Origin: Candidatus Falkowbacteria bacterium | GTDB lineage: Bacteria; Patescibacteriota; Patescibacteriia; Patescibacteriales; UBA12465 | Length of the DNA stretch: 64,000 nucleotides | Direction of reading: 5' to 3' | NCBI GenBank assembly: GCA_026396805.1 | Contig: JAPLVZ010000012.1 | Span: 8,127-72,126, forward strand | In this document: piece after piece, positions 1-64,000 of the stretch | How the letters are laid out: each line of letters begins with the position of its first letter | How positions within the stretch are numbered: position 1 is the stretch's first letter | The notes under the pieces: model-generated | What the model was told of the DNA's origin: nothing | Databases searched by the model: none | The model's input: the letters and a program-made list of their open reading frames with translations, nothing else | Made by a program: the position numbers and the translations under genes

Positions 1-1674
1 CTCTTTGACGGAAGTTATGCCGTCCAAAACTTTTAGGATGCCATCTTGGAGCATGGTAATCATGCCGTCTTCAATGGCTTGCTGCAAAATCTTGAAAGAG
101 GGAGCTTGGTCAATGGTTAATTGTTTGATTTTATCGCTCATCGTAAAGATTTCGTAAATACCGACCCGGTCTTTATAACCGATGAAATTACATTTAGCGC
201 AACCCGGTCCGGCTTGATAGATTGTCGGCAGGGTGGCTGGAACGCTGACACCGGCCTTAGGCGACAAAACCGCTAGAATCTTATTAACCTGTTCGGCTTC
301 GGAATTTTCTAACTTATGTTCGACGCGACAATACGGACAGAGCTTCCTGACCAGGCGTTGGCCGATAATGACGTTGATAGACGGAGCCAGGAAATATGGT
401 TTGACCCCGATGTCTATTAAGCGCGGGATGGAACTGGCCGCGTCGTTAGTGTGCATAGTTGTTAAGACTAAGTGACCGGTCAAAGAAGCCTGGATGGCGA
501 TTTCCGCGGTTTCTAAATCGCGGATTTCTCCGACCATGACGATGTTCGGGTCTTGGCGCAGGATAGAACGCAGGCCGTCGGAAAAAGTATAGCCGCGCTT
601 CTCATCGACTTGGCTTTGGTTTATGCCTTTAAGCTGATATTCAATCGGATCTTCCAGCGTAATTATCTTGGTGCCCGGCTGGTTTAACTTATTCAAAGCG
701 GCGTATAAAGTCGTGGTTTTGCCGCTGCCGGTCGGGCCGACGGTTATTATCAATCCGTTCGGTTTGGCGATTTCTTTCATTAGTAAAGGTCTGATTTCCG
801 ATCTGATTCCCAAACTTTCAAATTCCAAGGCAGTCGCGGTCGAGTCTAAAAGACGCATCACCACACTTTCTCCGTACGCGGTCGGGAGGAATGAACAGCG
901 GACATCTATCTTCTTATTGGACAAATAAATAGTATAGCGTCCGTCTTGCGGTTTGTTTTCAATGTTTATCTTGACGCGAGCCAATATTTTCAAGCGGGCG
1001 ACTATTTTGTCCCATTTGGCTCGGCTGATAACGGCCGCTTCTTGTAAGACGCCATCGATCCTGATCCTGATGACGACGCCATTTTCTTCGGCTTCAATAT
1101 GGATATCGCTGCCGCCGACTTTTATCGCCGTCGCCAGCATCAGAGTGACGATATCGGTGATGTTTACTTCGTTTATTTTTTCATTCAAGCTTTTATAGCT
1201 GCTGATATCTTTTTTGAATTTTTCCAAATTCTCTTCGGTTATTTCAACGCCGCTTTCGTATTTTTTTATCTTCGGCAGGGATTTATAAGCGTCAAGTCCG
1301 ATCGCGAAACTGGTCAGAGAGATCAAATATAATCTAGTGTCGGCGAAATATTGGTCGCCGAGACGAGCTAATTCGTCTTTTACTTCAGTCGTCGGGCTGA
1401 CACAGCCGAGGCGGATATTTTTTCCGTCATAATAGAAACAGATGGCGCCGATTTCTTTGGCTCTCTCTTCTTGAATCAGCGACAAGGCTTCGGGACTGAT
1501 CGGGAAACCGGTCAGGCTGACATAATCAAAACCAAGTTGAGCGGCCGCCCGCTTAGTTTCTTTTTCAATTTCTTTTTCTTTTATTTCCCCCTGTTTTTTA
1601 GCAAAACGACCGGCGGCGCTTTCTTCGTCATCGGTCGGATTGATCAGATTTTCAATAGAATCGAGATCACTCAT
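1..1674 (-). CDS. pilB: Type IV pilus / type II secretion assembly ATPase (GspE/PilB family); C-terminus runs off the left window edge
   Basis: Absent from the ORF track because it has no stop inside the window. My reverse-strand translation from the ATG (complement of 1672-1674) stays open for 558 codons down to base 1. It gives VGPTGSGKTTTLYAALNKL (Walker A), NIVMVGEIRDLETAEIA, SLTGHLVLTTMHTNDA and a CPYC...CAKC tetracysteine motif, ending ...MLQDGILKVLDGITSVKE. Confidence 0.88.
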   Translation of the reverse strand, partial: MSDLDSIENLINPTDDEESAAGRFAKKQGEIKEKEIEKETKRAAAQLGFDYVSLTGFPISPEALSLIQEERAKEIGAICFYYDGKNIRLGCVSPTTEVKDELARLGDQYFADTRLYLISLTSFAIGLDAYKSLPKIKKYESGVEITEENLEKFKKDISSYKSLNEKINEVNITDIVTLMLATAIKVGGSDIHIEAEENGVVIRIRIDGVLQEAAVISRAKWDKIVARLKILARVKINIENKPQDGRYTIYLSNKKIDVRCSFLPTAYGESVVMRLLDSTATALEFESLGIRSEIRPLLMKEIAKPNGLIITVGPTGSGKTTTLYAALNKLNQPGTKIITLEDPIEYQLKGINQSQVDEKRGYTFSDGLRSILRQDPNIVMVGEIRDLETAEIAIQASLTGHLVLTTMHTNDAASSIPRLIDIGVKPYFLAPSINVIIGQRLVRKLCPYCRVEHKLENSEAEQVNKILAVLSPKAGVSVPATLPTIYQAGPGCAKCNFIGYKDRVGIYEIFTMSDKIKQLTIDQAPSFKILQQAIEDGMITMLQDGILKVLDGITSVKE

Positions 1675-1690
1675 AGATTTGAGGAGCCAA

Positions 1691-2686
1691 TTATTTTTTT
1701 GCGTTTATCCGGTAGCGTCCGAAGAGGCGTTCCAATTTCGCTAAGCCGCCTTCTTCTTTTAATTGCCAGAACAGGCCGGTCCAAGAAGCGGTCTGGAAAG
1801 TCGTTAAGGCGGATCCGAAGGTGACAACCACCACTATCGCCAAGAAGAGGATTAATATCACCAGCCAGAAAAGATTAAGCATCAAACCCAGTAAGCCAAG
1901 CGGCAATAAGAATAGAGCCAGGAAAATCAGAACTAGGCCGCTGAAGAGAAAGTTAAGCAGGAATAGAATAATGGCCATTTCTAGACTGACGAGCCAATTG
2001 TCGCGGAACAGTTTCGCGCCCGCCTCTAAAGAAGCGATGAAAGATTTATTGGTTATGACTTTATAGGCGATAGCGTATTTGATTAGGAGCGATAAGCTCA
2101 TGGCCAGTGGAATAAAAATAACAAAAATGATGACGTAAACGACGAATAAGACCGAGGCGTTGCTTATCGTCATGAAAAGAAGAGGCAGACCGACGATGAA
2201 AACAACAAAATAAATCAAGATTTTTATGGAGACATTTAAGCCCAGCACCGGCCAAAAATGGCGGCAGCCTTCACTAAGGCTATCGCGGATGCTTAAATTT
2301 TCCGGTTTTTTCTTGGCGGTTAAGATCTTTTTCACGCTGCCGACTAAGGCCGCTTGAGAAGTGATGGCCAGCCAAATAAAGGAAATTAATAAAATCGCGG
2401 TGATAAGTAATATGGATAAGGTGTTCAGAATCATCCAGAAGTCCTGTTGGAACAGATTGGCCAGTCCCAGACAGAAATTTTTCAAGATATCGCCGATAGC
2501 CAAGATATTTCCTAAATGGAGATATGAACCCTCAATCGGATTGCGGCCGAGATTCTGGGTTATCACTTGGTATTCCCAAGAGCCGCCGCCAGCCACTAAA
2601 GAGGCGAATAATCCTAAAAACCACAAATATTTGTGTTTCCAAGTGACTACCCAAGCTTGTTTCAAAATGTTTCTGTGTGAAAACAT
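1691..2686 (-). CDS. Polytopic membrane protein of unknown function, directly upstream of pilB on the same strand
   Basis: 331-aa ORF with many long hydrophobic segments. Its stop lies 16 nt before the pilB start. No motif recognised. Confidence 0.6.
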   Translation of the reverse strand: MFSHRNILKQAWVVTWKHKYLWFLGLFASLVAGGGSWEYQVITQNLGRNPIEGSYLHLGNILAIGDILKNFCLGLANLFQQDFWMILNTLSILLITAILLISFIWLAITSQAALVGSVKKILTAKKKPENLSIRDSLSEGCRHFWPVLGLNVSIKILIYFVVFIVGLPLLFMTISNASVLFVVYVIIFVIFIPLAMSLSLLIKYAIAYKVITNKSFIASLEAGAKLFRDNWLVSLEMAIILFLLNFLFSGLVLIFLALFLLPLGLLGLMLNLFWLVILILFLAIVVVVTFGSALTTFQTASWTGLFWQLKEEGGLAKLERLFGRYRINAKK

Positions 2687-2773
2687 AAGATTAAAAATTA
2701 ATTGAAAAATTCGAAAAAGTCTGATATTATTATAACATAATTTTTTAATTATGCCAAAAGTTAATATCTATAT

Positions 2774-4030
2774 ATGTCTAGAGTTATAATCGATAAAAAG
2801 CTGGTGACGGAGCTATTGACCCGGGGGGTAGAAAAAATTTATCCGAGTTACGCCAATTTGGAGAAGAAACTTTTAAGCGGTGAGAGAATCCGGCTTTATT
2901 GCGGTTATGATCCGACCGCTTCGTCTTTACATATCGGTAACGCCATTTCTATCAATAAACTGGGACAATTCCAGGCCTTGGGGCACGAGGTAATCTTCTT
3001 AGTCGGTGACTTTACCGGACTTATCGGCGATCCGACCGACAAGAAAGCGACGCGCCGGAAAATGACACGCGAAGAGATTTTGGCTAACGCCGCTCATTAT
3101 CAGGAACAAGCTTCGGCTTATTTGAAATTTGACGGCGATAATCCGGCCAAAATAATGTATAACAGCGCTTGGAACGATAAATTGACTTTCCGCGAGCTGA
3201 TAGAATTATCCTCTAATTTTACCGTCCAACAGATGATTCAGCGCGATATGTTTCAGGAAAGATTAAAAGAAGAGAAACCGATTTATCTGCATGAGTTCTT
3301 ATATCCGTTAACCCAGGCTTACGACAGCGTGGTGCTCAACGTGGATCTGGAAATCGGCGGCAACGATCAGATGTTTAATATGATGTGCGGCCGGGATTTG
3401 TTGAGGGCGCTCAAGAATAAAGAAAAATCAGTCTTGACCATGAAGCTTCTCGCCGATGGGAGCGGGAAAAAGATGGGTAAGAGCGAAGGGAATGTGGTTT
3501 TTTTAAATGTTGCGGCTAATGATATGTACGGCCAGATAATGTCTTGGCCGGACGGGATTATTATTTCCGCCCTGGAATTATGTACCAATATTCCGATGAC
3601 TGAAGTCAAAAAGATTGAGAGCGAATTGAAAAATGGAAAAGCTAATCCGCGCGATTTTAAGATGAAACTCGCTTGGGAAATCACGAAAATTAATCGCGGC
3701 CAGGCGGCGGCGGAAAAGGCTCAAGAAAATTTCGTGAGTACTATCCAGAAAAAAGAGATACCGGAGGAAATCGAAGTTTATAAGGTTACAAAAAAACAAA
3801 ATACTCTAGTTGATTTATTGGTGGAGACGAAACTTGTTAAAAGTAAGACCGAAGCGCGCCAGAAAATCGAAGAAGGGGCGATTAAGATCAAACCGGAAAA
3901 GAACGGGCGAGCCAATACCGGCGAGATGATGGTCGTAAAAGACGTGAAGAAAGAAATAAACTTTAACGGCGATATGACTTCGATTATTATCCAGAAGGGA
4001 AAGTTTAATTTTGTTCGGGTGATTTTATAG
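2774..4030 (+). CDS. tyrS: Tyrosyl-tRNA synthetase
   Basis: 418 aa. YCGYDPTASSLHIGN (HIGH motif) and KMGKS (KMSKS motif) are present, with a C-terminal S4-like domain. Confidence 0.95.
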   Translation: MSRVIIDKKLVTELLTRGVEKIYPSYANLEKKLLSGERIRLYCGYDPTASSLHIGNAISINKLGQFQALGHEVIFLVGDFTGLIGDPTDKKATRRKMTREEILANAAHYQEQASAYLKFDGDNPAKIMYNSAWNDKLTFRELIELSSNFTVQQMIQRDMFQERLKEEKPIYLHEFLYPLTQAYDSVVLNVDLEIGGNDQMFNMMCGRDLLRALKNKEKSVLTMKLLADGSGKKMGKSEGNVVFLNVAANDMYGQIMSWPDGIIISALELCTNIPMTEVKKIESELKNGKANPRDFKMKLAWEITKINRGQAAAEKAQENFVSTIQKKEIPEEIEVYKVTKKQNTLVDLLVETKLVKSKTEARQKIEEGAIKIKPEKNGRANTGEMMVVKDVKKEINFNGDMTSIIIQKGKFNFVRVIL

Positions 4031-4080
4031 ATGTATTAGGCTTAGAGGTGACGACCTTATAAGATATGTATGTATAAGAT

Positions 4081-5772
4081 ATGTATATATTAGAAGACTT
4101 AAAATCAAAGATTGCCTCCGCCTTAAAACTGGAAAGGGTGAATTTTTCTTATCCGCCGAATCCGGCCCTGGGGGATTTAAGTCTTATTTGTTTTGAAGCG
4201 GCTAAAGCGGCGGGGAAAAATCCGGCGGAATTCGCATTAAATCTGGCGACGGAGTTAAAAGCCGATAAAGAACTCCAAAAATATTTTTCCGACATCAAGG
4301 CGACCGGCCCCTATCTTAACTTTTTTATTTCCCTTGGATATCTGGCTGATTCGGTCGTCAAACAGGTGAAAAAAGAGCGGGTCGCGTATGGATTTAATAA
4401 GAGCGGCGCCGGCCAGTCGGTTATGATTGAATATTCCAACGGCAATACGCACAAGGAATATCATATCGGACATCTGCGTAATATCTCTTACGGCGACGCG
4501 ATAAATCATTTATTGCGAGCCAATGGTTATGAGTCCATTCCAGTTTCTTATATTAATGATTTCGGTATCCACGTCGCTAAGACTATTTGGAATTGGCGGA
4601 AGAATCCGAATTACGCGGATCGGCCGGAAAATAAAGGTTATCTCTTGGGCAAATGTTATGCCGCGGCCAGTCGCGAATTAACCGCTAATCCGGAGTATAA
4701 GGAAGAAGTGGGAAAAATTATGACGGAAATCGAAAACCGGAGCGGCGCTAATCATAAATTTTGGCGAGAAACTAGGGGTTGGAGCATTGATTATTTTGCC
4801 TCCATATATAAGGAGTTGGATATTAAATTTCAACATATTTTTTACGAGAGCGAAGTGATTGACGCCGGCTTAAAATTAGTTAAAGAGCTGTTGGTTAAGG
4901 GAGTTTTAAAAAAGAGCGAAGGGGCGATTATCGCCGATTTGGAAAAATACGGCCTCGGCGTTTTGCCGATTATCCGTTCCGACGGAACTGCGCTTTATCC
5001 GGCCGCCGATTTAAGCTTAGCTTCGGAAAAATTTAAAAAATATGACCTATCCCGTTCTATTTACGTCGTTGACGTGCGACAGAGCTTATATTTTGAACAG
5101 CTGTTTAAGATTCTTGAACTTATCGGCTATCAACAGCCGTTAGTCCACCTGACTTATGACTTCGTGACGCTTCCGAGCGGGATGATGTCTTCACGCACCG
5201 GCAATGTCATCACTTATCAGGAATTGCGCGATAAGCTTTTTGCCAGGCTATCAGAGGAGACCGGTTCCCGCCATAAGAATTGGGCTGCCGGCCGGATTAA
5301 GGAAGTGGCTCTGGCTTTGACGATCGCGACGATTAAGTTTGAGATGCTCAAAGTCAGCGCCGATAAGATAATCACTTTTAATATTGACGAGGCGGCGCGC
5401 TTTGACGGTTATACGGCTTGTTATTTAGAGTACGGTTATGCTAGATTAAAAAGTATCGTCCGTAAAAAAGGCTTCAGTTTCGGCGCCGCCGATTTAAATC
5501 GGCTGACAGAGCCGAAAGAAAAAGAATTACTAATCAGAATGGCTAAATATCCGGAAGTGATAGCGTCGGCTGGAGAGAAATATAATCCGAGCGAAGTCAC
5601 AAGATATTTATTTGAGCTGGTTCAGCTCTTCAACGACTATTACCATGAGATTAATATTCTGAAAGCGAAACCGAAGATTAGAAAAGCTCGCTTGGCTTTA
5701 ATTAAAACGCTGGCCCAGGTCTTGCACAACGGTTTTGATATTTTGGGTCTGAAAGCGCTGGAAGAGATGTAA
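4081..5772 (+). CDS. argS: Arginyl-tRNA synthetase
   Basis: 563 aa. NGNTHKEYHIGHLRN (HIGH region) is present, MMSSRTGN sits at the KMSKS position as in ArgRS, and there is a C-terminal anticodon-binding (DALR-like) region. Confidence 0.93.
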   Translation: MYILEDLKSKIASALKLERVNFSYPPNPALGDLSLICFEAAKAAGKNPAEFALNLATELKADKELQKYFSDIKATGPYLNFFISLGYLADSVVKQVKKERVAYGFNKSGAGQSVMIEYSNGNTHKEYHIGHLRNISYGDAINHLLRANGYESIPVSYINDFGIHVAKTIWNWRKNPNYADRPENKGYLLGKCYAAASRELTANPEYKEEVGKIMTEIENRSGANHKFWRETRGWSIDYFASIYKELDIKFQHIFYESEVIDAGLKLVKELLVKGVLKKSEGAIIADLEKYGLGVLPIIRSDGTALYPAADLSLASEKFKKYDLSRSIYVVDVRQSLYFEQLFKILELIGYQQPLVHLTYDFVTLPSGMMSSRTGNVITYQELRDKLFARLSEETGSRHKNWAAGRIKEVALALTIATIKFEMLKVSADKIITFNIDEAARFDGYTACYLEYGYARLKSIVRKKGFSFGAADLNRLTEPKEKELLIRMAKYPEVIASAGEKYNPSEVTRYLFELVQLFNDYYHEINILKAKPKIRKARLALIKTLAQVLHNGFDILGLKALEEM

Positions 5773-5828
5773 AGAAAAGCGTCTCCGATAAGATAACGCT
5801 TTAGATAATAAATAGAAGCCAGAAATAT

Positions 5829-7217
5829 ATGAAGAAAAAAGAGACTGACAATTCTTTAGATAAAATTATCTCCCTGTGCAAGCGACGGGGTTTTGTTTTT
5901 CCGTCCTCGGAAATTTACGACGGTTTCGCGGCGGTTTATGACTTCGGGCCTTACGGCGTGGAACTGGCGAATAATATCAAGAAAGAATGGTGGAAAGCGA
6001 TGACGCAATTGCGCGACGATATTGTCGGTCTGGATGCGGCGATTTTTATGAGTCCGAAAGTCTGGGAAGCATCCGGGCATGTTAAAGGTTTTTCCGACCC
6101 CTTAACTGAATGCCGGAAATGCCATGCGCGTTCAAGATTGGACGCCTTGCTGGAAGAAGCGGGAGTCTTCGCCGATGAAAAAATGACCGAAGAAGAAATT
6201 AATCATATTTTTGACAAAAATAAAGAAAAAATTAAATGTCCGGCCTGCGGGGCAAGTGATTTTACGCCCGGTCGCAAGTTTAATTTACTCGTCCAATCTA
6301 ATTTGGGGAATTTTACCGGCGATTGGATCAAAGAACCGACTTATTTGCGCGGTGAAACCTGCCAGGGAATTTATGTTAACTATAAAAATGTTCTTGATTC
6401 GGCGCGCGTGAGGATTCCTTTTGGAATCGCCCAGATTGGCAAGGCTTTCCGCAATGAAATTACGGCGCGCCAATTTATTTTCCGGACGCGCGAATTTGAA
6501 CAGATGGAAATGCAATATTTTATTAAACCGGGAGACGATAAAAAATACTATGACGAATGGAAAGAAGCGCGCTGGCAGTTTTATCTGGGGCTGGGAATCA
6601 ATCCTGATAATCTAAAGTGGCATAAGCATGAAAATTTAGTTTTCTACGCGAAAGAGGCCTATGACATTGAATATCGCTACCCGTTTGGATTTAGGGAGTT
6701 GGAAGGAGTACATGCCCGCGGCGATTATGATTTAACGCAGCACAGTAAATATTCCGGTCAAGATTTGAATTATTTGGATCCGGCGACGAATGAGAAATTT
6801 ACGCCGCATATCGTCGAAACTTCCGCCGGTGTCGGTCGAACTTTCTTGGCGGTGCTATGCGAGGGCTATAAAGAAGAGGAGTTAGAGGGAGAGACCAGAG
6901 TAGTTTTAAAGCTTTTACCGAAGCTCGCGCCGATTAAGATCGCGGTTTTCCCTCTGTTAAAGAATAAATCCGAACTCGTGAGCAAGGCGCGAGAAATATT
7001 TGATAAATTAAAGCTGACCTGGCGCTGTGAGTTTGATGATAACGGTAATATCGGCAAGCGCTATCGTCGCCAAGACGAGATCGGCACCCCTTATTGCTTG
7101 ACGATTGATTTTGACACTTTAACTAATTCGGAAGTGACGGTGCGCAATCGTGATACTATGCAACAAGAGAGAATTAAGATAATTGATTTGGAAAATTTTT
7201 TCCGGGAGCGATTATAA
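5829..7217 (+). CDS. glyQS: Glycyl-tRNA synthetase (dimeric class II type)
   Basis: 462 aa. The N-terminus LCKRRGFVFPSSEIYDGF is typical of GlyQS. Class II core motifs and a C-terminal anticodon-binding domain are present. Confidence 0.95.
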   Translation: MKKKETDNSLDKIISLCKRRGFVFPSSEIYDGFAAVYDFGPYGVELANNIKKEWWKAMTQLRDDIVGLDAAIFMSPKVWEASGHVKGFSDPLTECRKCHARSRLDALLEEAGVFADEKMTEEEINHIFDKNKEKIKCPACGASDFTPGRKFNLLVQSNLGNFTGDWIKEPTYLRGETCQGIYVNYKNVLDSARVRIPFGIAQIGKAFRNEITARQFIFRTREFEQMEMQYFIKPGDDKKYYDEWKEARWQFYLGLGINPDNLKWHKHENLVFYAKEAYDIEYRYPFGFRELEGVHARGDYDLTQHSKYSGQDLNYLDPATNEKFTPHIVETSAGVGRTFLAVLCEGYKEEELEGETRVVLKLLPKLAPIKIAVFPLLKNKSELVSKAREIFDKLKLTWRCEFDDNGNIGKRYRRQDEIGTPYCLTIDFDTLTNSEVTVRNRDTMQQERIKIIDLENFFRERL

Positions 7218-7256
7218 GGGCCGAAAAAACTCTTGTGAAGAGAAAAAAATAAAAAT

Positions 7257-7290
7257 CCGTCGCTCTCGGAATCGAGCGGCGGTTTTTTTT
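7257..7290 (+). terminator. Rho-independent terminator after glyQS
   Basis: Stem ccgtcgctc (7257-7265) pairs with gagcggcgg (7274-7282), followed by T8 (7283-7290). Confidence 0.65.
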
Positions 7291-7483
7291 GGTAGTCAGA
7301 CGAATTTTTTATAAGCTGGAGAAATTTTTGCGGGCGCGACGAAAAAATATCGCCGCTCAATCGGAAAAAACAAAAAAACTATTGCTACTTATTTCAATAA
7401 GTTATATAATTAAGATAAGGGATAAAATTTTTTAAAGAATAAAATAAATAGATTCTAATTTATTTAAGAAAGGGGGTGATATT

Positions 7484-7594
7484 ATGAAAAAGAAAGCTGC
7501 AAAAAAGGCTGTCAAAAAAGTCGCCAAGAGAAAAGTCGCTAAAAGACCGGCGAAGAAGGCGGCTAAGAAAAAGACTGCCAAAAGAAAAAGATAA
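7484..7594 (+). CDS. 36-aa Lys/Ala-rich highly basic small protein (histone-H1-tail-like composition)
   Basis: Below the ORF-track size cut-off. ATG at 7484 is preceded by agggggtga (a strong SD) at 7471-7479. Translation is MKKKAAKKAVKKVAKRKVAKRPAKKAAKKKTAKRKR with stop at 7592-7594. It sits alone in a 600-bp intergenic gap. Confidence 0.55.
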   Translation: MKKKAAKKAVKKVAKRKVAKRPAKKAAKKKTAKRKR

Positions 7595-7810
7595 TTTTTA
7601 AAATTTATTTTATTGATAAATTTTATTGATTTGAAAATTATACAGAAACCGGCCTGCGGAATCAGGGTGGTTTTTGTATTAGGGGAATATTATAGGTAAA
7701 GGGCTATTGATATAAAGCTCGAAAAAGACTATTGAAAAAGCCGTCAATTGTTGATGACGGCTTTTACGAGTTTTACGAGCGATTTTTTCGGATTTTTGTT
7801 TGTTTTGTGG

Positions 7811-8392
7811 TTAGAGTTTTTTAAACTCAATAAATTTTTGAGACCCAGGGATAGGAATCTGGCCGGCGTCTGTGCCAATCTTCATCCCGAAAGTAGCGCG
7901 GCAAGTACTTTTTGGTCGGATGTTCTCGTAGTTAAGTACTAATGTTTTCTTTCTACTCATTAAATCGTTTTTGATTTGGATTGTGACATCTGCTACGACT
8001 GTTTCGCCCAAAAACTGAGCATTAGTTGAGTAAAAATTTCTGTAGAGCTGAATCCCATTTTCTAATGTTAGCGTTCGGCGATAATGTGCCGGGACTGCAA
8101 TCAGTTGTATTCCATCAGATAAAGTTTTTCCGTTTGGAATTAAACAGAAATGCTCAGGGCACAAAAGCAGACATTTGTCTGATACTGGTGGAAATTTCAC
8201 CAGTACATTAGGTGCTTGATCAACGTGCGCAAAGGTTGCGTCTACATACAACGGCGCCTCAAGTTCATCAATAAGTTTCCTTAATTCTGGCTTTGTGATA
8301 CTGGAAAGTCTTTTTCCAATATTTTCTTTTATCCAGCTAGACAGGTCGGATTGAGATCCTGTTTCTAACACTTCTGAAAATTTTTTTGTCAT
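7811..8392 (-). CDS. Hypothetical protein
   Basis: 193-aa ORF with no overlap to neighbouring genes. No motif recognised. Confidence 0.5.
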   Translation of the reverse strand: MTKKFSEVLETGSQSDLSSWIKENIGKRLSSITKPELRKLIDELEAPLYVDATFAHVDQAPNVLVKFPPVSDKCLLLCPEHFCLIPNGKTLSDGIQLIAVPAHYRRTLTLENGIQLYRNFYSTNAQFLGETVVADVTIQIKNDLMSRKKTLVLNYENIRPKSTCRATFGMKIGTDAGQIPIPGSQKFIEFKKL

Positions 8393-8512
8393 GATAAATC
8401 CTCCAGTTTTTATTTTTTGGTTATTATTTAATTTTTAAAGAATCTAATCATTATATAACATTTATAAGTTTTTGTCAAGGCTTTAACTTTTCTTCATATC
8501 TGATCTTTTATA

Positions 8513-9400
8513 ATGAAAGGATGGCGTTTATATATAGGAGGTGATAATAAGCAAAATATGAAGAAAAATAGACAAAAATTGTTTAATATTATTAGAAAAA
8601 CAGCTCTAGCTCTAGCGGCGCTTTTTGGACTTATTTTACTTATTTTTGCGATTTTTGGGCGACCAAATCACGAATTGGAGCTTATTTTCTTGGACGTCGG
8701 TCAGGGAGACTCCACCCTTATTAAAACTCCCGACGGTAAAACAATCCTAATAGACGGCGGACCGGACAATAAAGTCTTACGAGGATTAGGTAAAAATTTA
8801 CCTTTTTATAAGCGGAGGATAAATTTTATAATTCTTAGCCATTATCATGATGACCATATCACCGGCTTAATAGAAGTTATCAAGCGTTATCGAGTCGGGA
8901 CTCTTATTTATCAGAGTAAGACTCCGGATTCTTTATTAATGGCCGATCTTTTAAAAATCGCTTCTCAATATAATGTCGAGCTTAAGCCCTTAGCCGGTCA
9001 AGCGGATTTATCCTTTGGAATAGGCTGCGACCTAAACCTTTTAAACCCAGATATTTTGGGAATAAAAAAAGACCCAAATAATTCTTTAGTTTCCCGGTTA
9101 GATTGTGGCGGCCAAAAATTTCTACTAGCCGGCGATAACCCGGCGGCGGCGGAGAAGGCGCTTCTTGCGTCCGGCTGGCCCCTGGAAGCTGATGTTTTTA
9201 AAGCCTCGCATCATGGCTCAAACACTTCTAACGGCGCGGAATTTTTGGAAAAAATCAATCCGCGCTTAATAGTTATATCCGTCGGAGCGGATAATCGCTT
9301 CGGTCATCCCGGCAGTTTTTTTCTAGAAAGAGCAACGGCTCTCAATATTCCAATCAAAAGAACGGATATTGAGGGCGACGTTAAAATTTTTGCTAAATAA
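8513..9400 (+). CDS. ComEC-type metallo-beta-lactamase-fold domain protein with an N-terminal membrane anchor (alternative start 8558)
   Basis: LDVGQGDSTLIKTPDGKTILIDGG, HYHDDHITGL and ASHHGSNTS match the MBL domain at the C-terminus of ComEC/Rec2. The competence channel domain is not present. Confidence 0.8.
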   Translation: MKGWRLYIGGDNKQNMKKNRQKLFNIIRKTALALAALFGLILLIFAIFGRPNHELELIFLDVGQGDSTLIKTPDGKTILIDGGPDNKVLRGLGKNLPFYKRRINFIILSHYHDDHITGLIEVIKRYRVGTLIYQSKTPDSLLMADLLKIASQYNVELKPLAGQADLSFGIGCDLNLLNPDILGIKKDPNNSLVSRLDCGGQKFLLAGDNPAAAEKALLASGWPLEADVFKASHHGSNTSNGAEFLEKINPRLIVISVGADNRFGHPGSFFLERATALNIPIKRTDIEGDVKIFAK

Positions 9401-9505
9401 TGCTTAATAATAACCAAAAAAGTCAAGGAAATTCGGTTGACCGAGAGGCTTTGGTTTGTTATAATAAAAATAAGGTTTCATAGCCTATTTTTATTGATTA
9501 CTTAT

Positions 9506-10159
9506 ATGATTATTACCTGGCAAGGACATTCCTGTTTCAAGCTTCAAGATAAGATCGGGCCCGAAGGTGCAACCGTCGTGACTGATCCGTTTAATAAAGA
9601 AGTGGGCCTAAAGGTTCCTAATTTTGAAGCGGATATCGTGACGGTTTCGCATCAACATCACGACCATAATAATGTCAGTGCCTTACGCGGCGCCCCTTTT
9701 ATTATTGATTGCGCCGGTGAATATGATTTTAAAGGCGTGCTGATTGAAGGGATTGATTCTTATCATGACGAAAAAGAAGGCGCCGAACGCGGCGGTAATA
9801 TTATTTATCGCATAGAAATCGATGATATTTCCGTAACGCATCTCGGCGACTTAGGACATATACTTAACGACGCTCAACTGGAAAAACTGGCCGGTACCGA
9901 TATCTTATTGATTCCGGTCGGTGGCAAATATACCCTGGATGCGAAAAAAGCGGTGGAAGTAATTTCTCAGATTGAACCGCGAATTGTTATCCCGATGCAT
10001 TATAAAACCAAGGATTCTAAAAATGAACAATTAGATATTGACGGAGTAGAAAAATTCATTAAAGAAATCGGTCTAACGCCGACTTATGAAGAAAAGTTAA
10101 AAATTTCCAAAAAAGACCTGCCGCTAGAAGACATGGAACTGGTGATTTTAAGTATTTAA
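9506..10159 (+). CDS. MBL-fold metal-dependent hydrolase (UPF0173-like)
   Basis: MIITWQGHSCFKLQ... and SHQHHDHNN motifs. The ATG at 9506 is preferred over the TTG at 9437 because homology starts there. Confidence 0.8.
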   Translation: MIITWQGHSCFKLQDKIGPEGATVVTDPFNKEVGLKVPNFEADIVTVSHQHHDHNNVSALRGAPFIIDCAGEYDFKGVLIEGIDSYHDEKEGAERGGNIIYRIEIDDISVTHLGDLGHILNDAQLEKLAGTDILLIPVGGKYTLDAKKAVEVISQIEPRIVIPMHYKTKDSKNEQLDIDGVEKFIKEIGLTPTYEEKLKISKKDLPLEDMELVILSI

Positions 10160-10176
10160 TTCAATTAATTTTTATC

Positions 10177-11265
10177 ATGATTATGTCACACCCCAGAGAT
10201 GGCTTTCCCTTGTCTTTGTATCAGACCAAGGTGGAAAGCTTGACGAAGAAGTTTAATCTTATGAACCCCGCCGATCGCCGCGAATATTTCGAGGCCAAGG
10301 TCGGTCGCGAAATCGCGGATTTAAAAGAGCATTTTAAAACCAATACTTTCATCGCCTATTGGTTAGGCAAGAAAAATTCCGGCAAGGGTACTTACTCTAA
10401 ATTGATAATGGAAATATTCGGCGCCGATAAGATAAGCCATATTTCAGTCGGCGACATCGTTCGTCGTTTGTCCGTTGATTTAGAAGATCCGAAAAAAAAG
10501 GAAGACTTGTTAAAATATTTTGCCGAGCATTATCGCGGTTATATTTCCATTGATGATGCCATTGCCGCTTTTCTCAACCGGGATACGGCTTCTCTTCTAT
10601 CGAACGAGTTTGTCTTGACTTTGGTGAAACGAGAAATTGATTTGTCGCCTAAAAAAATTATTTTTATTGACGGTTTTCCCCGAACCCTGGACCAGGTTTC
10701 CTACGCTTTGTATTTCCGAAATTTAATTGATTATCGCCAAGATCCGGATATTTTTATAGCGATAGATATTCCGGAAAATGTTTTAGATGAACGCATGCGC
10801 GCCCGGGTAGTCTGTCCGATTTGCCAGACGCCGCGCAATCTAAAGTTATTGGCCACTCCGGAAGTCGGTTATGACAAGACCAAAAAGGAATTTTATTTGA
10901 TGTGCGATAATCCGAATTGTAATAAGGCGCGAATGGTGGCCAAAGAAGGGGACAGTTTGGGAATCGAGGCGATTCGCGACCGCCTGGAACTGGATGACGT
11001 CCTGATTAGAAAGGTCTTTTCTTTGCATGGTGTTCCTAAAATAATGTTGCGCAATTCCATCCCGGTAAGCGCCGCTCGCGAGTTAATTGATGATTATGAA
11101 CTGACCCCGGCCTACAGTTATCAGCTAGAAGGTGATAAAGTTAAGACAATCGAGGGTCCCTATGTGGTTAAAGATGATGAAGGAATAGATTCTTACAGTT
11201 TAATGGCTCCGGCCGTTGTTATCCCTTTGATTAAACAACTTCATTCTGTTTTAATCAAAAAATAA
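10177..11265 (+). CDS. Adenylate-kinase-family protein with N- and C-terminal extensions
   Basis: P-loop GKKNSGKGTYSK, an FIDGFPRTLDQ motif (compare AK LDGFPRT), and a Zn-type LID with CPIC...CDNPNC. At 362 aa it is much longer than canonical Adk. Confidence 0.6.
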   Translation: MIMSHPRDGFPLSLYQTKVESLTKKFNLMNPADRREYFEAKVGREIADLKEHFKTNTFIAYWLGKKNSGKGTYSKLIMEIFGADKISHISVGDIVRRLSVDLEDPKKKEDLLKYFAEHYRGYISIDDAIAAFLNRDTASLLSNEFVLTLVKREIDLSPKKIIFIDGFPRTLDQVSYALYFRNLIDYRQDPDIFIAIDIPENVLDERMRARVVCPICQTPRNLKLLATPEVGYDKTKKEFYLMCDNPNCNKARMVAKEGDSLGIEAIRDRLELDDVLIRKVFSLHGVPKIMLRNSIPVSAARELIDDYELTPAYSYQLEGDKVKTIEGPYVVKDDEGIDSYSLMAPAVVIPLIKQLHSVLIKK

Positions 11266-11314
11266 TTTAAACGTCGGGAGCAAGTACGAATGGAAAAAAT
11301 ATAGCAATAATAAA

Positions 11315-11821
11315 ATGAACGAAACAGAGAAGAAAAAAATATTCATAGCTCGCGTCATAATCGGCAGCGTCGCTTTTATTATTTTGATTCTTTGGGCGTT
11401 TAATCTGAAAAATGTTTGGCAAGATAGCCGAAATAATAATCAAGCTTCCAGCACCGCCTGGTCGAGTCTTAAGGATGATTTGGGAAGGACTTTAGGCGAG
11501 GCTCAAGTTAAGCTTAATCAGATAAAGGGGGATAAGGCGGCCGCGGAAAAGAAGGCCGGTGATGAATTTTTATCCGGACTATTGGAAGAAGCGGTTAAAA
11601 ATGCTTCTTCGTCGGCGCTTACCGCGACTTCTTCCGCTGCCGTTGCGACCTCGTCGCCGATTTTTTCGGCTACGTCCACGCCTAGCGCCGGAAAAATTGC
11701 TTCGTCAACCAAGCCAACCGCTAATTGTCCGCAATATATAGATTGTATGCCGACCATCGGCGCGGCTAAACCTTGCGTCGTGCCGTCCGGATGCGAAGGA
11801 ATAACTTTGATCGCCTACTAA
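11315..11821 (+). CDS. Membrane-anchored Ser/Ala/Thr-rich hypothetical protein
   Basis: 168 aa. It has an N-terminal TM helix, a low-complexity ASSTA region and a Cys-containing C-terminus. Confidence 0.5.
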
Positions 11822-11831
11822 ATTTTTCTTT

Positions 11832-14800
11832 ATGTCTAAAACCGAAAAAGAAAAAACCAAGAATATTAAGGAAGAGCCGGCGGAAGCTGTCGCTAATCTG
11901 CGCAAAAAAACCGAATACGGGATCGTGGAAGAACAGCCGATAGTCGAGGAAATGGGCCGGTCGTACCTGGAATACGCGATGAGCGTCATTGTTTCTCGCG
12001 CTCTGCCCGATGTTCGCGACGGTTTGAAACCGGTGCATCGCCGCATCCTTTACGCGATGTGGAGCGTCGGTTTGAAAGCGAACGCGAAATTCCGTAAATC
12101 CGCGACCGTCGTCGGTGAAGTTTTGGGTAAATATCATCCGCATGGTGATAGCGCGGTTTATGAATCCATGGTCAGGATGGCCCAAGATTTTTCTATGCGC
12201 TACCCGCTCGTCCGCGGCCAAGGTAATTTCGGTTCCATGGACGGCGATAATGCGGCGGCCATGCGCTATTGCGTTACCGGCGACACTTTAATTTTAACCG
12301 ACAAGGGAATTTTGCCGATTAAGGAAATTTCTTCTAAGAGCGAAGCGTCGGTTAATTTAAAAGTTTTAAATTACCGCGGCGAGATTACGCGCGCCAGTAA
12401 ATTTTTTAATTCTGGCAAACACGATATTATCAAGGTGACGACCGATCAAGGCTATCAAGTCAGAGGTTCTTATAATCATCCGCTCATGGTCTGGACCAAA
12501 GATTTATTTTTTCGGCCGACTATCGCCTGGAAAATGTTATCAGAATTGACGACGGGCGATCAGGTTCTGATCAGTCGCGGCGCTTCTTTATTTTCCGCGC
12601 GGGACTTAAAATTGCGCCAGTATCATCCGATTTATCGCGCCAAACAGACGCCGGTAAAACTTCCAACGGCGATGAATAAGGATCTGGCCTTTCTATTAGG
12701 GGCTTTAGTATCCGAAGGGAGCTATAGCCGCGGTCAGATATCTTTCAATAATTCTGATTTGAACTTCTATAATAAAGTTAAAGCCATTATTTTAGCGCAA
12801 TTTTCCGGCATCAAATTATATGAGCGGAGAATCAAGGAAAATTGTTGGGAATTAAGTCTTTATCACCGGCAAGCGGTGGAATTTTTAAAAAATATCGGGT
12901 TATCTTTCGCCAAATCCGAATCCAAGGAAATTCCATTTTCAATTTTACAATCTCGTCAAGAAGTCATCCGGAATTTTTTACAAGCCCTGTTTGAAGGCGA
13001 CGGTTCAGTGGGTCATTTAACGGATAAACGCCATGGCGGCGCGGCGATGGAATTGGCCTATCACTCCAAAAGCGCCAAGCTGATTCAGCAATTAAAGACG
13101 GTTTTATTAAATTATCAGATTATTACCACCGCGCCTTATCAGGATAAGCGGAATGAGTGTTATAAATTAATTATTTCCGGCGCGGCCAATATTTTAAATT
13201 TTCAACACCGGATTAATTTTTGGTCAAACCGAAAAAAGTCAATTTTAGCTAAAGTCGAGACGCTTAATCCGGGACGCCTAAGTCGGACAGATTACATTCC
13301 GTTTTTGAACGAGTATTTAAGGGCGAATTATAAGAAATCATTTATTAGCAAAAACAATTTTGACCGCTATAACAGTTTAAGCAAGAATTATGGCGCTTTG
13401 AAAAAGATTTTAAGCGCGGCCGATTTAAATATTATTGATTGGTTGTTGGCCAATAAATTTTTCTTTAACGGAATCAAAACCGTGGAGCGCCTGAAAATCA
13501 AAGAAACGGTTTATTCGGTTAAAGTGGATAGCCTTTGCCATTCTTTTATCGCCAACGGTTTTGTTAATCATAATACGGAAGCGAAATTATCGGCCGTCGC
13601 CGAAGAAATGCTTTTTGATATTGATAAAGATACGGTGGATTTTATTCCGAATTACGACGGCAGTCATAAAGAGCCGCGCCTTTTGCCCTCCAAATTGCCG
13701 AACTTGCTTTTAAACGGTACGATGGGAATCGCGGTCGGTATGTCCACGAATATTCCGCCCCATAACTTAAAGGAACTGGCGGACGCGATTGATCATCTGA
13801 TTACCAACCCCGAGGCGAGCGTTGAAGATCTGATGCAATTCGTCAAAGGTCCGGATTTCCCGACCGGCGGCATTATTTATGATAAGAAAGAAATCCTGGC
13901 CGCTTACGCGACCGGCAAAGGCGGTGTTGTCGTCCGCGGTAAAGCGGAAATTGAAGAAGAAAAGGGCGGCGGTTTCCGGATTATCGTTTCCGAAATTCCC
14001 TATCAGGTCAATAAAGCCGATCTGGTCGAGAAGATTGCCGATTTGGTCAGAGAAAAGAAAATTGAAGGAATTAAAGGCCTGCGCGACGAGTCGGATAAGG
14101 ACGGCGTCCGCATCGTGATCGAACTCAAGAAAGATTCTTATCCGAAAAAGATTTTAAATAGCTTGTATAAGCATACATCTTTACAGACGACTTTCCATCT
14201 TAATATGCTCGCGCTCGTTGACGGTATCCAGCCGAAAGTCCTGACTTTAAAGATGATTCTGGAAGAATATATTAAACATCGCCAAGAAGTGGTCCGGCGT
14301 CGGACTTTATTTGATTTGAATAAAGCTAAAGATCGCGCTCATATCCTGGAAGGCCTCATGATCGCCTTAAAGCACATCGATGAAGTCATTAAGACTATTA
14401 AAGCTTCTAAAGATAAAGAAGTCGCCAAGATTAATTTAATTAAGAAGTTTAAACTTTCTGAAAGGCAAGCTATTGCCATCTTGGAAATGCGCCTGCAGAA
14501 TTTGGCGAACCTGGAACAGTTGAGAGTCGAGGAAGAATGGAAGGAAAAAATGAAATTAATAAAAGAACTGGAAACAATTCTTAAGTCTGTCGCTCGTATC
14601 AGAGCGATTGTTAAGGATGAACTGAAAGAGCTCGCTAATAAATATGGCGATGAGCGCCGGACGGCGGTCGTCGTCCATGGCGTCAAGGAATTCAGCATGG
14701 AAGATCTAGTGCCAAATGAAGAAACGGTCGTCATGATGACGCGCGACGGCTATATCAAGCGCTTGGAGCCGGATACTTTCAAAGTTCAGGCCCGAGGCGG

Positions 14801-15662
14801 CAAAGGCGTTATGGGATTGACGACTAAGGAAGAAGACACGGTGGATTTCATGTTCACTTCCCAGACTCATAACGACGTCTTATTCTTTACGACCAAGGGC
14901 CGCGTCTTTCAGCTTAAAGTTTATGAGATTCCGCAAGCCTCCCGGATTGCCAAAGGCACGCCGGTCGTCAATTTTTTGCAGCTTATCGGCGGCGAGCAGA
15001 TTTCTTCTATCCTGCCTTTGGACAAAGCGGTTTTCAGCAAGTATTTATTTTTCGCGACCGCGCAAGGGCTCGTTAAAAAAGTGGAACTCGGCGCTTTCAG
15101 TAATGTCCGCCGCAGCGGTCTGATCGCGATTAAGATAAAGGAAGACGATAAGTTAATCTGGGTCAAACCGACTTCCGGCTCCGATCATATCCAATTAATT
15201 ACGGCCAAAGGCCAGGCCATCCGTTTCAAAGAAACAGATGTCCGCGAAATGGGTCGCGGCGCCGCCGGTGTTCATGGCATCAGATTGCATAAAGCTGATA
15301 CTCTAATCGGCGTCGGCATCGCCAAGACCGACAAGGAAAGAAAGCGCACTTATCAAATTTTGACTATCATGGCGCATGGTTTCGGCAAGCGCACGGATTT
15401 CTCCGCTTACAAAGTTCAAGGCCGAGGCGGTAGCGGCATCAAGACCGCGAAAGTTACCGATAAGACCGGCGATATCACCAACGCCTTTTTAGTCAACGCC
15501 GAGGTGATGGAGGGTCGTGATTTGATTATTATCTCCGACCAAGGCCAAGTTATCCGTACGCCGTTCAAATCGGTCAGCGTGCTTGGCCGCGATACGCAAG
15601 GCGTCAAGATAATGAGATTTAAGGAAGAAAATGACAAAGTTGCCGGAGTTACTTGGGTATAA
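11832..15662 (+). CDS. gyrA: DNA gyrase subunit A, interrupted by an intein
   Basis: 1276 aa. Extein motifs [19 protein letters not shown] and the active site AAMRY|TEAKL are present, with C-terminal beta-pinwheel repeats. Confidence 0.95.
12270..13574 (+). mobile_element. GyrA intein (435 aa) with a LAGLIDADG homing-endonuclease domain
   Basis: Starts at Cys ([10 protein letters not shown]) right after the active-site Tyr and ends ...FVNHN followed by Thr+1. Block B is [17 protein letters not shown]-like [13 protein letters not shown] and [12 protein letters not shown] are present. Both junctions are in frame with 11832. Confidence 0.9.
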
Positions 15663-15780
15663 ATTGAAGAAATTTAGACTAAAATAAATATTTGATATGT
15701 AAAAATCGGTTTTTAGATCCGATTTTTATTTAGTCTTGTCAACTTTAAAAAAGTCGGAGATTGGGCTATAATTCAAATAT

Positions 15781-16908
15781 ATGAATAATTATTTAATCGT
15801 CTTTTTCTTAATAATTCTGATAATCGGCGTCGCGGCCGTGATTTCTTTGCTTTTAAAGAAAAAAGACGGTACTGACAGCGGGAAATTAGACGCCCTAGCG
15901 GAACGATTGATCCAACAATCGGAAAAATTGTCACACTTATCCCAGCAGAACGGGGAGTTGCGCGGCGAATTGGACCGGAAATTATCAGAAACGCACCGAG
16001 CGAACCAAGATCAATTCGGCCAGACCGTTAAGATAGTCCAGAATATCAACGCCCAATCGGCGCGGCTGATTGCCGATGTGACCGAGAAGCTGACTAAGCT
16101 GGACGAAACAAATAAGCAGGTCGTTAATTTTTCTTCCCAGCTTCAGAGTTTGCAGGATATTCTCAAAAACCCGAAACAGCGCGGTGTGCTCGGTGAGTAT
16201 TTTTTAGAGGAGACTTTAAGAAATGTCTTACCGCCGGGTTCTTACGAAATGCAATATAAGATGGGCAAGGACGAAAAAACCGGAAAAGATTTAATCGTCG
16301 ACGCGGTCGTTTTCGTTAAAGATAAAATAATTCCGATTGACGCGAAATTTTCGCTGGAAAATTATGAGCGGATTTTAAACGCCACCGATGCGGAGACACG
16401 GGAAAAACTGGAACAGGAATTCAAGAAAGACCTGAAGAATCGGATTGATGAAACGGCCAAATATGTCTTGCCGGAAAGGAAAACTCTGGAATTCGCCTTT
16501 ATGTTCATCCCTTCGGAGGCGATTTATTACGATTTGCTCGTCAATAAAGTCGGCGCGATTAAGACCAATACGCGCGACCTGATTGAATACGCTTTTCGCG
16601 ACAAGAAAGTCATTATCGTTTCCCCGACTTCTTTCCTGGCTTATCTACAGACGGTTCTCCAGGGCTTGAAGGCGATGCAGATAGAGGAAAAAGCGCTGGA
16701 AATAAGAGCGAATATTGAAAAATTGGGCAAGCATATGGCCGGCTATGATGAGTTTATTAAAAAATTGGGATTAAGCTTATCAACAACGGTTAATCATTAT
16801 AATAACGCGGCCGGAGAATTCAAGAAAATAGATAAGGACGTGATGAAAATTACCGGCGGCAAAAGCGAGATTGAGGTTTTAACGATTGAGCGTCCGAAGC
16901 AAAGTTAA
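15781..16908 (+). CDS. rmuC: DNA recombination protein RmuC
   Basis: 375 aa. It has an N-terminal TM helix, a coiled-coil and a C-terminal RmuC-type nuclease-like domain. Confidence 0.8.
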   Translation: MNNYLIVFFLIILIIGVAAVISLLLKKKDGTDSGKLDALAERLIQQSEKLSHLSQQNGELRGELDRKLSETHRANQDQFGQTVKIVQNINAQSARLIADVTEKLTKLDETNKQVVNFSSQLQSLQDILKNPKQRGVLGEYFLEETLRNVLPPGSYEMQYKMGKDEKTGKDLIVDAVVFVKDKIIPIDAKFSLENYERILNATDAETREKLEQEFKKDLKNRIDETAKYVLPERKTLEFAFMFIPSEAIYYDLLVNKVGAIKTNTRDLIEYAFRDKKVIIVSPTSFLAYLQTVLQGLKAMQIEEKALEIRANIEKLGKHMAGYDEFIKKLGLSLSTTVNHYNNAAGEFKKIDKDVMKITGGKSEIEVLTIERPKQS

Positions 16909-16912
16909 TTAC

Positions 16913-17815
16913 ATGCCGGAATCTGAAATTAAACCGGAGCGTCAATTAAAAGAGGCAATTATCAAAGTGCTTGTTTTTTTTGATTTGTTCGACCATCCTT
17001 TAACGGCTTATGAAATTTGGATGAAGCTTGACAAAAAATGGGGCTTGACCGAGATTTTGGATTTTTTAGATAAGGAAATACTAAAACCCGCCGCGGCTCT
17101 TAGTCAGAGAAGCGGCTTTTATTTTTTAGTTGGCCGAGAGGAAATCACGACGATAAGACAGAGGCGTTATAATTATAGCGCCGAGAAAATGAAGATTGCC
17201 CGCCGGTTCGCGCGCATTTTTTCGCTTTTGCCGTTTGTGCGGATGGTCGCCCTGGCTAATTCGCTCGGCCAATATAATTCGCGCGCCGAGAGCGATATTG
17301 ATTTTTTTATTGTTAGCGCCCCGCATCGCGTCTGGCTCGCGCGCTTATACTGTACCGGCTTGGCTAAGCTCTTAAATCGCCGGCCGAACGCGACCGATAA
17401 GAAGGATAAGATCTGTTTAAGCTTTTATGTCGCCGCCGACCGCCTCTGCCTGGATGATTTGCGTCTTCAAGGAGAAGACCCTTACTTTGATTATTGGCGC
17501 CGGTCCTTGGTTTTATTGTATAATAAGGACAAGACTTATGAACGATTCTTAGAAGTTAATGAATTATCTTTTGGGTCGGTCGCCGTTGGAGCGGCTATAT
17601 CCCCAAAGCCTAATATTTTTTTAGACAAATTGGAAATTCTGGCCAAGAGATTCCAATTAGCTATCATGCCGGCCGAATTAAAGTCAAGCATGAATAATTC
17701 CGACGGCGTCGTTATTAATGATTCAATCTTAAAATTATACCGGCGCGATCGGCGCCGGGAATACGCGGAAAAATATGGAAACAAAATTAATGAAATTCTT
17801 AAAGAAGACAATTGA
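16913..17815 (+). CDS. Hypothetical protein, possible nucleotidyltransferase fold
   Basis: ANSLGQYNSRAESDIDFFIV resembles a GS...DxD nucleotidyltransferase motif. The ATG at 16913 avoids overlap with rmuC. Confidence 0.5.
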   Translation: MPESEIKPERQLKEAIIKVLVFFDLFDHPLTAYEIWMKLDKKWGLTEILDFLDKEILKPAAALSQRSGFYFLVGREEITTIRQRRYNYSAEKMKIARRFARIFSLLPFVRMVALANSLGQYNSRAESDIDFFIVSAPHRVWLARLYCTGLAKLLNRRPNATDKKDKICLSFYVAADRLCLDDLRLQGEDPYFDYWRRSLVLLYNKDKTYERFLEVNELSFGSVAVGAAISPKPNIFLDKLEILAKRFQLAIMPAELKSSMNNSDGVVINDSILKLYRRDRRREYAEKYGNKINEILKEDN

Positions 17816-19076
17816 ATATTCTTTTTATGTTTTTGTTTTTCTTTTCCCATGGCAAACTAAATTGATTCTCCGTCCGGCCGACACTAATTTCAATGAGATT
17901 AGCCTTTACGTCAGCCATTTATTATTACTCTTGATACTGATTATCTTTTTTATTTATCAGCTCAAGCGTTCGGAAAAAGGCGGTACCATTTCTTGGCTCT
18001 GGTGGGCCTTGGCCGGTTTGGAAATAGCGGTTCTCATATCCTTTTTTGTCGCACCCGACAAGGTTTTGGCTTTTTATCATTATCTCCTATTTTTAATGGG
18101 AGTCGGAGTTTTTTATCTGCTCCGAGAAGGGACCGAGAGCTTCGGTTATGAGAATAAATGTCTTGATCAAATCAAAATAATCTATGTTTTTTTAGCCAGC
18201 TTATTTTTTCAAGCGGTGCTCGGCATTTATCAATTCTTAAGCCAGAGTTCTTTCGTTTCTAAATATTTGGGGTTGGCCGCTCATGATCCGGAAACATTGG
18301 GGACGGCGGTCGTTGAGACCGCTTCCGGCCGCTGGTTGAGAGTTTATGGCGGAATGGATCATCCCAATATTTTTGGCGGGGTTTTGGCGATCGCTTTGAT
18401 TCTCGCCGCTTATCTTTTGGCGAAAAAGAAGATAATCCGGACGAAGCAGAAAATCGGCGAATCCATCTTCTTGTTCATTTTTTATTTTGTCGCCCTCTTC
18501 GCCTTATTTTTTACATTTTCGAGAACCGCCTGGATCGCTTATGCCGTCAGCTTAGCCGTTCTCTTAATAAGCTTGATAAGACAAAAAGACCGCTGGGTTA
18601 TCGGTCGTTATCTGGCGCTGATCTTTTTTTCCGGCGTCATGATTTTTATTATCGCTTACCCTTACCAGTCGTTGCTTCAGGTTCGCCTCCAAGGCGAGAC
18701 GCGTCTGGAGCAGAAATCAACGAGCGAGCGTCTTGATTATTTAGGACAAGCGGAAGACTTAATCAAGAGCCATTATTTAACGGGCGTCGGTGTCGGTAAT
18801 TATTCTTTATTTTTAAGACAGGCGGATAATTATAAGAAGGCGGTTTGGGATTACCAGCCGGTCCATAATTTTTTCTTGCTCCTCTGGGCGGAAGCCGGGG
18901 TCTTCGCCTTGTTTTTCTTTGGCGCTTTCCTCATAATGATGGTTAAAAAAAATCGCCGCGCGGTATATTCGGGAGCGATTTTGGCGGCGTTAGTCGTTAT
19001 CATGTTGCTGGATCATTGGCTTTTAAGCCTGCCTTTCGGTTTGTTATTTTTATTCCTGATTCTCGGGCTGATTTGA
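17775..19076 (+). CDS. O-antigen ligase / Wzy-like polytopic membrane protein
   Basis: 433 aa with about 10 TM segments. FTFSRTAWIAYAVS and a periplasmic-loop pattern are typical of the O-antigen ligase family. Confidence 0.75.
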   Translation: METKLMKFLKKTIEYSFYVFVFLFPWQTKLILRPADTNFNEISLYVSHLLLLLILIIFFIYQLKRSEKGGTISWLWWALAGLEIAVLISFFVAPDKVLAFYHYLLFLMGVGVFYLLREGTESFGYENKCLDQIKIIYVFLASLFFQAVLGIYQFLSQSSFVSKYLGLAAHDPETLGTAVVETASGRWLRVYGGMDHPNIFGGVLAIALILAAYLLAKKKIIRTKQKIGESIFLFIFYFVALFALFFTFSRTAWIAYAVSLAVLLISLIRQKDRWVIGRYLALIFFSGVMIFIIAYPYQSLLQVRLQGETRLEQKSTSERLDYLGQAEDLIKSHYLTGVGVGNYSLFLRQADNYKKAVWDYQPVHNFFLLLWAEAGVFALFFFGAFLIMMVKKNRRAVYSGAILAALVVIMLLDHWLLSLPFGLLFLFLILGLI

Positions 19077-19309
19077 GAACGGTGTTTTATTTCATAATTT
19101 TTCTGCAGGAACAGCAAATCATCGGTCAGATTTTTTAGAGTTTTATTTAAGACGGCGTCAGTATAGCCGTCTTTTTTAATCCGCTGTTTCAGTAAATTCA
19201 AAACGGTCGCGATCGTACCGAAATAATCAGCGCTTTTGATATGGAATTTGACGCTCGCTTCGTCTTTTAGCAAATGTATAATTGGAGTTAGTTGGTATTT
19301 TTTAGGCAT
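19013..19309 (-). CDS. Small hypothetical protein downstream of radC
   Basis: 98-aa ORF, 3 nt after the radC stop on the same strand. Its tail overlaps the convergent gene end. Confidence 0.4.
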   Translation of the reverse strand: MPKKYQLTPIIHLLKDEASVKFHIKSADYFGTIATVLNLLKQRIKKDGYTDAVLNKTLKNLTDDLLFLQKNYEIKHRSQISPRIRNKNNKPKGRLKSQ

Positions 19310-19312
19310 GAA

Positions 19313-20029
19313 TTAAATAATACTCGTGAATTTATTTTTACCGATAATGAGATGATCCAAAACTTCAATATCCAGGATATTTCCGGCTTCAATCAGCTTG
19401 TTGGTTATTTCAATGTCGGCTTTAGTCGCCTTGATTACTCCGGAAGGATGGTTATGGGCGATGACGACGGCGGCCGCGGAATATTCCAGGGCCGGTCGGA
19501 AGACTTCACGCGCTTGAACCAAGGAAGAGTCTAAAGTCCCGATAGAAATAACTTCATCATGGATGAGCTGATAATGCGTATTAAGATAGAGGCCGCGGAA
19601 TTGTTCTTTATTAAGGCTGCCCATATCCTTCAAATATTCAAAAGCTTGTTTGGCGGTCCTGACGGTGATTGATCCCCCGGGTTTTTTCTGGTAAAAACGA
19701 CGACCCAGCTCAAAACAGGCGACTATTTGGCAAGCCTTTACCAAAGGAATTTTTAAATCGCGTTCAATAACGCTCGGGTCTTTCTGATAAGCGATGCCTT
19801 TTTCTCCGTATTCTCGCAGTAGGCGGCTGGACATAGAATATACTTCTTCTTTTTTCGTGCCCACACCCAAGATGATAGCTAAAAGTTCGGCGGAACTAAG
19901 CGATCCGACTCCGTCTTTAATCATTTTTTCGCGCGGCTTTTCTTCGTCAGGCATGTCCTTGACGCGAAGAATCTTATATTGTTTGCCATGGTTCAGGACG
20001 AAATTCCGGTCGCTTATTTTATAAGGCAT
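19313..20029 (-). CDS. radC: RadC-like JAB/MPN domain protein
   Basis: 238 aa. It has an N-terminal HhH region and a C-terminal HNHPSG JAMM motif. Confidence 0.9.
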   Translation of the reverse strand: MPYKISDRNFVLNHGKQYKILRVKDMPDEEKPREKMIKDGVGSLSSAELLAIILGVGTKKEEVYSMSSRLLREYGEKGIAYQKDPSVIERDLKIPLVKACQIVACFELGRRFYQKKPGGSITVRTAKQAFEYLKDMGSLNKEQFRGLYLNTHYQLIHDEVISIGTLDSSLVQAREVFRPALEYSAAAVVIAHNHPSGVIKATKADIEITNKLIEAGNILDIEVLDHLIIGKNKFTSII

Positions 20030-20142
20030 AATTTTTCTAAATTAATGATGATAAGCCAGATTTCCTTACTTTGAATTATATCAAAGATGTGGTAAATTTA
20101 AAACACGAGAACGGTTTGATATTTAAAATACCGAGTAATTAT

Positions 20143-21408
20143 ATGAATAGATATAAAGTTAATATTTTGTCAAATAAGATACCGTTGATCACGGTACCGA
20201 TAAAAGGAGCGCCGACCGCGACCGCTTTAGTTATAATTAAAGCCGGCTCTAAGTATGAAACCGCCGCCAGTAACGGCCTGTCTCATTTTTTGGAGCATAT
20301 GTTCTTTAAAGGAACGGTTAAGCGTCCGAACACCTTAGCGCTAGCCAGCGAGCTGGATTCGCTCGGCGGAGAATATAATGCCTTTACAGCCAAAGAATTT
20401 ACCGGCTATTGGGTAAAGGTAGCGGCGTCAAAATTACCGGCGGCTCTTGATATCATTAGCGACATGCTTTTGGATTCTAAAATTGAAACGGCGGAAATCG
20501 AGAGAGAAAAAGGCGTTATCATCGAAGAATTGAATATGTATGAGGATAATCCGATGATGCACGTGGAAGACGTTTTTGAATCCTGTCTTTACGGCGATAC
20601 TCCGGCCGGCTGGGAAACCATCGGCACCAAAAAAAACATTTCTAACTTCAAGCGCGCCGATTTTATTAAATATTTAAAAGCGCAATATGGTTCTAAGTCA
20701 ATATATATTATTCTGGTTGGGGGAATAAAAGAGGAAGCGAAAAAAACGGCCGTGGAGATGTTTTCTAAATTTAAAGCCAATAAGTGGCGGAACAAGCCGG
20801 CGGTCCGAGAGACCCAGAAAACGCCGCAAATGCTGGTTGTTTATAAAAAAACCGATCAGATAAACCTGTCTCTGGGAGTTCGCGCTTGCTCGATCGGACA
20901 TCCGGATGAATTCAAGATCAAGTTATTATCCATAATTCTCGGCGGCTCGATGAGTTCGCGTTTATTCATCAGTTTGCGCGAACGCAACGGTTTGGCTTAT
21001 TACGTCCGGACTATAAATGAGACCTATTCCGATTCCGGCTATCTGACGACGCAAGCCGGCGTACCGATTGCGAAAACGGAAGCGGCGATTAAGATTATTT
21101 TGAAAGAATATAAAAATCTGACGACGGAACTTGTCAGCGCGCCAGAACTGAAGCGCGCCAAGGACTTATTGCAAGGCAAATCGTTGTTACAGATGGAAGC
21201 GACTGATAATCTCGCGACTTGGTACGCCCGCCAAGCGGTTTTACGTCGGAAAATAATGACGCCGGGAGAATTTCTAAAGAAGATAAATAAAGTGACGGCG
21301 AGCGAACTGCGCGTCGTGGCCAAGAAGATATTTCGGGACAGCGGTTTGAATCTGGCTTTAATTGGCCAAGCCAGCGCTGGTAAATTTAAGAGTATTTTGA
21401 AGTTTTAA
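20143..21408 (+). CDS. M16-family (pitrilysin/insulinase-like) zinc peptidase
   Basis: Inverted zinc motif HFLEHMFFKGT. The ATG at 20143 is preferred to the TTG at 20071. Confidence 0.85.
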   Translation: MNRYKVNILSNKIPLITVPIKGAPTATALVIIKAGSKYETAASNGLSHFLEHMFFKGTVKRPNTLALASELDSLGGEYNAFTAKEFTGYWVKVAASKLPAALDIISDMLLDSKIETAEIEREKGVIIEELNMYEDNPMMHVEDVFESCLYGDTPAGWETIGTKKNISNFKRADFIKYLKAQYGSKSIYIILVGGIKEEAKKTAVEMFSKFKANKWRNKPAVRETQKTPQMLVVYKKTDQINLSLGVRACSIGHPDEFKIKLLSIILGGSMSSRLFISLRERNGLAYYVRTINETYSDSGYLTTQAGVPIAKTEAAIKIILKEYKNLTTELVSAPELKRAKDLLQGKSLLQMEATDNLATWYARQAVLRRKIMTPGEFLKKINKVTASELRVVAKKIFRDSGLNLALIGQASAGKFKSILKF

Positions 21409-21474
21409 TTTAATTAAATACGCTTTTAGTGTCGCTTAATTCAGTTTGATGATTATAATTCTATAATCGCTAGC

Positions 21475-24400
21475 ATGCTTTCAGAATTACTGAAACAATT
21501 GAATAAGGAACAGCAAACAGCCGCGACTCACGATCAGGGGCCGCTTTTAATAGTCGCCGGCGCCGGTACGGGCAAGACCACGGTTCTGATAAACCGCTTG
21601 GCTTATCTGATAATGGAGAAGAAAATAAAAACTGACGAAATTCTGCTCCTGACTTTCACGGAAAAGGCGGCCGGGGAATTGGAAGAGAGAGCGGACAAGA
21701 TTTTGCCTTACGGCTATGTGGATTTATGGATTAATACTTTCCACGGGTTTTGTGAACGAGTACTAAGAGAATTCGGTTTGGATATCGGGCTTAATCCCGG
21801 TTTTAAACTCTTAAATTCGACCGAGCAATGGGTCTTAGTCAAGAAAAATTTAAATCGTTTCAATTTGGATTATTATCGGCCTCTCGGCAATCCGACTAAA
21901 TTTATTTCGGAGCTGTTGCGGCATTTTTCCCGCCTGAAGGATGAAAATATTTCTGCCGCGGAGTATTTGAAGTATGCGGAAGAGTTGGAGTCTGATCAGG
22001 ACGCCAGATTGAGCGGGAAAAAAATAGGTAAAAAAGTGCTGGTCCTGCCAAAAAAGAAGCCAGTGGCGGCTAAAACGGCCGGCGAAGAAGATGACGACGG
22101 CGAAGAATTGGAAATCGGACGCATTCGAGAATTGGCCGACGCTTATCATACTTATAATCAATTATTGTTGGAGAATAATTTTTTGGATTTCGGCGATTTG
22201 ATCGTTTATGTCCTTAAATTATTCAAAGAGCGGTCAAATATTCTGAAATTTTATCGCGCGAAATTTAAATATATCATGGTGGACGAGTTTCAGGATACGA
22301 ATTGGGCGCAATATGAGTTAGTGAAGATGCTGGCCGCGCCGAAAAATAATTTGGTGGTTGTGGGCGATGATGATCAGTGTCTGCCGGGCGATGCTTTAGT
22401 TTTGACTAAAACCGGACAGAAAAAAATTAAAGACATCAAGACGGGCGATGAAGTGGCGACGGCCGTCGGAAAAGGAAGTTTGAGTTATAGTCGGGTCGGG
22501 CATGTTAATAAAACAAAAAAAATCGCGTTGTTATTATCATTCGTTACTAAATCCGGCAAAAAAATAACAGCGACCGATAATCATAAAATGTTCTGTTTCA
22601 TGCCCAGAATCTCCGGTAAGGAATATTTTTATGTTTATCTGATGTTCAAACAGGAATTAGGCTGGCGTTTGGGCATGACTAATGATTTGGCGCTGCGCTT
22701 AAGGCTGGAAAGGTCGGCTGATAATATTATCGCCGTTGGCTGTTATCAAACTATGGCCGAAGCGCGCTATCAGGAAGTATTATTATCTTTGAAATATGGC
22801 ATCCCCACGGTTTGTTTTCAGGAGAGAGACGGTATAATGGATAAAAAGATTTGGAGTTCCAAATTATATAAAGAATTGGATGTGGCGGCCGGTATTCATC
22901 GTTTAGCCCAAGATTTGAATATTGATTTAGAAGCCTCACCCTATTGTTTGGAAGCGGTCAATCGCGGGAACAAATTGCGGATAAAAATCCATTTGGAAAT
23001 GTGTTATCGGAAATATCATTCCAAGGTCGCCAAGAACGGTTTTCTTATTAATCCCGCCGTGGCACATTTATTATCAATCGACACTAGCGATCAACTGACG
23101 ATTCTTAAATTAGAGAAGATGGGTTTTAAAATCAATCCCAGCCAAACCGGTCGGAGATTGCGTTTGACCAGTCCGGATTTAAGCTATTTAGGAAAAATAG
23201 CGCGCCAGGTTCAAAAAGAAATCGGCGGATTCATAGAGCCGCAGATGAAAATTGGCAAGGTTAAAGAAAAATTTTTAAAATCTATAATCGTCCCGGCTAA
23301 AAATATTTTTCCCGGCATGTATTTGCCGATTGTGACGGATGGGGGCGTTATTTATGATCAGATTGTCAGCCGTCAAGAAAACAGGCGAACAGGTTACGTT
23401 TATGATTTAGAAGTTAATCGGACTCATAATTTTGTGGCCAACGGCATCTTAGTCCACAATTCTATTTATAAATTTCGCGGCGCTTCGCTTTCTAATATTA
23501 TGCAGTTCAAGGATGATTATCCGAAAGCCGAAGAGATTATTCTGACGGCCAATTATCGTTCGCGCCAAGCGATTTTAGACTATGCTTATCGCTTTATTCA
23601 AAACAATAATCCCAATCGTCTGGAAACCAGATTAAAGATCGATAAGAAACTTGTCGCTCAAGGCGAGATCAATAAAATTAAATCCGCGGGGCCGGCCGTG
23701 AAGTTTTTGAATTTTGAATCGGCTCATGACGAGCTGTCATACGTCGCGCGGCGGACAGTCGAACTTCATGAAACGGATAACGGTCAAGGGGCGAGCACGG
23801 GAGAAACTAATTGGTCGGATTTCGCGATTCTCGTGCGCGCGAACGATACGGCCGAAGCTTACGTTAAGGAATTGAGCCGTCAAAATATTCCCAACCAATT
23901 TATGTCTTGGCGCGGACTTTATTATAAGCCAATTATTTTAGATATCTTAGCTTTTTTCAGGTTACTGGATAATTATCATGAATCCGCCGCGCTTTTTCGC
24001 GTTTTGAATATGGAAATATTTAAAGTGGCGCACCTTGATCTCGTGAATATCAATAAAACGGCGGTGCGCAAAGTTTGGTCTTTGTATGAAGCTTTAAAAA
24101 ATATCAACGCGATTTCCGGCGTCAGCCCCGAGAGTGTCAAGAATATCAATAAGCTTTTGGCGCTGGTTGAAGAGTTTTCAAAAATGGCGGCGACAGCCAA
24201 ACCGACTAAGATTTTTTTGCGCTTCGCTTACGATTCCGGGCTGCTCGTCGGGCTAGATCATGACCGGGACCTGGAATTATTTTCATTTTTAAACCAGCTT
24301 TATCAGAAGATAAAGACCATGGAAGAAACCGAACCGGATTTGCGCTTGGGAGAATTTCTTTCGGCGATAAATATGGAGCTGGAAGCGGGTGAAACCGGTT

Positions 24401-25656
24401 CTTTAAAACTGGATTTCGCCGACAGTGACGCGGTTAAAATTATGACGGTCCATGGCGCCAAAGGCCTGGAGTTTAAATACGTTTTTATTGTTAACCTGGT
24501 GGATAAGAAATTCCCGACCGTCGCCCGCAGCGAAAAAATTTCTATTCCCGACGCTTTGGTTCGCGAAAAATTGGCGGAAGCGTCAGACGCGCATCTGGAA
24601 GAAGAACGCCGATTGTTCTATGTGGCGGCGACGCGCGCTAAAGCTGAATTATATCTGACCGGTGCCAAAGACTACGGCGGAGCGCGTGAGAAGAAGCCGT
24701 CGCGCTTTATTGCCGAGATGGGACTCACGAGTGCCATCGGGCCGGAACTGGCGCTAAGCGAGAAAAACGAATTTTTGCGCGATTTGCATTATCTTAACGC
24801 CCGCGAACTGGCGCCGCTTGAAAAAAGCGCGGCGGAAAAATATCCGCTCCCGGATAAATTTTCTTTTTCGCAATTGGCGGCCTATTCAATTTGTCCGCTC
24901 CAGTATAAATACGCTTTCATTTTAAAAATTCCCGCCTCCACCGATAAGGCCTCGCTCATTTTCGGACGGGTGCTCCATAATACTTTATATAATTTCTTAC
25001 TCCCCTTCTTAAGCGAGCGAAAAATACTACAAGGTGATTTGTTCGCCGGATCGGAGGCATCCGCCGGTAAAAACGCGTCGGGAAAAACTGGAGCCAATCT
25101 TCTAAGCGAAGCGAGATTAATGGAATTATACGCGGAGTTCTGGCGGGCGGACGGTTACGCCTCCAAAGAAGAGCGGGAGAAATATAAGATTAAGGGCCGT
25201 GACGCTTTGAAAAAATTCTTGTCTGCTTATCAAGTGGCGTCGAGCAAGACGGAAATATTATTTTTGGAGAAGAAATTTTCTTTTAAGATCGGCAGTGACG
25301 TCATTAAAGGAGCGATTGACCGCGTTGATAAGCTCGGTGATGGAACTTTAGAGGTTATAGATTATAAAACCGGAAAGAATCGGGCGAAATTGGAGTTTAA
25401 GGATAAGCGCCAATTAATCCTGTATCAATTGTTTCTGGAAGAATTTTTGGGAGTTAAAGTCAGCGCCTTGAGTTATTATTATTTGGAGAGCGGCGAAAAG
25501 ATTTCGTTTATGGCGACGGCTAAAGATATCACTAAATTGCGCGTCAGTGTCATTGAGGAAATCGCGGCTATTAAGAAACGGGATTTTACACCGACGCCCT
25601 CGCCAATGTGTCAGTTCTGCGATTTTAATTCAATTTGTGAGTTTAGAGAGGTTTAA
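21475..25656 (+). CDS. UvrD/PcrA-type SF1 helicase fused to a C-terminal PD-(D/E)XK nuclease with Fe-S cysteines (AddB/Cas4-like), interrupted by an intein
   Basis: 1393 aa. Motifs are AGAGTGKTTV (Walker A), MVDEFQDTN, VVGDDDQ|SIYKFRGAS (motif III split by the intein), the nuclease motif IDRVD...EVIDYKTGK, and Cys ligands C...CQFCDFNSIC. Confidence 0.9.
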   Translation: MLSELLKQLNKEQQTAATHDQGPLLIVAGAGTGKTTVLINRLAYLIMEKKIKTDEILLLTFTEKAAGELEERADKILPYGYVDLWINTFHGFCERVLREFGLDIGLNPGFKLLNSTEQWVLVKKNLNRFNLDYYRPLGNPTKFISELLRHFSRLKDENISAAEYLKYAEELESDQDARLSGKKIGKKVLVLPKKKPVAAKTAGEEDDDGEELEIGRIRELADAYHTYNQLLLENNFLDFGDLIVYVLKLFKERSNILKFYRAKFKYIMVDEFQDTNWAQYELVKMLAAPKNNLVVVGDDDQCLPGDALVLTKTGQKKIKDIKTGDEVATAVGKGSLSYSRVGHVNKTKKIALLLSFVTKSGKKITATDNHKMFCFMPRISGKEYFYVYLMFKQELGWRLGMTNDLALRLRLERSADNIIAVGCYQTMAEARYQEVLLSLKYGIPTVCFQERDGIMDKKIWSSKLYKELDVAAGIHRLAQDLNIDLEASPYCLEAVNRGNKLRIKIHLEMCYRKYHSKVAKNGFLINPAVAHLLSIDTSDQLTILKLEKMGFKINPSQTGRRLRLTSPDLSYLGKIARQVQKEIGGFIEPQMKIGKVKEKFLKSIIVPAKNIFPGMYLPIVTDGGVIYDQIVSRQENRRTGYVYDLEVNRTHNFVANGILVHNSIYKFRGASLSNIMQFKDDYPKAEEIILTANYRSRQAILDYAYRFIQNNNPNRLETRLKIDKKLVAQGEINKIKSAGPAVKFLNFESAHDELSYVARRTVELHETDNGQGASTGETNWSDFAILVRANDTAEAYVKELSRQNIPNQFMSWRGLYYKPIILDILAFFRLLDNYHESAALFRVLNMEIFKVAHLDLVNINKTAVRKVWSLYEALKNINAISGVSPESVKNINKLLALVEEFSKMAATAKPTKIFLRFAYDSGLLVGLDHDRDLELFSFLNQLYQKIKTMEETEPDLRLGEFLSAINMELEAGETGSLKLDFADSDAVKIMTVHGAKGLEFKYVFIVNLVDKKFPTVARSEKISIPDALVREKLAEASDAHLEEERRLFYVAATRAKAELYLTGAKDYGGAREKKPSRFIAEMGLTSAIGPELALSEKNEFLRDLHYLNARELAPLEKSAAEKYPLPDKFSFSQLAAYSICPLQYKYAFILKIPASTDKASLIFGRVLHNTLYNFLLPFLSERKILQGDLFAGSEASAGKNASGKTGANLLSEARLMELYAEFWRADGYASKEEREKYKIKGRDALKKFLSAYQVASSKTEILFLEKKFSFKIGSDVIKGAIDRVDKLGDGTLEVIDYKTGKNRAKLEFKDKRQLILYQLFLEEFLGVKVSALSYYYLESGEKISFMATAKDITKLRVSVIEEIAAIKKRDFTPTPSPMCQFCDFNSICEFREV
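22378..23460 (+). mobile_element. Helicase intein (361 aa) without an obvious LAGLIDADG pair
   Basis: CLPGDALVLT at the N-terminus, block B TDNHKMF, and C-terminal VYDLEVNRTHNFVANGILVHN followed by Ser+1. Both junctions are in frame with 21475. Confidence 0.85.
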
Positions 25657-25712
25657 GAAAGAAAAGCTTAATACGAGTTTAAGATTTAATTCAAAATTTA
25701 AAATTTAATCAT

Positions 25713-26735
25713 ATGTCTAATACTACCGACCGTTTAATCAGTCCGATAGAACGCCAAGGCGATGAGGCGCTTGATTTATCGTTGCGTCCGAAGTCTTTAA
25801 AGGAATATGTCGGTCAAGCTAAAATCAAAGAGAATCTGGAAATAATGATCGCGGCCGCGAAAAAACGCGGTGAGCCGATTGAGCATATTTTATTATACGG
25901 CGCTCCGGGATTGGGTAAGACGACTCTGGCGCATGTCATCGCTAATGAAACTGGCGCCAACATTCGCGTCACGTCCGGACCGGCGATTGAGAAAAGCGGC
26001 GACTTGGCGGCGATTCTGACTAATCTGGAAGCGGGCGATATTTTATTCATTGATGAAATCCATCGTTTGCCGAAAACGGTTGAAGAAATCTTATATCCGG
26101 CCATGGAAGATTACGCTCTTGATATTATTATGGGCAAGGGGCCGAGCGCGCGGACGCTGCGTTTGGACCTACCGAAATTTACGATCATCGGCGCGACGAC
26201 TCTGGCCAGTTTATTATCCGCGCCGCTGCGGGATCGTTTCGGCGTCACGCATCACCTTAATTTTTATGAAAATAGCGACCTGGAAAAAATTATCGGCCGC
26301 AGCGCCGGAATCCTAAGTATTGATATGGACGCCGACGCCCGGAAAGAAATCGCCCAGCGCAGCCGACGGACGCCGCGCATCGCTAATCGTTTATTAAAAC
26401 GGGTACGTGATTATTGTGAGGTGAAAGGCGACGGCCGAGTGGCGCTAAAAGATAGCCTGGAAGCTTTCAAGATGCTGGAAATAGACGAACTCGGGCTTGA
26501 TTTAATTGACCGCCGGATTTTGGAAACGATTATCGATAAATTCAAAGGCGGCCCGGTCGGATTGAATACACTCTCCGCGGCCAGCGGCGAAGAAATGGAG
26601 ACGATTGAAAATATTTATGAGCCATATCTCATGCAACTCGGATTTTTAGACCGTTCGCCGCGCGGACGGGTCGTAACGGCGCTCGGTTATCAGCATTTGG
26701 GTTTGAAAGGACCGGGGACGGATAAGTTGATATAA
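25713..26735 (+). CDS. ruvB: Holliday junction branch-migration helicase RuvB
   Basis: 340 aa with [19 protein letters not shown] and [10 protein letters not shown] motifs. Confidence 0.95.
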
Positions 26736-26875
26736 AGGGGAATTAATATAATCCGGTTGAGTTTTTATGGAAAATTATAAAATAATCTTGGGGATAGTTG
26801 TTTACTATTTTTTATTTGACTAAGATTAATAAAAGTGCTTTAATATTAGAGGAATATACATAAATAAATATCCAT

Positions 26876-27745
26876 ATGAGTAAGAAAAAAGTATTGGTCG
26901 GTTTTATCGGCCAGGGTTTTATCGGCAAGAATATGGCCGATGATTTTGAAGCCCGGGGTTATAAGATTATCCGTTACAGCGATAAAAATTACGCCGCCAA
27001 TAAAGACTTGATCAAAACGTGCGATTTCGTCTTTATCGCCGTGCCGACGCCAAGCACGCCGCACGGTTTTGATGATAGCATCCTTTGGGAAGTGATTAAG
27101 CTGGTCGGCGACGGAAAGACCGCGATCATCAAATCAACGATCAAGATAGGCACGACGGAAAAAATTCAGCGCCAGTACCCGAAGAAATACATCCTGCATT
27201 CGCCGGAATTCTTGACGGAAAAGAACGCTGTCTACGATACTAAATTTCCCGTCCGTAACATTATCGGTTATACGGATCAATCCAAGCCCAAGGCCGCGGC
27301 GGTCTTAAAATTATTACCGAGTGCGCCCCATAATTTTTTGGTCGGGAGCCGGGAAGCGGAACTGGTCAAGTATATGGGCAATAATTTCCTTTTTTTGAAA
27401 GTCATCTTCGCCAATATCGTTTATAATCTGGCCAGGCGGAAGAAAATAGATTATGGCATTGTCGCCGATATCGTCGGTCATGATTCCCGTATCGGATTCA
27501 GCCATTTGGCTATCGCCCATCAGAGCGGGCTGCAAAGTAAGATAGGCCGAGGCGCGGGCGGACATTGTTTTATCAAGGATATGTCGACTTTCGTAGAAAT
27601 GTTTAAGGAAGAGCCGCTTAAAAGCCAGGAGGATAAAATTGCTTTAGAATTCCTCAATCAGACCGTGAAGCTCAATAATCAACTGCTCGTAGATACCGGC
27701 AAAGACCTGGATTTACTCCGGGGAGTTTATAAAATAAAGAAATAA
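26876..27745 (+). CDS. Short UDP-glucose/GDP-mannose dehydrogenase-family protein
   Basis: Rossmann motif [12 protein letters not shown] and a catalytic-Cys-like GGHCFIKD. At 289 aa it lacks the usual C-terminal nucleotide-sugar-binding domain. Confidence 0.6.
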
Positions 27746-27749
27746 AGCT

Positions 27750-28706
27750 ATGAAGATTCTGATTACCGGCGGCGCCGGATTTATCGGCTCGCATCTCTGT
27801 AAACGGCTCCTGGAAGAAGGAAATGAAGTAATCTGCCTGGATAATTTTTTTACCGGCGACGAGGCCAATATCCGGCCGCTTTTGAAAAATCCGAAATTTG
27901 AACTGCGGCGGCATGATATCACTTCCCCTTTAAACATAGAAGTTGATCAAATTTACAATTTAGCCTGCCCGGCTTCGCCCATCCATTATCAATTTGATCC
28001 GGTCCAGACTACAAAAACCTCTGTTTATGGCGCTATTAATGTCCTGGATTTGGCGAAAAGAACCAAGGCGACGATACTTCAGGCTTCTACTTCCGAAGTT
28101 TACGGCGACCCCGAAGTCCATCCTCAACCGGAAACTTATTGGGGCAAGGTCAATTGCATCGGAATCAGATCTTGTTACGATGAGGGGAAACGTTGCGCCG
28201 AGACTTTGTTTTTTGATTATTATCGTCAATACAAAACTGATATCCGGGTGATACGGATTTTTAACACTTACGGACCGAATATGCACCCCGGTGACGGCCG
28301 CGTTGTTTCTAATTTTATCGTTCAGGCCTTGAAAAATAAAGATATCACGATTTACGGCGACGGTTCGCAGACCCGCAGTTTTCAATATATTGATGATCTT
28401 ATTGAGGGGATGATTAGGATGATGAATAATCAGGAGAAATTTATCGGTCCGATTAATCTCGGCAATCCGGAAGAGTTTACCATTAAGGAACTGGCAGAAA
28501 CGGTTTTGCGGCTGATTCCGGAGAGTAAGAGTCGGATAATCTACAAAGATTTACCGGCTGATGACCCGCGGCAGAGAAAGCCGGATATAACCCTGGCTAA
28601 GACGAAACTGGGCTGGGAACCGAAAATAAGGCTTGAAGAGGGGCTGAAAAAGACGATTGAATATTTTAGGAAGGGAGTGAAGTGTCCGAAAAAATCGGAC
28701 AGTTGA
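27750..28706 (+). CDS. UDP-glucuronate decarboxylase (UDP-xylose synthase)-like extended SDR
   Basis: GGAGFIGSH and YDEGKRCAE (YxxxK) motifs, with strong overall resemblance to UXS. The last ~11 codons come from repeat R1. Confidence 0.85.
28683..28701. repeat. Hairpin D (Bro-type): tgtccga aaaaa tcggaca
   Basis: Perfect 7-bp arms. It covers the last codons of the UXS gene. It is homologous in position to hairpin C in R2, but with different, compensating arm bases. Confidence 0.8.
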
Positions 28707-28744
28707 AAATGTTGGCTCAAGACGGAAAAACGCGTGAAACTCAT

Positions 28745-28772
28745 AAAAAAAGGCGGCTAGGGCCGTCTTTTT
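28745..28772 (+). terminator. Rho-independent terminator inside R1
   Basis: aaaaaggcggc / gccgtcttttt stem (one G-T pair) followed by a T-run. Confidence 0.7.
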
Positions 28773-28824
28773 GGATAGAGGAAAAGGGGGCGCTATTATT
28801 TATCATTAGCTAGAAATTTCGGTT

Positions 28825-28841
28825 GGTTACAATTTGTAACC
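28825..28841. repeat. Hairpin F: ggttacaa t ttgtaacc
   Basis: Perfect 8-bp arms with the same acaatttgt core as the Bro-type hairpins. It is intergenic, 8 nt from the RhuM stop. Confidence 0.75.
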
Positions 28842-28848
28842 GTTTCTA

Positions 28849-29793
28849 TTACTTTTTTAATCTTTTTTGATTATACTTCGCCAATTCTAATCTAACTTTC
28901 TCCTCCATATCGTCACGAGACACGGCGCCGGCGTTATTTAATACTTTTTCCTTATTAAAGATTAGAAACTCGTTCAATTCATTAACCCAATCTCTCATAT
29001 ACATTAATCTTTCTTTAACGCTTTGCAGTTCGGCAAAAGACAAGAATTGCTCTACCAGTAAATTCAGTCTCTTAAGCTCCAATTCTTCCAGATAATTTTT
29101 AGCGATTTCCGCCTGTTCGCGAGTAATAATTTCCCCTGGCCAATTAGTTAAACCGAGGTTTTCCTTAGAGCTGTCTATCCGACTGTTAACTATCTCCGCG
29201 TCCGTCAGTCCGCTGATGGCATAATGGAATTTATTCTGCACCATCGCAAAAAATTTCTGGGCGTAATCGGTTTTAGGGCTATAATCAACGCTAAGGGCAA
29301 AAATGTCTCTGACTTTTTGATAGAAATTAGCCTCCGAGGTTCTTATCTTTCGGATTCGCTCTTTCAATTCCTGAAAGTATGATTTGGCGACCTTACCGCC
29401 GGCTAATCGCTCATCGTCCATCACGAACCACTTGATAATATACTCTTTTAGCTTTTGAGTCGCCCAGATGCGGAATTGCGTGCCGCGGAGGGAATTAATC
29501 CGATATCCGACCGAGATAATCGCGTCTAGGTTATATAAATTTACGGGTCTTTTCACCTCCTTATTTCCTTCTTTTTGAACTATCAAGTATTCCTTGATAG
29601 TTTGGTTTTCGCTAAGTTCAGCCTCATTAAACACATTTTTTAAATGTAGATTAATATTAGCGACGCCGCAATTGAATAACTCTGCCATTTGAACCTGACT
29701 TAACCAAACAGTCTCATTTTCAAGCTTAACTTCCAGTTTCATCTTCCCGTCTTCCGTGCTGTAAATAATGATTTGATTGTTTTTGTCATTCAT
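28849..29793 (-). CDS. RhuM-family protein (full length)
   Basis: 314 aa. The family-typical blocks WLSQVQMAELF, YNLDAIISVGYRINSLRGTQFRIWATQKL and DDERLAGG are present. ggaggcgga (SD) lies upstream of the ATG. Confidence 0.85.
   Translation of the reverse strand: MNDKNNQIIIYSTEDGKMKLEVKLENETVWLSQVQMAELFNCGVANINLHLKNVFNEAELSENQTIKEYLIVQKEGNKEVKRPVNLYNLDAIISVGYRINSLRGTQFRIWATQKLKEYIIKWFVMDDERLAGGKVAKSYFQELKERIRKIRTSEANFYQKVRDIFALSVDYSPKTDYAQKFFAMVQNKFHYAISGLTDAEIVNSRIDSSKENLGLTNWPGEIITREQAEIAKNYLEELELKRLNLLVEQFLSFAELQSVKERLMYMRDWVNELNEFLIFNKEKVLNNAGAVSRDDMEEKVRLELAKYNQKRLKK
29578..29602. repeat. Intragenic hairpin in RhuM copy 1: aactatcaag (5-nt loop) cttgatagtt
   Basis: Perfect 10-bp arms. 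The frame was checked against the ORF, and it encodes TIKEYLIV. Confidence 0.9.
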
Positions 29794-29943
29794 AAGATTT
29801 GCTCCGCCTCCGCTTATTGGCGGCCACGCGGATTAAAATTAATTATTATATTATTCAGCTTAGCAAAACAGCGATAAAGCCAAGTTAAATAAAAAATAAA
29901 GGATTTTTTTATTTGACGCCGGAGACGGAAGTGAAGTGGTCAC

Positions 29944-29968
29944 AAACCGTGACAATTTGTCACGGTTT
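29944..29968. repeat. Hairpin E (Bro-type): aaaccgtgacaa t ttgtcacggttt
   Basis: Perfect 12-bp arms. In one frame it reads QTVTICHGF, which parallels QLSTICRQL of the Bro-N-like genes. Confidence 0.85.
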
Positions 29969-29985
29969 CGTTAAGGAAGTGAGTC

Positions 29986-30002
29986 TGTCACAAAATGTGA
30001 CA
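29986..30002. repeat. Hairpin C (Bro-type): tgtcaca aaa tgtgaca
   Basis: Perfect 7-bp arms. Relative to hairpin D, two arm positions changed on both sides and pairing is kept (cg/cg becomes ac/gt). Confidence 0.8.
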
Positions 30003-30044
30003 AACTGGAGATGTTGGCTCAAGACGGGAAAATGCGTGAAACTT

Positions 30045-30074
30045 ATAAAAAAGACGGCCAGAGCCGTCTTTTTG
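30045..30074 (+). terminator. Rho-independent terminator inside R2
   Basis: aaaaaagacggc / gccgtcttttt perfect stem followed by a T-run. The G-T pair of R1 is an A-T pair here. Confidence 0.7.
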
Positions 30075-30174
30075 AATAGGGGGAAAGGGAACGCTATTAC
30101 CGTCTTTTAGAAACGCTTTTTATCAGTCCGATGACTCCTCTCCACGCTTAGTTTATATTCATCTATTCTCTTTA

Positions 30175-30372
30175 CAAAATGTGTTTAATGAGGCTGAGCT
30201 TAGCGAAAACCGAACTATTCGGAAATTCCGAATAACTGCCGCTGACGGAAAAACATATGATACTAATCTTTATAATCTTGACGTAATTATTTCCGTGGGT
30301 TACCGAGTTAACTCTCTCCGTGGCACTCAATTCCGTATTTAGGCAACCCAGAAGCTAAAAGAATAAATAATA
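30175..30372 (+). pseudogene. RhuM relic (internal fragment with two nonsense codons)
   Basis: Translates QNVFNEAELSENRTIRKFRITAADGKTYDTNLYNLDVIISVGYRVNSLRGTQFRI*ATQKLKE*IIK. TGG became TAG at 30340-30342 and TAT became TAA at 30364-30366, relative to the intact copy. Confidence 0.75.
30216..30234. repeat. Hairpin in the RhuM relic: tattcgga aat tccgaata
   Basis: Perfect 8-bp arms at the same codon position as in the other RhuM copies. It encodes IRKFRI. Confidence 0.85.
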
Positions 30373-30446
30373 AAATTTTATAGAACTTATCCAATTGTCG
30401 CGACACTGTCACGACAATTAAGCTAGTCACATTATGTTGAGTTAAT
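30373..30446 (+). pseudogene. DUF1016/YhcG relic fused in frame to the RhuM relic
   Basis: Reads FYRTYPIVATLSRQLS*SHYVELIEL, compared with FYRAYPIVQTVSAQLSWSHYVELIEL in the intact gene 500 bp downstream. Confidence 0.7.
30392..30420. repeat. Hairpin in the DUF1016 relic: caattgtcgcgaca c tgtcacgacaatta
   Basis: 12 of 14 arm positions pair. Three arm bases differ from the intact copy on each side, and two of the three pairs are restored. Confidence 0.8.
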
Positions 30447-30447
30447 T

Positions 30448-30482
30448 GAGCTCCTTTGTGAAGAGAGAGGGGGCTCTTTTTT
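30448..30482 (+). terminator. Rho-independent terminator
   Basis: gagctcc (30448-30454) pairs with ggggctc (30470-30476), followed by T6. Confidence 0.6.
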
Positions 30483-30551
30483 GTATGGAAAAGCAGTTTG
30501 TCCGATGTTTTCACGTCAGAAAAAGTCTTTATCTTTTCTTCATATCCGGTT

Positions 30552-30560
30552 TGGTATAAT
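30552..30560 (+). promoter_or_regulatory. Extended -10 element (tggtataat) upstream of the DUF1016 gene
   Basis: TGnTATAAT lies 30 nt upstream of the ATG at 30590. No clear -35 was seen. Confidence 0.35.
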
Positions 30561-30589
30561 AGGGTGATTATTATTAATCATTTAAATTT

Positions 30590-31585
30590 ATGAAAAAAGT
30601 AAAAATCAGCGGAATTAATAAAAGCCTGGCAAATCCAAGCGATTATGGGAATCTATTACATGAGTTAAAAGGAATTATTATTAAAGGACAAAACAAGGCC
30701 TATAAAGCCATAGATAATATTAAAGTCCAGACGTATTGGCAGATAGGCGAACGGATAGTTAGGGAGGAATTAAAAAATAAAGATAGGGCTGAATATGAAA
30801 AGTATTTAATAGAGAATCTGGCCGTAGATCTAAATATTGGCAAACGCGTTTTATATGAAATAGTTAAATTTTATAGAGCTTATCCAATTGTGCAGACAGT
30901 GTCTGCACAATTGAGCTGGTCTCATTATGTTGAGTTAATTGAACTAAGTGATAATAAAGAACGTCAATTTTACGAAAGTAAGATAGTAGCTAACTCCTGG
31001 TCTATCCGGGAACTTAAAGAGCAGATTAAAAATCGTCTCTATCAGAAAACCGATGACAAAGAAAAGGAAAAAATGTTAAAAACCAAGCTTCCGGCTGTAG
31101 TCGACCTGCAAAAAATATTCAAGCCCGATTACGATTTTAATTTTTTAGAAATAGCGCCCAGCCATCAAGAAAAAGAGCTGGAAGATAAAATCATTTCCAA
31201 TATCGAATATTTCCTCAAGGAATTAGGTAATGATTTTATGTTTCTGGGTCGACAAGTACCCATATTAATCGATAATGAGAAGCATTATATCGATTTAGTC
31301 TTGTATCATCGCGGCATTCCTTGTGTTATTCTAGTCGATCTTAAGGCTGATAAACTAGATAGCCGCGATATCGGTCAAATGAATAAATATATTGGCTATT
31401 ATCGCCATAATAGACAGTATGTTTACGAAAACGACACTATTGGCCTTATTATCTGTAAAGAACTGGGTCATGAAGAAGTAATCTATGCTTTAGACGGTTT
31501 AGAGGAAAAGATATTTGTTTCTCTATATAAAACAAAACTGCCAAGCGAAGAGAGAATTAAACGAGCGGTGAGAGGGATAAATTAG
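30590..31585 (+). CDS. DUF1016/YhcG-family PD-(D/E)XK nuclease-like protein
   Basis: 331 aa. The N-terminal block is IVQTVSAQLSWSHYVELI. The C-terminal core is YIDLVLYH...VILVDLKADKL (D...DxK). Confidence 0.8.
   Translation: MKKVKISGINKSLANPSDYGNLLHELKGIIIKGQNKAYKAIDNIKVQTYWQIGERIVREELKNKDRAEYEKYLIENLAVDLNIGKRVLYEIVKFYRAYPIVQTVSAQLSWSHYVELIELSDNKERQFYESKIVANSWSIRELKEQIKNRLYQKTDDKEKEKMLKTKLPAVVDLQKIFKPDYDFNFLEIAPSHQEKELEDKIISNIEYFLKELGNDFMFLGRQVPILIDNEKHYIDLVLYHRGIPCVILVDLKADKLDSRDIGQMNKYIGYYRHNRQYVYENDTIGLIICKELGHEEVIYALDGLEEKIFVSLYKTKLPSEERIKRAVRGIN
30885..30913. repeat. Intragenic hairpin in the DUF1016 gene: caattgtgcagaca g tgtctgcacaattg
   Basis: Perfect 14-bp arms. The frame was checked, and it encodes PIVQTVSAQL. 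Confidence 0.9.
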
Positions 31586-31724
31586 CAGAATTTCCCTAAT
31601 CCGCTCTTCCGCAAACCCCTTAAATGAGGCATTCTTTTTTATTTGACTAAGCTTAACAAAAGTGATTTAATATATACAGATAATCGCCCAATAAAACAGT
31701 TGAAAAAGAACTGTTTATTTAAAT

Positions 31725-32686
31725 ATGAGAGAAAAACCGATAATTTCAATAGTGATTCCAATCTATAACGAAGCGGAGAACATTCCGAGATTTTTTAGGT
31801 CCTTGGCGCAAGTTTTGTCCGGTCTGGAAGAAAAATACGAATGGGAAATAATATTTATTGACGACGGCAGTTGTGATTCTTCGGCTGAAGAATTGCGTAA
31901 GCTTAACGACGGCCGGATCCAGGTTTTGGAATTTTCCCGTAATTTCGGGAAGGAGGCGGCGCTAAGCGCCGGCCTTAACCAGGCAAGAGGCGAAGCGGCT
32001 CTAATGATTGACGCGGATTTTCAGCATCCCTTGGAGTTAATTCCGGAGTTTATCGCCAAGTGGGAAGCGGGCGCGGAAGTCGTTATCGGTATTAGAAAGA
32101 GGAATAAGAAGGCCGGTCTGATTAAGAACGCCGGTTCTTTTATTTTTTATCGGATTATTCGCCGTATTTCAACCGTTGATATTATACCGAACGAAACGGA
32201 TTTTCGTCTAGTCGGGCGGGAAGTCATTGACGCGTTTAATCGTCTCGGCGAGTCCAAGCGGATGACTAGAGCCCTGATAGACTGGTTGGGTTTTAGACGC
32301 GATTACCTTTATTTTGAAGCGCCGGAGCGGACTAACGGTCGCGCCGGTTATAATTTTTCTAGCGGTTAGCGCTTAATAGCTTTGTTTCTCTTAGTCTTAT
32401 TCCCCTAAAACTGGTGGGATATCTGGGCATTTTCATAATACTGACAATCGGTCCTTTCGGGCTTTGTGTTATGCTAGGTAAATATGTTTTTGATTGGACA
32501 TATGCCGTCAGTTTTTCCGGTCCGGCTCAGCTCGCCCTTCTGATAGCGTTTCTTATCGGTATTGTTTTATGCTCACTCGGCTTAGTGGCTTTATATATTG
32601 CCCATATTCATAATGAAGTATTAGGCCGGCCGCTTTATATCATTCGGAGAGAAAGTAATAAAATGAATACGCATGATCAAATTTAG
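31725..32686 (+). pseudogene. GtrB/DPM1-like polyprenol-phosphate GT2 glycosyltransferase, split by a frameshift near 32355-32370
   Basis: ORF 31725-32369 carries the GT2 domain (IVIPIYNEAENI, IDADFQHP) and stops at TAG 32367-32369. A different frame then continues RLALNSFVSLSLIPLKLVGYLGIF... into ORF 32414-32686. That is the amphipathic and TM tail normally contiguous in this family. Confidence 0.7.
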
Positions 32687-33674
32687 TTTTATCATTCCGG
32701 TTAAGGCGATTAATGATTATATCCGTGAGGCCGTACCGAAGGTTTTGGAGATTAATCGGGACGATTATGAAATAATTATTTATCCGGATAAAATTGATTC
32801 CGATTTTTTCGCTTTAAAAACAAAACAAATAGCCACTGGTCATGTCGGACCGGCGGCCAAAAGAAGTTTAGCAATCAAGGATGCGCAGGGAGAAATATTA
32901 ATCTTTATTGATGATGACGCTTATCCGGAGAATAATTTTTTAGAAGTTTTGGAAAGTAATTTTAACGATATAAACATTAAAGCGGTTGGCGGACCGGCAA
33001 TTACTCCTAAGAATGATAGTTTCTGGCAAAAGGTCAGCGGCGCGGTTTTTTTAAGTCCGCTAGCCGGAGGCAATCCGGAAAGATATATGCCGGTCGGGAA
33101 AAAACGGCCGGTAAACGATTGGCCGAGCGTTAATTTCTCCATCAGAAAAAATGTTTTTACGGAGCTTAACGGTTTTGCCAGCGAATTTTGGCCGGGAGAG
33201 GACACTAAACTATGTTTGGATTTGATTAAAAAATATCCGAACGGATTAATTTATGATCCGGCGCTAATCGCCTATCATCATCGTCGCGCCGGCCTGGCCA
33301 AGCATTTGAAGCAAATCTGCGGTTATGGCCTCCACCGCGGATTTTTCGCCAAGAAATATCCGGAAACGTCTGGCAAGGTAACTTTTTGCAAGTTAAACTT
33401 TTTCTATTTTATTCCCAGCCTATTTTTATTGTTCGTTATCAGCGGCGGGGTAGCCAGCTTTTTTAACAAGATAGTTTTAGAACTATATGTCTTAGGTTGG
33501 ATAATTTACCTAATAGCCTTAATCAAGGCGATTTTTGACATTAGTCGTTACGAAAAGAATCTTCCGGTCGCCTTAAACGCCGTTTATTATATTTTCTTGA
33601 CTCACTTGGTCTACGGTTATAATTTTTTGAAAGGATTTATTTTTATTAGGAATTTGAAAAGTAAATTACGATAA
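32673..33674 (+). CDS. GT2 glycosyltransferase with a C-terminal membrane domain
   Basis: FSFIIPVKAIN, IFIDDDAYP and an EDTKL motif, with TM helices at the C-terminus. Confidence 0.8.
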   Translation: MIKFSFIIPVKAINDYIREAVPKVLEINRDDYEIIIYPDKIDSDFFALKTKQIATGHVGPAAKRSLAIKDAQGEILIFIDDDAYPENNFLEVLESNFNDINIKAVGGPAITPKNDSFWQKVSGAVFLSPLAGGNPERYMPVGKKRPVNDWPSVNFSIRKNVFTELNGFASEFWPGEDTKLCLDLIKKYPNGLIYDPALIAYHHRRAGLAKHLKQICGYGLHRGFFAKKYPETSGKVTFCKLNFFYFIPSLFLLFVISGGVASFFNKIVLELYVLGWIIYLIALIKAIFDISRYEKNLPVALNAVYYIFLTHLVYGYNFLKGFIFIRNLKSKLR

Positions 33675-33678
33675 TATT

Positions 33679-36621
33679 ATGAAAATATTCATCTCATATC
33701 CGCCGCTGATTTCGGAGAAAGGAATTCCGCTTTTGAGCCAGAATCGCCAATTCCAGTGGTTCAACAGCCCGACCTATATCTATCCGGTTATCCCGGCTTA
33801 TTTGGCGACCCTACTGAAAGAGGCGGGCCATGAAGTCGTCTGGGACGACGGCATCGCTGAGGGTTTGCGCTATGGAGACTGGGAGAAGCGCCTATTGTCG
33901 GCGCATCCGGATTTGATTTTTTTTGAAACCAAGACTCCAGTCGTCAAACGGCATTGGGCGATTATCAATGATCTGAAAACTAAATTAGCGGCTAAGATCG
34001 TCCTGTTGGGCGACCATGTCACGGCCGAGCCGGAAGAAAGCTTGCGTTATTCCAAAGTTGACTATGTCCTGGCCGGGGGCGACTATGATTTCGGCGGCTT
34101 GAACCTGGTTCGGTTTTTAGCCGGCGAAGCGGAACTGGAGCCGGGCTGGCACTGGCGGACGGGTGGCGAGTGGCAGGCGACGAGCGACAATCAGGAGATT
34201 AACTGGCGGGACGGAGAATTCAAGGCTTTGAAAGCCGCATCTAGCGGCGAGAGGCAGAATTATGCCGCCCAGAATCTAGATACCTTGCCCATGATTGACC
34301 GCGAGCTGACCAATTGGCGGCTTTATGCCTATAAGAATGGCAATTTTAAATACATGCCCGGCGCCTATCTGATGAACGCCCGCGATTGTTGGTGGGGGAG
34401 GTGTAGTTTCTGCTTGACCGGTGAAGCGCAAGTTTTAACCATCAAAGGCGCTAAAAATATAGCGGATATAGAAAAAGGAGATCGAGTTTTAACCCATTTG
34501 GGAAATTATAAAAAAGTTAATGAAACTTTAAAAAGAAATTATGAGGGCGAACTGATCGAGATAAAGACTAATTGTCTTATGCCTTTTAAAATAACGCCGA
34601 ATCATCAAGTGCTTAACTTGCCCTTGAAAGATTTAAGCCGTTGTTTAAAAGTTGGCCAGGCCGGCTATCTTTGTAAAAGCAATAATGATTTTTCTAAGCG
34701 CTTAGATTGCGCTAATTGCGAGCTCCCTAAACCCTATTTAAATTATAAGCCACAATATATAGAAGCGGGACAGATCAGTAAGGGCGATTATCTAGCCGTA
34801 CCGATAAACAGAGAAATTATTAAAACTGCCAAGTTAGATTTGAAAAAAATATTAAATCTACAACCAACAATCATCAACACTTGGAAAAAAATTGCCGATT
34901 CGCTTATCAAAGAGATTTTAACTCTTAACCAGCAAGGTAAAAGCGAAAGAGATATTTCAGTTCTTCTTAAAATTGACCGAGAAACCGTTCATCGCTATAT
35001 ATCTTTAGAAAAAGCCGAGCAATTAATCAATAAAAGTAATCCGCTTAAATATAAAGGTGGAAAAATAAGTTTTGAGGGAGGAAAAAATTGGCTGCCGGCG
35101 GACATAGTTTTAAAAGATGATGTTTATAGATTATTTGGTTATTACTTGGCGGAGGGCTGCGTTTCTAAACTAAAGAATCGGCCGAATTCCCTGGTTATCA
35201 GCCTTACTTTTAATCAGAAAGAGCGGGAATATATTGCCGATGTTAAAAAAATATTTGAAGATATTTTTAAGGTTGAGGTTAATATTAATCAGAATAAAGT
35301 TAACCATACAACCCAAATTACAGTCGGAAATTCTTTGCTGGCCAAAGTATTTAAGAATTTATTCGGCGATAATTGTTATAATAAAAGTCTGCCGGAATTT
35401 ATTATGAAGGCCGAGAGAGTAAAACAAGTAGAACTACTGCGCGGAATTTTTCGGGGTGATGCTCATTATCGACAGAGAGGAACTAGAGCGGAATATATTT
35501 TAAGTTCGGCCTCGGACAGCCTGTCGTCCCAATTAGTCATGCTTCTTTTAAGATGTTCGGCTATACCGAGCGTGAGGCGGACTAAGATAAGGGGGAAAAT
35601 GACTAAAGAACAAAATATTATTACTCTTTCCAGTATTGATATTATTAATTTGTTTGCCGAGAAAAAAAGGGTGGAAAAAGTTGAATCGCTTTATAAAAAA
35701 GGCTTTATTATCGGAAATTATGCTTATTTACCCGTAACGCGACTAAAAAAAGAGCAATATAAAGGAGCGGTCTATAATCTATCGGTTGATAAAGACCATA
35801 GCTACACGGCTAATTTTGTCGGCGTCAGTAATTGTTCCTGGACCACGCTTTTCCCCGGGCAGACTTTCCGCGTCCGCTCGGCCCGTTTGGCCTTGGATGA
35901 AGTCGGCCAGCTGATTGATTTGGGCGTCAAGGAAATCATGGAAGATTCCGGCACCTTGCCGGTCGGCCCTTGGCTGGAAGAATTTTGTAACGGCATGATA
36001 GAGCGCGGCTACAATAAAAAGATCGTCATGAGTTGTAATATGCGCATCAGCGGAATTAAGGATCCCGAAATCTGGAAGCTAATGAAGCGTGCCGGTTTTC
36101 GCTTTATCTTATTCGGTTTAGAATCGGCTAATCAAAAAACCTTAGACGCGATTAATAAAAATCTGAAAGTTGAAGAAATTGAACCGGGGCTAAGAATGTG
36201 CAAGGAGGCCGGTTTAGAGCCTCATATTACCGCCATGATCGGCTATCCTTGGGAAACTTATGAAGACGCTAAAAAAACCGTGGAATTAGCGAAGGATTTA
36301 TTTAAAAAGAACTGCGTTAATACCCTTCAGGGCACGGTTTTAATTCCATATCCGGGCACGCCGCTTTATGCGAAATGCTGGGCGGAAGGTTTATTGAATT
36401 TTACCGATTATGATCGTTTTGATCAAAGGGAGCAGGTTATGAAATGCCCCTTAACGACTGAACAAGTCAAGGAACTCACCCAGGGGCTATATAAGGCCTT
36501 TATGAGCCCTAAATTCGTCATTAATAAGCTAAAATCAATCAGAAGCTGGAGTGATATTAAATTCTTATGGATGGCCGGGATGAAGGTTCTAGGGCATTTG
36601 ACTGATTTCAGCAAGAAATAA
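33679..36621 (+). CDS. Class B (cobalamin-binding-domain) radical SAM enzyme, interrupted by an intein
   Basis: The extein is ~506 aa. It has an N-terminal B12-binding-like Rossmann region (DLIFFETKTP...VLLGDHVT) and a cluster motif DCWWGRCSF|C split by the intein. The C-terminal half is a radical SAM TIM barrel (FGLESANQKTL). Confidence 0.85.
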   Translation: MKIFISYPPLISEKGIPLLSQNRQFQWFNSPTYIYPVIPAYLATLLKEAGHEVVWDDGIAEGLRYGDWEKRLLSAHPDLIFFETKTPVVKRHWAIINDLKTKLAAKIVLLGDHVTAEPEESLRYSKVDYVLAGGDYDFGGLNLVRFLAGEAELEPGWHWRTGGEWQATSDNQEINWRDGEFKALKAASSGERQNYAAQNLDTLPMIDRELTNWRLYAYKNGNFKYMPGAYLMNARDCWWGRCSFCLTGEAQVLTIKGAKNIADIEKGDRVLTHLGNYKKVNETLKRNYEGELIEIKTNCLMPFKITPNHQVLNLPLKDLSRCLKVGQAGYLCKSNNDFSKRLDCANCELPKPYLNYKPQYIEAGQISKGDYLAVPINREIIKTAKLDLKKILNLQPTIINTWKKIADSLIKEILTLNQQGKSERDISVLLKIDRETVHRYISLEKAEQLINKSNPLKYKGGKISFEGGKNWLPADIVLKDDVYRLFGYYLAEGCVSKLKNRPNSLVISLTFNQKEREYIADVKKIFEDIFKVEVNINQNKVNHTTQITVGNSLLAKVFKNLFGDNCYNKSLPEFIMKAERVKQVELLRGIFRGDAHYRQRGTRAEYILSSASDSLSSQLVMLLLRCSAIPSVRRTKIRGKMTKEQNIITLSSIDIINLFAEKKRVEKVESLYKKGFIIGNYAYLPVTRLKKEQYKGAVYNLSVDKDHSYTANFVGVSNCSWTTLFPGQTFRVRSARLALDEVGQLIDLGVKEIMEDSGTLPVGPWLEEFCNGMIERGYNKKIVMSCNMRISGIKDPEIWKLMKRAGFRFILFGLESANQKTLDAINKNLKVEEIEPGLRMCKEAGLEPHITAMIGYPWETYEDAKKTVELAKDLFKKNCVNTLQGTVLIPYPGTPLYAKCWAEGLLNFTDYDRFDQREQVMKCPLTTEQVKELTQGLYKAFMSPKFVINKLKSIRSWSDIKFLWMAGMKVLGHLTDFSKK
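34411..35832 (+). mobile_element. Radical SAM intein (474 aa) with HTH and LAGLIDADG endonuclease domains
   Basis: CLTGEAQVLT at the N-terminus, block B TPNHQVLN, LAGLIDADG-like LFGYYLAEGCV and LLRGIFRGDAH, and an HTH-like GKSERDISVLLKIDRETVHRYI. It ends VYNLSVDKDHSYTANFVGVSN followed by Cys+1. Both junctions are in frame with 33679. Confidence 0.87.
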
Positions 36622-36806
36622 TTGGCTAATTCTAGTTAACATTTTGCTGTTTGGTAAATCTGTAATATAATTATTACATAAATGCGTAAATTTGTAATAG
36701 TTTCATTTGACATTTGAAAGACAATAATATATACTAAAATTGATGTTTAAACATCAAAAATATATACTAAAATTGCTGTTTAATATTTTCTAATTTTAAT
36801 GATTTT

Positions 36807-37940
36807 ATGGAAAATAAGCAAATAAAACGTGATATTGAAAAAAATATCAGAGATTGGTTATTTAAAGGTAAAATAATCATTCTTTATGGCGCGCGCCAAG
36901 TTGGTAAAACAACCTTGGCTAAAAAGCTTTTAAGAGAGCATGGTCGTCCGACAGATTATTTTAATTGCGAAATTTCCTCCATCAGATCGGCCTTGGAAAA
37001 AGAAGATCCGACAGCCTTAAAAAAGTTTTTAGGCGACGGTCGTTTGATTGTTTTAGATGAAGCGCAAAAAGTAAGTAATATCGGATTAATTTTAAAACTC
37101 CTGTTAGATACCTATCCGAATATACAGATTGTCGCCACCGGTTCATCTTCTTTTGATTTGGCCAATCAAGTTAATGAGCCCTTGACCGGCCGCGCCTTAG
37201 AATTCACGCTTTATCCTTTTTCATTGCGTGAACTTAAAAATTTCTATAAAAATTATGAGCTTGAAGGGCAATTGGAAAATTTATTGATTTATGGATTATA
37301 TCCGGAAATAGTAAAAAGCGATTCGACCAACGCTCGCCAGCTTTTAGATAATTTAAGCAATAAATATTTGTATCAAGATATTTTAATTTTTAATCGGATT
37401 AAAAAGTCCGGTTTGATTGTTAAATTACTGCAGCTCTTAGCTTTGCAGATCGGGAACGAGGTATCGATTAATGAATTGGCCGTTAATCTGCAATGCAGTC
37501 GCGATACGGTTGTTAATTATTTGGATATTTTGGAAAAAGCGTTTATTATTTTCCGTCTGCGCGCCTATAGCCGGAATCAGCGTAAGGAAATCGTCAAAAA
37601 ACAAAAAATTTATTTTGTTGATTTGGGAATCAGGAATAGTTTAATCAGCCGTTATAATGAACTGGCGGTTCGTGATGATGTCGGCGCTTTATGGGAAAAT
37701 TTTTGTATTATTGAGCGTTTGAAAAAAATTCAGGCCGATAATTTATATTGTCAAAAATATTTTTGGCGCGCAATCAGTCAAAAGAAAGTTGATTATGTAG
37801 AAGAATACAACGATCGTCTGGACGGTTATGAATTTAAATGGGGTAAAGGCAAGGCGTCGGCGCCTAAAGAATTTTTAGCTTATAAAAACAGTCGCGTTAA
37901 TTTGATAAATCGTGATAATTACCAAGAATTTTTAACATAG
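36807..37940 (+). CDS. AAA-type ATPase with a DUF4143-like C-terminal domain
   Basis: GARQVGKTTLA (Walker A) and VLDEAQ (Walker B). The architecture is typical of the AAA_14/DUF4143 family. Confidence 0.8.
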   Translation: MENKQIKRDIEKNIRDWLFKGKIIILYGARQVGKTTLAKKLLREHGRPTDYFNCEISSIRSALEKEDPTALKKFLGDGRLIVLDEAQKVSNIGLILKLLLDTYPNIQIVATGSSSFDLANQVNEPLTGRALEFTLYPFSLRELKNFYKNYELEGQLENLLIYGLYPEIVKSDSTNARQLLDNLSNKYLYQDILIFNRIKKSGLIVKLLQLLALQIGNEVSINELAVNLQCSRDTVVNYLDILEKAFIIFRLRAYSRNQRKEIVKKQKIYFVDLGIRNSLISRYNELAVRDDVGALWENFCIIERLKKIQADNLYCQKYFWRAISQKKVDYVEEYNDRLDGYEFKWGKGKASAPKEFLAYKNSRVNLINRDNYQEFLT

Positions 37941-38070
37941 ACCTGTCGCCAATGCTAGACCGGATTTGCAAAAGATGAGCGTAGAGCAGAGAATTAAGGA
38001 GCATAAAAATGTCCCTGAAAATGTCCCTGAAACTACCCAGAAAATTATTGGGAGCTAATAAAATAGTATT

Positions 38071-38562
38071 ATGGAAAACCTAAATTCACAAATTGTAATA
38101 TATAAAGATCAAAATGGACATATCAAAATCGATGTTCGTTTTGATGGTGATACTGTCTGGCTGACCCAAGATCTTATATCAATTTTATTTAATAAAGCAA
38201 AATCTACTATAAACGAACATATAAAAAATATATATGCTGAAAGTGAGTTGTCAGAGCTAAGTTCAATGAGAAAATTCGGAAATTCCGAATTTTCTACAAA
38301 ACCTACTAATTATTACAACTTAGACCTAATTATCGCTGTTGGCTATCGGGTAAAATCACCCCAAGGCACTATTTTCCGCAAATGGGCCACCGAGAGGCTC
38401 TCGGAATATATTGTTAAGGGTTTTGTATTAGATGATGAGAGGTTAAAAAACCCGGATTTGCCGTTTGATTATTTTGAGGAATTAACCCGTCGCCTTGCGG
38501 ATATTCGCACAGAAATCTTGATGATATTAAATTTTTGTGGCGGGCGGGAACGAAGGTATTAG
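38071..38562 (+). pseudogene. RhuM-family gene truncated after ~147 codons
   Basis: The N-terminal 147 aa are RhuM-like (WLTQDLISILF, YNLDLIIAVGYRVKSPQGTIFRKWATERL, DDERLKNP). Homology stops at ...ADIRTE (~38513), and the remaining reading is out-of-frame radical SAM tail. Confidence 0.75.
38269..38295. repeat. Intragenic hairpin in RhuM copy 3: agaaaattcgga aat tccgaattttct
   Basis: Perfect 12-bp arms. The frame was checked, and it encodes RKFGNSEFS. Confidence 0.9.
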
Positions 38563-38588
38563 GGCATTTGATGGATCTTAGAGAGTAG
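38520..38588 (+). pseudogene. Relic of a radical SAM gene 3' end
   Basis: Reads DDIKFLWRAGTKVLGHLMDLRE*, compared with SDIKFLWMAGMKVLGHLTDFSKK* at 36550-36621 (16 of 22 residues identical). DNA similarity is clear over ~50 nt. Confidence 0.65.
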
Positions 38589-38614
38589 ATTTAATATAAA
38601 GGACTACAGTGACT

Positions 38615-39325
38615 ATGCATTTAAATTCTTTAAAGGATAGATTGAATAATCCTAAAATCTCAGTTATAGAAATTTCTCAAAGAAATTGTTTTATTGATTG
38701 GTTGCAGAAATTGGAATTACCCCGAGATAGCAAAGCTTTATCTGTTTCGGTTGGTGATGGAGTATGGGATTATCTAGCTTTTTCAAATAATAAAAATATA
38801 ACGAAGATTATCGCCACTGATATAGTCGAAAATCCCGTCAATCAAGATGATGTCGCGGCTCTTAACACTATCGGGAAATGGGAATTTGAGAAAGTTTCAG
38901 CAGAAAAACCGTTACCATTTCCCGCCGAATCCTTTAATTTAATATTTCATCAAGATGTTATTGAACACGTTGAAAAACCGTTCTTATTCCTTTCCGAACA
39001 GTACAGAGTTTTGAGAAAAGGTGGAACACTAATATTTGGCACACCAAATTTATTTAGACCAGCCAATCTACTGAAATTGATTTTCGGAAAATTAAAATTT
39101 CCTGTCAAAATCGGTTATAATTTAGAAATAGGAGATTATATACATATCCAGGAATTTTATGAGCAACAGGTCAAGATATTACTTCAAGAAGTTGGGTTTG
39201 AAAATATTGCTGTTAAATATTGTTTTTTTGGAATTCATCCATTAAACATAACGGTAAGCAAATATCCAACAAGTAAAATCGGGAGAAGTCTGTGCCATTA
39301 TTTAATGTTCAACTGCCGCAAATAG
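38615..39325 (+). CDS. Class I SAM-dependent methyltransferase
   Basis: FNLIFHQDVIEHVEKP and LRKGGTLIFGTP are typical of the Methyltransf_11/23 type. The ATG at 38615 is preferred to the GTG at 38609. Confidence 0.75.
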   Translation: MHLNSLKDRLNNPKISVIEISQRNCFIDWLQKLELPRDSKALSVSVGDGVWDYLAFSNNKNITKIIATDIVENPVNQDDVAALNTIGKWEFEKVSAEKPLPFPAESFNLIFHQDVIEHVEKPFLFLSEQYRVLRKGGTLIFGTPNLFRPANLLKLIFGKLKFPVKIGYNLEIGDYIHIQEFYEQQVKILLQEVGFENIAVKYCFFGIHPLNITVSKYPTSKIGRSLCHYLMFNCRK

Positions 39326-39373
39326 TAATTTAAAGTAGCTTACCGCCAAATGTTAAAATGAAATAATTTTTTT

Positions 39374-40210
39374 ATGAATCCTTTAGTTTCCGTGGTAATT
39401 ACCACTAAAAACGAAGAACCCAATATTGAAAATTGTCTAAGGTCGATTAAAGACCAGGCTTATTCTAATCTGGAAGTTATCGTCGTGGATAATAATTCTA
39501 GTGATCAGACTAAAGAAATTGCCGGTCAGTATACGAAATTAGTCTTTGATTTATCAAAAGAGACTGATTTGATAGAAATTAAAAATTATCGCGGCGCCCA
39601 ATTAAATTTTGGCGTCGGTCGAGCTAAAGGAGAAATTATTTTTTTCCCCGATGCAGATATGACTTTTTCCAAAGATTTGATAATGGAGGCGACAAAAAAA
39701 TTGAAAGAGTTTGACGCTCTTTATGTTCCAGAGATTATTTGTGGGAAAAGGCTCTTTGGCAAAATCAGAAATTTTGAAAGAAGTTTTTATAACAAAACTT
39801 GTATTGACGGAATCAGAATAATAAAAAAAGATTTGTTTCTAAAAGTTGGAGGATTCGATGTCAAGAATATCGTTTTTGGCCCTGATGACTGGGATTTCAC
39901 TAAAACATTGAAACGGATAAATTGTAACCTAGAAATTACAGATCAGGTATTGTATCATCATGAAGAATGGTTAACTTTAAAAGTTTATTTAAATAAGAAG
40001 AGTAAGTATGTCAGCACTTTCGACGGTTACGTAAATAAATGGGGTAAGAATGATAATGATATTAAAAAACAACTTGGCTTCAGTTATCGATATTTTGGGG
40101 TATTTTTTGAGAATGGCAAATGGAAAAAAATTATTAAGCACCCTATTTTAAGTGCCGGTATGTATGTAATAAGATTTTTAGTTGGGTTAAAGTTTGTATT
40201 TCGGTCATAA
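39374..40210 (+). CDS. GT2 glycosyltransferase
   Basis: VSVVITTKNEEPNIENCLRSI, VVDNNSSD and FPDADM (DxD) motifs. Confidence 0.8.
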   Translation: MNPLVSVVITTKNEEPNIENCLRSIKDQAYSNLEVIVVDNNSSDQTKEIAGQYTKLVFDLSKETDLIEIKNYRGAQLNFGVGRAKGEIIFFPDADMTFSKDLIMEATKKLKEFDALYVPEIICGKRLFGKIRNFERSFYNKTCIDGIRIIKKDLFLKVGGFDVKNIVFGPDDWDFTKTLKRINCNLEITDQVLYHHEEWLTLKVYLNKKSKYVSTFDGYVNKWGKNDNDIKKQLGFSYRYFGVFFENGKWKKIIKHPILSAGMYVIRFLVGLKFVFRS

Positions 40211-40224
40211 TTTTGAATTATTTT

Positions 40225-41235
40225 ATGTTTGATTTGAAGTTTAGCGTCTTGTTGCCAACTTATAATGGCGCCAAGGTCATAGAAGAAACATTAAAAAGCC
40301 TTTTATCTCAAGGGTTTGATAATTTTGAAGTTATAGTACAAGATGACGCTTCAAAAGATAATATTGAAGAAATAATTAAGGCCGTTAATGATAAAAGAAT
40401 ACTTTTCTATAAAAATACGGCCAACTTGGGTTATCCAAAAAATTTGGAAAGTTTGCGAAAAAAAGCTTCAGGTGATATAATTTTTTTACTCGGGCAAGAC
40501 GATATTTTAGCGACGGGAGCCCTAATGAACACCTATAAAGCTTTTAAAATATCTGAAGACATTGGTGCCGTTACCAGACCTTATTATTGGTTCGATAAAG
40601 ACGTGAGAATCCCCGTGCGTGCCAAAGGTCAGCTGAACAAAGACAAAGACGAAGTGGTCAATATTACCGATGAAGCTGGGAGGGTAATAAAAGTTTTTCA
40701 AACATTGGATCAATTATCAGGTTTGGCCTTGCGGAAAAAGTATATAGACCTGCCGTTCCATCCCGATATTTTTCCTTGTCATGTTTACCCCTTTGCCTCA
40801 ATTTTTAAAAAGTATCCGATTGTTTTTTTAAAAGATTATAATTTGGCGGTTAGAATTAGTTCCAGCCAAACTCGGTTAATTTCTTCAATTTATGATAAAT
40901 CGCCCATCCAAAGCTGGAAAGACATGTTTGTTAGTGTTTTTTATGAGCCAGAGTTTAAAAAAATAAGAGAAGAGTGTATACGAAATTTTGTCGCCGTTAA
41001 TTATGTTGGCTTAGTGCAAATAAGAAATTATGCAAAATTTCGATATTTGTTGAGAGAAACATGGTATTTAGTAAAATATCGCTGGCAAAATATTTTTAGT
41101 TTACAATTTTGGTTTTTTAGTTTAGGGTGTTTAATAATGCCTTCGTCTTTACTAATCCCGTTAGTTGATTGGTATAAAGAAAAGATAAATTCCCGGAGAT
41201 TAAAAGGGAAGGCGCAGTGCGTGTCGTTGTCATGA
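40225..41235 (+). CDS. GT2 glycosyltransferase
   Basis: FSVLLPTYNGAKVI, VQDDASKD and LGQDD motifs. The ATG at 40225 is preferred to the TTG at 40213. Confidence 0.75.
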   Translation: MFDLKFSVLLPTYNGAKVIEETLKSLLSQGFDNFEVIVQDDASKDNIEEIIKAVNDKRILFYKNTANLGYPKNLESLRKKASGDIIFLLGQDDILATGALMNTYKAFKISEDIGAVTRPYYWFDKDVRIPVRAKGQLNKDKDEVVNITDEAGRVIKVFQTLDQLSGLALRKKYIDLPFHPDIFPCHVYPFASIFKKYPIVFLKDYNLAVRISSSQTRLISSIYDKSPIQSWKDMFVSVFYEPEFKKIREECIRNFVAVNYVGLVQIRNYAKFRYLLRETWYLVKYRWQNIFSLQFWFFSLGCLIMPSSLLIPLVDWYKEKINSRRLKGKAQCVSLS

Positions 41236-41289
41236 TGTTTTCTAAATATCATTCGTTTTAATTAGAATTATTTTTAAAATTAATATATT

Positions 41290-42771
41290 ATGTCCGATGA
41301 CAATTTAGAAGATTTATACAATTCTAAATATTATGAACTGGGTGAATTCGGATTTGAGGATAAAGGGCGTCCTGATTTTATTTTGAATTTTGTAAAAATT
41401 AAACCCGCCGATAGAGTGCTGGAAGTCGGTTGTGGTTTGGGCGTTTTATTGAAACAAATCCCATCCGAAAATAAAATCGGCGTAGAAACTAATGATTTCG
41501 CAATCGAAAAATGCCTGCAGAAAGGGTTAACAGTTATAAAAGCGGATGCGGAAAAGAGATTGCCGTTTGAAGATTCATCTTTTGATGTGGTGATATTAAT
41601 CGAAGTGATTGAGCATTTGCATAAACCGGGGCCAGTGCTTAAAGAATGTTTTAGAGTTCTATCTTCTAATGGCCGAATTTTCATGACTACGCCCATCCGT
41701 AGCTTTTTTGCTCATAATCTTGCTGAGACCCATTTCTCTGAGATGACGGTTAAAGAGCTGAGAGAATTAGTTGAAAAATGCGGATTTCAAGTTTTAGCTC
41801 ATAAAGCCTGCGGGATTTCCTTTCTTTACCCGATGTTAGAAAATATATTTTTCAAACCTTTTAGGGTTTTAAGATTTGGTTTTAAAGGAAAAAGAGAAAA
41901 AGCAACTGGATTAATCGATTCTTGTCACGCCCTGGCCGATAAAACTCTTTTAAAGCCATTAAATATTTATCGAAAGAGATTTTTAGGTTTGGGCATAAAC
42001 CAGTTAATATTTGCTCAAAAGAATAAGGAAAGTATTGAGTTGTATGATCAAAAATACTATCAAATGCATGAATTTGTTTTCAAAACCGAGGAACGAACTG
42101 ATTATAAGCGTATATTAGAATTATTAAACCCAGAACCTGACGATAAAGTCTTGGAAATAGGGTGCGGATTTGGGGTTTTGCTAAAAAAAATTTTTGCAAA
42201 AAAAAAGATAGGAATAGAGACAAATGACACTGCTATTGAAGAATGCCGGAAGCGAGGTATTTCTGTTATAAAAGCTGATGTTGAGAAAGGGCTACCTTTT
42301 GAGAGTTCATCCTTTAGTATTGTGATTATGAATGAAGTAATCGCCCATTTAAGAAACCCTAAGTTTGTACTTGACGAATGTTTTCGCGTTTTAATGCCAA
42401 AGGGAAAGATTATAATAACTACTCCAGCGCGAAATTTATTTTTTAGAAATATTTCTCAAACCCATCTCTCCGAGATGACAATTAAAGAAACAAGGGCACT
42501 ATTTGAAAAATGCGGATTTCAAATTTTAGCTCATGAAGTATGTGGCATTTCTTTTCTTTATCCGCTGTTAGAAAATATATTTTTTAAACCTTTTAGGGTT
42601 TTAAGATTCGCTTTCAAGGAAAAACAGAACGGAGCGGGTACCTTAATAGATTCCTGTCACAGGATAGCCGACAGTACGATTTTAAAACCACTCAGTTATT
42701 ACCGGAAGCATTTCTTGGGACTTGGCTTAAATCAACTTATATTTGCTCAAAAAGATAAAACTAAGATTTAA
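41290..42771 (+). CDS. Tandem di-domain SAM methyltransferase (an internal duplication of a ~245-aa unit)
   Basis: Both halves carry VLE[VI]GCG[LF]GVLLK, a D/E-x-SFD motif and the tail CGISFLYP[ML]LENIFFKPFRVLRF. The halves align end to end. Confidence 0.8.
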   Translation: MSDDNLEDLYNSKYYELGEFGFEDKGRPDFILNFVKIKPADRVLEVGCGLGVLLKQIPSENKIGVETNDFAIEKCLQKGLTVIKADAEKRLPFEDSSFDVVILIEVIEHLHKPGPVLKECFRVLSSNGRIFMTTPIRSFFAHNLAETHFSEMTVKELRELVEKCGFQVLAHKACGISFLYPMLENIFFKPFRVLRFGFKGKREKATGLIDSCHALADKTLLKPLNIYRKRFLGLGINQLIFAQKNKESIELYDQKYYQMHEFVFKTEERTDYKRILELLNPEPDDKVLEIGCGFGVLLKKIFAKKKIGIETNDTAIEECRKRGISVIKADVEKGLPFESSSFSIVIMNEVIAHLRNPKFVLDECFRVLMPKGKIIITTPARNLFFRNISQTHLSEMTIKETRALFEKCGFQILAHEVCGISFLYPLLENIFFKPFRVLRFAFKEKQNGAGTLIDSCHRIADSTILKPLSYYRKHFLGLGLNQLIFAQKDKTKI

Positions 42772-42833
42772 CTCAGTTCTCATGAAAACGACAAAATTTA
42801 CAAGTATAAAATTTATTTAATTAATAATAATTT

Positions 42834-43940
42834 ATGAACAATGAAAAAATAGTTTTATTTTATCCTCATGTCCCGGAGGCGGCAAGAGAAGAGGCCAGGA
42901 AAATATTAGATACGCGTTGGATTGGGCAAGGGCCAAAGGTTGATGAATTTGAGAATGTTTGGTTTGACCAAATTTCTCATCCTAATAAAGCAGTAGCGGT
43001 CGGTTCAGGAACCGATGCCCTTCATCTAGCCTACATTTTGGCCGGTGTCGGCAAAGGAGATGAGGTTATCACCCCTGTTTTTACCTGTACTGCTACTAAT
43101 ACCCCAATTTTTTACCAAGGCGCAAAACCAGTTTTTGCTGATATCAAGCCAGAAAGTCTCAATATCGACGTAAAGAGCGTTGAAAAATTAGTTAATGAGC
43201 GAACGAAAGCTATTGTTTGTGTTGACTATGGCGGACTCCCGGCTGATTTGGATGAACTTCAAGCCATTGCTGACAAATGGCACATCCCTCTTATTGAAGA
43301 TGCGTGTCAGGCTCATGGAGCAATGTATAAAGGGCGTTACGTTGGTAGCATTTCCGACTTTACTGCATTTTCATTCCAGGCAATTAAAATTATTACTACC
43401 TGTGACGGTGGGATGCTAACGCTAAAAAATTCTGAGTTAGAAGATAAGGCGAAAAGAATCAGATGGTTTGGGATAGATAGGCAAGCAAAAATAGCTGATC
43501 GTTGGAAAAATGATATTATTGAAGTCGGCTATAAATATCAAATGACGGATATTTCGGCGGCCATGGGCTTAGAAGCAATGAAAATATTACCACAAACATT
43601 AGCACATCATCGAGAACTTTTTGAGGCATATCGCGAAGGTTTGAGGGGAATCCCCGGAATTACTTTTATCGGTGACGACGATGACCATCGGTCATCATGC
43701 TGGTTGTGTACTGTCTTAGTAGAAAGAAGAGAGGACTTAAAAAAGAAACTAGCCGAAAATGGGATAGAAAGTAACCAAGTCCATTACAGAAATGATATGT
43801 ATACGGTCTTTGGGGGCCGAGTTTCACATTGTCCTAATATGGATAAAATTGAAAGCAAGTATTTAGTTTTACCAATACATTATTTTCTCCAAGTAGAGGA
43901 CATTAAAAGAATATGCGCCGTAATTAAAAGTGGTTGGTAG
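42834..43940 (+). CDS. DegT/DnrJ/EryC1/StrS-family sugar aminotransferase
   Basis: 368 aa. GSGTDALHLA and the Lys region FSFQAIKIITTCDGG (PLP site) are present. Confidence 0.88.
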   Translation: MNNEKIVLFYPHVPEAAREEARKILDTRWIGQGPKVDEFENVWFDQISHPNKAVAVGSGTDALHLAYILAGVGKGDEVITPVFTCTATNTPIFYQGAKPVFADIKPESLNIDVKSVEKLVNERTKAIVCVDYGGLPADLDELQAIADKWHIPLIEDACQAHGAMYKGRYVGSISDFTAFSFQAIKIITTCDGGMLTLKNSELEDKAKRIRWFGIDRQAKIADRWKNDIIEVGYKYQMTDISAAMGLEAMKILPQTLAHHRELFEAYREGLRGIPGITFIGDDDDHRSSCWLCTVLVERREDLKKKLAENGIESNQVHYRNDMYTVFGGRVSHCPNMDKIESKYLVLPIHYFLQVEDIKRICAVIKSGW

Positions 43941-43966
43941 TTCTAGCCTACTCTAAATATTTGCTT

Positions 43967-44875
43967 ATGAGCGATAGGGAACGTCTAAAGGTTTCTGTAG
44001 TCATACCAACCTTCAATTTGCGGGATGTCTTATTGCAATGTCTAGAATCAATAACTAAGCAGGATTATCCATTAACGGAGATTATCGTAGTTGATAATGC
44101 TTCTACGGACGGAACGAGCGACGCGGTAGCGCAAAAATTTCCTCAAGTAATCCTCATAAAAAATCCGATCAATTTAGGTGTTACTGGTGGGGTGAATACT
44201 GGTCTTGAGCAAGCCACCGGAGATTACATCTGGTTCGTTGATCATGATAATATTTTTTTACAGGATACGCTTTCGGAAATGGTATTATTGGCTGAAACTG
44301 ATTCAAAGATTGGTATCGTTGTCCCTAAAATTTATTATTGGGAGAATAAAAATATTATCTGGGCGGCGGGAACGGGAATGAATATGATTATTGGATCTAA
44401 CACCTCCAGATCCGGATTAGATATCGGCCAATATGAAAAAATCGAAGAAGTCCAAATCGCGCCCGCTAATTTTTTGGTAAGAAGATCTGTTATCAACGGA
44501 ATAGGATTCTATGACAACCTATATTGTATTTCTTATGAGGATGCAGATTTTTCATTTCGTACCCGAGAAGCTGGCTTTAAAATAGTATATACGCCCAAAG
44601 CTGTTTGTTACCACATGATACCACTCCTTAACAAGGAGAGTGGAAAGAAGCGTTGGCTAAGTCGGGCATATTGGGCGGCCAGAAACAAGATTATTTTTAT
44701 GAGAAAGTATTCACCATTTTTTCCTCTCTTTATCACTCTTTATCCAATTTGGTTCAGTATTTATACATATCAGGCCATTAGATATGGTAGTTTCAATGAT
44801 CTCCGTAATTTCTACACAGGCATAATATCCGGGCTTAAGTGGGCATTTTTTGATTACAAAAAGTCAATTAAATAA
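43967..44875 (+). CDS. GT2 glycosyltransferase
   Basis: VSVVIPTFNLRDVL, VVDNASTDGT and FVDHDN motifs. The ATG at 43967 is preferred. Confidence 0.8.
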   Translation: MSDRERLKVSVVIPTFNLRDVLLQCLESITKQDYPLTEIIVVDNASTDGTSDAVAQKFPQVILIKNPINLGVTGGVNTGLEQATGDYIWFVDHDNIFLQDTLSEMVLLAETDSKIGIVVPKIYYWENKNIIWAAGTGMNMIIGSNTSRSGLDIGQYEKIEEVQIAPANFLVRRSVINGIGFYDNLYCISYEDADFSFRTREAGFKIVYTPKAVCYHMIPLLNKESGKKRWLSRAYWAARNKIIFMRKYSPFFPLFITLYPIWFSIYTYQAIRYGSFNDLRNFYTGIISGLKWAFFDYKKSIK

Positions 44876-44884
44876 AGAAATAAA

Positions 44885-45736
44885 ATGAAAAAAATAGATT
44901 TAAAAAAAATTTTTAAAACCCACGGAAAAGTAGATGATGAAAATGGTATTTTTTTCGAACAACTTGTCGGCTTAGGTTTCAGGAAAATTTCCGATATAAT
45001 AATAAATCGTTTAAAAAATTCTAAAATAACACCAAACCAAATCACTATCGCTCGTTCTTTAATTTTGTTGCCAATAATTTTCTATTTTTTTTCCCGAGGG
45101 GACCAGCTGAGTAGTATTATCGGTTTTGTCTGCGCTATGGTGAATTCTTTATTCGATGTATTGGATGGCCAATTAGCTAGAGCAAAATCAATCGTCAGCA
45201 AGTTAGGCGCTTTTTTGGATGATATCTCAGACCGATTAACTTCCTATTTGGTATTTACCGCCATAATATTAGGGGCCTACCGCGTAACGCAGAATAATAA
45301 TATATTAATAATGGGAGTTTTTGTTTTATTTTTTCATGGGATGCTGGCGGTTATCTCAGAAAAATACGGCCTAGCCTTCGGAGGGTATGAAGCTTTTTTC
45401 GGTCTTAGGATAAAGGAGGCCGTGCTGAATAATGAAAAATCAACCTGGTTAGATAAACTATTCTTAAATTTATTTGGATTTTATTCAGTCCCGTCTTACC
45501 TATTTTTTGCCGTGCGATATCAATTACTGCTAGGCGTAATTTTTAATATTATGCCCTATGTAATTTTTTATTGGGTTTTTGCATTTGCATTTCGTGCCGT
45601 TTTTCTATTTATTTTATATACATATATTGTAAGAGAAAGAAATACGGGAGTTTTTTTTATAAATGAATTGAGGAAAATATACGCCGAAAATATGAAATTA
45701 GAAGAGACAAATTTAGGAAATAAATATGGTGAATAA
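44885..45736 (+). CDS. CDP-alcohol phosphatidyltransferase-family membrane enzyme
   Basis: Signature DVLDGQLARAKSIVSKLGAFLDDISD matches D-x2-D-G-x2-A-R-x8-G-x3-D-x3-D. The protein is polytopic. Confidence 0.85.
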   Translation: MKKIDLKKIFKTHGKVDDENGIFFEQLVGLGFRKISDIIINRLKNSKITPNQITIARSLILLPIIFYFFSRGDQLSSIIGFVCAMVNSLFDVLDGQLARAKSIVSKLGAFLDDISDRLTSYLVFTAIILGAYRVTQNNNILIMGVFVLFFHGMLAVISEKYGLAFGGYEAFFGLRIKEAVLNNEKSTWLDKLFLNLFGFYSVPSYLFFAVRYQLLLGVIFNIMPYVIFYWVFAFAFRAVFLFILYTYIVRERNTGVFFINELRKIYAENMKLEETNLGNKYGE

Positions 45737-47408
45737 TCAAAAAGAGGCCAACCTAAAGATAGTATCGGTTATTATTCCGACTTTAAATCGCGCGACAGAA
45801 GTAGCAGATTGTATTAACTCTGTTTTACAGTCTGAATATCAAGACCTAGAGATAATAGTCGTTGACAATGCCTCGGCTGATAATACCGTGAATTTAATTA
45901 ATGATAATTTTAGTAGTAATTCTAAAATTAAATTAATTAGGAGTAAAACAAATTTAGGCGCTGCGGGAGGCAGGAATTTAGGAGCCAAACAGGCCAGCGG
46001 CGAATATCTACTTTTTGTTGACAGCGATAATATTATTGATAATAGGGCGATAACTAATCTGGTCAGTTTTTTTGAAAAAAACAGTGATTGTGGAATGGTC
46101 GGGCCGTTAATGCTTTATAAAGATGATCCGAACACTATTTGGTTAAGTTTCGCTGATATTAATATGGTGACTAGCCAGGCTAAATATCGGGGAACGGGCG
46201 AAAAAAGATCAAAAGAGTTGCCAGAAATAATAGAAGTCGGCCATTTGCCCAATTGTTTTATGGTCAGCAGGGAAGATTTTGAAAGAGTTAATAAGTTTGA
46301 TGAGCGGTATTTTATCATGTATGAGGAGGCGGATTTAGCGGCTAGAATAAAAAAAATTCTGGGTAAAAAGATTTTTTTGTATTCGCCGGCGCTTGTTTAT
46401 CATAACGTACATTTGCCGAACAAAGATCAACCCGTTAATTTTGGCTTTAACTCGGCATATCGCGCTTATCTAACTGCCAGAAACAGGGTTTATTTCATGA
46501 AAAAGAATGCCTCTTGGCTGCAATTTTTAGTTTTTTCTCTAATTTTTAATCCGCTTATTTTTTTGTATTATGAGTTCATGCTGTTAAAACGTGGTGATTT
46601 TAAAAAAGCCTGGGCGTACGCCAACGGAAACTTTGTTGGTTTTTTAAAGATGCCGAAGATTCAAACGCAGAATATTTCGGCCGAACTTGAATTTTTTGAT
46701 AGAATTGCCGCCGAGCACGGCGGCATGGATACTATCTCTGAAGAAGCTTATGAAATAATTTTTAATAAAATAAAGCCTTATCTGAGAGGCAGTTTATTAG
46801 AGGCGGGATGCGGTTCCGGTCCTTTCGGTTTAAAGATAAAACAAAATTTTTTAAATATTAGTATTACCGGAGTTGATATCAATAAAAAATTTATAGACCT
46901 AGCTGAGAGGACCGGAGTATATAATAAGCTAATTTGCGCCAATTTAGAAAATAAAGATATTTTTTTCTCTAACTCCTTTGAAGTAATTATTTGTCCGTAT
47001 ACCGTTCACCATTTTCCGGACATCAGCCAAGTCATTAATAATTTTTTTTATTGGTTAAAACCGGGCGGTTATTTATTACTAATTGAACCTAATGGCTCTA
47101 ATTTAGTTTTGCGCCTTAGTTATTGGTTAAGAATAATTTTATCAAAATTTATAAATATTAAAACCTGGGCTTCAGTTAATGAATCTCATAAGTCAGTTTC
47201 TGAATTAACGGCTAATTTGAATAATTTTAAAATTTGTTCCATAGATTCTTTCGCCCTTCAGGCCAGGAGAAAAGCCAGATTATCGCTTCTTAACCCTATC
47301 AGTATTTTGGCATTTATTCAAAAAATATTGTTGGAATTTTATCAATATTGTCCGTTTGTTAAATTCGGTGGCTCCGATCTAATTATTATTGCTAAAAAGA
47401 ATGAATAA
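45726..47408 (+). CDS. GT2 glycosyltransferase fused to a SAM methyltransferase
   Basis: N-terminal VSVIIPTLNRATEV, VVDNASADNT and FVDSDN motifs. C-terminal LLEAGCGSGPFGLKI methyltransferase motif I. Confidence 0.8.
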   Translation: MVNNQKEANLKIVSVIIPTLNRATEVADCINSVLQSEYQDLEIIVVDNASADNTVNLINDNFSSNSKIKLIRSKTNLGAAGGRNLGAKQASGEYLLFVDSDNIIDNRAITNLVSFFEKNSDCGMVGPLMLYKDDPNTIWLSFADINMVTSQAKYRGTGEKRSKELPEIIEVGHLPNCFMVSREDFERVNKFDERYFIMYEEADLAARIKKILGKKIFLYSPALVYHNVHLPNKDQPVNFGFNSAYRAYLTARNRVYFMKKNASWLQFLVFSLIFNPLIFLYYEFMLLKRGDFKKAWAYANGNFVGFLKMPKIQTQNISAELEFFDRIAAEHGGMDTISEEAYEIIFNKIKPYLRGSLLEAGCGSGPFGLKIKQNFLNISITGVDINKKFIDLAERTGVYNKLICANLENKDIFFSNSFEVIICPYTVHHFPDISQVINNFFYWLKPGGYLLLIEPNGSNLVLRLSYWLRIILSKFINIKTWASVNESHKSVSELTANLNNFKICSIDSFALQARRKARLSLLNPISILAFIQKILLEFYQYCPFVKFGGSDLIIIAKKNE

Positions 47409-50400
47409 ATACAAAAAGGCGGCTATTATATTATTATTTTTTTTGATTTCAATCTTGATTATAGCCAAGATTGTTTTTAGTCATGAGCTTATCGGTCGTT
47501 CTTTGGATTTTCCCGTTCCCGCTCCCGCCCAGCTAATAAAAAATATTTATTCTTCCAGTTTTTATTCCTGGCGCGGCATATCTAATGAGGGGGGGAGAAA
47601 TACGTTTTCCGCCACGCTGATTCCAATAAATTTCATTTTATACTTACCAACGCTTTTTAATGCCAGCTCTTGGTTTGTCGGCCGATACCAGATAGTTTTA
47701 ACCTTATTTTTGGGGATGTTTTTTTTCTATATTTTAGCATGGCGTTTATCGAGAGATTATGATATCAAGGAAAATTATAAAATTTTAATTTCCATATTCG
47801 GTGCGTTATTTTTCGTCTTAAATAATTATTTCTTTTGTGAAATAATGTTCGGAAGCAACGTTATGTATTTGACGTTCGCTTTTTTCCCCTTGTTAATTTA
47901 TTCATTGATTTTGTATTTTGAAGATCAAAAGAAAATATTTTTTTTCCTCTCGCTTCTTTCTTTAATTATAATTTCTTCTACTCTACAGCATCTAGTCCTG
48001 GCTTATATAATTTTATTTTTTATCGCCGCTTTTTATAAACAAAAAAAATATTTTTTTATCTTCGGTTTTATCCATTTCTTCTTAAGTCTACATTGGATAT
48101 TGCCTTTAGCGTTTGCTTCTAATGAAGTGCGGACGTTGGAACTGGCCCCTGACTACACGGTTAATCTCCTTGTCTCCTCGCAACATTTTTTAAGCGCCGT
48201 CGTCAATAGTGATTATTTTTGTAGAAGAAATTTATATAATCTGGCCTTAAATAGCGCCTGGCTGTCCGCTGTTTGGGCATTCAATGCCTTTCTTCTGGTA
48301 ATTTTTTCTCTTTTTGCTTTGCTTAAATTGAAGTTTTTTAAAAAGGAACATAAAAAGTTAATAATATTTTCAACCTCATTTTTTTTGGTGGCACTCTTAT
48401 TTACAAAAGGAGGTCGACCACCGCTTGGGGAGATTGTTCTTTATTTATATAATCATATATCATTATTCAACCTCTATCGATCAATCCAGCATTATATCGG
48501 CTTTTATGTCATCGGTGTTTCAATTTTATTTGTTTTTTCCAGTATTTTCTTTGTTTCTAAAAGTAAAAAATGGCTAGTAGTGATTGGCGCGCTGGTTTTA
48601 ATTAACGCTATGCCCTGGTGGTATACTTTAGACATGGGAACCCAAAATATTTATCAGGGGGGGATGCCCAGCTTCTTGGGCCTATATAACCTAACCCCGG
48701 GCAATTGGGAAATGTATAATTTATCTAATAAATTTTTAAATTTTGCTCTTTTACCGATTCCTCCTGGGTATTCAATTAATTTTGAGGCCGTGGGAGCTAA
48801 TAAGTATAGAACGCAAGGCGGGGACGCCGGGCTGGCTTTTGGCAATAAGAAATTCTATGCCGCCGAAAGTAGTTCCATTTTATTAAAAGATACTCTCAAT
48901 AAACTGGAAAATGAGATGTATTCCAACGCCGAATTTTTCAATGACTATAAAAATCTATTTGCTTTATTGAATATTAGGTATTTTGTTTTGCGCGCCGACA
49001 CTAAACCAAATTTTTCCATCAACACCAGATTATTTAATGTTGATAAGGTGCAAGAAGCGATTAGAAACAGTCATATTTTTACCGCCCAAAATACATACGA
49101 TTTCATTACTATTTTAAAGAATGGCGATTTCTTGCCGCAATTTTATGTTCCCAAGATTATAATTCAGACCGATTCTTTTTCCGGATTACTCCCCCTGACG
49201 GACTATAGTCAAGATTTCCTGCCTCGTTTCGCAGTTTTTGATGATTCTATCAATGGTAAAAATTTTCCCTCACAATATATTTCCAACCAGAATCTCAATG
49301 TTGACGCAAGATATTCCACCAATACGAAAAAAATAATTTTTTCAACTGGATTATCGGCGGCGAGTCCTGATAATGGAAATATTAAAAAAGATGTTTACTA
49401 TTTGGCTGGCACCATCGGCGATGTCATGCAAGTCGGGCCCAGCCGGCTTTTTACGATCAAAGAAACATTGAACGAAAGAATGCCAGTGGAATATTCATAT
49501 AGCAACTTAAAATTATATAAAGTTAAAAATTCTCAAAATTTACTTAAAGACGGCTCTTTCGAAAACGGTTTTTGGCGGCCAAAAGTATTTGATTGCACGA
49601 ACGATAAAGAGTATGACCAAACTTTATCAATGAAAATTTCTGATGATGCCAGCGCCGGGAAACACTCTTTAGAATTATCATCGGGTCAACATAGCGCTTG
49701 TACTTCGCGCGTATTTCCCATTAACTTGAAACAAGGGAAATTTTACAAGCTTTCTTTCGATTATAAGAATACCAAAGGCGGACAAGCGCAATATTTTTAT
49801 CAATTATCAGGAAAAAATGGAAATTATCCGTTCGCCGAAACAATTAACGCGAAAAATAATGATTGGAATAAGCTAGAAACGCTGATTGAGGCGAAAGAGA
49901 ATATCAATCAAATTATATTATTCTTTTATTCTCCCCCGGGTGTAGTAGAGAATATTAATGAATATGACAACATTGAGTTGGTGGAATTAACCGAGCCAGA
50001 ACCAAGCAATTTTTTTAACTATTTACAACAAAATAAAGAAATCGAGACCCCCTACTTGGAATTCAAAAAGATCAATCCGACTAAATACCGAGTGGAAATT
50101 CATCAGGCTAAGGGCGATTTCCCCTTGGTTTTTAGCGAGGGTTTTCATAATAGTTGGGCAATATACTTAGGAGACAGAGAAGAAACAAATATTGATAAGA
50201 CGAAGTTAGCCGATTATAAAGAGTTGGACGGCAACGAGGGTGATCAGGCCAGCCCCGCTGAACTTCAGGATTTTATTAATCAAGGATTAATTAGTTCTTT
50301 GGGAAACGGGAAAGAGAAAGAGGCTGCGCACTATAAATGGGGAGGCAATAAAGAGACGCTTGATTATATTGAGAAATACAAAATCGCTTTTATCTCCAAA

Positions 50401-50727
50401 AATTTTCAGGATACGATTCAGAACGATAATTTACCGAATGGACATATTTGGGACACTTGGTTTAAAAACCCTTTGCCGGAAGAAAATCATTTGATGGTTA
50501 ATGGTTATGCAAATAGCTGGGTAGTTGAAACAGAAAAAATTTGTAAAGAGAATCCTGACAAATGTATAAAAAATTCCGACGGTACTTATGACTTTGAACT
50601 GGTAATTGAATTCTGGCCGCAAAGATTGTTCTATCTGGGCCTAGGAATCTCCGGCGCCACCTTGTTGTTATGCCTTGGTTATTTGGTGTATAATTGGGGA
50701 ATTAGAAAGAAAAAATTAAAACAATAA
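47401..50727 (+). CDS. Very large polytopic membrane protein with an extracytoplasmic CBM-like domain and a C-terminal anchor
   Basis: ~1108 aa. The first ~400 aa hold more than 10 TM helices. A large soluble region follows, including LLKDGSFENGFW...HSLELSS (carbohydrate-binding-module-like), then a final TM helix. The ATG at 47401 overlaps the previous stop by 8 nt. Confidence 0.65.
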   Translation: MNKYKKAAIILLFFLISILIIAKIVFSHELIGRSLDFPVPAPAQLIKNIYSSSFYSWRGISNEGGRNTFSATLIPINFILYLPTLFNASSWFVGRYQIVLTLFLGMFFFYILAWRLSRDYDIKENYKILISIFGALFFVLNNYFFCEIMFGSNVMYLTFAFFPLLIYSLILYFEDQKKIFFFLSLLSLIIISSTLQHLVLAYIILFFIAAFYKQKKYFFIFGFIHFFLSLHWILPLAFASNEVRTLELAPDYTVNLLVSSQHFLSAVVNSDYFCRRNLYNLALNSAWLSAVWAFNAFLLVIFSLFALLKLKFFKKEHKKLIIFSTSFFLVALLFTKGGRPPLGEIVLYLYNHISLFNLYRSIQHYIGFYVIGVSILFVFSSIFFVSKSKKWLVVIGALVLINAMPWWYTLDMGTQNIYQGGMPSFLGLYNLTPGNWEMYNLSNKFLNFALLPIPPGYSINFEAVGANKYRTQGGDAGLAFGNKKFYAAESSSILLKDTLNKLENEMYSNAEFFNDYKNLFALLNIRYFVLRADTKPNFSINTRLFNVDKVQEAIRNSHIFTAQNTYDFITILKNGDFLPQFYVPKIIIQTDSFSGLLPLTDYSQDFLPRFAVFDDSINGKNFPSQYISNQNLNVDARYSTNTKKIIFSTGLSAASPDNGNIKKDVYYLAGTIGDVMQVGPSRLFTIKETLNERMPVEYSYSNLKLYKVKNSQNLLKDGSFENGFWRPKVFDCTNDKEYDQTLSMKISDDASAGKHSLELSSGQHSACTSRVFPINLKQGKFYKLSFDYKNTKGGQAQYFYQLSGKNGNYPFAETINAKNNDWNKLETLIEAKENINQIILFFYSPPGVVENINEYDNIELVELTEPEPSNFFNYLQQNKEIETPYLEFKKINPTKYRVEIHQAKGDFPLVFSEGFHNSWAIYLGDREETNIDKTKLADYKELDGNEGDQASPAELQDFINQGLISSLGNGKEKEAAHYKWGGNKETLDYIEKYKIAFISKNFQDTIQNDNLPNGHIWDTWFKNPLPEENHLMVNGYANSWVVETEKICKENPDKCIKNSDGTYDFELVIEFWPQRLFYLGLGISGATLLLCLGYLVYNWGIRKKKLKQ

Positions 50728-50744
50728 ACTAATAAATTAATTTT

Positions 50745-52061
50745 ATGGATAAACTAAAAAAAGAAAAAATCGTTTACGTCGGCATGAGCGCTGATTTAAT
50801 TCACCCGGGCCATTTAAATGTGATTAATCACGCTAGGAGCCTTGGCGACGTCATTGTCGGATTATTAACTGATAAAGCCATCGCTAGTTATAAACGTCTG
50901 CCATTTTTAACCTATGAACAAAGAAAAGTAATCATGGAGAATTTAAAAGGGGTAATTGAGGTTATTCCTCAGGATACTTTAGATTATGTCCCTAATTTAA
51001 GGAAAATAAAACCGGATTATGTGGTCCATGGCGATGACTGGAAAGAGGGCACGCAGAAAGAAACTAGGCAGAGGGTTATAGAAGCTTTAAAAGAGTGGGG
51101 AGGAGAATTAGTGGAACTGCCGTACACAAAAGGGATTTCTTCAACTATGCTTCATGAAAAAATTCATGAGATTGGGACCACGCCAGAGATCAGGATGAAA
51201 AGATTAAAGAGATTATTAGAAGTAAAACCAATTCTCCGGATAATGGAGGCTCATAATGGCTTGACCGGTCTTATTGTAGATAATCTTAAGATAAAAGATG
51301 AAAAAGGCATTAAAGAATTTGATGGGATGTGGCTAAGCAGTCTGACTGATTCGACCGCTAAGGGTAAGCCCGATATTGAATGCGTTGATTTGACCTCCCG
51401 ATTAAGCACGGTGAACGATATTATGGAAGTGACGACTAAGCCGATAATTTTCGACGGCGATACCGGTGGCATACCAGAACATTTTGTTTTTGGGGTTAAA
51501 ACTATGGAAAGAATGGGAGTTTCGGCTGTTATAATAGAGGATAAGATCGGCTTGAAGAAAAATTCATTGTTTGGGACTGATGTTGAACAAACTCAAGATA
51601 GCATCGATAGTTTTTGTCATAAAATTTCCGTAGGTAAAAAAGCCCAGGTAACCGATGACTTCATGATTATTGCCAGAATTGAGAGCTTGATTTTAAAGAA
51701 GGGTATGGCGGACGCGCTTAAGCGCGCCGAGGCGTATATCGCGGCCGGTGCTGATGGCATAATGATTCATAGCCGGGAAAAGGACCCCACAGAAGTTTTG
51801 GAATTTTGTCGGGAATATAAAAAATTTAAAAAAATAGTCCCGCTCGTGGCCGTTCCGTCAAGTTATAATCAGATTTATGAAAAGGAATTAATGGAAGCCG
51901 GAGTGAACATCGTAATTTACGCGAATCATTTATTGCGTAGCGCTTATCCGGCGATGGTAAATACGGCTAAATCAATCTTATTAAATGAAAGAGCGCATGA
52001 ATGCGAGAGCGCCTGCATGTCTATAAAGGAGATATTAACTTTAATTCCGGGAGGACAATAA
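50745..52061 (+). CDS. Bifunctional cytidylyltransferase / phosphoenolpyruvate phosphomutase (Fom1-like architecture)
   Basis: The N-terminal ~135 aa carry the HxGH-type cytidylyltransferase motifs ([14 protein letters not shown] and TKGISSTML). The C-terminal ~295 aa are PepM-like ([16 protein letters not shown], and the PepM-specific [10 protein letters not shown], i.e. EDKx5NS). Confidence 0.85.
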
Positions 52062-52062
52062 T

Positions 52063-53190
52063 ATGATTAACTGTGAAAAATTCTATCAATATTTATTAGA
52101 AAAAAATATAAATTTTTTTACCGGCGTTCCGGACTCTCTTTTGAAAGATTTTTGTTCTTATATTATGGATAACGCCGGACAGAACCATGTAATTAGCGCT
52201 AATGAAGGGAATGCCGTGGCCTTAGCGGCCGGACATTATTTAGCTTCCGGGAATATTGGCTTAGTCTATATGCAAAATTCCGGCATTGGGAATGCTATTA
52301 ATCCTTTAGCATCGCTCGTTGACCCGGAGGTATATAGTATACCCGTCTTAATGATAGTCGGTTGGCGCGGCGAGCCTAATGTCAAGGATGAACCCCAGCA
52401 TATCAAGCAGGGGAAAGTTACTACCGGTCTATTCGATGCCTTATCTATTCCTTATGATATTTTACCCGCCTCTTTAGATGAAGCCAAAGTTTGTTTAGAT
52501 AAGGCTTGTAATTATATGCGTGAGAACAGTTCCCCCTACGTTATTATCATCAAAAAAGATACCTTTGAAAAATATTCTTTACAGAATAAAATAAAAAATA
52601 ATTATCCGGTATCCAGAGAAGAGGCGATTAAACGTATCGTAGATACCTTATCGCCAGAAGATATTATAGTTTCTACGACCGGCAAGGCCTCGCGTGAACT
52701 CTTTGAATACCGGGATTATTTACATCAAGGGCATGATAAAGATTTTTTGACTGTCGGCTCAATGGGCCATTCTTCCCAAGTAGCGCTGGGCATCGCTCTG
52801 GAAAAGAAGAACAGAAAAGTTTATTGTTTGGATGGTGACGGAGCGGCGATTATGCATATGGGCGCCTGGGCGATTATCGGCTCAAAAGCGCCGGAAAATT
52901 TCCGTCATATAATCTTGAATAATGGCTGTCATGAATCAGTCGGCGGCCAGCCGACGGCGGGATTTAGCATTAATATGCAGATGTTGGCCCAGGCTTGCGG
53001 TTATAAAAATATTTATCTGGCCGAGACTTTAGAAGAAATTGAAAGTAAAATTAATTTACTAAAAAATAGCGTCGGGCCGTCTTTACTGGAGATAAGAATA
53101 AACAGCTCATCTCGAGAAAATTTAGGCCGACCCAACATTAGCCCGGTCGATAATAAAAAAGATTTTATAAAATTTATTCGAAATAGTTAA
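52063..53190 (+). CDS. Phosphonopyruvate decarboxylase (ThDP-dependent)
   Basis: 375 aa. The N-terminus FFTGVPDSLLKDF and the ThDP motif GDGAAIMHMG...NN are present. It starts 1 nt after the PepM fusion stop. Confidence 0.82.
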   Translation: MINCEKFYQYLLEKNINFFTGVPDSLLKDFCSYIMDNAGQNHVISANEGNAVALAAGHYLASGNIGLVYMQNSGIGNAINPLASLVDPEVYSIPVLMIVGWRGEPNVKDEPQHIKQGKVTTGLFDALSIPYDILPASLDEAKVCLDKACNYMRENSSPYVIIIKKDTFEKYSLQNKIKNNYPVSREEAIKRIVDTLSPEDIIVSTTGKASRELFEYRDYLHQGHDKDFLTVGSMGHSSQVALGIALEKKNRKVYCLDGDGAAIMHMGAWAIIGSKAPENFRHIILNNGCHESVGGQPTAGFSINMQMLAQACGYKNIYLAETLEEIESKINLLKNSVGPSLLEIRINSSSRENLGRPNISPVDNKKDFIKFIRNS

Positions 53191-53200
53191 GTAAGAAAAA

Positions 53201-54337
53201 ATGCCACAGAAAAATTATATTGGCATAGGCGCAATCAAAAATTTGGCCGGATATCTTCGCCAGAATAAGGTGAAGAAAGTTTTTTTAGTATCGGGAAAGA
53301 AATCTTATAAGCTTTGCGGCGCGAAAAAGATATTGGATCCGATTTTAAAAAAATATTCCGTTTTAAACTTTACTGATTTTTCGTCCAATCCGAAACTATT
53401 GGCTATTGAAAAAGGCGCGAAGTTGTTTAAAAAATATGATCCGGACTTGGTTATCGCTATCGGAGGCGGCAGCGCGATCGATATGGCTAAGGCCATAAAT
53501 ATTTTAGCCGTTCAAGACGGCAATCCGCGAGATTATGTTTTAAAAAAGAAAGAAATAACAAAATCAGGAAAAAAATTGATTGCCGTCCCCACTACGGCTG
53601 GTACGGGAAGTGAGGCAACCTGTTTCGCCGTGGTTTATATTAATAAAGTTAAATATTCTTTAAAGCATAAATTTATATTGCCAACTTGTTTTATTATCGA
53701 TCCGCGATTTACCTTTAATTTAAATCAAAAAATCACGGCCGAGACGGGCGCGGACGCCCTAGCGCAAGCAATCGAATCATATTGGAGCGTTAATTCTACG
53801 GCTGAGTCAAAAAAATATGCGGCGCGAGCGATCAGGATAATTTTAAAAAATTTATATAAAGTCGTGAATAATCCGGATCAGAAATCAAGACTGAAAATGA
53901 GCCGAGCGGCCAATCTTTCCGGAAGAGCCATAAATATAACAGAAACAACGGCTTGTCACGCTATTTCTTATCCAATTACTTCTTATTTCGGCATAGCGCA
54001 CGGGCAGGCCGTGGTTATGACTTTAAGTAGTCTTTTAAATTATAATAATTTAGTGTCTCAGGCGGATGTTTTAGACAAGCGTGGAGCGCTTTATGTTAAG
54101 AGGGTTATAAAAGATATAATTAAATTATTGGGTGCTCATAATTGTCAAAATGCTCAAGAAAAAATTGAAAGTATTTTAAAGGGAGTCGGTTTAGCTACTC
54201 GATTTCGTGAATTAAATATTTTTAGAGAAGATTTAAAAATAATTTTTAAAAATAGTTTTAATCCTGAGAGGATGAAAAATAACCCACGTTTAGTGACTAA
54301 AAAAGAATTATGGAAAATGTTATTAAATTTATTATAA
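53201..54337 (+). CDS. Group III iron-containing alcohol dehydrogenase (candidate phosphonoacetaldehyde reductase)
   Basis: 378 aa with GGGSAIDMAKA and metal-binding His motifs. The assignment rests on its position directly after PepM and Ppd. Confidence 0.75.
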   Translation: MPQKNYIGIGAIKNLAGYLRQNKVKKVFLVSGKKSYKLCGAKKILDPILKKYSVLNFTDFSSNPKLLAIEKGAKLFKKYDPDLVIAIGGGSAIDMAKAINILAVQDGNPRDYVLKKKEITKSGKKLIAVPTTAGTGSEATCFAVVYINKVKYSLKHKFILPTCFIIDPRFTFNLNQKITAETGADALAQAIESYWSVNSTAESKKYAARAIRIILKNLYKVVNNPDQKSRLKMSRAANLSGRAINITETTACHAISYPITSYFGIAHGQAVVMTLSSLLNYNNLVSQADVLDKRGALYVKRVIKDIIKLLGAHNCQNAQEKIESILKGVGLATRFRELNIFREDLKIIFKNSFNPERMKNNPRLVTKKELWKMLLNLL

Positions 54338-54502
54338 ATTAGAACTGGGGGTGGGATTTTGTGAGGAGGAAGAAAGATTTGATAGAGGTTGAGGAGGTTA
54401 GTGTTATTGAAGGTTAGGGGGTGGCGCTATGTGTCCGCTTGAGGGTCTGAGATGGTGCTGGGCGATTGTTTACGCAAGATAGGACTAAATTACATCAAAT
54501 TT

Positions 54503-55243
54503 ATGACTAATACTTACAAAATTAAAGATAAACTATTAATAATTGGCGACGGTCGTTATAGTAATGAAGAAATCATGGCATTATACAGAGAAATAGAAAA
54601 TCACATTTTTCGTTCGGAATTTAATGAAGATTTAAATGCTTGTCTTGATGATTGCTTACATAAGATTAAAGCAACCTGGTATCATCTTTCTACTATTAAA
54701 CAAGAGGTTGAAGAAATAATGACGCACCCGAAACATTATTTGCAGCAACAAGTTTTTCAGTCTTATCCAAAAATAGAATTTCAAGATAATCGTCTTATTT
54801 ATGAGATAGAAGCTTTTTTATTTCAGGTAAAAAGTAATTTGGATATTATCGTACAAGTCCTAACTTTCTTTTATCCTAATTTAAAAAGTGAAAATGCCGA
54901 TAGGCCTAATGGTTTTGATGGTAAAAAGAGGCTAGCTGGTTACAAAACAATTGAAAAGTTAACGACAGCTGGAGAGGCTAGATTAGCTGATTATTTTAAA
55001 GGGGAGGTAAGTGATTGGATTCAAGAAATGGTTGATTTGCGTAATACTGTCACTCACAAAACTCAACTGGAAAACTACCAGTCATTTTTAATAACGGAAA
55101 TGTTATCTAACGAGCTTGAAATAAAAACACCACTAATGCCTTCGGGGCAAAAAGTGGAAGTTTATTGTCAATTAGTTTTTGATAAATTATTAAATTTTTA
55201 TCGGACAGTGTTTGTAGATATTATTGGCGAATATAAAAAATAG
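54503..55243 (+). CDS. Hypothetical protein with a HEPN-like Rx4H motif
   Basis: ~246 aa, predicted mostly helical. MVDLRNTVTHK contains R-N-x3-H, as in Abi/HEPN families. The ATG at 54503 is preferred. Confidence 0.4.
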   Translation: MTNTYKIKDKLLIIGDGRYSNEEIMALYREIENHIFRSEFNEDLNACLDDCLHKIKATWYHLSTIKQEVEEIMTHPKHYLQQQVFQSYPKIEFQDNRLIYEIEAFLFQVKSNLDIIVQVLTFFYPNLKSENADRPNGFDGKKRLAGYKTIEKLTTAGEARLADYFKGEVSDWIQEMVDLRNTVTHKTQLENYQSFLITEMLSNELEIKTPLMPSGQKVEVYCQLVFDKLLNFYRTVFVDIIGEYKK

Positions 55244-55395
55244 TAAATTTAGAAGAATAAAGTGAAAAATTATAAAATAGAAGAAATAGAAACAGATCCT
55301 TCGCTCCGCTCAACTCGCCTCGCTTCGCTGGCGAAGCGGGAATGGCAAAGAAAGATTTTATAAAAACTTTATAAATATTTTATTTAATATTAGCC

Positions 55396-55424
55396 TTGAT
55401 AATGATTATTAAACCTGCTATAAT
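55396..55424 (+). promoter_or_regulatory. Sigma-70-type promoter (TTGATA, 17-nt spacer, TATAAT) for the Bro-N-like genes
   Basis: -35 at 55396-55401 and -10 at 55419-55424. The upstream 30 nt is 29/30 identical to the module at 62206-62235. Confidence 0.6.
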
Positions 55425-55453
55425 CAGGTGATAATAATTAATTATCTAAATTT

Positions 55454-56161
55454 ATGGCTAAAAATGACAAACAAAATGAAATTAATAAAATAGTCTTGTT
55501 TAAAGGGCAAAAGATTAGGCGAATTATTTTTAATGATGAATGGTGGTTTTCTGTTGTTGATGTTTGCGGAGTGTTGGTGGAAAGTACAAACGCTAGAGAT
55601 TATTGGTATAGAGTAAAAAGTAGAGTTGAAGATGAAGAAAAACTTCAACTGTCGACAATTTGTCGACAGTTGAAGTTAGAGTCGCCTGACGGCAAAATGC
55701 GTGAAACCGATTGCGCAAATACCGAAGGATTATTCCGTATTATTCAGTCTATCCCTTCGCCGAAAGCTGAACCGTTTAAACGTTGGTTGGCTAAGGTCGG
55801 CTATGAGCGAGTTCAAGAAATTCAAGATCCAGAATTAGCGACTAAAAGAACTAGAGAACTCTATAAGCTAAAGGGTTATAGCGATTCCTGGATTGAAAAG
55901 CGGCTGCGCGGTATCGCTATTCGCGAAGAATTAACTGATGAATGGAAAAATAGAGGGGCGAGAGAAAAAAAGGATTATGAAATTTTAACGGCGGAAATAT
56001 CAAAAGCGACTTTTGGATTAACCCCGGTTCAGTACAAAAAAGTTAAGAGTCTGGGCAAAGAGAATTTGCGCGATCATATGGAAGATATTGAAAAACAATC
56101 TGACGCTAAAGTTGCCAGTTCGAATAATTTTTTAGGGCGGAAAAATCACCAGCTAGAATGA
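55454..56161 (+). CDS. Bro-N / DinD-like protein (copy A, with an internal deletion near the C-terminus)
   Basis: 235 aa with WWFSVVDVCGVL, DGKMRETDCANTEGLFRIIQSIPSPKAEPFKRWLAKVG. Relative to copy B it lacks ~45 aa between NLRDHM and the C-terminal tail. Confidence 0.8.
   Translation: MAKNDKQNEINKIVLFKGQKIRRIIFNDEWWFSVVDVCGVLVESTNARDYWYRVKSRVEDEEKLQLSTICRQLKLESPDGKMRETDCANTEGLFRIIQSIPSPKAEPFKRWLAKVGYERVQEIQDPELATKRTRELYKLKGYSDSWIEKRLRGIAIREELTDEWKNRGAREKKDYEILTAEISKATFGLTPVQYKKVKSLGKENLRDHMEDIEKQSDAKVASSNNFLGRKNHQLE
55641..55677. repeat. Intragenic hairpin in Bro-N-like copy A: aacttcaactgtcgacaa t ttgtcgacagttgaagtt
   Basis: Perfect 18-bp arms. The frame was checked, and it encodes KLQLSTICRQLKL. 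Confidence 0.92.
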
Positions 56162-56203
56162 AGAGGAAATTGTTTAAGCGATAATAATTAATTATCTGAA
56201 TTT

Positions 56204-57046
56204 ATGGCTAAAAATTTTAACAAAAACGTCGATAAGAACATCGCCTTATTTGGAAATGATCCGGTCCGTAGAATATGGGATGAAAAGGAAGAACGATGGT
56301 ATTTTAGCGTCGTAGACGTGGTACGAGTTCTCGCGGATAGTTCTCGGCCCGACGCTTACTGGGTCGCGATGAAAGCTCGGGTAAAAAGTGATGATGGAAT
56401 TCAGTTATCTACAATTTGTAGGCAACTGAAGCTGGAGGCTTCTGATGGTAAAAGATATCAGACTGATTGCGCTAATACCGAAGGCGTACTTCGTATCATT
56501 CAATCAATCCCTTCCCCTAAAGCCGAACCCTTTAAGCGCTGGCTGGCTAAGGTCGGACAGGAACGGATACGGGAGATAAACGATCCGGAGATTGCTTTAA
56601 ACCGTTCTCGGGAGCTTTGGCAAAAGCATGGCCGAAGCGAGTCGTGGATTCAACGAAGGATGATGGGGCAAGAAACTAGAAATAAACTGACTGATTATTG
56701 GAGCGAACACGATGTTAAAAAGGGTGATGAGTTTGCGATTCTGACTAATATTATCCACGAAGAATGGAGTGATTTATCGGTGAAAAAGCATAAAGATTTG
56801 AAAGGTTTGAAAACGCAGAATTTACGCGACCACATGAGCGAAGAAGAATTAATTTTCTCCGCCTTAGCCGAAATGTCTACTAGAAAAATCGCGGAAACGG
56901 AACAGACTGCCGGTCTGGAGGCTAATAAAATTCCTGCCAAGAAAGGCGGCAAAATCGCGAAAGATGCGAGAACTGCTTTAGAAGAGAAAACCGGCCAAAG
57001 CGTGATTACCGGTCGGAACTTTTTACCGAAGTTAAAAAATAAATAA
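56204..57046 (+). CDS. Bro-N / DinD-like protein (copy B)
   Basis: 280 aa with the same motif set as copy A. The 5' leader ataataattaattatctgaatttatg is nearly identical to that of copy A. Confidence 0.8.
   Translation: MAKNFNKNVDKNIALFGNDPVRRIWDEKEERWYFSVVDVVRVLADSSRPDAYWVAMKARVKSDDGIQLSTICRQLKLEASDGKRYQTDCANTEGVLRIIQSIPSPKAEPFKRWLAKVGQERIREINDPEIALNRSRELWQKHGRSESWIQRRMMGQETRNKLTDYWSEHDVKKGDEFAILTNIIHEEWSDLSVKKHKDLKGLKTQNLRDHMSEEELIFSALAEMSTRKIAETEQTAGLEANKIPAKKGGKIAKDARTALEEKTGQSVITGRNFLPKLKNK
56400..56430. repeat. Intragenic hairpin in Bro-N-like copy B: ttcagttatctacaa t ttgtaggcaactgaa
   Basis: Of 15 arm positions, 13 are Watson-Crick, one is G-U and one is a mismatch. It sits at the same codon position as in copy A, with different outer arm sequence. 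Confidence 0.85.
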
Positions 57047-57076
57047 AGAAAATAATTTATAAATTAATCACGCCGA

Positions 57077-58756
57077 ATGAACTTATTAAATAAACTAAAA
57101 CTTAATCGTCTTTCGGCCTCTTTCTGGGGCTATGTTTTGGTTATTTTAGCGATCGTTTTGCCTTGGTTTTTAAGATCCGGCTATCTATTCTTGACCGATA
57201 ATGTCTGGGGGCCGATTATTAAGCTTGATTGGACCGGCTCCTGGTTCTTCCTTAAGCTTTTGCTTTCGGGCTTATCTTTTATTTTTCCGGTTGATTTTTT
57301 GGAAAAGATTTTTATCAGCGGCGTTTTAGTTCTAATTTTACTGGGCGGCCGGATGTTCGTTAAAGCGGTAACTTCGACGGTATCCCCGGGTCTGGTTTTT
57401 GTTCTGAGTTTATTCGCCCTGTTCAATCCTTTTGTTTACGATCGAGCGCTTTACGGTCAATCCGGCGTTCTTATCGCTTACGGCTTTTTATTATTTGCTG
57501 TCGCCTATTTATTAAGAACTTGGCGAACTTTAGATTTTAAGAATCTGCGTCTCGCCGCGGTTTTTAGCGCTTTAGTTTTAATGTTTGCCGTCCATTTTAT
57601 TTTTTTTCTTACCCCTTTTTGTTTATTATTTTTAATCGGGATGTTTTTAAGGCGCCGGGAAATAAAAGCGGCGGGCGGGCTAAAGAAATTTTGGCTGGCT
57701 TTATTATTTTCTATTGTTATTGTTTTAACTATTAATGCCAATTGGCTGGTTGCTTTAACGCTCAAAGCTTCGCCTTTAGCTAATTTTGTCCAGCAGGGGA
57801 TTACCAGCCAGGATTTAGTCGCTTTTCAGACCGCGGGTAAGAATGGATTGGAGACCTTTACTAACGTTTTATTAATGTCCGGTTTCTGGGGTAAGGATCA
57901 ATATCGTTATTTCGATCTGACGACCGCGCCCGGTTGGCAAAGAAGTTTTATTCTCTTAACCCCGCTTATTTTTTATGGCGTTTACTTAAGTTTTAGAAAA
58001 CGTAGTCGCGGCGAAAAAATTTTAAGCGCCGGTTTGTTTCTTATTTTCGCTTTAGCGGTTTTTTTGGCCGTCGGAATTAAGTCGCCGGTTACGCGCGGTC
58101 TGACTATGTTCCTTTATGATCATCTGCCCTTATATAAAGGTCTGCGGGAACCGCAGAAATGGGTCGCGGTTATTATTCCGGTTTATCTTTTTTACCTGAC
58201 GCTCGGAGTGGCGCGTTTAGCGAAAGTTAAGATTATTCTTAATCATAAAATTTTAAGTGGTATATTTTTAGCCGCCGTGATTATCATGCAGGCGCCGTCC
58301 TTACTTTGGGGATTTAATCGCCAGGCTAAAGCCACGCCGTATCCTAGCGATTGGTACGAAGCCGATAATTTTTTAATTGACCGTACACCGCAGTCTTATA
58401 ACTGTGATGATAAGATTATTTTTTTACCTTGGCACGCATATATGAGTTTTAACTGGGTCGGGAAGATTATCGCTAATCCGGCCGCGACTTTTTTTTCCTG
58501 TCCGATTTTGAGCGGTACGAATATGGAATGGGGCGGAATTTATGATAATAGTCAAGATCCCGACGGTGCGGTAATCGCCACTTGGCTGGCGCTTAAAGGG
58601 CAGGGCGGCTTGCCGGCTATTTCCGGGAACGCGCCGCGCTATATTATTCTGGCGAAAGAAGTGGATTTTAATTCTTATTTATGGTTAAATAAGATTTCCT
58701 ATTTAAGCTTAATCAAAGAAACGCCGACTCTCTTAATTTATGAAGTTAAATTTTAG
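57077..58756 (+). CDS. Polytopic membrane protein (possible GT-C-type glycosyltransferase)
   Basis: 559 aa. About 12 TM helices are followed by a soluble C-terminal domain. No catalytic motif was verified. Confidence 0.5.
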   Translation: MNLLNKLKLNRLSASFWGYVLVILAIVLPWFLRSGYLFLTDNVWGPIIKLDWTGSWFFLKLLLSGLSFIFPVDFLEKIFISGVLVLILLGGRMFVKAVTSTVSPGLVFVLSLFALFNPFVYDRALYGQSGVLIAYGFLLFAVAYLLRTWRTLDFKNLRLAAVFSALVLMFAVHFIFFLTPFCLLFLIGMFLRRREIKAAGGLKKFWLALLFSIVIVLTINANWLVALTLKASPLANFVQQGITSQDLVAFQTAGKNGLETFTNVLLMSGFWGKDQYRYFDLTTAPGWQRSFILLTPLIFYGVYLSFRKRSRGEKILSAGLFLIFALAVFLAVGIKSPVTRGLTMFLYDHLPLYKGLREPQKWVAVIIPVYLFYLTLGVARLAKVKIILNHKILSGIFLAAVIIMQAPSLLWGFNRQAKATPYPSDWYEADNFLIDRTPQSYNCDDKIIFLPWHAYMSFNWVGKIIANPAATFFSCPILSGTNMEWGGIYDNSQDPDGAVIATWLALKGQGGLPAISGNAPRYIILAKEVDFNSYLWLNKISYLSLIKETPTLLIYEVKF

Positions 58757-60026
58757 ACAATCATTGAGCGATAAATTTATCCGGGGAACGTTCTGGCTGA
58801 CGGCCGTCAGTTTTATCAGTTCGGCTTTTAATTATTTTGTCCATCCGATTTTGACCCGCCATCTCACCATTGCCGAATATGGCGATTTTCAAGCGCTATT
58901 ATCTTTCGCTACGATTATCGGTATTATCGGCGCCGTCGTTGCTACCGTGTTGACGAAAGAAATATCGCTTCTTAACACCGCGCGCCCGGAAGAAATTAAT
59001 GCTCTGCGCCGGCGCGCCTCTTCTCGATTATTATTCGTCGGCCTAGCTGTCCTGGCTTTAATTATTATTTTTTCCGGTCCTTTAAATAATCTATTTAAAA
59101 TTAGTGAACCCGCGGTTTTGGTTATTTCTTCTTTAAGTCTGCTTTATATTTTTTCATTAGTTGTTAATCGCGCGACTTTAACCGGCGTGCAGGCTTTTTC
59201 CGCTTTATCTTTAAGCAATTTACTTGATGCCGTCGGCCGTTTAGCGCTGGTTATACTTTTAGTGGTAATTTTTCCTTGGGGACTTTTGGGCGCCGCCTAT
59301 TCTTTGAGTTTTGCTAGCCTGGCCGCTTTTCTAATCAGTTTCTGGCAGATTAAAAAATTAAAATTGCCAGCGGCCGTCGCCGGTTTTAAGCCATCACTCC
59401 GAACTATGTGGCGTTACGCTTTACTTGTTTTATGGTTCACGGCTCTTTATCAGTTTTTCTATAATTTCGACATGCTTCTAGTCAAATCATTTTTCAGTCC
59501 GGAAGAAGCCGGGCTGTACGGGGCGCTGCTCACTATCGGTCGGATTATTTATTTTGTGGGCGGCTCTATACCATTAGTGATGTTTCCGGTTTTAGCCGGC
59601 CTGCAAGGCGATAAGAGTTCACGGCGCTATAAAGTTTTAGGGAAGTCATTATTATTAATGTCCGGCCTGACTATTCCCGCTTATCTCATAATCTCTCTCT
59701 GGCCGGAATTTATTATTAGAATCGTTGTCGGAGTTAAGTATTTAAGCATCGCGCCATATTTGCCGGGTTTCGCTTTGGTTATGCTGTTTTTAACTTTATT
59801 AATGGTTTTGTCTCAATACTTTTTAGCTTTGGCCAAACGTCGCGGCTTAGTCGTTTTAACCTTAGCCGCGTTAGGGGAAATTATTTTGTTAATGTTCTGG
59901 CATGATAATATTTTTGAAATTATTCGCTCGCTCGGTTTGGTTTTCGGCGGGGCGTCACTGGCGCTGATTATTCTGCTTGTTTCTGATTTCCGGCGCGCCC
60001 GGGCATTAGAGCGAAAATATGAATAA
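58740..60026 (+). CDS. MOP-superfamily polysaccharide/oligosaccharide flippase (Wzx-like)
   Basis: 428 aa with ~12 TM helices. The N-terminus SDKFIRGTFWLTAVSFISSAFNYF is typical of polysaccharide biosynthesis flippases. Confidence 0.7.
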   Translation: MKLNFRQSLSDKFIRGTFWLTAVSFISSAFNYFVHPILTRHLTIAEYGDFQALLSFATIIGIIGAVVATVLTKEISLLNTARPEEINALRRRASSRLLFVGLAVLALIIIFSGPLNNLFKISEPAVLVISSLSLLYIFSLVVNRATLTGVQAFSALSLSNLLDAVGRLALVILLVVIFPWGLLGAAYSLSFASLAAFLISFWQIKKLKLPAAVAGFKPSLRTMWRYALLVLWFTALYQFFYNFDMLLVKSFFSPEEAGLYGALLTIGRIIYFVGGSIPLVMFPVLAGLQGDKSSRRYKVLGKSLLLMSGLTIPAYLIISLWPEFIIRIVVGVKYLSIAPYLPGFALVMLFLTLLMVLSQYFLALAKRRGLVVLTLAALGEIILLMFWHDNIFEIIRSLGLVFGGASLALIILLVSDFRRARALERKYE

Positions 60027-60750
60027 AAGAATTGATTTTAAAATTTTGTGGGAAGAACTGCGTGAAAAAATCAGGGAATTTTATCCTTATTTTTTCGGTT
60101 TTTATCTTTTGTCCCTAGTGGTTTCCATTTTTTCCAAAACTTGGAAGAGCTTTTTCTATTGGCCGGCGTTTCATGGCGCGATTATTATTTTTACCGTTCT
60201 TTTTTTACTGACTTTTAAATTGAATTGGCAGCCAAATTTTAAATTAAATTTAAACTTGAAAAATCTTAAACCGCGTTTAAATTTAAAAGAAAATTATTTA
60301 TTATGGCGCGCCGTTTCTTTGAAAGTTTTTAAATTAATGATCATTTTAGCCAAAGAATTTTTTAACGTAGCCGGACGCGTAATCAAAAATTATTTTTTTT
60401 TTATTAAGAAAAAAATTTCCGCGGTCTCCAAGCGTTCCTGGTTGAAAATTATAGTTATTGTTATTTTTCTTCTCCTAGCCTTATTTGAGGGAATCGGTGT
60501 TCTTGATTTTATTGTTTTATTTTACGCTCTAATTTCTTTCCTTTTCGTTCTTGATAGCCGCGCCGCCGCCGGTCTGGCTTTGATTTTATTAGCCTCTTGT
60601 CCCTTCTGGCTGATTTTTAAGAAAGATATTTTAGCCGAAAGTGCGGCTATTTACGCTTATTATTTCCTGATTATTACGGTTCTGACGCAGATTCGGGAGC
60701 TAAAAAAAGAGAAAAACGCTTCAATTCCCGAGACTGAAGATAAAATTTAG
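60019..60750 (+). CDS. Membrane protein of unknown function
   Basis: 243-aa ORF with several TM helices. It overlaps the previous gene by 8 nt. Confidence 0.5.
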   Translation: MNKRIDFKILWEELREKIREFYPYFFGFYLLSLVVSIFSKTWKSFFYWPAFHGAIIIFTVLFLLTFKLNWQPNFKLNLNLKNLKPRLNLKENYLLWRAVSLKVFKLMIILAKEFFNVAGRVIKNYFFFIKKKISAVSKRSWLKIIVIVIFLLLALFEGIGVLDFIVLFYALISFLFVLDSRAAAGLALILLASCPFWLIFKKDILAESAAIYAYYFLIITVLTQIRELKKEKNASIPETEDKI

Positions 60751-60940
60751 AGGTCGGAGAATCGACTCCTTATTGCTTAAATGTTAGTTGTTTTGACCTG
60801 TGGATAACTCAGAGGTAAATTGTTTGTTAAAGTTAGATAAAAGTTGTATAATTAAATTATAAGTCGGATAAAAAATATTATAATTTTTGATAAATAATTA
60901 TAAAAATTACGTAATTTTGTACTTATTTATTTTTAGAACA

Positions 60941-62048
60941 ATGAACAAAATAAAAAGTTTTATTTTTTCGGAAAAGAAATTGTCAGGCGCGATTTTTGGT
61001 ATTTTAATCTTAGTCGCTTTTGCCTTTATCTTCGGTCCGAATATCTACGCGCAATTTGCTCGTAATGATGGCGGAACTACCGGCTATGGTTACGGTTATG
61101 GTTATGGTTCCGGCTATGGTATTAATGACGGTTCCTATCGTACTGGCGGTGGTAATTTAGATCAATATGATTACGGCTATGGTTTTGCCGATACTTATAC
61201 TTGGCTTCAGGGCGGATTTGGATCATGTACTGTTTCTTGTGGAAGCGGTACCCAGACTCAGACCGTAACTTGTCAAGGCAGTACCGATATAGCAGTTGCC
61301 GATTCATATTGTCTCGCTACTGTTGCAAAACCGGCTGTTTCTCAAGCTTGTAATACTCAGTCTTGCAGTTCTGGTGGCGGCGGCGGCGGTTCCTATACGC
61401 CGGCTTGCACGAGTGTGACTTATGGCGATTATGCGGCGGCCTGCTTTGCCGGCTACCAATATCGCGCTGTTACTGCCCGCACTCCGTCTCTCTGCTCCTT
61501 AACTGCGGCGCAACAGGACGCGTCCAGAAAAGTTTGCGGCGCTGTACCGGACGTGAATATAACTGGTCAAGGATTGATCAACTATCAAGATGCCAACAAC
61601 ACGGCTAACTTTATCGCTTTGGAAAAGAACTTGGTTAAGAAGATTAACAAAGCCTTAGCCAAGCGTTTAAGCGGTCGGATTCTCTTGCAGGTGGAAGAAC
61701 ATGGTGAAGCTTGGTATGTTCATCCGATTGACCTTTTGAAGTATTACCTGGGTCGTCCGGCTGATGCTTTTGCCATTATGCGGAAGTTCGGTCTCGGCGT
61801 TAGCGTTCGTTCTCGGCGTTAGCGAGAAAGATTATGCTAACTTTGCCAAAGGCACGGTTCCGGCGCGTCTCGCCGGCCGCATTCTTCTAAGAGTGCAGGC
61901 TCACGGTGAAGCTTATTATATCAATCCGGTTGATATGAAGATGAATTATATGGGTCGTCCGGCTGACGCTTTCGCTTTAATGCGGAAGTTCGGTCTGGGC
62001 ATTACCAATGCTAATTTACGTCAGATTGGCGTCGGTGAGATTAAATAA
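60941..62048 (+). pseudogene. Secreted repeat protein (signal peptide, Gly/Tyr-rich region, TSP1-like Cys repeat, two C-terminal ~50-aa repeats) split by a 19-bp tandem duplication
   Basis: ORFs 60887-61822 and 61764-62048 join in frame if 61806-61824 is removed. The likely start is the ATG at 60941 (MNKIKSF...AFIFGPNIYAQ signal peptide). Confidence 0.75.
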
Positions 62049-62070
62049 TTGATTTGATAGTTTTGGAAAA

Positions 62071-62098
62071 AAGACCCGGGCATTGCTCGGGTCTTTTG
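62071..62098 (+). terminator. Rho-independent terminator
   Basis: aagacccg (62071-62078) pairs with cgggtctt (62088-62095), followed by a T-run. Confidence 0.7.
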
Positions 62099-62227
62099 TG
62101 TTTGGGGCGGGGAAGAATATTAGCGTATCAGCCGCCGCGTTTATCTCTTAATATCAGCTTAAAACGATTTAGAAAATTTTAAGTTTTATTTATAAAGATT
62201 TTATTAATATTTTATCTAATATTAGCC

Positions 62228-62256
62228 TTGATAATTTCAGGTAGATTTGCTATATT
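62228..62256 (+). promoter_or_regulatory. Sigma-70-type promoter (TTGATA, 17-nt spacer, TATATT) for the first NYN gene
   Basis: -35 at 62228-62233 and -10 at 62251-62256. The ATG at 62263 lies 7 nt after the -10, so the mRNA may be leaderless. Confidence 0.55.
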
Positions 62257-62262
62257 GTGGGG

Positions 62263-62796
62263 ATGAAAAATAATTTTAAAAAAAATTTTGCTTATATTGA
62301 CGGCGCCAATCTTCATAAAGGAATAAAAGATTTTGGTTGGCGGCTGGATTATAAGCGTTTTCGCGTTTGGCTGAAAGAAAAATACTCAGTTGAATGCGCC
62401 TATTTATTTATCGGATTAATCCCAAAATATAAAGATTTGTATGCTTTTTTGCAAAAATCCGGGTTTACTCTTATTTTTAAAGAAACAACTTATGATGGTA
62501 ATGGCAGGGTGAAAGGAAATTGTGATGCCGATTTGGTTTTAGCGGCGGTACGTGATACTTTTGAAAATTCTTATTTTAAATCAGTTTTAGTTTCTAGCGA
62601 TGGCGATTACGCGGGTTTAGTGAAATTTCTTTTAGAAAAGAATAAGTTTAAAATTTTACTTTCACCGGATGAACATTGTTCGGTTCTATTAAAACGTACC
62701 AACGCCCCGATTTCTTATTTGAGTGATAAGAGAAATATCTTAGAAAATATTGATCGTCTTTATAAAAAAGCCCCCGATGCGGACAAAACCGCATAA
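62263..62796 (+). CDS. NYN (LabA-like PIN-fold) domain protein, copy 1
   Basis: FAYIDGANLHKG, NCDADLVL and VLVSSDGDYAGLV motifs. The ATG at 62263 is preferred to the GTG at 62257. Confidence 0.8.
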   Translation: MKNNFKKNFAYIDGANLHKGIKDFGWRLDYKRFRVWLKEKYSVECAYLFIGLIPKYKDLYAFLQKSGFTLIFKETTYDGNGRVKGNCDADLVLAAVRDTFENSYFKSVLVSSDGDYAGLVKFLLEKNKFKILLSPDEHCSVLLKRTNAPISYLSDKRNILENIDRLYKKAPDADKTA

Positions 62797-62898
62797 GGGT
62801 CTTTTTTGTAGTGATGGTTATATTTTATCACTTTTTAAAAATAAGTCAACCACCTGTATTAGTCCAACACATATTAGTCGAGTTTAGAAGAAAGCTTC

Positions 62899-62927
62899 TC
62901 AGTTGTCCGAAAAAACCGGACAACTGA
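62899..62927. repeat. Intergenic hairpin G (Bro-type): tcagttgtccg aaaaaac cggacaactga
   Basis: Perfect 11-bp arms. It is related to hairpin D (tgtccga...tcggaca), but the outer arm bases differ and still pair. It abuts the leader of the RhuM fragment. Confidence 0.85.
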
Positions 62928-62949
62928 AATTATTATTAATTTTAAATTT

Positions 62950-63231
62950 ATGGACAAGAAAAACAATCAAATCATTATTTACAGTACGGAAGATGGGAAG
63001 ATGAAGCTTGAGGTTAAGCTTGAAAATGAGACCGTTTGGTTAAGTCAAAAACAGATGGCGGAGCTGTTTGACTGTAGTATCCGGAACATCAGCTTACATT
63101 TACAAAATGTGTTTAATGAGGCTGAACTTAGCGAAAATTCAGTTATGAAGGATTACTTCATAACTGCCTCTGACAAAAAGAATTACCTGATTAAATACTA
63201 CAATTTAGACGCGATTATCTCGGTCGGCTAA
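62950..63231 (+). pseudogene. RhuM N-terminal fragment (93 codons)
   Basis: The first ~62 aa are nearly identical to the intact copy at 28849-29793. It stops at ...YNLDAIISVG*, whereas the intact copy continues YRINS. Confidence 0.75.
63140..63166. repeat. Intragenic hairpin in RhuM copy 4: cagttatgaag gatta cttcataactg
   Basis: Perfect 11-bp arms. The frame was checked, and it encodes SVMKDYFITA. Confidence 0.9.
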
Positions 63232-63265
63232 TGTTAGGGGAAAATATAACTTTTAAAAAAGAAAA

Positions 63266-63799
63266 ATGATTAATAATAAGCAAATAAAAAATTTGGCGTT
63301 CATAGATGGACAAAATTTATACATGGGTACCGCCAAAAGACAAGTTGATCCATGGAGAATAGATCTTGATCGTTTTCGCGTATATTTGGAGAAAAAATAT
63401 AATACCAGTAAAGCTTATTATTTTTTAGGATATGTCCAAAGAATGAATCAAGAATTATATGAGGAAATTCAAAACGCTGGTTTTGTTTTAGTATTTCGCG
63501 AGCATAATCCGGCGATGATTGGAAAGAAAAAGGGGAATGTAGACTCGGATATTATTTTTCAGATAATGAAAAAAATGTATAAAAAAGAAGATTTTGACAA
63601 AATTATTCTTGTCTCCGGAGATGGTGACTATAAATTGCTGGTCGATTTTTTAATTGAAGAAAACAGATTTAAAAAGATTTTATTTCCTGATAGAAGTAAA
63701 AGATCATCCCTTTACAAAAGTTTGTCAAATAAATTTTTTGCTTATTTGGACGATACCGATATTAAAAATAAGATAAAAAAAAAGAAAAGGGTGCCTTAG
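63266..63799 (+). CDS. NYN (LabA-like PIN-fold) domain protein, copy 2
   Basis: LAFIDGQNLYMG, NVDSDIIF and ILVSGDGDYKLLV motifs. It is a paralogue of 62263-62796. Confidence 0.8.
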   Translation: MINNKQIKNLAFIDGQNLYMGTAKRQVDPWRIDLDRFRVYLEKKYNTSKAYYFLGYVQRMNQELYEEIQNAGFVLVFREHNPAMIGKKKGNVDSDIIFQIMKKMYKKEDFDKIILVSGDGDYKLLVDFLIEENRFKKILFPDRSKRSSLYKSLSNKFFAYLDDTDIKNKIKKKKRVP

Positions 63800-63890
63800 G
63801 TAATTAACCGTTCGGACCCCCTTTCGTCGTAATGCTAATATAATAGCAAGTAGGTTAAAAAAGTCAATATTATGATTGAGTTGGAAAACG

Positions 63891-64000
63891 AATAAATAAA
63901 AACACCCTTTTTCAGAAAGAGTGATTTTATTGTGCCTGCTCTTCAGCTTACTATCCTTTTCAGGATCCGGCCGAAAGGAGCCTTCGCTCACAAGCACATT
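63891..64000 (-). ncRNA. Candidate small structured RNA with its own terminator (possibly SRP/4.5S-like); the 5' end may lie beyond the window
   Basis: The minus-strand RNA reads ...GUGCUUGU...GGAUCCU-GAAA-AGGAUAGUAAGCUGA...GCAGGCAC. The terminal stem GUGCUUGU/GCAGGCAC closes it. Inside is a GNRA-capped helix flanked by an asymmetric internal loop, which loosely resembles SRP helix 8. A terminator follows (63903-63923, with a G-U pair only in the minus sense, then a U-run). No protein-coding signal was seen. Confidence 0.3.

Follow-up and report, generated by a model that had tools for sequence, protein, structure and literature searches.

A probable homing intein at the third cluster cysteine of a radical SAM enzyme with a putative B12-binding domain, encoded in a Patescibacteria-like genome

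Redox-trap work on the intein of Pyrococcus abyssi MoaA, an enzyme with an additional cluster motif, CxxC, at its C terminus, was reportedly carried out by Callahan et al. in 2011, as cited by reviews. In this intein, a native disulfide between Cys-3 and Cys1 blocks splicing until it is reduced (PMC10663303, PMC3922620). From the numbering of Cys-3, we infer that the intein resides at the CxxxCxx/C position, where the slash marks the splice junction. Our full-text literature search for inteins in CxxxCxxC motifs produced nothing beyond reviews of this redox trap.

The window (the whole 64,000-nucleotide stretch of DNA analyzed, from a Candidatus Falkowbacteria bacterium) contains an intein with the same arrangement. 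As in P. abyssi, the intein lies in an oxygen-sensitive radical SAM Fe-S enzyme, and an extein cysteine at position -3 (C242) and Cys1 match the two residues of the MoaA trap. However, P. abyssi is an archaeal hyperthermophile, its host enzyme is a different one, and redox control was shown by experiment there and is proposed here by analogy. The window intein is very probably a class 1 intein with an intact LAGLIDADG endonuclease, primarily a selfish element, that occupies a hot spot in a conserved radical SAM motif. The coordinates of its features are collected in Table 1.

Table 1. Features of the intein-containing gene (positions in the window)
Feature	Position	Strand	Remarks
Precursor ORF, 980 aa + stop	33679..36621	+	N-extein 244 aa, intein 474 aa, C-extein 262 aa
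N-extein	33679..34410	+	Rossmann-like B12-binding-type domain, linker, cluster Cys 1 and 2
CWWGRCSF, ends at splice residue -1 (F244)	34387..34410	+	Cys-8 = C237, Cys-3 = C242
Intein, 474 aa, class-1 type, embedded LAGLIDADG homing endonuclease	34411..35832	+	
Block A CLTGEAQVL, Cys1 nucleophile	34411..34437	+	
Block B KITPNHQVL, T62 and H65 of TxxH	34588..34614	+	Invariant in family alignment
4-Cys insert C78, C88, C100, C103	34642..34719	+	Optional family module; putative zinc ribbon
Helix-turn-helix-like module, helices 163-206, SERDISVLLKIDRETVHRYI	34897..35028	+	
LAGLIDADG motif 1 LFGYYLAEGCV, catalytic E248	35131..35163	+	
LAGLIDADG motif 2 LLRGIFRGDAH, catalytic D350	35434..35466	+	
Blocks F and G VYNLSVDKDHSYTANFVGVSN: D462/H463, Ser473, terminal Asn474	35770..35832	+	
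Cys+1 = third cluster cysteine, C245 of spliced protein	35833..35835	+	Codon TGT; orthologue alignment; 9ccb alignment
C-extein	35833..36618	+	Remaining radical SAM barrel and C-terminal helices; Pfam, AF2, Foldseek

Two curated NCBIfam models describe intein-interrupted radical SAM proteins, both in host families other than that of the window. The C-extein part of NF038136 ("intein-containing Rv2578c family radical SAM protein") begins exactly at the +1 Cys of CxxxCxx/C, and the endonuclease region of the window intein matches NF045703 ("tetraether lipid synthase Tes, intein-containing") with an E value of 1.7e-14. The window protein is a member of neither family, as it gives no match to NF038136 and scores 52.6 against a cut-off of 1700 for NF045703. 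The original prediction implied that such an insertion is rare. The insertion point is instead common and already catalogued among radical SAM proteins, and the window case adds to it. Among inteins of known structure, PI-PkoII, PI-SceI, PI-PfuI and TliVMA (2cw7, 1vde, 1dq3, 7qss) combine, as here, a Hint domain, a double LAGLIDADG endonuclease and an extra DNA-binding region. They are only 10-15% identical to the window intein, reside in DNA polymerase, V-ATPase or RNR, and all have a penultimate His, and none has a 4-Cys insert.

The 980-codon frame of the host gene runs without interruption. The spliced protein matches Radical_SAM (PF04055) with 62.6 bits (cut-off 29.5) and carries the three-Cys cluster motif where the barrel begins. 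The spacing of this motif, Cx4Cx2C, is a variant of the canonical Cx3Cx2C; C237, C242 and C245 are invariant across 34 orthologues, and both exteins retain all residues that are invariant in the host family according to the orthologue alignment. The B12-binding family PF02310 scores 25.3 bits on the N-extein, under its cut-off of 32.1. When the AF2 model of the spliced protein was compared with known structures by using Foldseek, its fold resembled those of AprD4 (6fd2), MgmA (9ccb), OxsB (5ul4) and TsrM (6wte), and the best match was AprD4, a B12-domain radical SAM diol dehydratase. The host shares fold and domain order with these enzymes and, by profile, with HpnJ, but differs from its B12-type relatives in its Cx4Cx2C motif and in being flanked by GT2 genes. 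HpnJ (TIGR03471) is its best profile match; assignment as HpnJ was rejected at 128.9 bits against an equivalog cut-off of 577.6. Judged by these profile and fold matches, the host protein is a radical SAM enzyme that probably has a B12-type domain and may be cobalamin-dependent (class B). The genome is Patescibacteria-like. The organism is probably an anaerobe.

The host family is confined to genomes of the Patescibacteria type, where it is located between GT2 genes, a GT2-rSAM-GT2 order that is conserved in Pfam scans of the neighboring genes and orthologous loci. Of the two pathways proposed originally, glycan or phosphonate, this synteny favors the former, and the latter is dropped, as no phosphonate-specific family was found in the same scans. 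Apart from a 25-codon 3' relic, the window contains no intein-free paralogue of the host gene.

The junction is defined by nine orthologues that lack the intein (64-82% identical). The gap in their alignment to the precursor corresponds exactly to residues 245-718, and all nine read RDCWWG[RK]C[ST]F/C[SA]WTT at the point of insertion. The original prediction placed a 474-aa intein within the iron-sulfur motif and suggested alignment with intein-free orthologues as a check. Its boundaries prove correct to the base (Cys1 codon TGC, 34411-34413; Asn474 codon AAT, 35830-35832), and the gap confirms the size. The third cluster cysteine is invariant at C245, right at the junction, and in a separate alignment Cys+1 pairs with the third Cys of C-PGN-C-TF-C in the solved B12-type radical SAM structure 9ccb. 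Thus, as proposed, the +1 residue is the third cluster cysteine. No inteins were detected in the best 120 orthologues, judged by length.

The insertion has the attributes of a class 1 intein: it is in frame and has Cys1, T62-P-N-H65, Asn474, Cys+1 and a Hint fold. Pfam detects Intein_splicing (36.2 bits; cut-off 35.8) and Hint_2, and both the intein_Nterm and intein_Cterm models match in a profile search. The AF2 model of the intein (pLDDT 81.4) matches the structures of PI-PkoII, TliVMA, PI-SceI and PI-PfuI with E values from 7e-21 to 7e-12, and PI-PkoII is also matched at the sequence level. The GC content is 35.6% for the intein, 52.9% for the N-extein and 44.9% for the C-extein. Splicing blocks A, B, F and G are all present; however, the penultimate residue is the atypical Ser473 in place of His, and block F reads VYN456, with Asn for the usual Asp. 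Because of these two residues, splicing competence is not guaranteed from sequence. Natural inteins that lack the penultimate His are known to splice, and the conserved exteins and splicing residues suggest that the window intein does so.

The two LAGLIDADG motifs recognized in the original prediction are both found by Pfam (LAGLIDADG_3 twice, 39 bits), and each contributes one catalytic acid (E248, D350). The endonuclease fold of the AF2 model, the alpha-beta-beta-alpha-beta-beta-alpha fold of double-motif enzymes, matches I-DmoI, I-SceI and PI-SceI by Foldseek, and the intein presumably has endonuclease activity. A helix-turn-helix-like module had also been proposed, and it gains support from four AF2-predicted helices at residues 163-206, from weak profile matches at residues 134-198 (HTH_SB, HTH_38 and GerE; Cbp1 HTH with E 4e-4) and from conservation of SERxISxxLKIDRETVHRY among relatives. 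This module is missing from P0127 and P0130. The 4-Cys insert is conserved in L006, L008, L009, P0170 and P0121-123, has its fourth Cys replaced by Tyr in L005, and is absent from P0138 and P0143. A zinc-ribbon fold for this insert is not established, as the AF2 pLDDT in the region is <50.

A survey of the insertion site in metagenomes, which had been suggested with the original prediction, produced 474-aa intein alleles at the identical site in L005 and L006; a third additional allele is carried by L008, a Patescibacteria MAG. These close alleles were found by DNA scans, and a word-indexed protein search with the intein (13 matches) missed them. All four alleles, although diverged, are exactly 474 aa long and keep C1, T62, H65, E248, D350, D462, H463 and N474. 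Compared with its L005 counterpart, the window intein is 84% identical in amino acids and 83% in nucleotides, whereas the exteins are 64% and 74% identical in amino acids. The intein has a dS of 0.88, in contrast to saturated synonymous sites in the exteins, and its dN/dS is 0.10. Thus, the intein spreads independently of its host gene. Because the intein is closer than the exteins and because dN/dS is low, the comparison points to recent homing and to purifying selection on the intein, which is apparently active, mobile and self-splicing.

In a sliding comparison of the window with L005, nucleotide identity rises stepwise at the N-junction; in the C-extein no clear co-conversion tract was seen, and identity to L005 is no higher there than identity to L006 or L008. 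Outside its own lineage, the nearest neighbors of the intein in cluster space are at most 42% identical. A phage vector finds no support, as related inteins at 80 viral-contig loci include none at the radical SAM motif.

The best 150 cluster representatives that match the intein profile contain 153 paired inteins, 43 of which reside at C-x3-7-C-x-x/C in radical SAM proteins that represent four or more lineages. Additional inteins at this site are present in GTDB genomes. The hosts (P0121-P0130, P0137-P0271) differ from that of the window and include AmmeMemoRadiSam, other B12-domain, Rv2578c/mobile-pair-B-like and PflA-like proteins. Their inteins share Cys1, Cys+1 and the LAGLIDADG type with the window intein, are 25-42% identical to it, often carry HTH and 4-Cys modules, and mostly have a penultimate residue other than His. 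By these sequence counts, CxxxCxx/C constitutes a major hot spot for inteins in different radical SAM lineages, and block G is unusual in the inteins located there; we found no description of this hot spot in the searchable literature. A similar case of an intein inside a ferredoxin CxxCxxCxxxCP motif is seen in P0198 and P0205.

If the intein functions as its anatomy suggests, the 980-aa precursor would be translated first, and Cys1 would then carry out an N-S acyl shift at the F244/C1 bond. Attack of Cys+1 on the resulting thioester, cyclization of Asn474 and an S-N shift would join RDCWWGRCSF to CSWTT, thereby restoring Cx4Cx2C in the 506-aa enzyme. The freed 474-aa protein would cleave intein-free alleles site-specifically, at a junction such as ...GGGAGGTGTAGTTTC/TGTTCCTGGACC..., and copy the intein into them. 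The position is probably explained by the fact that the motif is among the most constrained stretches of radical SAM genes and supplies the obligatory +1 Cys; it would therefore be a stable site for homing, and losing the intein imprecisely would be lethal to the gene. Any redox coupling of splicing would be a by-product or, if adaptive, no more than secondary.

A redox or metal switch is nevertheless plausible, and is compatible with a selfish element. The original prediction held that the enzyme could bind no cluster before splicing, which need not be so: because the Hint fold brings both splice junctions together, Cys-8, Cys-3, Cys1 and Cys+1 may be near one another in the precursor. They might form a disulfide or bind Zn, Fe or an Fe-S cluster, such that splicing, and with it maturation of an oxygen-labile enzyme, would occur only under reducing conditions and would be selected for. 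MoaA, whose Cys-3/Cys1 disulfide blocks splicing until reduction (PMC10663303, PMC3922620), offers an analogy, and the window intein shares its Cys-3/Cys1/Cys+1 geometry. However, this geometry follows automatically from insertion before the third Cys of any CxxxCxxC. Moreover, most orthologues are intein-free, so the pathway needs no such regulation, and an intact endonuclease together with horizontal spread explains persistence without benefit to the host. We therefore regard a selected switch as unlikely. A broader version holds that inteins at the third-Cys site form a widespread related group adapted to the Fe-S-ligand Cys. Such inteins would hop between unrelated radical SAM families and keep the site, and would have lost the penultimate His on account of a four-thiol site, made up of the four cysteines, that would bind metal or an Fe-S cluster, or form disulfides, and so gate the maturation of oxygen-labile radical SAM enzymes by redox or Fe-S status. 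Both versions could draw on the penultimate His, which is present in 4 of the 43 inteins at the radical SAM site versus 81 of 104 elsewhere, a loss that could reflect a thiol- or metal-rich junction. The depletion stands out strongly when inteins are counted singly or as clusters at 40% identity, but collapses at 30% identity, where the inteins of the site merge into two clusters. The pattern is thus phylogenetically non-independent, a lineage effect is possible, and we rejected it as an independent sign of adaptation; the broader version is likewise doubtful.

Two substitutions, Ser473 for the consensus His and Asn456 for Asp, bear on whether the intein splices at all. Both would be accounted for if it were a decaying relic that leaves the gene effectively inactivated or expressed only as precursor. 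Against this stand the unbroken frame, the retention of every invariant extein residue, the low dN/dS and the constant length of four diverged alleles; a penultimate residue other than His is normal at this site (39 of 43 inteins, in many host families). Loss of splicing is accordingly very improbable. Domestication of the intein, in which the HTH and 4-Cys modules would equip the released protein or the precursor for a role in the host instead of homing, for instance regulating the glycan cluster by binding DNA, appears extremely unlikely. Both modules are additional to a minimal intein and the lineage shows strong conservation of the HTH helix, but intein endonucleases usually carry additional DNA-binding modules, including the closest structures (PI-PkoII, PI-SceI, PI-PfuI), and both modules recur in relatives within unrelated host genes. 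Retention of both LAGLIDADG catalytic acids and horizontal transfer argue for a working homing enzyme. Selfish homing fits better than these alternatives because the endonuclease domain is intact and under purifying selection, because the intein is more conserved between genomes than its host gene and is distributed sporadically, and because many unrelated families of radical SAM proteins carry inteins at this site.

As a single locus, the window intein is of little import, as it adds one case to the homing inteins that interrupt conserved catalytic motifs. It does offer a clean bacterial parallel, amenable to experiment, to the redox-trap intein of archaeal MoaA, with four natural alleles on hand for comparison. 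Intein-split radical SAM proteins can also be mis-annotated by gene callers and family models, as the Pfam Radical_SAM match to the full precursor is confined to the C-extein part.

The radical SAM open reading frame (ORF) encodes 980 amino acids (aa), and excision of residues 245-718 leaves a 506-aa protein with thousands of homologs at E <= 1e-10. The best 120 of these are 63-82% identical to it, are mostly 482-534 aa long, and are named in their source records as radical SAM proteins of Patescibacteria, Falkowbacteria or Moranbacteria. None of these 120, judged by length, carries an intein; occupancy of the site is therefore sporadic. When the precursor was aligned with nine orthologs, the sole large gap corresponded exactly to the 474 intein residues, and the ortholog junction reads RDCWWG[RK]C[ST]F/C[SA]WTT (the slash marks the insertion point). 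With the junction codons in frame, the boundaries and junction proposed originally from sequence alone proved exact.

The spliced protein passes the Pfam Radical_SAM cut-off (62.6 versus 29.5 bits), and its RDCWWGRCSFC segment pairs with HRGC-PGNCTFC of a solved radical SAM enzyme, the MCR glutamine methylase MgmA (9ccb), with one additional residue in the window protein. The three cysteines therefore constitute the cluster motif, as a Cx4Cx2C variant. C237, C242 and C245 are invariant among the nine orthologs and also across 34 sequences. The intein sits between F244 (-1) and the third cysteine (+1), and the other two ligands are Cys-3 and Cys-8. Thus, the third cluster cysteine does occupy the position of the +1 nucleophile, as predicted. 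This host family has Cx4Cx2C in place of the canonical Cx3Cx2C.

Features of the intein, its host gene and neighboring genes (window positions; intein residues numbered from Cys1)
Feature	Window positions (strand)	Intein residues	Sequence or remark
Second intein	22378-23460		361 aa; in UvrD/AddA-like helicase-nuclease ORF 21475-25656(+)
RhuM-family and YhcG/PDDEXK genes	28849-29793(-), 30590-31585(+), 38071-38562(+)		Scattered in glycan cluster
GT2 glycosyltransferase ORF	31725-32369(+)		214 aa; followed by 44-nt gap
Hydrophobic ORF	32414-32686(+)		90 aa
Radical SAM ORF	33679-36621(+)		N-extein 33679-34410; C-extein 35833-36618
Cluster motif	34387-34410 and 35833-35835		CWWGRCSFC
Junction codons	34411-34413; 35830-35832; 35833-35835		TGC (Cys); AAT (Asn); TGT (Cys)
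Block A		Cys1	CLTGEAQVL
Block B		T62, H65	KITPNHQVL
4-Cys insert	34642-34719	78-103	C-x9-C-x11-C-x2-C; AF2 pLDDT <50
HTH-like module		163-206	Weak HTH profile matches
Block C		E248	LFGYYLAEGCV
Block E		D350	LLRGIFRGDAH
Block F/G		D462, H463, N474	VYNLSVDKDHSYTANFVGVSN
DUF4143/AAA_14 ATPase gene	36807-37940		Between intact gene and relic (region 36622-38504)
Truncated RhuM gene	38071-38562(+)		Follows ATPase gene
Radical SAM 3' relic	38505-38579(+)		25 codons, NLDDIKFLWRAGTKVLGHLMDLRE and stop

To a specialist, this single locus is ordinary; the site-wide pattern is the part that merits attention, namely that the hot spot spans radical SAM families, that its inteins are related and that they have mostly lost the penultimate His. 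The closest relatives in a word-indexed protein search are inteins at the same position of other radical SAM families, including the site GCAHGCVW/C in the Rv2578c/mobile-pair-B-like family and GCNLRCLH/C in AmmeMemoRadiSam enzymes. We searched 1.84 billion cluster representatives with a profile built from seven such inteins and examined the best 150 proteins. In these, 152 complete inteins were located, 42 of which have C-x3/4-C-x-x directly before Cys1 and Cys at +1. Protein P0170, whose motif is the variant Cx7Cx2C (DCWWRQNNGCTFC), brings the inteins at the radical SAM site among these proteins to 43. Hosts are AmmeMemoRadiSam enzymes (18), B12-domain radical SAM proteins of several subfamilies (15 including P0170, the window protein being additional), Rv2578c-like proteins (4), a second PflA-like group (4) and singletons (2). 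Further cases are found in GTDB genomes of Omnitrophota, Latescibacterota, Saccharibacteria, Methanomassiliicoccales, Woesearchaeota and others.

The nearest relative is another same-site intein in 41 of 43 comparisons (42 survey inteins plus the window intein), and 10 of these 41 neighbors reside in a different host superfamily. This distribution suggests that a related intein group has spread from one radical SAM family to another without a change of insertion point. Because other relatives occupy other catalytic cysteines (the PCQ cysteine of a C5 DNA methyltransferase, a position just upstream of the HAE motif in a dCMP deaminase, and the DTCH motif of an endonuclease-IV-like protein), use of a catalytic cysteine as +1 nucleophile is a general rule for such elements and no peculiarity of the window gene. 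In two NuoI/ferredoxin-like proteins (P0198 and P0205), a single CxxCxxCxxxCP ferredoxin motif holds two inteins, one before the first cysteine with a His-Asn end, and one before the third cysteine with Cys at -3 and -6 and a Ser-Asn end.

No paper treating the radical SAM motif as an intein hot spot was found in the searchable literature. Two "exception" models in NCBIfam cover radical SAM proteins that contain inteins. The endonuclease part of the window intein matches one of them, NF045703 ("tetraether lipid synthase Tes, intein-containing"), with 52.6 bits. In the other, NF038136 (Rv2578c family), the C-extein segment of the profile starts exactly at the +1 cysteine of a spliced homolog.

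The residue before the terminal Asn of the window intein is Ser473 rather than His. Inteins at the radical SAM site seldom have a penultimate His: it is found in 4 of 43, the remainder having Ser, Gly, Ala, Lys or Cys, versus 81 of 104 inteins at other sites (Fisher P = 4e-15), or in 2 of 25 versus 65 of 79 clusters at 40% identity, although these counts are not independent, because the radical-SAM-site inteins collapse to two clusters at 30% identity. The scarcity of His may be a lineage trait, or may be tied to the thiol-rich junction.

Pfam identifies Intein_splicing, Hint_2 and two copies of LAGLIDADG_3 in the intein, and NCBIfam identifies intein_Nterm and intein_Cterm. Block F departs from consensus by having Asn456 where most inteins carry Asp. 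PI-PkoII is the only solved relative found by sequence. An AlphaFold model that draws on seven family members (mean pLDDT 81.4, pTM 0.77) has its best structural matches in PI-PkoII, the TliVMA and PhoVMA inteins, PI-SceI and PI-PfuI (E 7e-21 to 7e-12); free LAGLIDADG enzymes come next. The two LAGLIDADG motifs noted originally are borne out, with E248 and D350 as their acids, and the additional HTH-like module is supported by weak profile matches and by its SERxISxxLKIDRETVHRY segment, which is strongly conserved among relatives. This module and a 4-Cys insert were placed between block B and the endonuclease. The insert may be a zinc ribbon. Many relatives share it, among them inteins in genes for dCMP deaminase, and others lack it; its fourth Cys is Tyr in metagenome locus L005. 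In the intein of P0130, an AmmeMemoRadiSam host, neither LAGLIDADG catalytic acid survives (YYCAKG, LECNG) and the HTH module is missing; this is a case of endonuclease decay inside the same site family.

Members of the host family bear the same 474-aa intein, at an identical junction, in two metagenome contigs (L005, 84% identical in aa; L006, 66%) and in a Patescibacteria genome from GTDB (L008, 71%). Between the window and L005, the intein is 84.4% identical in aa and 82.9% in nucleotides (dS 0.88; dN/dS 0.10), versus 63.6% and 61.3% for the N-extein and 73.7% and 70.4% for the C-extein, where synonymous sites are saturated. At the N-junction, sliding-window identity goes from 45-66% to 80-88%, and GC content is 35.6% in the intein versus 52.9% and 44.9% in the N- and C-exteins. 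By these comparisons, the intein is younger than the host-gene divergence and has evolved under purifying selection from end to end, which is the look of an active homing element. More distant inteins lie at the same point of the host family in P0138 (42% identical to the window intein), P0170 and L009, and at the same point in an archaeal relative, RDCWYGKCTF/C (P0143, L026).

We therefore consider it highly probable that this is a selfish homing intein. The precursor would splice by the standard four-step route, which would restore the Cx4Cx2C motif and release an active endonuclease. That the intein is instead dead is poorly supported, given the low dN/dS ratio, the invariance of the cluster cysteines in the host family, and the fact that C1, T62, H65, E248, D350, D462, H463, S473 and N474 are kept in all four alleles. 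The same retention of catalytic residues, together with the structural matches to intein endonucleases, leaves a domesticated intein poorly supported too.

In the Hint fold, the two splice junctions are adjacent; thus, before splicing, the three cluster cysteines and Cys1 may come together as a four-thiol site, and the precursor, which the original prediction held unable to bind a cluster, may or may not be so. This junction chemistry, and analogy, are what favor the redox or metal switch on splicing put forward in the original prediction, which we regard as unlikely, but which does not exclude a selfish homing intein. The analogy is to the intein of MoaA, an oxygen-labile enzyme, from P. abyssi. 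Two reviews (PMC10663303 and PMC3922620), which cite Callahan et al. 2011, describe a native disulfide that links Cys-3 of the extein to Cys1 of this intein and stops splicing until the disulfide is reduced. The same Cys-3/Cys1 arrangement exists at the window junction, and from this numbering the two insertion points would be identical. The observation of an intein in the cluster motif is confirmed, and its initial interpretation is partly supported.

AlphaFold gives the spliced protein a pLDDT of 84.4 and leaves its cluster loop disordered, which is expected of a model that has no cofactor. The model best matches the sugar diol-dehydratase AprD4 (TM 0.67/0.74), followed by MgmA, OxsB and TsrM. 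Both in the window and at three orthologous loci (L001, L003 and L004), the radical SAM gene is flanked by GT2 glycosyltransferase genes, and genes nearby encode an epimerase/dehydratase, a methyltransferase, a DegT aminotransferase and a CDP-alcohol phosphatidyltransferase. It is reasonable to infer that the host enzyme performs radical modification of a sugar or lipid-linked glycan. Of the proposed "glycan or phosphonate pathway," the glycan part is favored by the GT2 flanks, and phosphonate finds no support. HpnJ gives the best profile match, yet at 128.9 bits versus a cut-off of 577.6; the host protein is not HpnJ. The 214-aa GT2 and 90-aa hydrophobic ORFs look like one GtrB/DPM1-like gene broken by a stop or frameshift. 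L001 and L002 likewise have a RhuM gene, located upstream of their orthologous cluster.

The N-extein (52.9% GC) has 54-78% nucleotide identity to L001, the closest intein-free ortholog, and part of the C-extein (~42-45% GC) has 85-93%. By this measure the host gene looks mosaic, and a recombination breakpoint may lie close to the intein. The 25-codon relic is similar to the 3' terminal part of the radical SAM gene and lies 1.9 kb downstream of the intact copy; it suggests that the present allele arrived or was rearranged via a larger recombination event. An AAA_14-type ATPase is also encoded directly downstream in L005, yet is only 26% identical. The second intein in the window has the junctions VVGDDDQ/CLPGD...ILVHN/SIYKFRGA, with a canonical His-Asn end and Ser at +1.

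Follow-up and report, generated by a model that had tools for sequence, protein, structure and literature searches.

The window, a stretch of 64,000 nucleotides, comes from a Falkowbacteria-type CPR bacterium. At 50745-54337 it carries three intact, co-directional ORFs separated by 1 and 10 nt, exactly the tight packing given in the first-pass annotation, which read them as a cytidylyltransferase-PEP phosphomutase (PepM) fusion, a phosphonopyruvate decarboxylase (Ppd) and a group III alcohol dehydrogenase (ADH). All three assignments held on examination of profile scores, Pfam domains and residues. This cassette appears to be an intact gene set for an activated phosphonate, CMP-2-hydroxyethylphosphonate (CMP-HEP), in a small-genome CPR bacterium. 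Table 1 lists the genes of the cassette and its surroundings.

Table 1. Features of the phosphonate cassette and the surrounding gene cluster.
Feature	Coordinates	Strand	Size and evidence
Two GT2 genes and a B12-binding radical SAM enzyme with a 474-aa intein	31725..36621	+	Pfam
Glycan-building genes: methyltransferase, two GT2s, double methyltransferase, DegT-type sugar aminotransferase, GT2	38609..44875	+	Pfam
CDP-alcohol phosphotransferase-family membrane enzyme, candidate HEP transferase (CMP-HEP to acceptor)	44885..45736	+	PF01066
GT2-methyltransferase fusion	45726..47408	+	Pfam; orthologue (61%) in L090, where it directly follows the CDP-OH transferase
Polytopic membrane protein, presumed glycan-handling (putative function)	47389..50727	+	1112 aa; CBM_4_9, TM scan
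Bifunctional Fom1-type cytidylyltransferase (aa 1-143) and PEP phosphomutase (aa ~151-438)	50745..52061	+	438 aa; PF01467, PF13714, TIGR02320
Phosphonopyruvate decarboxylase, TPP-dependent (Ppd)	52063..53190	+	375 aa; TIGR03297, TPP motif
Group III (Fe-type) alcohol dehydrogenase, putative phosphonoacetaldehyde reductase yielding 2-HEP	53201..54337	+	378 aa; Fe-ADH and ADH_Fe_C
Insertion outside the pathway: one protein without family match, two Bro-N domain genes	54452..57046	+	Pfam
Polytopic membrane protein	57077..58756	+	559 aa; ~11 TM segments; weak MmpA-family match, 76 bits (cut-off 210)
Wzx/Polysacc_synt-type flippase	58740..60026	+	PF01943; 58-62% homologues in L001-L003

In the first protein, Pfam matches to CTP_transf_like (aa 15-138) and PEP_mutase (aa 155-412) were found, together with the expected HxGH signature (HPGH, aa 20-23), a GISST motif at aa 130 and, as had been claimed, the PepM-specific motif ([10 protein letters not shown], aa 265-274). 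The score against TIGR02320, the NCBI equivalog for PEP mutase, is 413.9 bits, above the cut-off of 319.55. Methylisocitrate lyase (93.9 bits, cut-off 354) and carboxyPEP mutase (40 bits, cut-off 420) were rejected as identities for the PepM domain. Among 15 active-site positions checked against mussel PepM, 14 are identical, among them every acidic, basic and motif residue: D210, D237, D239, E265, K271, N273, S274, R311 and H342 correspond to mussel D58, D85, D87, E114, K120, N122, S123, R159 and H190, and the single change is Gly-to-Ser at G47. Profiles and residues together mark this domain as a genuine PEP mutase. Over 137 aa, the N-terminal domain shares 67% identity with the crystallised HEP-cytidylyltransferase domain of Fom1 (PDB 5X3D), which supports the proposal that it makes CMP-HEP as Fom1 does. 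Fusions of PF01467 to PEP mutase (Ppm) are found in AEP clusters too (PMC8942020), so the HEP specificity of the cytidylyltransferase rests on context and on similarity to Fom1.

The second protein matches the whole of the Ppd model TIGR03297 (1-360 of 360) with 495.8 bits (cut-off 312.5), and has the TPP motif GDG-x26-NN at aa 258. Sulfopyruvate decarboxylase, named at first pass as the identity that would overturn the assignment, was rejected, with 121.5 and 94.1 bits for cut-offs of 221.5 and 147.95. In the third protein, the Fe-ADH and ADH_Fe_C matches span the full length. Its best NCBIfam model is TIGR03405, the only phosphonate-specific Fe-ADH model, at 190 bits, below the cut-off of 423.7. 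The metal site consists of D185, Q189, H253 and H267, so that one canonical metal-binding His is replaced by Gln, position 189 being Q or H across the family. Both the sub-cut-off score and this Gln count against the overall interpretation given below. Across 81 loci, Ppd follows PepM in 75 and the ADH follows Ppd in 66, while an AEP-type transaminase (Aminotran_5) substitutes for the ADH in 6. This alternation singles out the third gene product as the handler of phosphonoacetaldehyde, and phosphonoacetaldehyde reductase is also its PGAP name.

The cassette would be a self-contained, horizontally mobile donor unit leading from phosphoenolpyruvate to CMP-HEP. The PepM domain would convert PEP into phosphonopyruvate; Ppd would turn this into phosphonoacetaldehyde, the decarboxylation dragging an unfavourable equilibrium forward; the Fe-type ADH would then produce 2-HEP, and the Fom1-type domain would join 2-HEP and CTP into CMP-HEP. 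The route as far as 2-HEP had been predicted at first pass, and is supported by the enzyme assignments and by Fom1, Fom2 and FomC of the Streptomyces fosfomycin pathway, the documented enzymes from PEP to CMP-HEP (PMC8158854; also PMC6697681), which share the cytidylyltransferase-PepM fusion, the Ppd and the group III ADH.

The genes around the cassette form a long co-directional series of the surface-glycan type, and the GT2s, methyltransferases, CDP-OH_P_transf enzyme, B12-binding radical SAM enzyme and Polysacc_synt flippase reported at first pass were all recovered. Contrary to what had been stated, the cluster does not end with the module but resumes at 57077, beyond a three-gene insertion of 2.7 kb that the CPR relatives L001-L003 lack between the ADH and their 57077 homologue. 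The 559-aa protein has homologues (52-67%) directly after the ADH in L001 and L002 and close by in L003 and L085. Of the TM segments of the 1112-aa protein immediately upstream of PepM, ~12 are N-terminal and one is C-terminal, and its large external domain contains CBM_4_9; partial homologues adjoin the module in L001, L003, L085 and L090. The DegT-type aminotransferase is PseC/LegC-like. The group at 31725..36621 belongs to the same type of glycan cluster, outside the phosphonate module. The window genes at 54452-55243 and 60019-60750 have no family match.

We consider the CDP-alcohol phosphotransferase the likely HEP transferase. Its family motif is complete (D-x2-DG-x2-AR-x8-G-x3-D-x3-D), ~5 TM segments are predicted, and among solved structures AF2299 and IPCT/DIPPS are the nearest to it (4O6M, E 4e-11; 4MND, 6e-07). 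In IPCT/DIPPS the donor is a soluble CDP-alcohol, and such enzymes make a soluble osmolyte precursor, di-myo-inositol phosphate. A cytidylyltransferase is likewise paired with a CDP-OH transferase there, whereas the window enzyme would take a CMP-phosphonate as donor and a glycan or lipid as acceptor. In the window the transferase lies upstream of PepM with two genes intervening. It was found in five loci, a small count (the window, L001, L002, L080 and L089), and in the last four its homologues adjoin the HEP module. In L089 it is directly followed by an HEP module of another lineage (PepM 65%, Ppd 31%, ADH 39%), and this locus has the glycan genes of the window (DegT 75%, GT2 66%, double methyltransferase 65%, CDP-OH transferase 49%); orthologues of the 38609..44875 genes (60-75% identity) are contiguous there with the transferase and the module. 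The same glycan genes combined with a module of different lineage indicate that the function was retained while the genes were swapped. In L088 the gene after the orthologous transferase (55%) encodes an IPCT-like cytidylyltransferase that matches the IPCT half of the bifunctional model, which argues that members of this transferase clade routinely have as partner an enzyme dedicated to making a CMP-activated donor. The assignment is not universal, since a TagF-like enzyme stands in the transferase's place in the close CPR relative L003/L085, and a sulfatase-family protein in L086.

We regard it as probable that the whole system is a CMP-HEP donor cassette, embedded in a surface-glycan operon and feeding a surface glycan through the CDP-alcohol phosphotransferase. 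This enzyme would release CMP from CMP-HEP and place the HEP group on a hydroxyl of a lipid-linked glycan (possibly of a lipid); flipping and assembly of the HEP-bearing product would then fall to the Wzx-type flippase together with the large polytopic membrane proteins. Family membership, retained catalytic residues, the conserved order of the genes, the CPR host and the repeated linkage to CDP-alcohol-type transferases are established; substrates, transferase and acceptor are those we infer. Most likely, the product decorates the cell surface. The preference of the first-pass annotation for a glycan or lipid over an antibiotic fits all CPR- and DPANN-type contexts examined.

Similar logic is known elsewhere. 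Pnt pathways and the PF01467-Ppm fusion class, to which the fusion protein of the window belongs (Rice et al. 2019, PMC6697681), also CMP-activate a phosphonate before cell-surface transfer. Characterised PntC enzymes, however, are PF12804 proteins using AEP with LicD-like transferases (PMC6697681), whereas the window has a PF01467 domain, HEP as putative substrate and a CDP-OH_P_transf partner. The Ppm, Ppd and Fe-ADH set is that of PhpC-type neighbourhoods, which include Stackebrandtia nassauensis and the Nitrosopumilus methylphosphonate cluster; it predicts HEP and makes up 8.5% of ppm neighbourhoods (Li & Horsman 2022, PMC8942020). HEP-glycan conjugates have been isolated, and the exopolysaccharide of S. 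nassauensis carries HEP (PMC8942020). The CPR clusters differ in their glycan genes and in their transferase.

The strongest competitor, unlikely in our view, is a phosphonolipid: the CDP-alcohol phosphotransferase would move HEP to diacylglycerol or another membrane lipid, like choline/ethanolamine phosphotransferases, and give a phosphatase-resistant head group to an organism probably scavenging lipids. The CDP-OH_P_transf family does consist of membrane enzymes of phospholipid head-group chemistry, and large ppm neighbourhood groups with CDP-OH-type phospholipid genes are predicted phosphonolipid makers (PMC8942020). Among these, the 'Burkholderiales_CDP-OH' families share the Ppm-cytidylyltransferase fusion and, as their name implies, neighbouring phospholipid-synthesis genes, but they make AEP (AEPT and oxygenase), whereas in the window there is an ADH but no AEPT, and the context is that of glycan genes. 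Moreover, the transferase is surrounded by GT2s, a sugar aminotransferase, a flippase and polysaccharide-type membrane proteins; phosphatidyl-transferring enzymes match it far more weakly than AF2299 and IPCT/DIPPS do; and in other phyla the cassette is accompanied by TagF- or LicD-type polymer-decorating enzymes.

A fosfomycin-like small molecule, for which the class B radical SAM enzyme would play the part of Fom3 and methylate CMP-HEP to CMP-2-hydroxypropylphosphonate, is very improbable. One 23-kb stretch does hold counterparts of Fom1, Fom2 and FomC as well as a B12 radical SAM enzyme, and Fom3 is itself of class B and acts on CMP-HEP (PMC8158854). As the first pass had reported, no AEP transaminase (Aminotran_5), HppE/cupin or C-P lyase family was found among window ORFs of at least 100 aa, nor was HppE/Fom4 or any other fosfomycin-specific family found in any window ORF. 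The radical SAM gene lies 14 kb upstream of the module, with unrelated genes between. Once its intein (aa 245-718) was removed, the protein was weakly HpnJ-, BchE- and PhpK-like, far under every cut-off (HpnJ 129 bits for 577.6; PhpK 69 for 600), and profile comparison gave no specific similarity to Fom3 or PhpK. Its 53% orthologue in L088 is intein-free, with no PepM gene in the 18.8 kb examined of a 25.7-kb contig, and in 86 other module-bearing loci no homologue lies within 8-10 kb of the module, barring weak ones (23-24% identity) in L080 and L089. The radical SAM enzyme, offered at first pass as context for the module, thus has no functional tie to it. The fosfomycin pathway differs further in that it sits in an antibiotic cluster and uses CMP as a transient handle for methylation, where the CMP-HEP of the window would be a transfer donor.

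It is equally doubtful that HEP is only an intermediate, processed before attachment to, for example, methylphosphonate or hydroxymethylphosphonate. HEP does precede methylphosphonate in Nitrosopumilus (PMC8942020), and the window genes without family match leave room for such a step, but no cupin or dioxygenase family was found in any window ORF, and the family-less gene at 54452 sits in the insertion that has no counterpart in CPR relatives.

Finally, the contig is genuinely from Patescibacteria, as its CPR-like character had suggested: an identical protein is listed at NCBI under Candidatus Falkowbacteria, and the named best matches of RuvB on this contig are all Patescibacteria/Falkowbacteria, at 83-91% identity. 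A binning or assembly artefact bringing in the module from a neighbouring Bacteroidota or Ignavibacteria member, or another non-CPR organism, is extremely unlikely: the nearest non-CPR PepM sequences, 72-76% identical, do come from such phyla, and G+C is 34.9% in the glycan region against 43.1% in the housekeeping half, but RuvB, an intein-bearing GyrA and several tRNA synthetases share the contig with the cassette, re-assembly gave an identical locus in 12 independent contigs and recovered the 21-kb surroundings in independent runs, and three other CPR genomes (contigs of 13.7, 173 and 376 kb) hold copies at 86-89% identity with conserved, CPR-specific flanking genes.

A pepM neighbourhood survey, proposed at first pass for CPR genomes, showed PepM-Ppd-ADH in the same order in 66 of the 81 loci, from many phyla, amid genes for sugar-nucleotide enzymes, glycosyltransferases and transferases that use CDP-alcohols (TagF-like in ~24 loci, LicD in 8). 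The CPR copies form one clade whose nearest neighbours are those of Woesearchaeota and Ignavibacteria, a pattern that suggests horizontal acquisition. The significance initially attached to the find, as "remarkable", was overstated, given this spread, the 23.6% share of PF01467-Ppm fusions among all Ppm enzymes (PMC6697681), and the correct PGAP names that all three proteins already have at NCBI. The gene set is of a frequent kind that has been exchanged widely and already carries annotation, so the find adds to a known system and is no surprise. The new points are modest. Our search turned up no publication that describes phosphonate synthesis in CPR, and the survey of PMC8942020, restricted to complete RefSeq genomes for bacteria and extended to archaea and viruses, does not mention Patescibacteria or candidate phyla. 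The other point is the recurrent pairing of the cassette with a CDP-alcohol phosphotransferase in CPR/DPANN-type loci, where other phyla usually have TagF- or LicD-type transferases.

The three open reading frames of the cassette lie at 50745-54337, exactly where the first-pass annotation had placed them. All three are co-directional, are separated by gaps of 1 nt (PepM-Ppd) and 10 nt (Ppd-ADH), and align with their family models over the full length. Identical proteins are listed by NCBI under Candidatus Falkowbacteria bacterium, and database names have already been given: phosphoenolpyruvate mutase, phosphonopyruvate decarboxylase (MCX6794952.1) and phosphonoacetaldehyde reductase (MCX6794953.1). 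Relatives of PepM were sought in one genome per GTDB species; 386 were found, and the best 80 were taken for comparison of loci, next to the window itself.

Features of the window discussed in the text (window coordinates)
Feature	Position	Strand	Remarks
GyrA with intein	11832-15662		Intein_splicing and LAGLIDADG, aa ~154-581
UvrD/AddA-type helicase-nuclease with intein	21475-25656		Hint/Intein_splicing, aa ~300-662
RhuM	28849-29793	-	
YhcG PDDEXK nuclease	30590-31585		
B12-binding class B radical SAM enzyme	33679-36621		474-aa intein at aa 245-718, inside the Cx4Cx2C Fe-S motif
DUF4143/AAA_14 ATPase	36807-37940		
RhuM, truncated	38071-38562		
Double methyltransferase	41290-42771		
CDP-alcohol phosphotransferase	44885-45736	+	
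Polytopic membrane protein	47389-50727		1112 aa, CBM_4_9
Cytidylyltransferase-PepM fusion	50745-52061	+	438 aa, intact
Ppd	52063-53190	+	375 aa, intact
Group III Fe-ADH	53201-54337	+	378 aa, intact, full-length family match
Insertion	54452-57046		
Membrane protein	57077		559 aa
Wzx-type flippase	58740		
TSP1_ADAMTS domain protein	60887-61822		E = 1e-11
NYN-domain gene	62257-62796		predicted RNase
NYN-domain gene	63266-63799		predicted RNase

The C-terminal part of the fusion (Pfam PEP_mutase, aa 155-412) scores 413.9 bits with the PEP mutase equivalog TIGR02320, above its cut-off of 319.55. The first-pass annotation had left room for a methylisocitrate lyase or a carboxyPEP mutase; both models are far below their cut-offs (PrpB, 93.9 bits versus 354; carboxyPEP mutase, 40.3 versus 420), and phosphonopyruvate hydrolase is rejected likewise (137.8 versus 374). 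Nor are the catalytic residues lost, the other concern raised there: in a HMMER alignment with the mussel PepM (1M1B), 14 of the 15 active-site positions checked are identical. They include D58, D85, D87, E114, K120, N122, S123, R159 and H190, which are Mg2+ and substrate residues in the mussel PepM structures; the sole difference is a Ser in place of mussel Gly47. The EDKx5NS motif that defines PepM (PMC6697681) and the HxGH motif of a fused cytidylyltransferase, both seen at the outset, are present, the former at aa 265-274 and invariant across 81 homologues, the latter as HPGH at aa 20-23. Judging by its sequence, the PepM domain is predicted to interconvert PEP and phosphonopyruvate.

N-terminal to PepM, the cytidylyltransferase domain (CTP_transf_like, PF01467, aa 15-138) scores 57.5 bits for a cut-off of 21 and carries GISST at aa 130. 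It aligns without gaps to the cytidylyltransferase domain of Fom1 (PDB 5X3D), with 92 identical residues out of 137 (67%, E = 3e-62). Given the adjacent ADH and the absence of an AEP transaminase, we infer that it would take 2-hydroxyethylphosphonate (2-HEP) and CTP, rather than AEP or phosphonoformate; PF01467-Ppm fusions are found in AEP clusters too (PMC8942020). Fusions account for 59.5% of the Ppm enzymes in a published inventory, and the Fom1 type, with PF01467 as partner, for 23.6% (PMC6697681).

The second gene is a phosphonopyruvate decarboxylase by family (TIGR03297, 495.8 bits versus a cut-off of 312.5), with the thiamine diphosphate motif GDG-x26-NN at aa 258. It adjoins PepM in 75 of the 81 loci formed by the window and the best 80 of 386 relatives. 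Sulfopyruvate decarboxylase, the orthology that the first-pass annotation had considered for this gene, is rejected, since both subunit models stay below their cut-offs (ComE-type, 121.5 versus 221.5; ComD-type, 94.1 versus 147.95).

The alcohol dehydrogenase matches both Pfam domains (Fe-ADH, 141.9 bits; ADH_Fe_C, 110.7 bits), with GGGS, D94 and K97, invariant in the family. It fits the group III Fe-ADH fold in its NAD(P) and metal sites. Of the four canonical metal ligands, D185, H253 and H267 are conserved, and the fourth is Gln189. This second canonical Fe-ligand position is Gln in 43 and His in 23 of the 66 cassette-associated ADHs (window and 65 homologues), and the closest solved structure, 6JKO, likewise has Gln there. 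Cassette-associated ADHs also have an invariant Ser-Tyr at the site of the conserved His of standard Fe-ADHs. The curated model of phosphonate-associated Fe-ADHs, TIGR03405, is the best NCBIfam match, though its cut-off is not reached (190.2 bits versus 423.7), so that the assignment as phosphonoacetaldehyde reductase rests on context: position, exchange with an AEP transaminase, and the PGAP name. Among the window and the best 80 of 386 relatives, an ADH follows Ppd, with the order PepM-Ppd-ADH kept, in 66 of 81 loci; 6 Clostridia-type loci have an Aminotran_5 (AEP-type) transaminase there instead. This alternation speaks well, as evidence from context, for phosphonoacetaldehyde as the substrate of the third gene's product, and the ADH is probably a phosphonoacetaldehyde reductase of the PhpC/FomC type.

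The idea of a CPR-like genome also held. Housekeeping genes lie in the left half of the window, namely those for three tRNA synthetases, GyrA, a UvrD/AddA-type helicase, RuvB, RmuC and RadC, and the named best matches of RuvB, 83-91% identical, are all Patescibacteria/Falkowbacteria. Assemblies of the 21-kb region around the module from independent sequencing runs agree in gene order, the exact protein being found on 12 contigs. Three CPR relatives (L001-L003) have the module and its flanks in common with the window. Mis-binning or a chimeric assembly is thereby rejected, and the RuvB matches, the repeated assembly and the NCBI names make the attribution to a Falkowbacteria-type member of the Patescibacteria sound. 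G+C content is 38.5% in the module, 34.9% in the glycan genes (38.6-50.7 kb) and 43.1% in the housekeeping half. Rfam and tRNA scans of the window found no taxonomic markers.

The best 80 of the 386 PepM relatives are 66-89% identical to the window protein and include cultured strains. They come from Bacteroidota, Ignavibacteria, Spirochaetia, Clostridia, Gamma- and Deltaproteobacteria, Planctomycetota, Elusimicrobia, Omnitrophota, Cloacimonadota, Methanomassiliicoccales and Woesearchaeota, and three of these 80 best matches are CPR genomes. The neighbour-joining tree of each of the three proteins places the window with the CPR loci L001-L003 (identities of 86-89% for PepM, 75-80% for Ppd and 65-75% for ADH); beyond CPR, an Ignavibacteria MAG, L004, is among the nearest in every tree, joined in those of Ppd and ADH by a Woesearchaeota locus, L080. 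The concordance of the trees means that the three genes have a common history. In these trees the CPR clade is nested in a family spanning many phyla, in line with one event of horizontal acquisition.

Genes from 38.6 to 54.3 kb are co-directional and tightly packed. The order is a methyltransferase, two GT2s, the double methyltransferase, a PseC/LegC-like DegT aminotransferase, a GT2, the CDP-alcohol phosphotransferase, a GT2-methyltransferase fusion, the 1112-aa membrane protein and then the cassette. A promoter and terminator scan of 44-57.5 kb gave counts within ~2 SD of shuffled controls, and no convincing operon boundary. The module had been described as closing the glycan cluster; this had to be revised, as it lies inside. 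In the CPR relatives, counterparts of the 559-aa membrane protein and the Wzx-type flippase come directly after the ADH, which means that the segment between ADH and membrane protein in the window is an insertion, past which the cluster resumes at 57077. Matches of the 1112-aa and 559-aa proteins are limited to CBM_4_9 and to a weak MmpA-family hit, respectively. The insertion (2.7 kb), absent in L001-L003, holds one gene without family match and two tandem Bro-N genes, and looks like a mobile-element remnant.

The CDP-alcohol phosphotransferase of the cluster is a membrane protein with ~5 TM segments and 64.6 bits for PF01066 (cut-off 22). Its family signature, D-x2-DG-x2-AR-x8-G-x3-D-x3-D, is complete: DVLDGQLARAKSIVSKLGAFLDDISD. 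Its closest solved relatives are AF2299 and IPCT/DIPPS, the latter using a soluble CDP-alcohol as donor. In other phyla, genes for enzymes using CDP-activated alcohols also neighbour the cassette, namely TagF-like glycerophosphotransferases at ~24 loci and LicD at 8 loci; sugar-nucleotide enzymes and glycosyltransferases are recurrent there as well. Among the module loci from the best 80 of 386 relatives, a CDP-OH_P_transf gene with the complete motif is found near the module in the window, L001, L002 and L080 only, and in L001 it is directly upstream of PepM. In the close CPR relative L003/L085 this role falls to a TagF-like gene, and L086, another comparison locus, has instead a sulfatase-family gene along with a Wzm/Wzt exporter.

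Three informative loci came from a search that took the transferase as its starting point. In L089 (JGI 3300049914 contig, 9001-13410), the glycan genes resemble those of the window (DegT 75%, GT2 66%, double methyltransferase 65%, transferase 49%), and directly after the transferase comes a HEP module whose lineage is clearly another (PepM 65%, Ppd 31%, ADH 39%). It looks as if the module had been replaced by a functional equivalent within one type of glycan cluster, a hint that the phosphonate decoration itself is under selection. In L088 (JGI 3300009034 contig, 9001-11419), an orthologous transferase (55%) is directly followed by an NTP transferase matching the IPCT half of IPCT/DIPPS. This NTP transferase, an HD-domain-like protein and an MFS transporter stand in the place of the PepM module, and no PepM gene was found within the 18.8 kb fetched of this 25.7-kb contig. 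What that cluster attaches may be another CDP-activated head group, possibly a scavenged one. The third locus, L090, is a short contig on which the transferase lies amid the same glycan genes.

Gene linkage, the TagF and LicD parallels and the similarity to AF2299 and IPCT/DIPPS together single out the transferase as the best candidate for the step in which an acceptor receives HEP from CMP-HEP, in a role that is not universal among the CPR relatives. A broader proposal, which we consider possible but less likely than not, is that in CPR bacteria and DPANN archaea, lineages of ultra-small cells, a widely exchanged CMP-HEP cassette was recruited specifically to an enzyme of the CDP-alcohol phosphotransferase family, which would then be a previously unrecognised phosphonyl transferase and would place a phosphatase-resistant C-P head group on episymbiont envelope glycan or on scavenged lipids. 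The Woesearchaeota locus (L080, 4759-9378) also has a stand-alone cytidylyltransferase upstream of the fusion, and, between PepM and Ppd, a 412-aa protein without NCBIfam match and a radical SAM/SPASM protein; these extra genes may add further phosphonate tailoring steps.

The sequences show family membership, catalytic residues and conserved synteny; substrates, transferase and acceptor are predicted in the pathway that we propose. PEP would be converted to phosphonopyruvate by the PepM domain, then to phosphonoacetaldehyde by Ppd, and to 2-HEP by the ADH with NAD(P)H, after which the N-terminal domain would join 2-HEP to CTP to give CMP-HEP. The CDP-alcohol phosphotransferase would then place the phosphonyl group on a hydroxyl of a lipid-linked glycan, or less likely of a lipid, and flipping and assembly at the surface would come last. 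In the literature, too, such gene sets form a large and familiar class. The route from PEP to 2-HEP-CMP by Fom1, Fom2 and FomC has been described (PMC8158854). Neighbourhoods with Ppm, Ppd and Fe-ADH, the HEP type, make up 8.5% of ppm neighbourhoods, and a HEP-bearing exopolysaccharide is among the isolated products (PMC8942020).

Chemistry, fusion architecture, cassette and database names are all already established, so the gain is incremental: no surprise for phosphonate specialists, and a useful, small addition for CPR specialists. It is modestly new that, at CPR/DPANN-type loci, the cassette is paired with a CDP-alcohol phosphotransferase, and that the HEP module has apparently been replaced in one glycan-cluster type. 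No paper on phosphonate biosynthesis in CPR, Patescibacteria or Falkowbacteria was found in a search of freely accessible papers. The main ppm inventory covers complete RefSeq bacterial genomes, archaea and viruses, and CPR organisms are unmentioned in it (PMC8942020). Published surveys have drawn on complete RefSeq genomes, so that the known range of taxa making phosphonoglycans or phosphonolipids would be widened if the prediction is true. If the product is real, a Falkowbacteria-type CPR clade pays PEP, CTP and NAD(P)H for a C-P-bonded surface decoration, and the almost uncharacterised envelopes of these episymbionts would gain one concrete, testable chemical trait. The recurrent transferase pairing also offers a candidate for the poorly understood transfer of phosphonates off the CMP carrier.

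A complete fosfomycin pathway (Fom3-type methyltransferase, FomD hydrolase, Fom4/HppE epoxidase) is not present, and, as had been noted at first reading, no HppE-like family was found in any ORF of the window. The radical SAM enzyme had been listed with the context of the module. It does lie in the same stretch as the cluster; a tie to the module did not stand. With its intein removed in silico, the 506-aa protein scores 129 bits for HpnJ (cut-off 577.6) and 69 for the PhpK family (cut-off 600), and has no specific similarity to the phosphonate-pathway class B models compared, a set without Fom3 itself. Within 8-10 kb of the module in other loci no clear homologue was found, weak class B proteins (23-24%) being seen in L080 and L089. 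A Fom3-like role is rejected on these generic matches far below cut-offs, weak PDB matches and the lack of conserved linkage to PepM. A 53% identical, intein-free orthologue is part of the L088 cluster, whose 18.8 kb fetched hold no PepM gene, which also counts against that role. We conclude that the radical SAM enzyme goes with this type of glycan cluster and is no part of the phosphonate module.

Several minor observations were made along the window. The 1112-aa protein is split into 429 and 687 aa in L081/L082 (6656-9983), and the double methyltransferase into 257 and 235 aa in L083 (546-2027); such splits, in some independent assemblies of the same population, point either to surface-glycan genes that vary by frameshift at strain level or to errors of assembly. 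A thrombospondin type 1 domain protein with homologues in L001 and L002 lies just downstream of the flippase, and a pair of NYN-domain genes comes after it. The RhuM, YhcG and DUF4143 genes scattered in the low-G+C glycan region suggest repeated insertion of mobile or defence-type genes. Finally, three genes of the 64-kb window bear inteins, the radical SAM gene being one of them, where splicing is needed to rebuild the cluster site because the intein interrupts the Fe-S motif.

Follow-up and report, generated by a model that had tools for sequence, protein, structure and literature searches.

In-frame palindromes at fixed positions in Bro-N, RhuM, ORF6N and DUF1016 genes: covariation of the arms and a possible connection with recombination

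The attC sites of integrons are recognised by structure and not by sequence; their arms covary, they fold into single-stranded hairpins and they bound exchangeable cassettes. They are intergenic, lying at the 3' end of the cassette, measure 57-141 nt and are imperfect, with extrahelical bases and R''/L''-L'/R' boxes (RYYYAAC…GTTRRRY), and they require the tyrosine recombinase IntI, which is linked to them together with attI. Rickettsia palindromic elements (RPEs) are selfish DNA inserted in frame within open reading frames; they have homologues with empty sites and decay over time. The G4 of Neisseria pilE and the HO site at the MAT Y/Z border of yeast illustrate a third situation, in which a DNA structure or site that initiates recombination borders a variable cassette, has conserved homology on its far side and causes the cassette to be replaced. 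The mitochondrial genes of Nematomorpha contain coding palindromes, namely inverted repeats of up to 284 bp that are scattered and gained or lost between the species of this one organelle lineage (PMC6649704). Template switching at quasipalindromes homogenises the two arms through a multi-base change that appears to be compensatory and yet occurs in one step (PMC8794818, PMC7202029), while in Vibrio parahaemolyticus the cruciform of a palindrome at exsBA affects expression and interacts with the wHTH protein HlyU (PMC10325908). The latter site is intergenic and belongs to a single locus, and neither in-frame coding nor family-wide covariation has been reported for it.

Here we analyze a stretch of 64,000 nucleotides (hereafter the window) from a Candidatus Falkowbacteria bacterium, in which a sequence-only reading had recognised a family of hairpins in and around Bro-N-like genes. 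All the hairpins that it listed were found at their positions. The longest, copy A (55641-55677, + strand), is a perfect palindrome whose 18-bp arms flank a single central nucleotide (aacttcaactgtcgacaa-t-ttgtcgacagttgaagtt), in which 18 of 18 pairs are Watson-Crick, and is translated in frame (KLQLSTICRQLKL) within a Bro-N/DinD-like gene of 235 aa (gene A; 55454-56161, + strand). Copy B (56400-56430, + strand) encodes the same peptide with other codons in gene B (56204-57046, + strand), a Bro-N/DinD-like gene of 280 aa that is the tandem paralogue of gene A and has the same leader. The 14 of 15 pairs previously credited to copy B hold if a G.T wobble is counted, but not as Watson-Crick pairs, which number 13 and are accompanied by one G.T and one A.C. 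The predicted folds differ in strength: the folding free energy of copy A is -20.3 kcal/mol as DNA (z -6.6) and -28.1 as RNA (z -5.6), whereas copy B is far weaker and near background.

Genes A and B match the Pfam family Bro-N (PF02498) with scores of 64.1 and 51.5 bits against a cut-off of 25.6, the DinD-like label of their C-terminal part being that of the source annotation only. Relative to the family length of ~275-280 aa, gene A lacks ~45 internal codons close to the C-terminus. Only three relatives of this Bro-N subfamily occur in the phage collection, so that it is not a typical phage antirepressor. A search by sequence retrieved no solved structure. In the structure model the peptide encoded by the hairpin lies in a low-pLDDT linker, and the hairpin is predicted to code for this flexible linker and the start of the following beta-strand. 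The palindrome also terminates a variable segment (55571-55678, + strand; codons ~40-75 of gene A), which is modelled as a helix plus the flexible linker. (Of note, a linker of such low confidence is a permissive place for a palindrome.) The leader ('tataat…ggtgataataattaattatctaaatttATG') is common to both Bro-N genes and to the DUF1016 and RhuM copies of this genome and of its close relatives L030 and L136, but is absent at the other Bro-N loci; we considered it as part of a mobile unit and rejected the idea, since it is lineage-specific and lies outside the element.

Chance is excluded as the origin of the palindromes in the window. The window contains 8 perfect palindromes whose arms reach 10 or more and whose loop does not exceed 5, where dinucleotide shuffles give 0.86; at a minimum arm length of 12 the figures become 4 and 0.06, and the longest arm encountered in 100 such shuffles of the window is 13, compared with 18 in copy A. 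The motif ACAATTTGT occurs five times where 0.58 would be expected. Leaving aside terminators and AT-only runs, all the palindromes of the window with arms of at least 10 belong to Bro-N, RhuM or DUF1016 genes or their remnants, and none lies in the ~50 other genes; an equal density in core genes, which would have spoken against the family, is thus not what we find.

Besides copies A and B, several remnants of Bro-N type are present. Remnant E (29944-29968, + strand) is reduced to the hairpin, with 12-bp arms reading QTVTICHGF; its homology stops within ~6 nt of the hairpin 3' end, and among intact genes one of Haliscomenobacter comes closest to this hairpin type. Remnants C and D are mid-fragments of Bro-N genes and direct repeats of each other. 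C (29982-30075, + strand) consists of a hairpin with 7-bp arms at 29986-30002 (gtcacaaaatgtgac, VTKCD) followed by KLEMLAQDGKMRET and an intrinsic terminator, and D (28680-28790, + strand), which continues the UXS gene as a fusion at that gene's 3' end, has its hairpin at 28683-28701 (tgtccga aaaaa tcggaca, again with 7-bp arms; SEKIG) followed by 14 residues and an intrinsic terminator. Remnant F (28825-28841), with 8-bp arms, lies just past the stop codon of a RhuM gene on the minus strand and reads as a Bro-N fragment on that same strand (ETVTNCNQ).

Remnant G (62899-62927, + strand; 11-bp arms and a 7-nt loop) had been grouped with the Bro-N hairpins but is of RhuM type (SVVRKNRTT); its homology ends at the hairpin 3' end, directly after which come the leader and the ATG (62950) of another RhuM copy. 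Six further in-frame or remnant hairpins had been overlooked. Four are in RhuM sequences: the intact gene at 28849-29793 (29578-29602, minus strand; QTIKEYLIVQ), the remnant at 30172-30381 (30216-30234, + strand; TIRKFRIT), the truncated gene at 38071-38562 (38269-38295, + strand; 13-bp arms) and the remnant at 62950-63231 (63140-63166, + strand; 11-bp arms, SVMKDYFITA). The other two are in DUF1016 sequences, namely the DUF1016/YhcG gene at 30590-31585 (30885-30913, + strand; 14-bp arms, IVQTVSAQL) and, upstream of this intact gene, a remnant at 30367-30513 whose hairpin (30393-30419, + strand) has 12 of 13 positions paired and which reads …YPIVATLSRQLS up to a stop. One family had been noticed at first; three other gene families of the same window carry the same kind of element.

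To evaluate conservation we collected 78 distinct Bro-N sequences, most of them from other phyla: 76 come from loci of other genomes belonging to many phyla, and two are the copies of the window. At the same codons of this set 91% of the stem cells are paired, while shuffles give 78.5% and slid controls 30-44%, and pairs 2-7 and 11-12 are kept in 97-100% of the sequences. Double changes occupy 130 cells versus 39.5 in shuffles. Compensatory changes occur at 8 of the 13 stem pairs. The number of 'independent' compensatory events is uncertain and tends to be overstated, because the hairpin segment recombines; a parsimony count and a count on the segment's own tree disagree. Some double swaps are synonymous, as in caaCTG…CAGttg versus cagTTG…CAActg or tcG…Cga versus tcT…Aga, and 76 of the 78 sequences have an A as the last base of the Thr codon. 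Pairs 8-10 are sometimes mismatched while the inner and outer helices persist. These data sustain the earlier proposal that the peptide changes only in ways that keep the stem, and they answer in the affirmative the earlier question whether the T-[IN]-C motif is generally encoded by a palindrome. The sole exception found is an intact Chlorohelix homologue, which has the hairpin residues but lacks the pairing. The ACAATTTGT core, instead, does not unify the family as had been suggested, because the core varies within Bro-N (cccattttggg, gtcacaaaatgtgac) and differs also between families.

The pattern of mismatches is informative, too. On the sense strand of the Bro-N sequences there are 27 G.T and 25-26 A.C cells, and the events placed on the tree are 20 A.C, 14 G.T and 10 of other kinds; G.T being no commoner than A.C on that strand, the mismatches do not specifically point to a structure in mRNA. 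Double transversions are approximately as frequent as double transitions and intermediates are nearly absent, a combination that fits one-step copying between the arms, for which there is documentation (PMC8794818).

A covarying palindrome in frame at one fixed position is found also in RhuM, ORF6N and DUF1016_N. The hairpin is present in all but one weak copy of ~40 RhuM genes, including those of cultured Aliarcobacter, Aeromonas, Proteus and Parabacteroides, and in eight of eight sequences of both DUF1016_N (one judged by eye) and ORF6N. Cultured carriers of the element include Haliscomenobacter hydrossis DSM 1100 (Bro-N gene of pHALHY02), Arcobacter cloacae LMG 26153 (pACLO), Aliarcobacter cryaerophilus (rhuM of pCNAC48, situated between hsdM and hsdS) and Legionella pneumophila (ORF6N on a plasmid). 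The DNA sample for DUF1016 and ORF6N was formed by 6 contigs and 6 plasmid records, and scans of viral contigs for the same two families gave no matches. The palindrome centres on different codon positions in the four families, which argues for a recurrent origin and thus implies a shared cause.

How does this element compare with the known systems? As in Nematomorpha, perfect or near-perfect inverted repeats lie in coding genes, a functional and conserved protein is made from both arms, mismatches are essentially absent without surplus of imperfect intermediates, and conversion or template switching from arm to arm has been proposed for their maintenance. Unlike in Nematomorpha, the arms are of 8-18 bp and, rather than being scattered by gain and loss, hold a fixed position in four bacterial families across phyla, with deep covariation and a link to mosaic boundaries and gene junctions. 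Template switching at quasipalindromes would account both for the lack of intermediates and for the symmetry of the strands in our data; it is, however, a mutational mechanism and not an element, and leaves the fixed position in four families unexplained. The covarying arms recall attC, but our element lies inside an open reading frame, spans 25-37 nt and in many copies has no mismatch; conservation does not extend to the GTT/AAC positions (an agttg…caact variant lacks them), and no ORF for an IntI-type integrase was seen near the sites in the window or in the flanks of the examined loci. With RPEs it has in common palindromic DNA that is translated within proteins; it differs in being ancestral to each family, kept perfect and coding for conserved residues. 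Empty-site homologues are absent among the 78 Bro-N, ~40 RhuM, 8 DUF1016 and 8 ORF6N sequences, in which the same codons are always filled. The resemblance to pilE G4 and HO consists in a defined site or structure that borders a variable segment on one side and conserved homology on the other, but an initiating enzyme, a donor array and switching are hypothetical for our element, and remnants D, C, E and F are too short on their 5' side to be obvious donors.

Other classes were considered and discarded. Hairpins A, B, E, F and G are not followed by a T-run as expected of an intrinsic terminator (in D and C the true terminators lie 45 nt downstream), and a stimulator of programmed -1 frameshifting is rejected because the upstream codons vary freely, with no X XXY YYZ motif conserved among homologues. 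Rfam 15 has no match in the window at the gathering score, permissive searches returning chance-level hits only (E at least 0.6, far below gathering). Our literature search on palindromes or hairpins in RhuM, ORF6N, Bro-N, KilA-N and DUF1016 found nothing relevant.

In Bro-N genes a segment of ~35-40 codons, with the hairpin at its 3' side, has a history that is decoupled from that of the rest of the gene. Vectors of pairwise identity correlate between the variable segment and the hairpin (r=0.56) and between the N- and C-terminal parts of the gene (0.51-0.62), but either of the former correlates with either of the latter at r=0.03-0.14 only. The correlation with the gene body is approximately zero for codons 47-82, and nucleotide similarity picks up again at the hairpin 3' end. 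The type 1/type 2 state requires 18-20 changes on trees of the N- or C-terminal part, as many as at random, and a single change on the tree of the variable segment. The left boundary of the decoupled segment, near codon 40, has no hairpin, and if two old alleles underwent homologous recombination in their conserved flanks, such a segment could arise without any role of the hairpin.

Gene junctions lie at or close to the hairpin in remnants G, E, D and C, as had been noticed for several sites of the window, and at loci L038, L039, L075 and L136. At G, E, L039 (2930-2954) and L075 (1537-1559) homology breaks off directly past the hairpin, and at D, C, L038 and L136 it begins a few codons ahead of it. 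In L136, a syntenic relative, the same leader drives a DUF1016 gene, which is followed by a Bro-N remnant starting at 'agtgaggtcgtgaca'; DUF1016 thus stands in place of the 5' part of Bro-N, to within a few codons of the hairpin, and the junction carries a 27-nt tandem duplication. At least eight junctions are situated at a hairpin or a few codons from it, and a mosaic boundary lies at its 3' end. The junctions are to be read in light of the ascertainment bias that arises because remnants were partly found via their hairpins, and of a bias of tblastn, as the block after the hairpin is the most conserved of the protein. Every significant remnant in the window spans the hairpin site (with the same dependence of detection on hairpins), and decayed remnants still hold perfect ones. 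The hairpin genes have no consistent neighbour that encodes a recombinase or nuclease.

We favour, with a probability of roughly 0.4, the reading that these palindromes are hairpin or cruciform elements acting at the level of DNA, which remain complementary through selection, template switching or both and constitute hotspots of recombination and rearrangement. The recombination hotspot proposed by the sequence-only reading is thereby retained and gains support from the decoupled history of the hairpin segment. The mobile structural module is not supported: the hairpin is no inserted element, as all homologues have it at the same codons and conserved protein is encoded by either arm. The palindrome would fold in negatively supercoiled DNA, or where the DNA becomes single-stranded in the course of replication, repair or transfer; the fold would then stall DNA synthesis or cause breaks, which may be repaired by short-range template switching or gene conversion. 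Any change in one arm would be copied in this way into the other, leaving the palindrome perfect, and the base of the hairpin would become a preferred end-point both for exchanging the adjacent variable segment of ~35-40 codons and for truncating or replacing these genes in their hot spots, which in the window are those at 55-57 kb and 28.7-30.5 kb. We infer that folding occurs in vivo, that the fold causes recombination and that it brings an advantage, which may be, for instance, the diversification of a specificity segment in DNA-binding proteins of defence islands.

A second explanation, which we regard as unlikely, places the function in mRNA: a stem-loop in the coding region would control translation elongation, the folding of the nascent protein where two domains meet, or decay and processing of the transcript (e.g., as a substrate of RNase III), the DNA palindrome being merely its template. 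The covarying stem is indeed always on the sense strand of an expressed ORF, its predicted RNA fold in copy A is very stable (the -28.1 kcal/mol and z of -5.6 given above), the site corresponds in the structure model to a putative linker between sub-domains, and the persistence of helices on either side of mismatched pairs 8-10 resembles an RNA with an internal loop; compensatory base-pair changes, as expected of a structured RNA, are present. Real RNA helices, however, tolerate G.U far more than A.C, and this preference is not seen on the sense strand, where A.C events equal or exceed those of G.U (20 vs 14). Many copies are also perfect palindromes with a 1-nt centre, perfect hairpins survive in non-coding or decayed remnants (both kinds of gene fragment retain them), the strength of the stem is highly variable, with copy B near background, and a match in Rfam is absent. 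(A stem of -28 kcal/mol in mRNA would affect the transcript also under the DNA reading.)

Alternatively, the coding palindrome may be functionless and perpetuate itself, because beyond a threshold of length template switching would outpace point mutation, and the palindrome would persist and drift as a unit wherever the protein tolerates it. The near absence of intermediates, the parity of double transversions and double transitions and the strand symmetry agree with this possibility, as do the perfect arms of dead remnants, the location in a permissive low-pLDDT linker and the existence of an intact gene devoid of the hairpin in Chlorohelix; the same argument has been made for the coding palindromes of Nematomorpha mitochondria (PMC6649704), and stems are known to be created and maintained by template switching (PMC8794818). 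Yet the position is fixed in almost all members of four families in many phyla, whereas nematomorph repeats are scattered, gained and lost; the differing codon phases imply that it arose several times independently at corresponding sites of these families, and the ~50 other genes of the window are free of comparable arms. We hence hold this explanation to be doubtful.

Still less probable is a regulatory DNA site, that is, a palindromic or cruciform operator within the gene for the encoded protein or a partner, with autoregulation by roadblock or cruciform attenuation and with the copies before start codons acting as promoter-proximal operators. All four families have N-terminal domains of DNA-binding type, the start codons at G, L039, L075 and L151 are preceded by hairpin remnants at a distance of 20-45 nt, the upstream palindrome of L151 has arm sequence in common with that inside the gene, and a bacterial wHTH regulator acting at a cruciform offers a precedent (PMC10325908). 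Against this, arms are swapped synonymously with the protein unchanged and sequences are wholly different between close relatives, so that sequence-specific recognition by a dimer is unlikely; on account of the swaps we rejected a sequence-specific operator. An upstream copy, moreover, occurs at only ~2 of 80 Bro-N loci, and it is a hairpin of RhuM type that sits upstream of Bro-N genes. Finally, a mobile palindromic element inserted in frame, similar to an RPE or a MITE, could be suspected from the in-frame palindromes and the isolated intergenic copies E, F and G, but is effectively refuted by the lack of empty-site homologues, the occupation of the same codons throughout each family with conserved residues encoded, the flanking codons of the parent gene families that isolated copies bring along, and the absence of terminal repeats and target duplications.

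Genes of the RhuM, ORF6N, Bro-N/DinD-like and DUF1016/YhcG families are very common, functionally obscure and typical of type I restriction-modification loci and defence islands. To our knowledge, nucleic-acid structures conserved by covariation within bacterial coding sequences are rare, and as far as we could find a hairpin recurring at a fixed position in four gene families has not been described before. Whether the element acts on DNA or RNA, one half of each of the conserved motifs LSTICRQL, RSQFVTS, VVSKMETT and IVQTVSAQL is set by the reverse complement of the other half. Action on RNA would define a new class of intragenic regulator; action on DNA would offer a mechanism for the shuffling of segments, the mutual replacement of these genes at hot spots and their identity of 70-88% across phyla. 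More tentatively than for the hotspot itself, we suggest that each of the four families may carry within its own reading frame a self-encoded recombination signal defined by structure, which would fold in single-stranded or supercoiled DNA, be kept perfect by template switching and trigger the cassette-like replacement of the specificity segment and of whole genes. If this is true, it would represent an unrecognised mechanism of diversification and mobility for single genes, independent of dedicated enzymes or dependent on host repair.

The hairpins that the sequence-only reading had placed in the window were all recovered, each at its coordinates. Copy A (55641-55677), which lies in the Bro-N/DinD-like ORF at 55454..56161, forms a perfect palindrome whose 18-bp arms surround a single T, reading KLQLSTICRQLKL, and copy B (56400-56430), in the tandem paralogue at 56204..57046, encodes QLSTICRQL with codons unlike those of copy A and pairs through 13 Watson-Crick, one G·T and one A·C positions out of 15. 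The longest arm obtained in 100 dinucleotide shuffles of the window was 13, and eight palindromes of the window have arms of 10 or more, where the shuffles would predict 0.86. Once terminators and AT-only sequences are excluded, palindromes of this arm length all fall within Bro-N, RhuM or DUF1016 genes or their remnants, and none is found in the approximately 50 other genes of the window. Folded as a single strand, copy A reaches -20.3 kcal/mol as DNA and -28.1 kcal/mol as RNA (z-scores -6.6 and -5.6, respectively); copy B remains near background. At 235 aa, the protein encoded by the copy A gene falls short of the 275-280 aa of its family through an in-frame internal deletion of about 45 codons close to the C-terminus; one public contig (P0001) encodes an identical protein.

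The hairpin is characteristic of the Bro-N gene family. The encoded protein has more than 8000 relatives, the best 120 listed being 73-88% identical and annotated from CPR and Nitrospirae, and 80 genome loci (L001-L080, 64-79% protein identity to the window copy) add Gammaproteobacteria, Rickettsiales, Planctomycetota, Omnitrophota and others. We compared the motif DNA in 78 distinct sequences, namely 76 from these loci and the two window copies, and their compensatory changes bear out the earlier proposal of a covarying hairpin family. Numbered outward from the centre, pairs 2-7 and 11-12 obey Watson-Crick rules in 97-100% of the sequences, with mismatches clustering at pairs 8-10 and 13. In a 51-column alignment (A1), 91% of cells are paired (shuffles 78.5%, slid controls 30-44%), double-change cells number 130 versus 39.5 in shuffles, and compensatory change affects 8 of 13 pairs. 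Some double swaps are purely synonymous, as in caaCTG…CAGttg versus cagTTG…CAActg, or tcG-aca…tgt-Cga versus tcT-aca…tgt-Aga; others change the amino acids in matched pairs, producing FTICK (ttt/aaa), VTFCH (gtg/cac), FPFWE (ttccca/tgggaa), VTKCD and SVTNCHR. At the third base of the Thr codon, where changes are synonymous, 76 of the 78 sequences have A, owing to its pairing with the T of TGT. The hairpin is present in the Bro-N copies of cultured Haliscomenobacter, Arcobacter, Parabacteroides and Chondrinema, and one intact homologue, that of Chlorohelix, is without it. In a structure model of copy B, the hairpin peptide falls within a linker predicted at low confidence (residues 60-72) and extends into the start of strand 73-78.

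Three further families, RhuM, DUF1016/YhcG and ORF6N, bear the same kind of in-frame hairpin. RhuM genes and remnants of the window have it at one homologous position (29578, 30216, 38269 and 63140), as do the distinct sequences obtained from 55 relatives on viral contigs and from four cultured bacteria; hairpins of this family include AGTGGTTGTTTCCA-aaa-TGGAAACAACCACT (peptide VVVSKMETTT), AGTGGTTGTTGCAAA-a-TTTGCAACAACCACT (peptide VVVAKFATTT) and TTCAACTATTAGGAA-a-TTCCTAATAGTTCAA, the latter from an Aliarcobacter rhuM located between hsdM and hsdS. RhuM and DUF1016 genes are described as enriched beside type I R-M loci (PMC9881135). The DUF1016/YhcG hairpin directly precedes the SW[ST]H motif in 8/8 cases (for instance CAATTGTGCAGACA-g-TGTCTGCACAATTG, CAATTGTCGCATC-gct-GATGCGACAATTG and ATTCTCGTGACA-c-TGTCACGAGAAT), and peptide variation among 120 homologues obeys the reverse-complement rule, as in Bro-N. 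That of ORF6N lies at the 'LRSQxVTS' motif, also in 8/8 cases. In Butyrivibrio pCY186 (L151, hairpin at 307-338) another palindrome with 16-bp arms (55-88) stops shortly before the start codon of ORF6N and shares the arm sequence CATCGAGATGCCAA with the in-gene hairpin. Read from the sequences, the centre of symmetry falls on codon position 2 in Bro-N, 3 in RhuM and 1 in ORF6N and DUF1016; therefore, the palindromes of the four families are not one inherited nucleotide stretch, and they appear to have arisen or been rebuilt separately in each family, always at one fixed position. Bro-N and RhuM are weakly alignable across the hairpin site, which sits just ahead of a 'DGK'-type turn. The weak similarity of residues 67-124 of the copy B protein to the RhuM sequence at 38245-38406 (22% identity, E about 1) covers this site and the subsequent 'DGK' beta-hairpin, consistent with a possible remote common fold.

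Bro-N genes form two classes, LSTICRQ and VVTFCHG, that differ solely in codons ~40-75, the variable segment ending in the hairpin; elsewhere, identity between classes equals that within classes. Pairwise nucleotide-identity vectors of the N-terminal part and two C-terminal parts intercorrelate (r=0.51-0.62), and the vector of the segment correlates with that of the hairpin (r=0.56), neither of them following the rest of the gene (r=0.03-0.14), the correlation of codons 47-82 with the gene body being about zero. Class changes number 18-20 on trees of the N- or C-part, as in random assignment, and one on the segment's own tree. Since the segment recombines, our initial estimate, 7-8 independent compensatory events for each pair, is too high, and the segment's own tree gives 3-5 for inner pairs. 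A CPR bacterium (L011) and a gammaproteobacterium (L078) share nucleotide identities of 0.8-0.9 on both flanks and 0.36-0.42 inside the segment, and in such pairs similarity returns at the 3' end of the hairpin. The state of the outer stem is associated with the downstream DGK-MR or DGK-KY allele; pair 11 nonetheless is never mismatched. Blocks of 80-90% nucleotide identity between loci, such as those that a CPR bacterium shares with a gammaproteobacterium, and further hosts among Rickettsiales, Nitrospirota and Planctomycetota indicate pervasive recent horizontal transfer of the single gene, with no evident vehicle; only three phage records contain it.

Parent-family homology ends 0-6 nt past the hairpin at four sites, namely the RhuM-type remnant G, after which another RhuM copy begins with its leader and ATG, the Bro-N-type remnant E, L039 (hairpin 2930-2954, 43 nt upstream of a Bro-N ATG) and L075 (1537-1559, ~30 nt upstream of a Bro-N start). 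Conversely, it begins a few codons ahead of the hairpin in the mid-fragments D (fused to the end of the UXS gene) and C, in L038 (12 nt past the upstream stop) and in L136. The significant window remnants of Bro-N, RhuM and DUF1016 (the latter at 30367-30513, hairpin 30393-30419) all cover the hairpin site, but these junction and remnant observations are subject to ascertainment bias because the search was made partly by hairpin and no other part of the protein is as well conserved as the post-hairpin block. L136 matches the gene order of the window on either flank (50049-50640, 55347-55456 and 57076-58215 were compared with the whole locus), and the same leader drives a DUF1016 gene there, behind which come a tandem duplication of 27 nt and the remnant of a Bro-N gene, starting at 'agtgaggtcgtgacattttgtcac'; in other words, the Bro-N 5' part as far as the hairpin has been replaced. 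L136 is also without the four window genes at 50745-55243, and these absences, together with the swap of Bro-N for DUF1016 and a remnant, thus identify a gene-turnover hot spot within the polysaccharide-biosynthesis cluster.

The leader in question ('tataat…ggtgataataattaattatctaaatttATG'; window 55347-55456, 56172-56206, 30540-30592 and 62928-62952, L136 1362-1476, L030 1-28) is a promoter/leader common to four unrelated cassette-type gene families in this genome and close relatives, and is absent from most other Bro-N loci. On the minus strand at 29800-29835, a GC-rich insert of ~30 nt (ccgcgtggccgccaataagcggaggcggagc) separates its AT-rich part from the RhuM ATG, and a similar stretch, likewise GC-rich and prone to hairpins, occurs upstream of the first Bro-N gene (55290-55340). 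Direct repeats (28680-28790 and 29982-30075, ~80% identical), both consisting of a Bro-N mid-fragment with an intrinsic terminator behind it, flank the inverted RhuM gene and may be remnants, small RNAs or substrates for recombination. The RhuM remnant lies between two NYN-domain (LabA-like) genes (62257-62796 and 63266-63799), and an ORF with weak similarity to HEPN(Apea) (54452-55243) precedes the first Bro-N gene; these neighbours may be of toxin or defence type. Other long perfect palindromes, with 12-19-bp arms and 0-1-nt loops, lie in Bro-N locus flanks outside the four families (L013 4604-4636, L067 1190-1227, L011 5143-5167, L005 2123-2152, L012 361-386), one within a CFA-synthase-like ORF and another towards the N-terminus (residues 42-52) of an open frame of 385 codons.

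We favour, with a probability of about 40%, a DNA-level hairpin or cruciform in a permissive linker. Selection and/or template switching would preserve the complementarity of its arms, and the structure would serve as a hotspot for segment exchange, gene truncation and gene replacement. Nothing in the pattern of mismatches and changes singles out the sense transcript. A regulatory stem in the mRNA, for which the folding of copy A might speak, is unlikely, the expected G·U signature being absent: sense-strand mismatches comprise 27 G·T versus 25-26 A·C cells (14 versus 20 inferred events). Double transversions (pair 5 G-C to T-A, pair 7 T-A to G-C) are about as common as double transitions, intermediates between paired states are almost absent from the Bro-N stem, decayed non-coding remnants still hold perfect hairpins, and Rfam has no match. 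This pattern fits symmetric DNA pairing and/or one-step arm copying by replication template switching, a mechanism known to generate and preserve stems (PMC8794818). A functionless, self-perpetuating palindrome would account for the mutation pattern, but leaves unexplained why almost every member of four families has the hairpin at a fixed position, in phases that are independent, and we consider it equally improbable. Still less probable is an operator or cruciform bound by a regulator, to which the DNA-binding nature of the encoded proteins and the few upstream copies, among them that of L151 with its shared arm sequence, would point; free synonymous swapping of the arms is at odds with it. 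An inserted mobile palindrome is effectively excluded.

Among known systems, the closest working likeness to the hairpin element would be an attC site or recombination-initiating structure beside a variable cassette, even if the intergenic position, length, conserved boxes and linked integrase that define attC are lacking. The 'coding palindromes' of nematomorph mitochondria, for which template switching has been proposed (PMC6649704) and beyond which we found no others in the literature, are likewise translated with perfect arms, but their distribution is scattered and dynamic. Literature searches combining these families with palindrome, hairpin or cruciform returned nothing. We rate the element with coding palindromes or structure-defined recombination sites; that it represents a new mechanism of gene-segment diversification is a real, though less likely, possibility.
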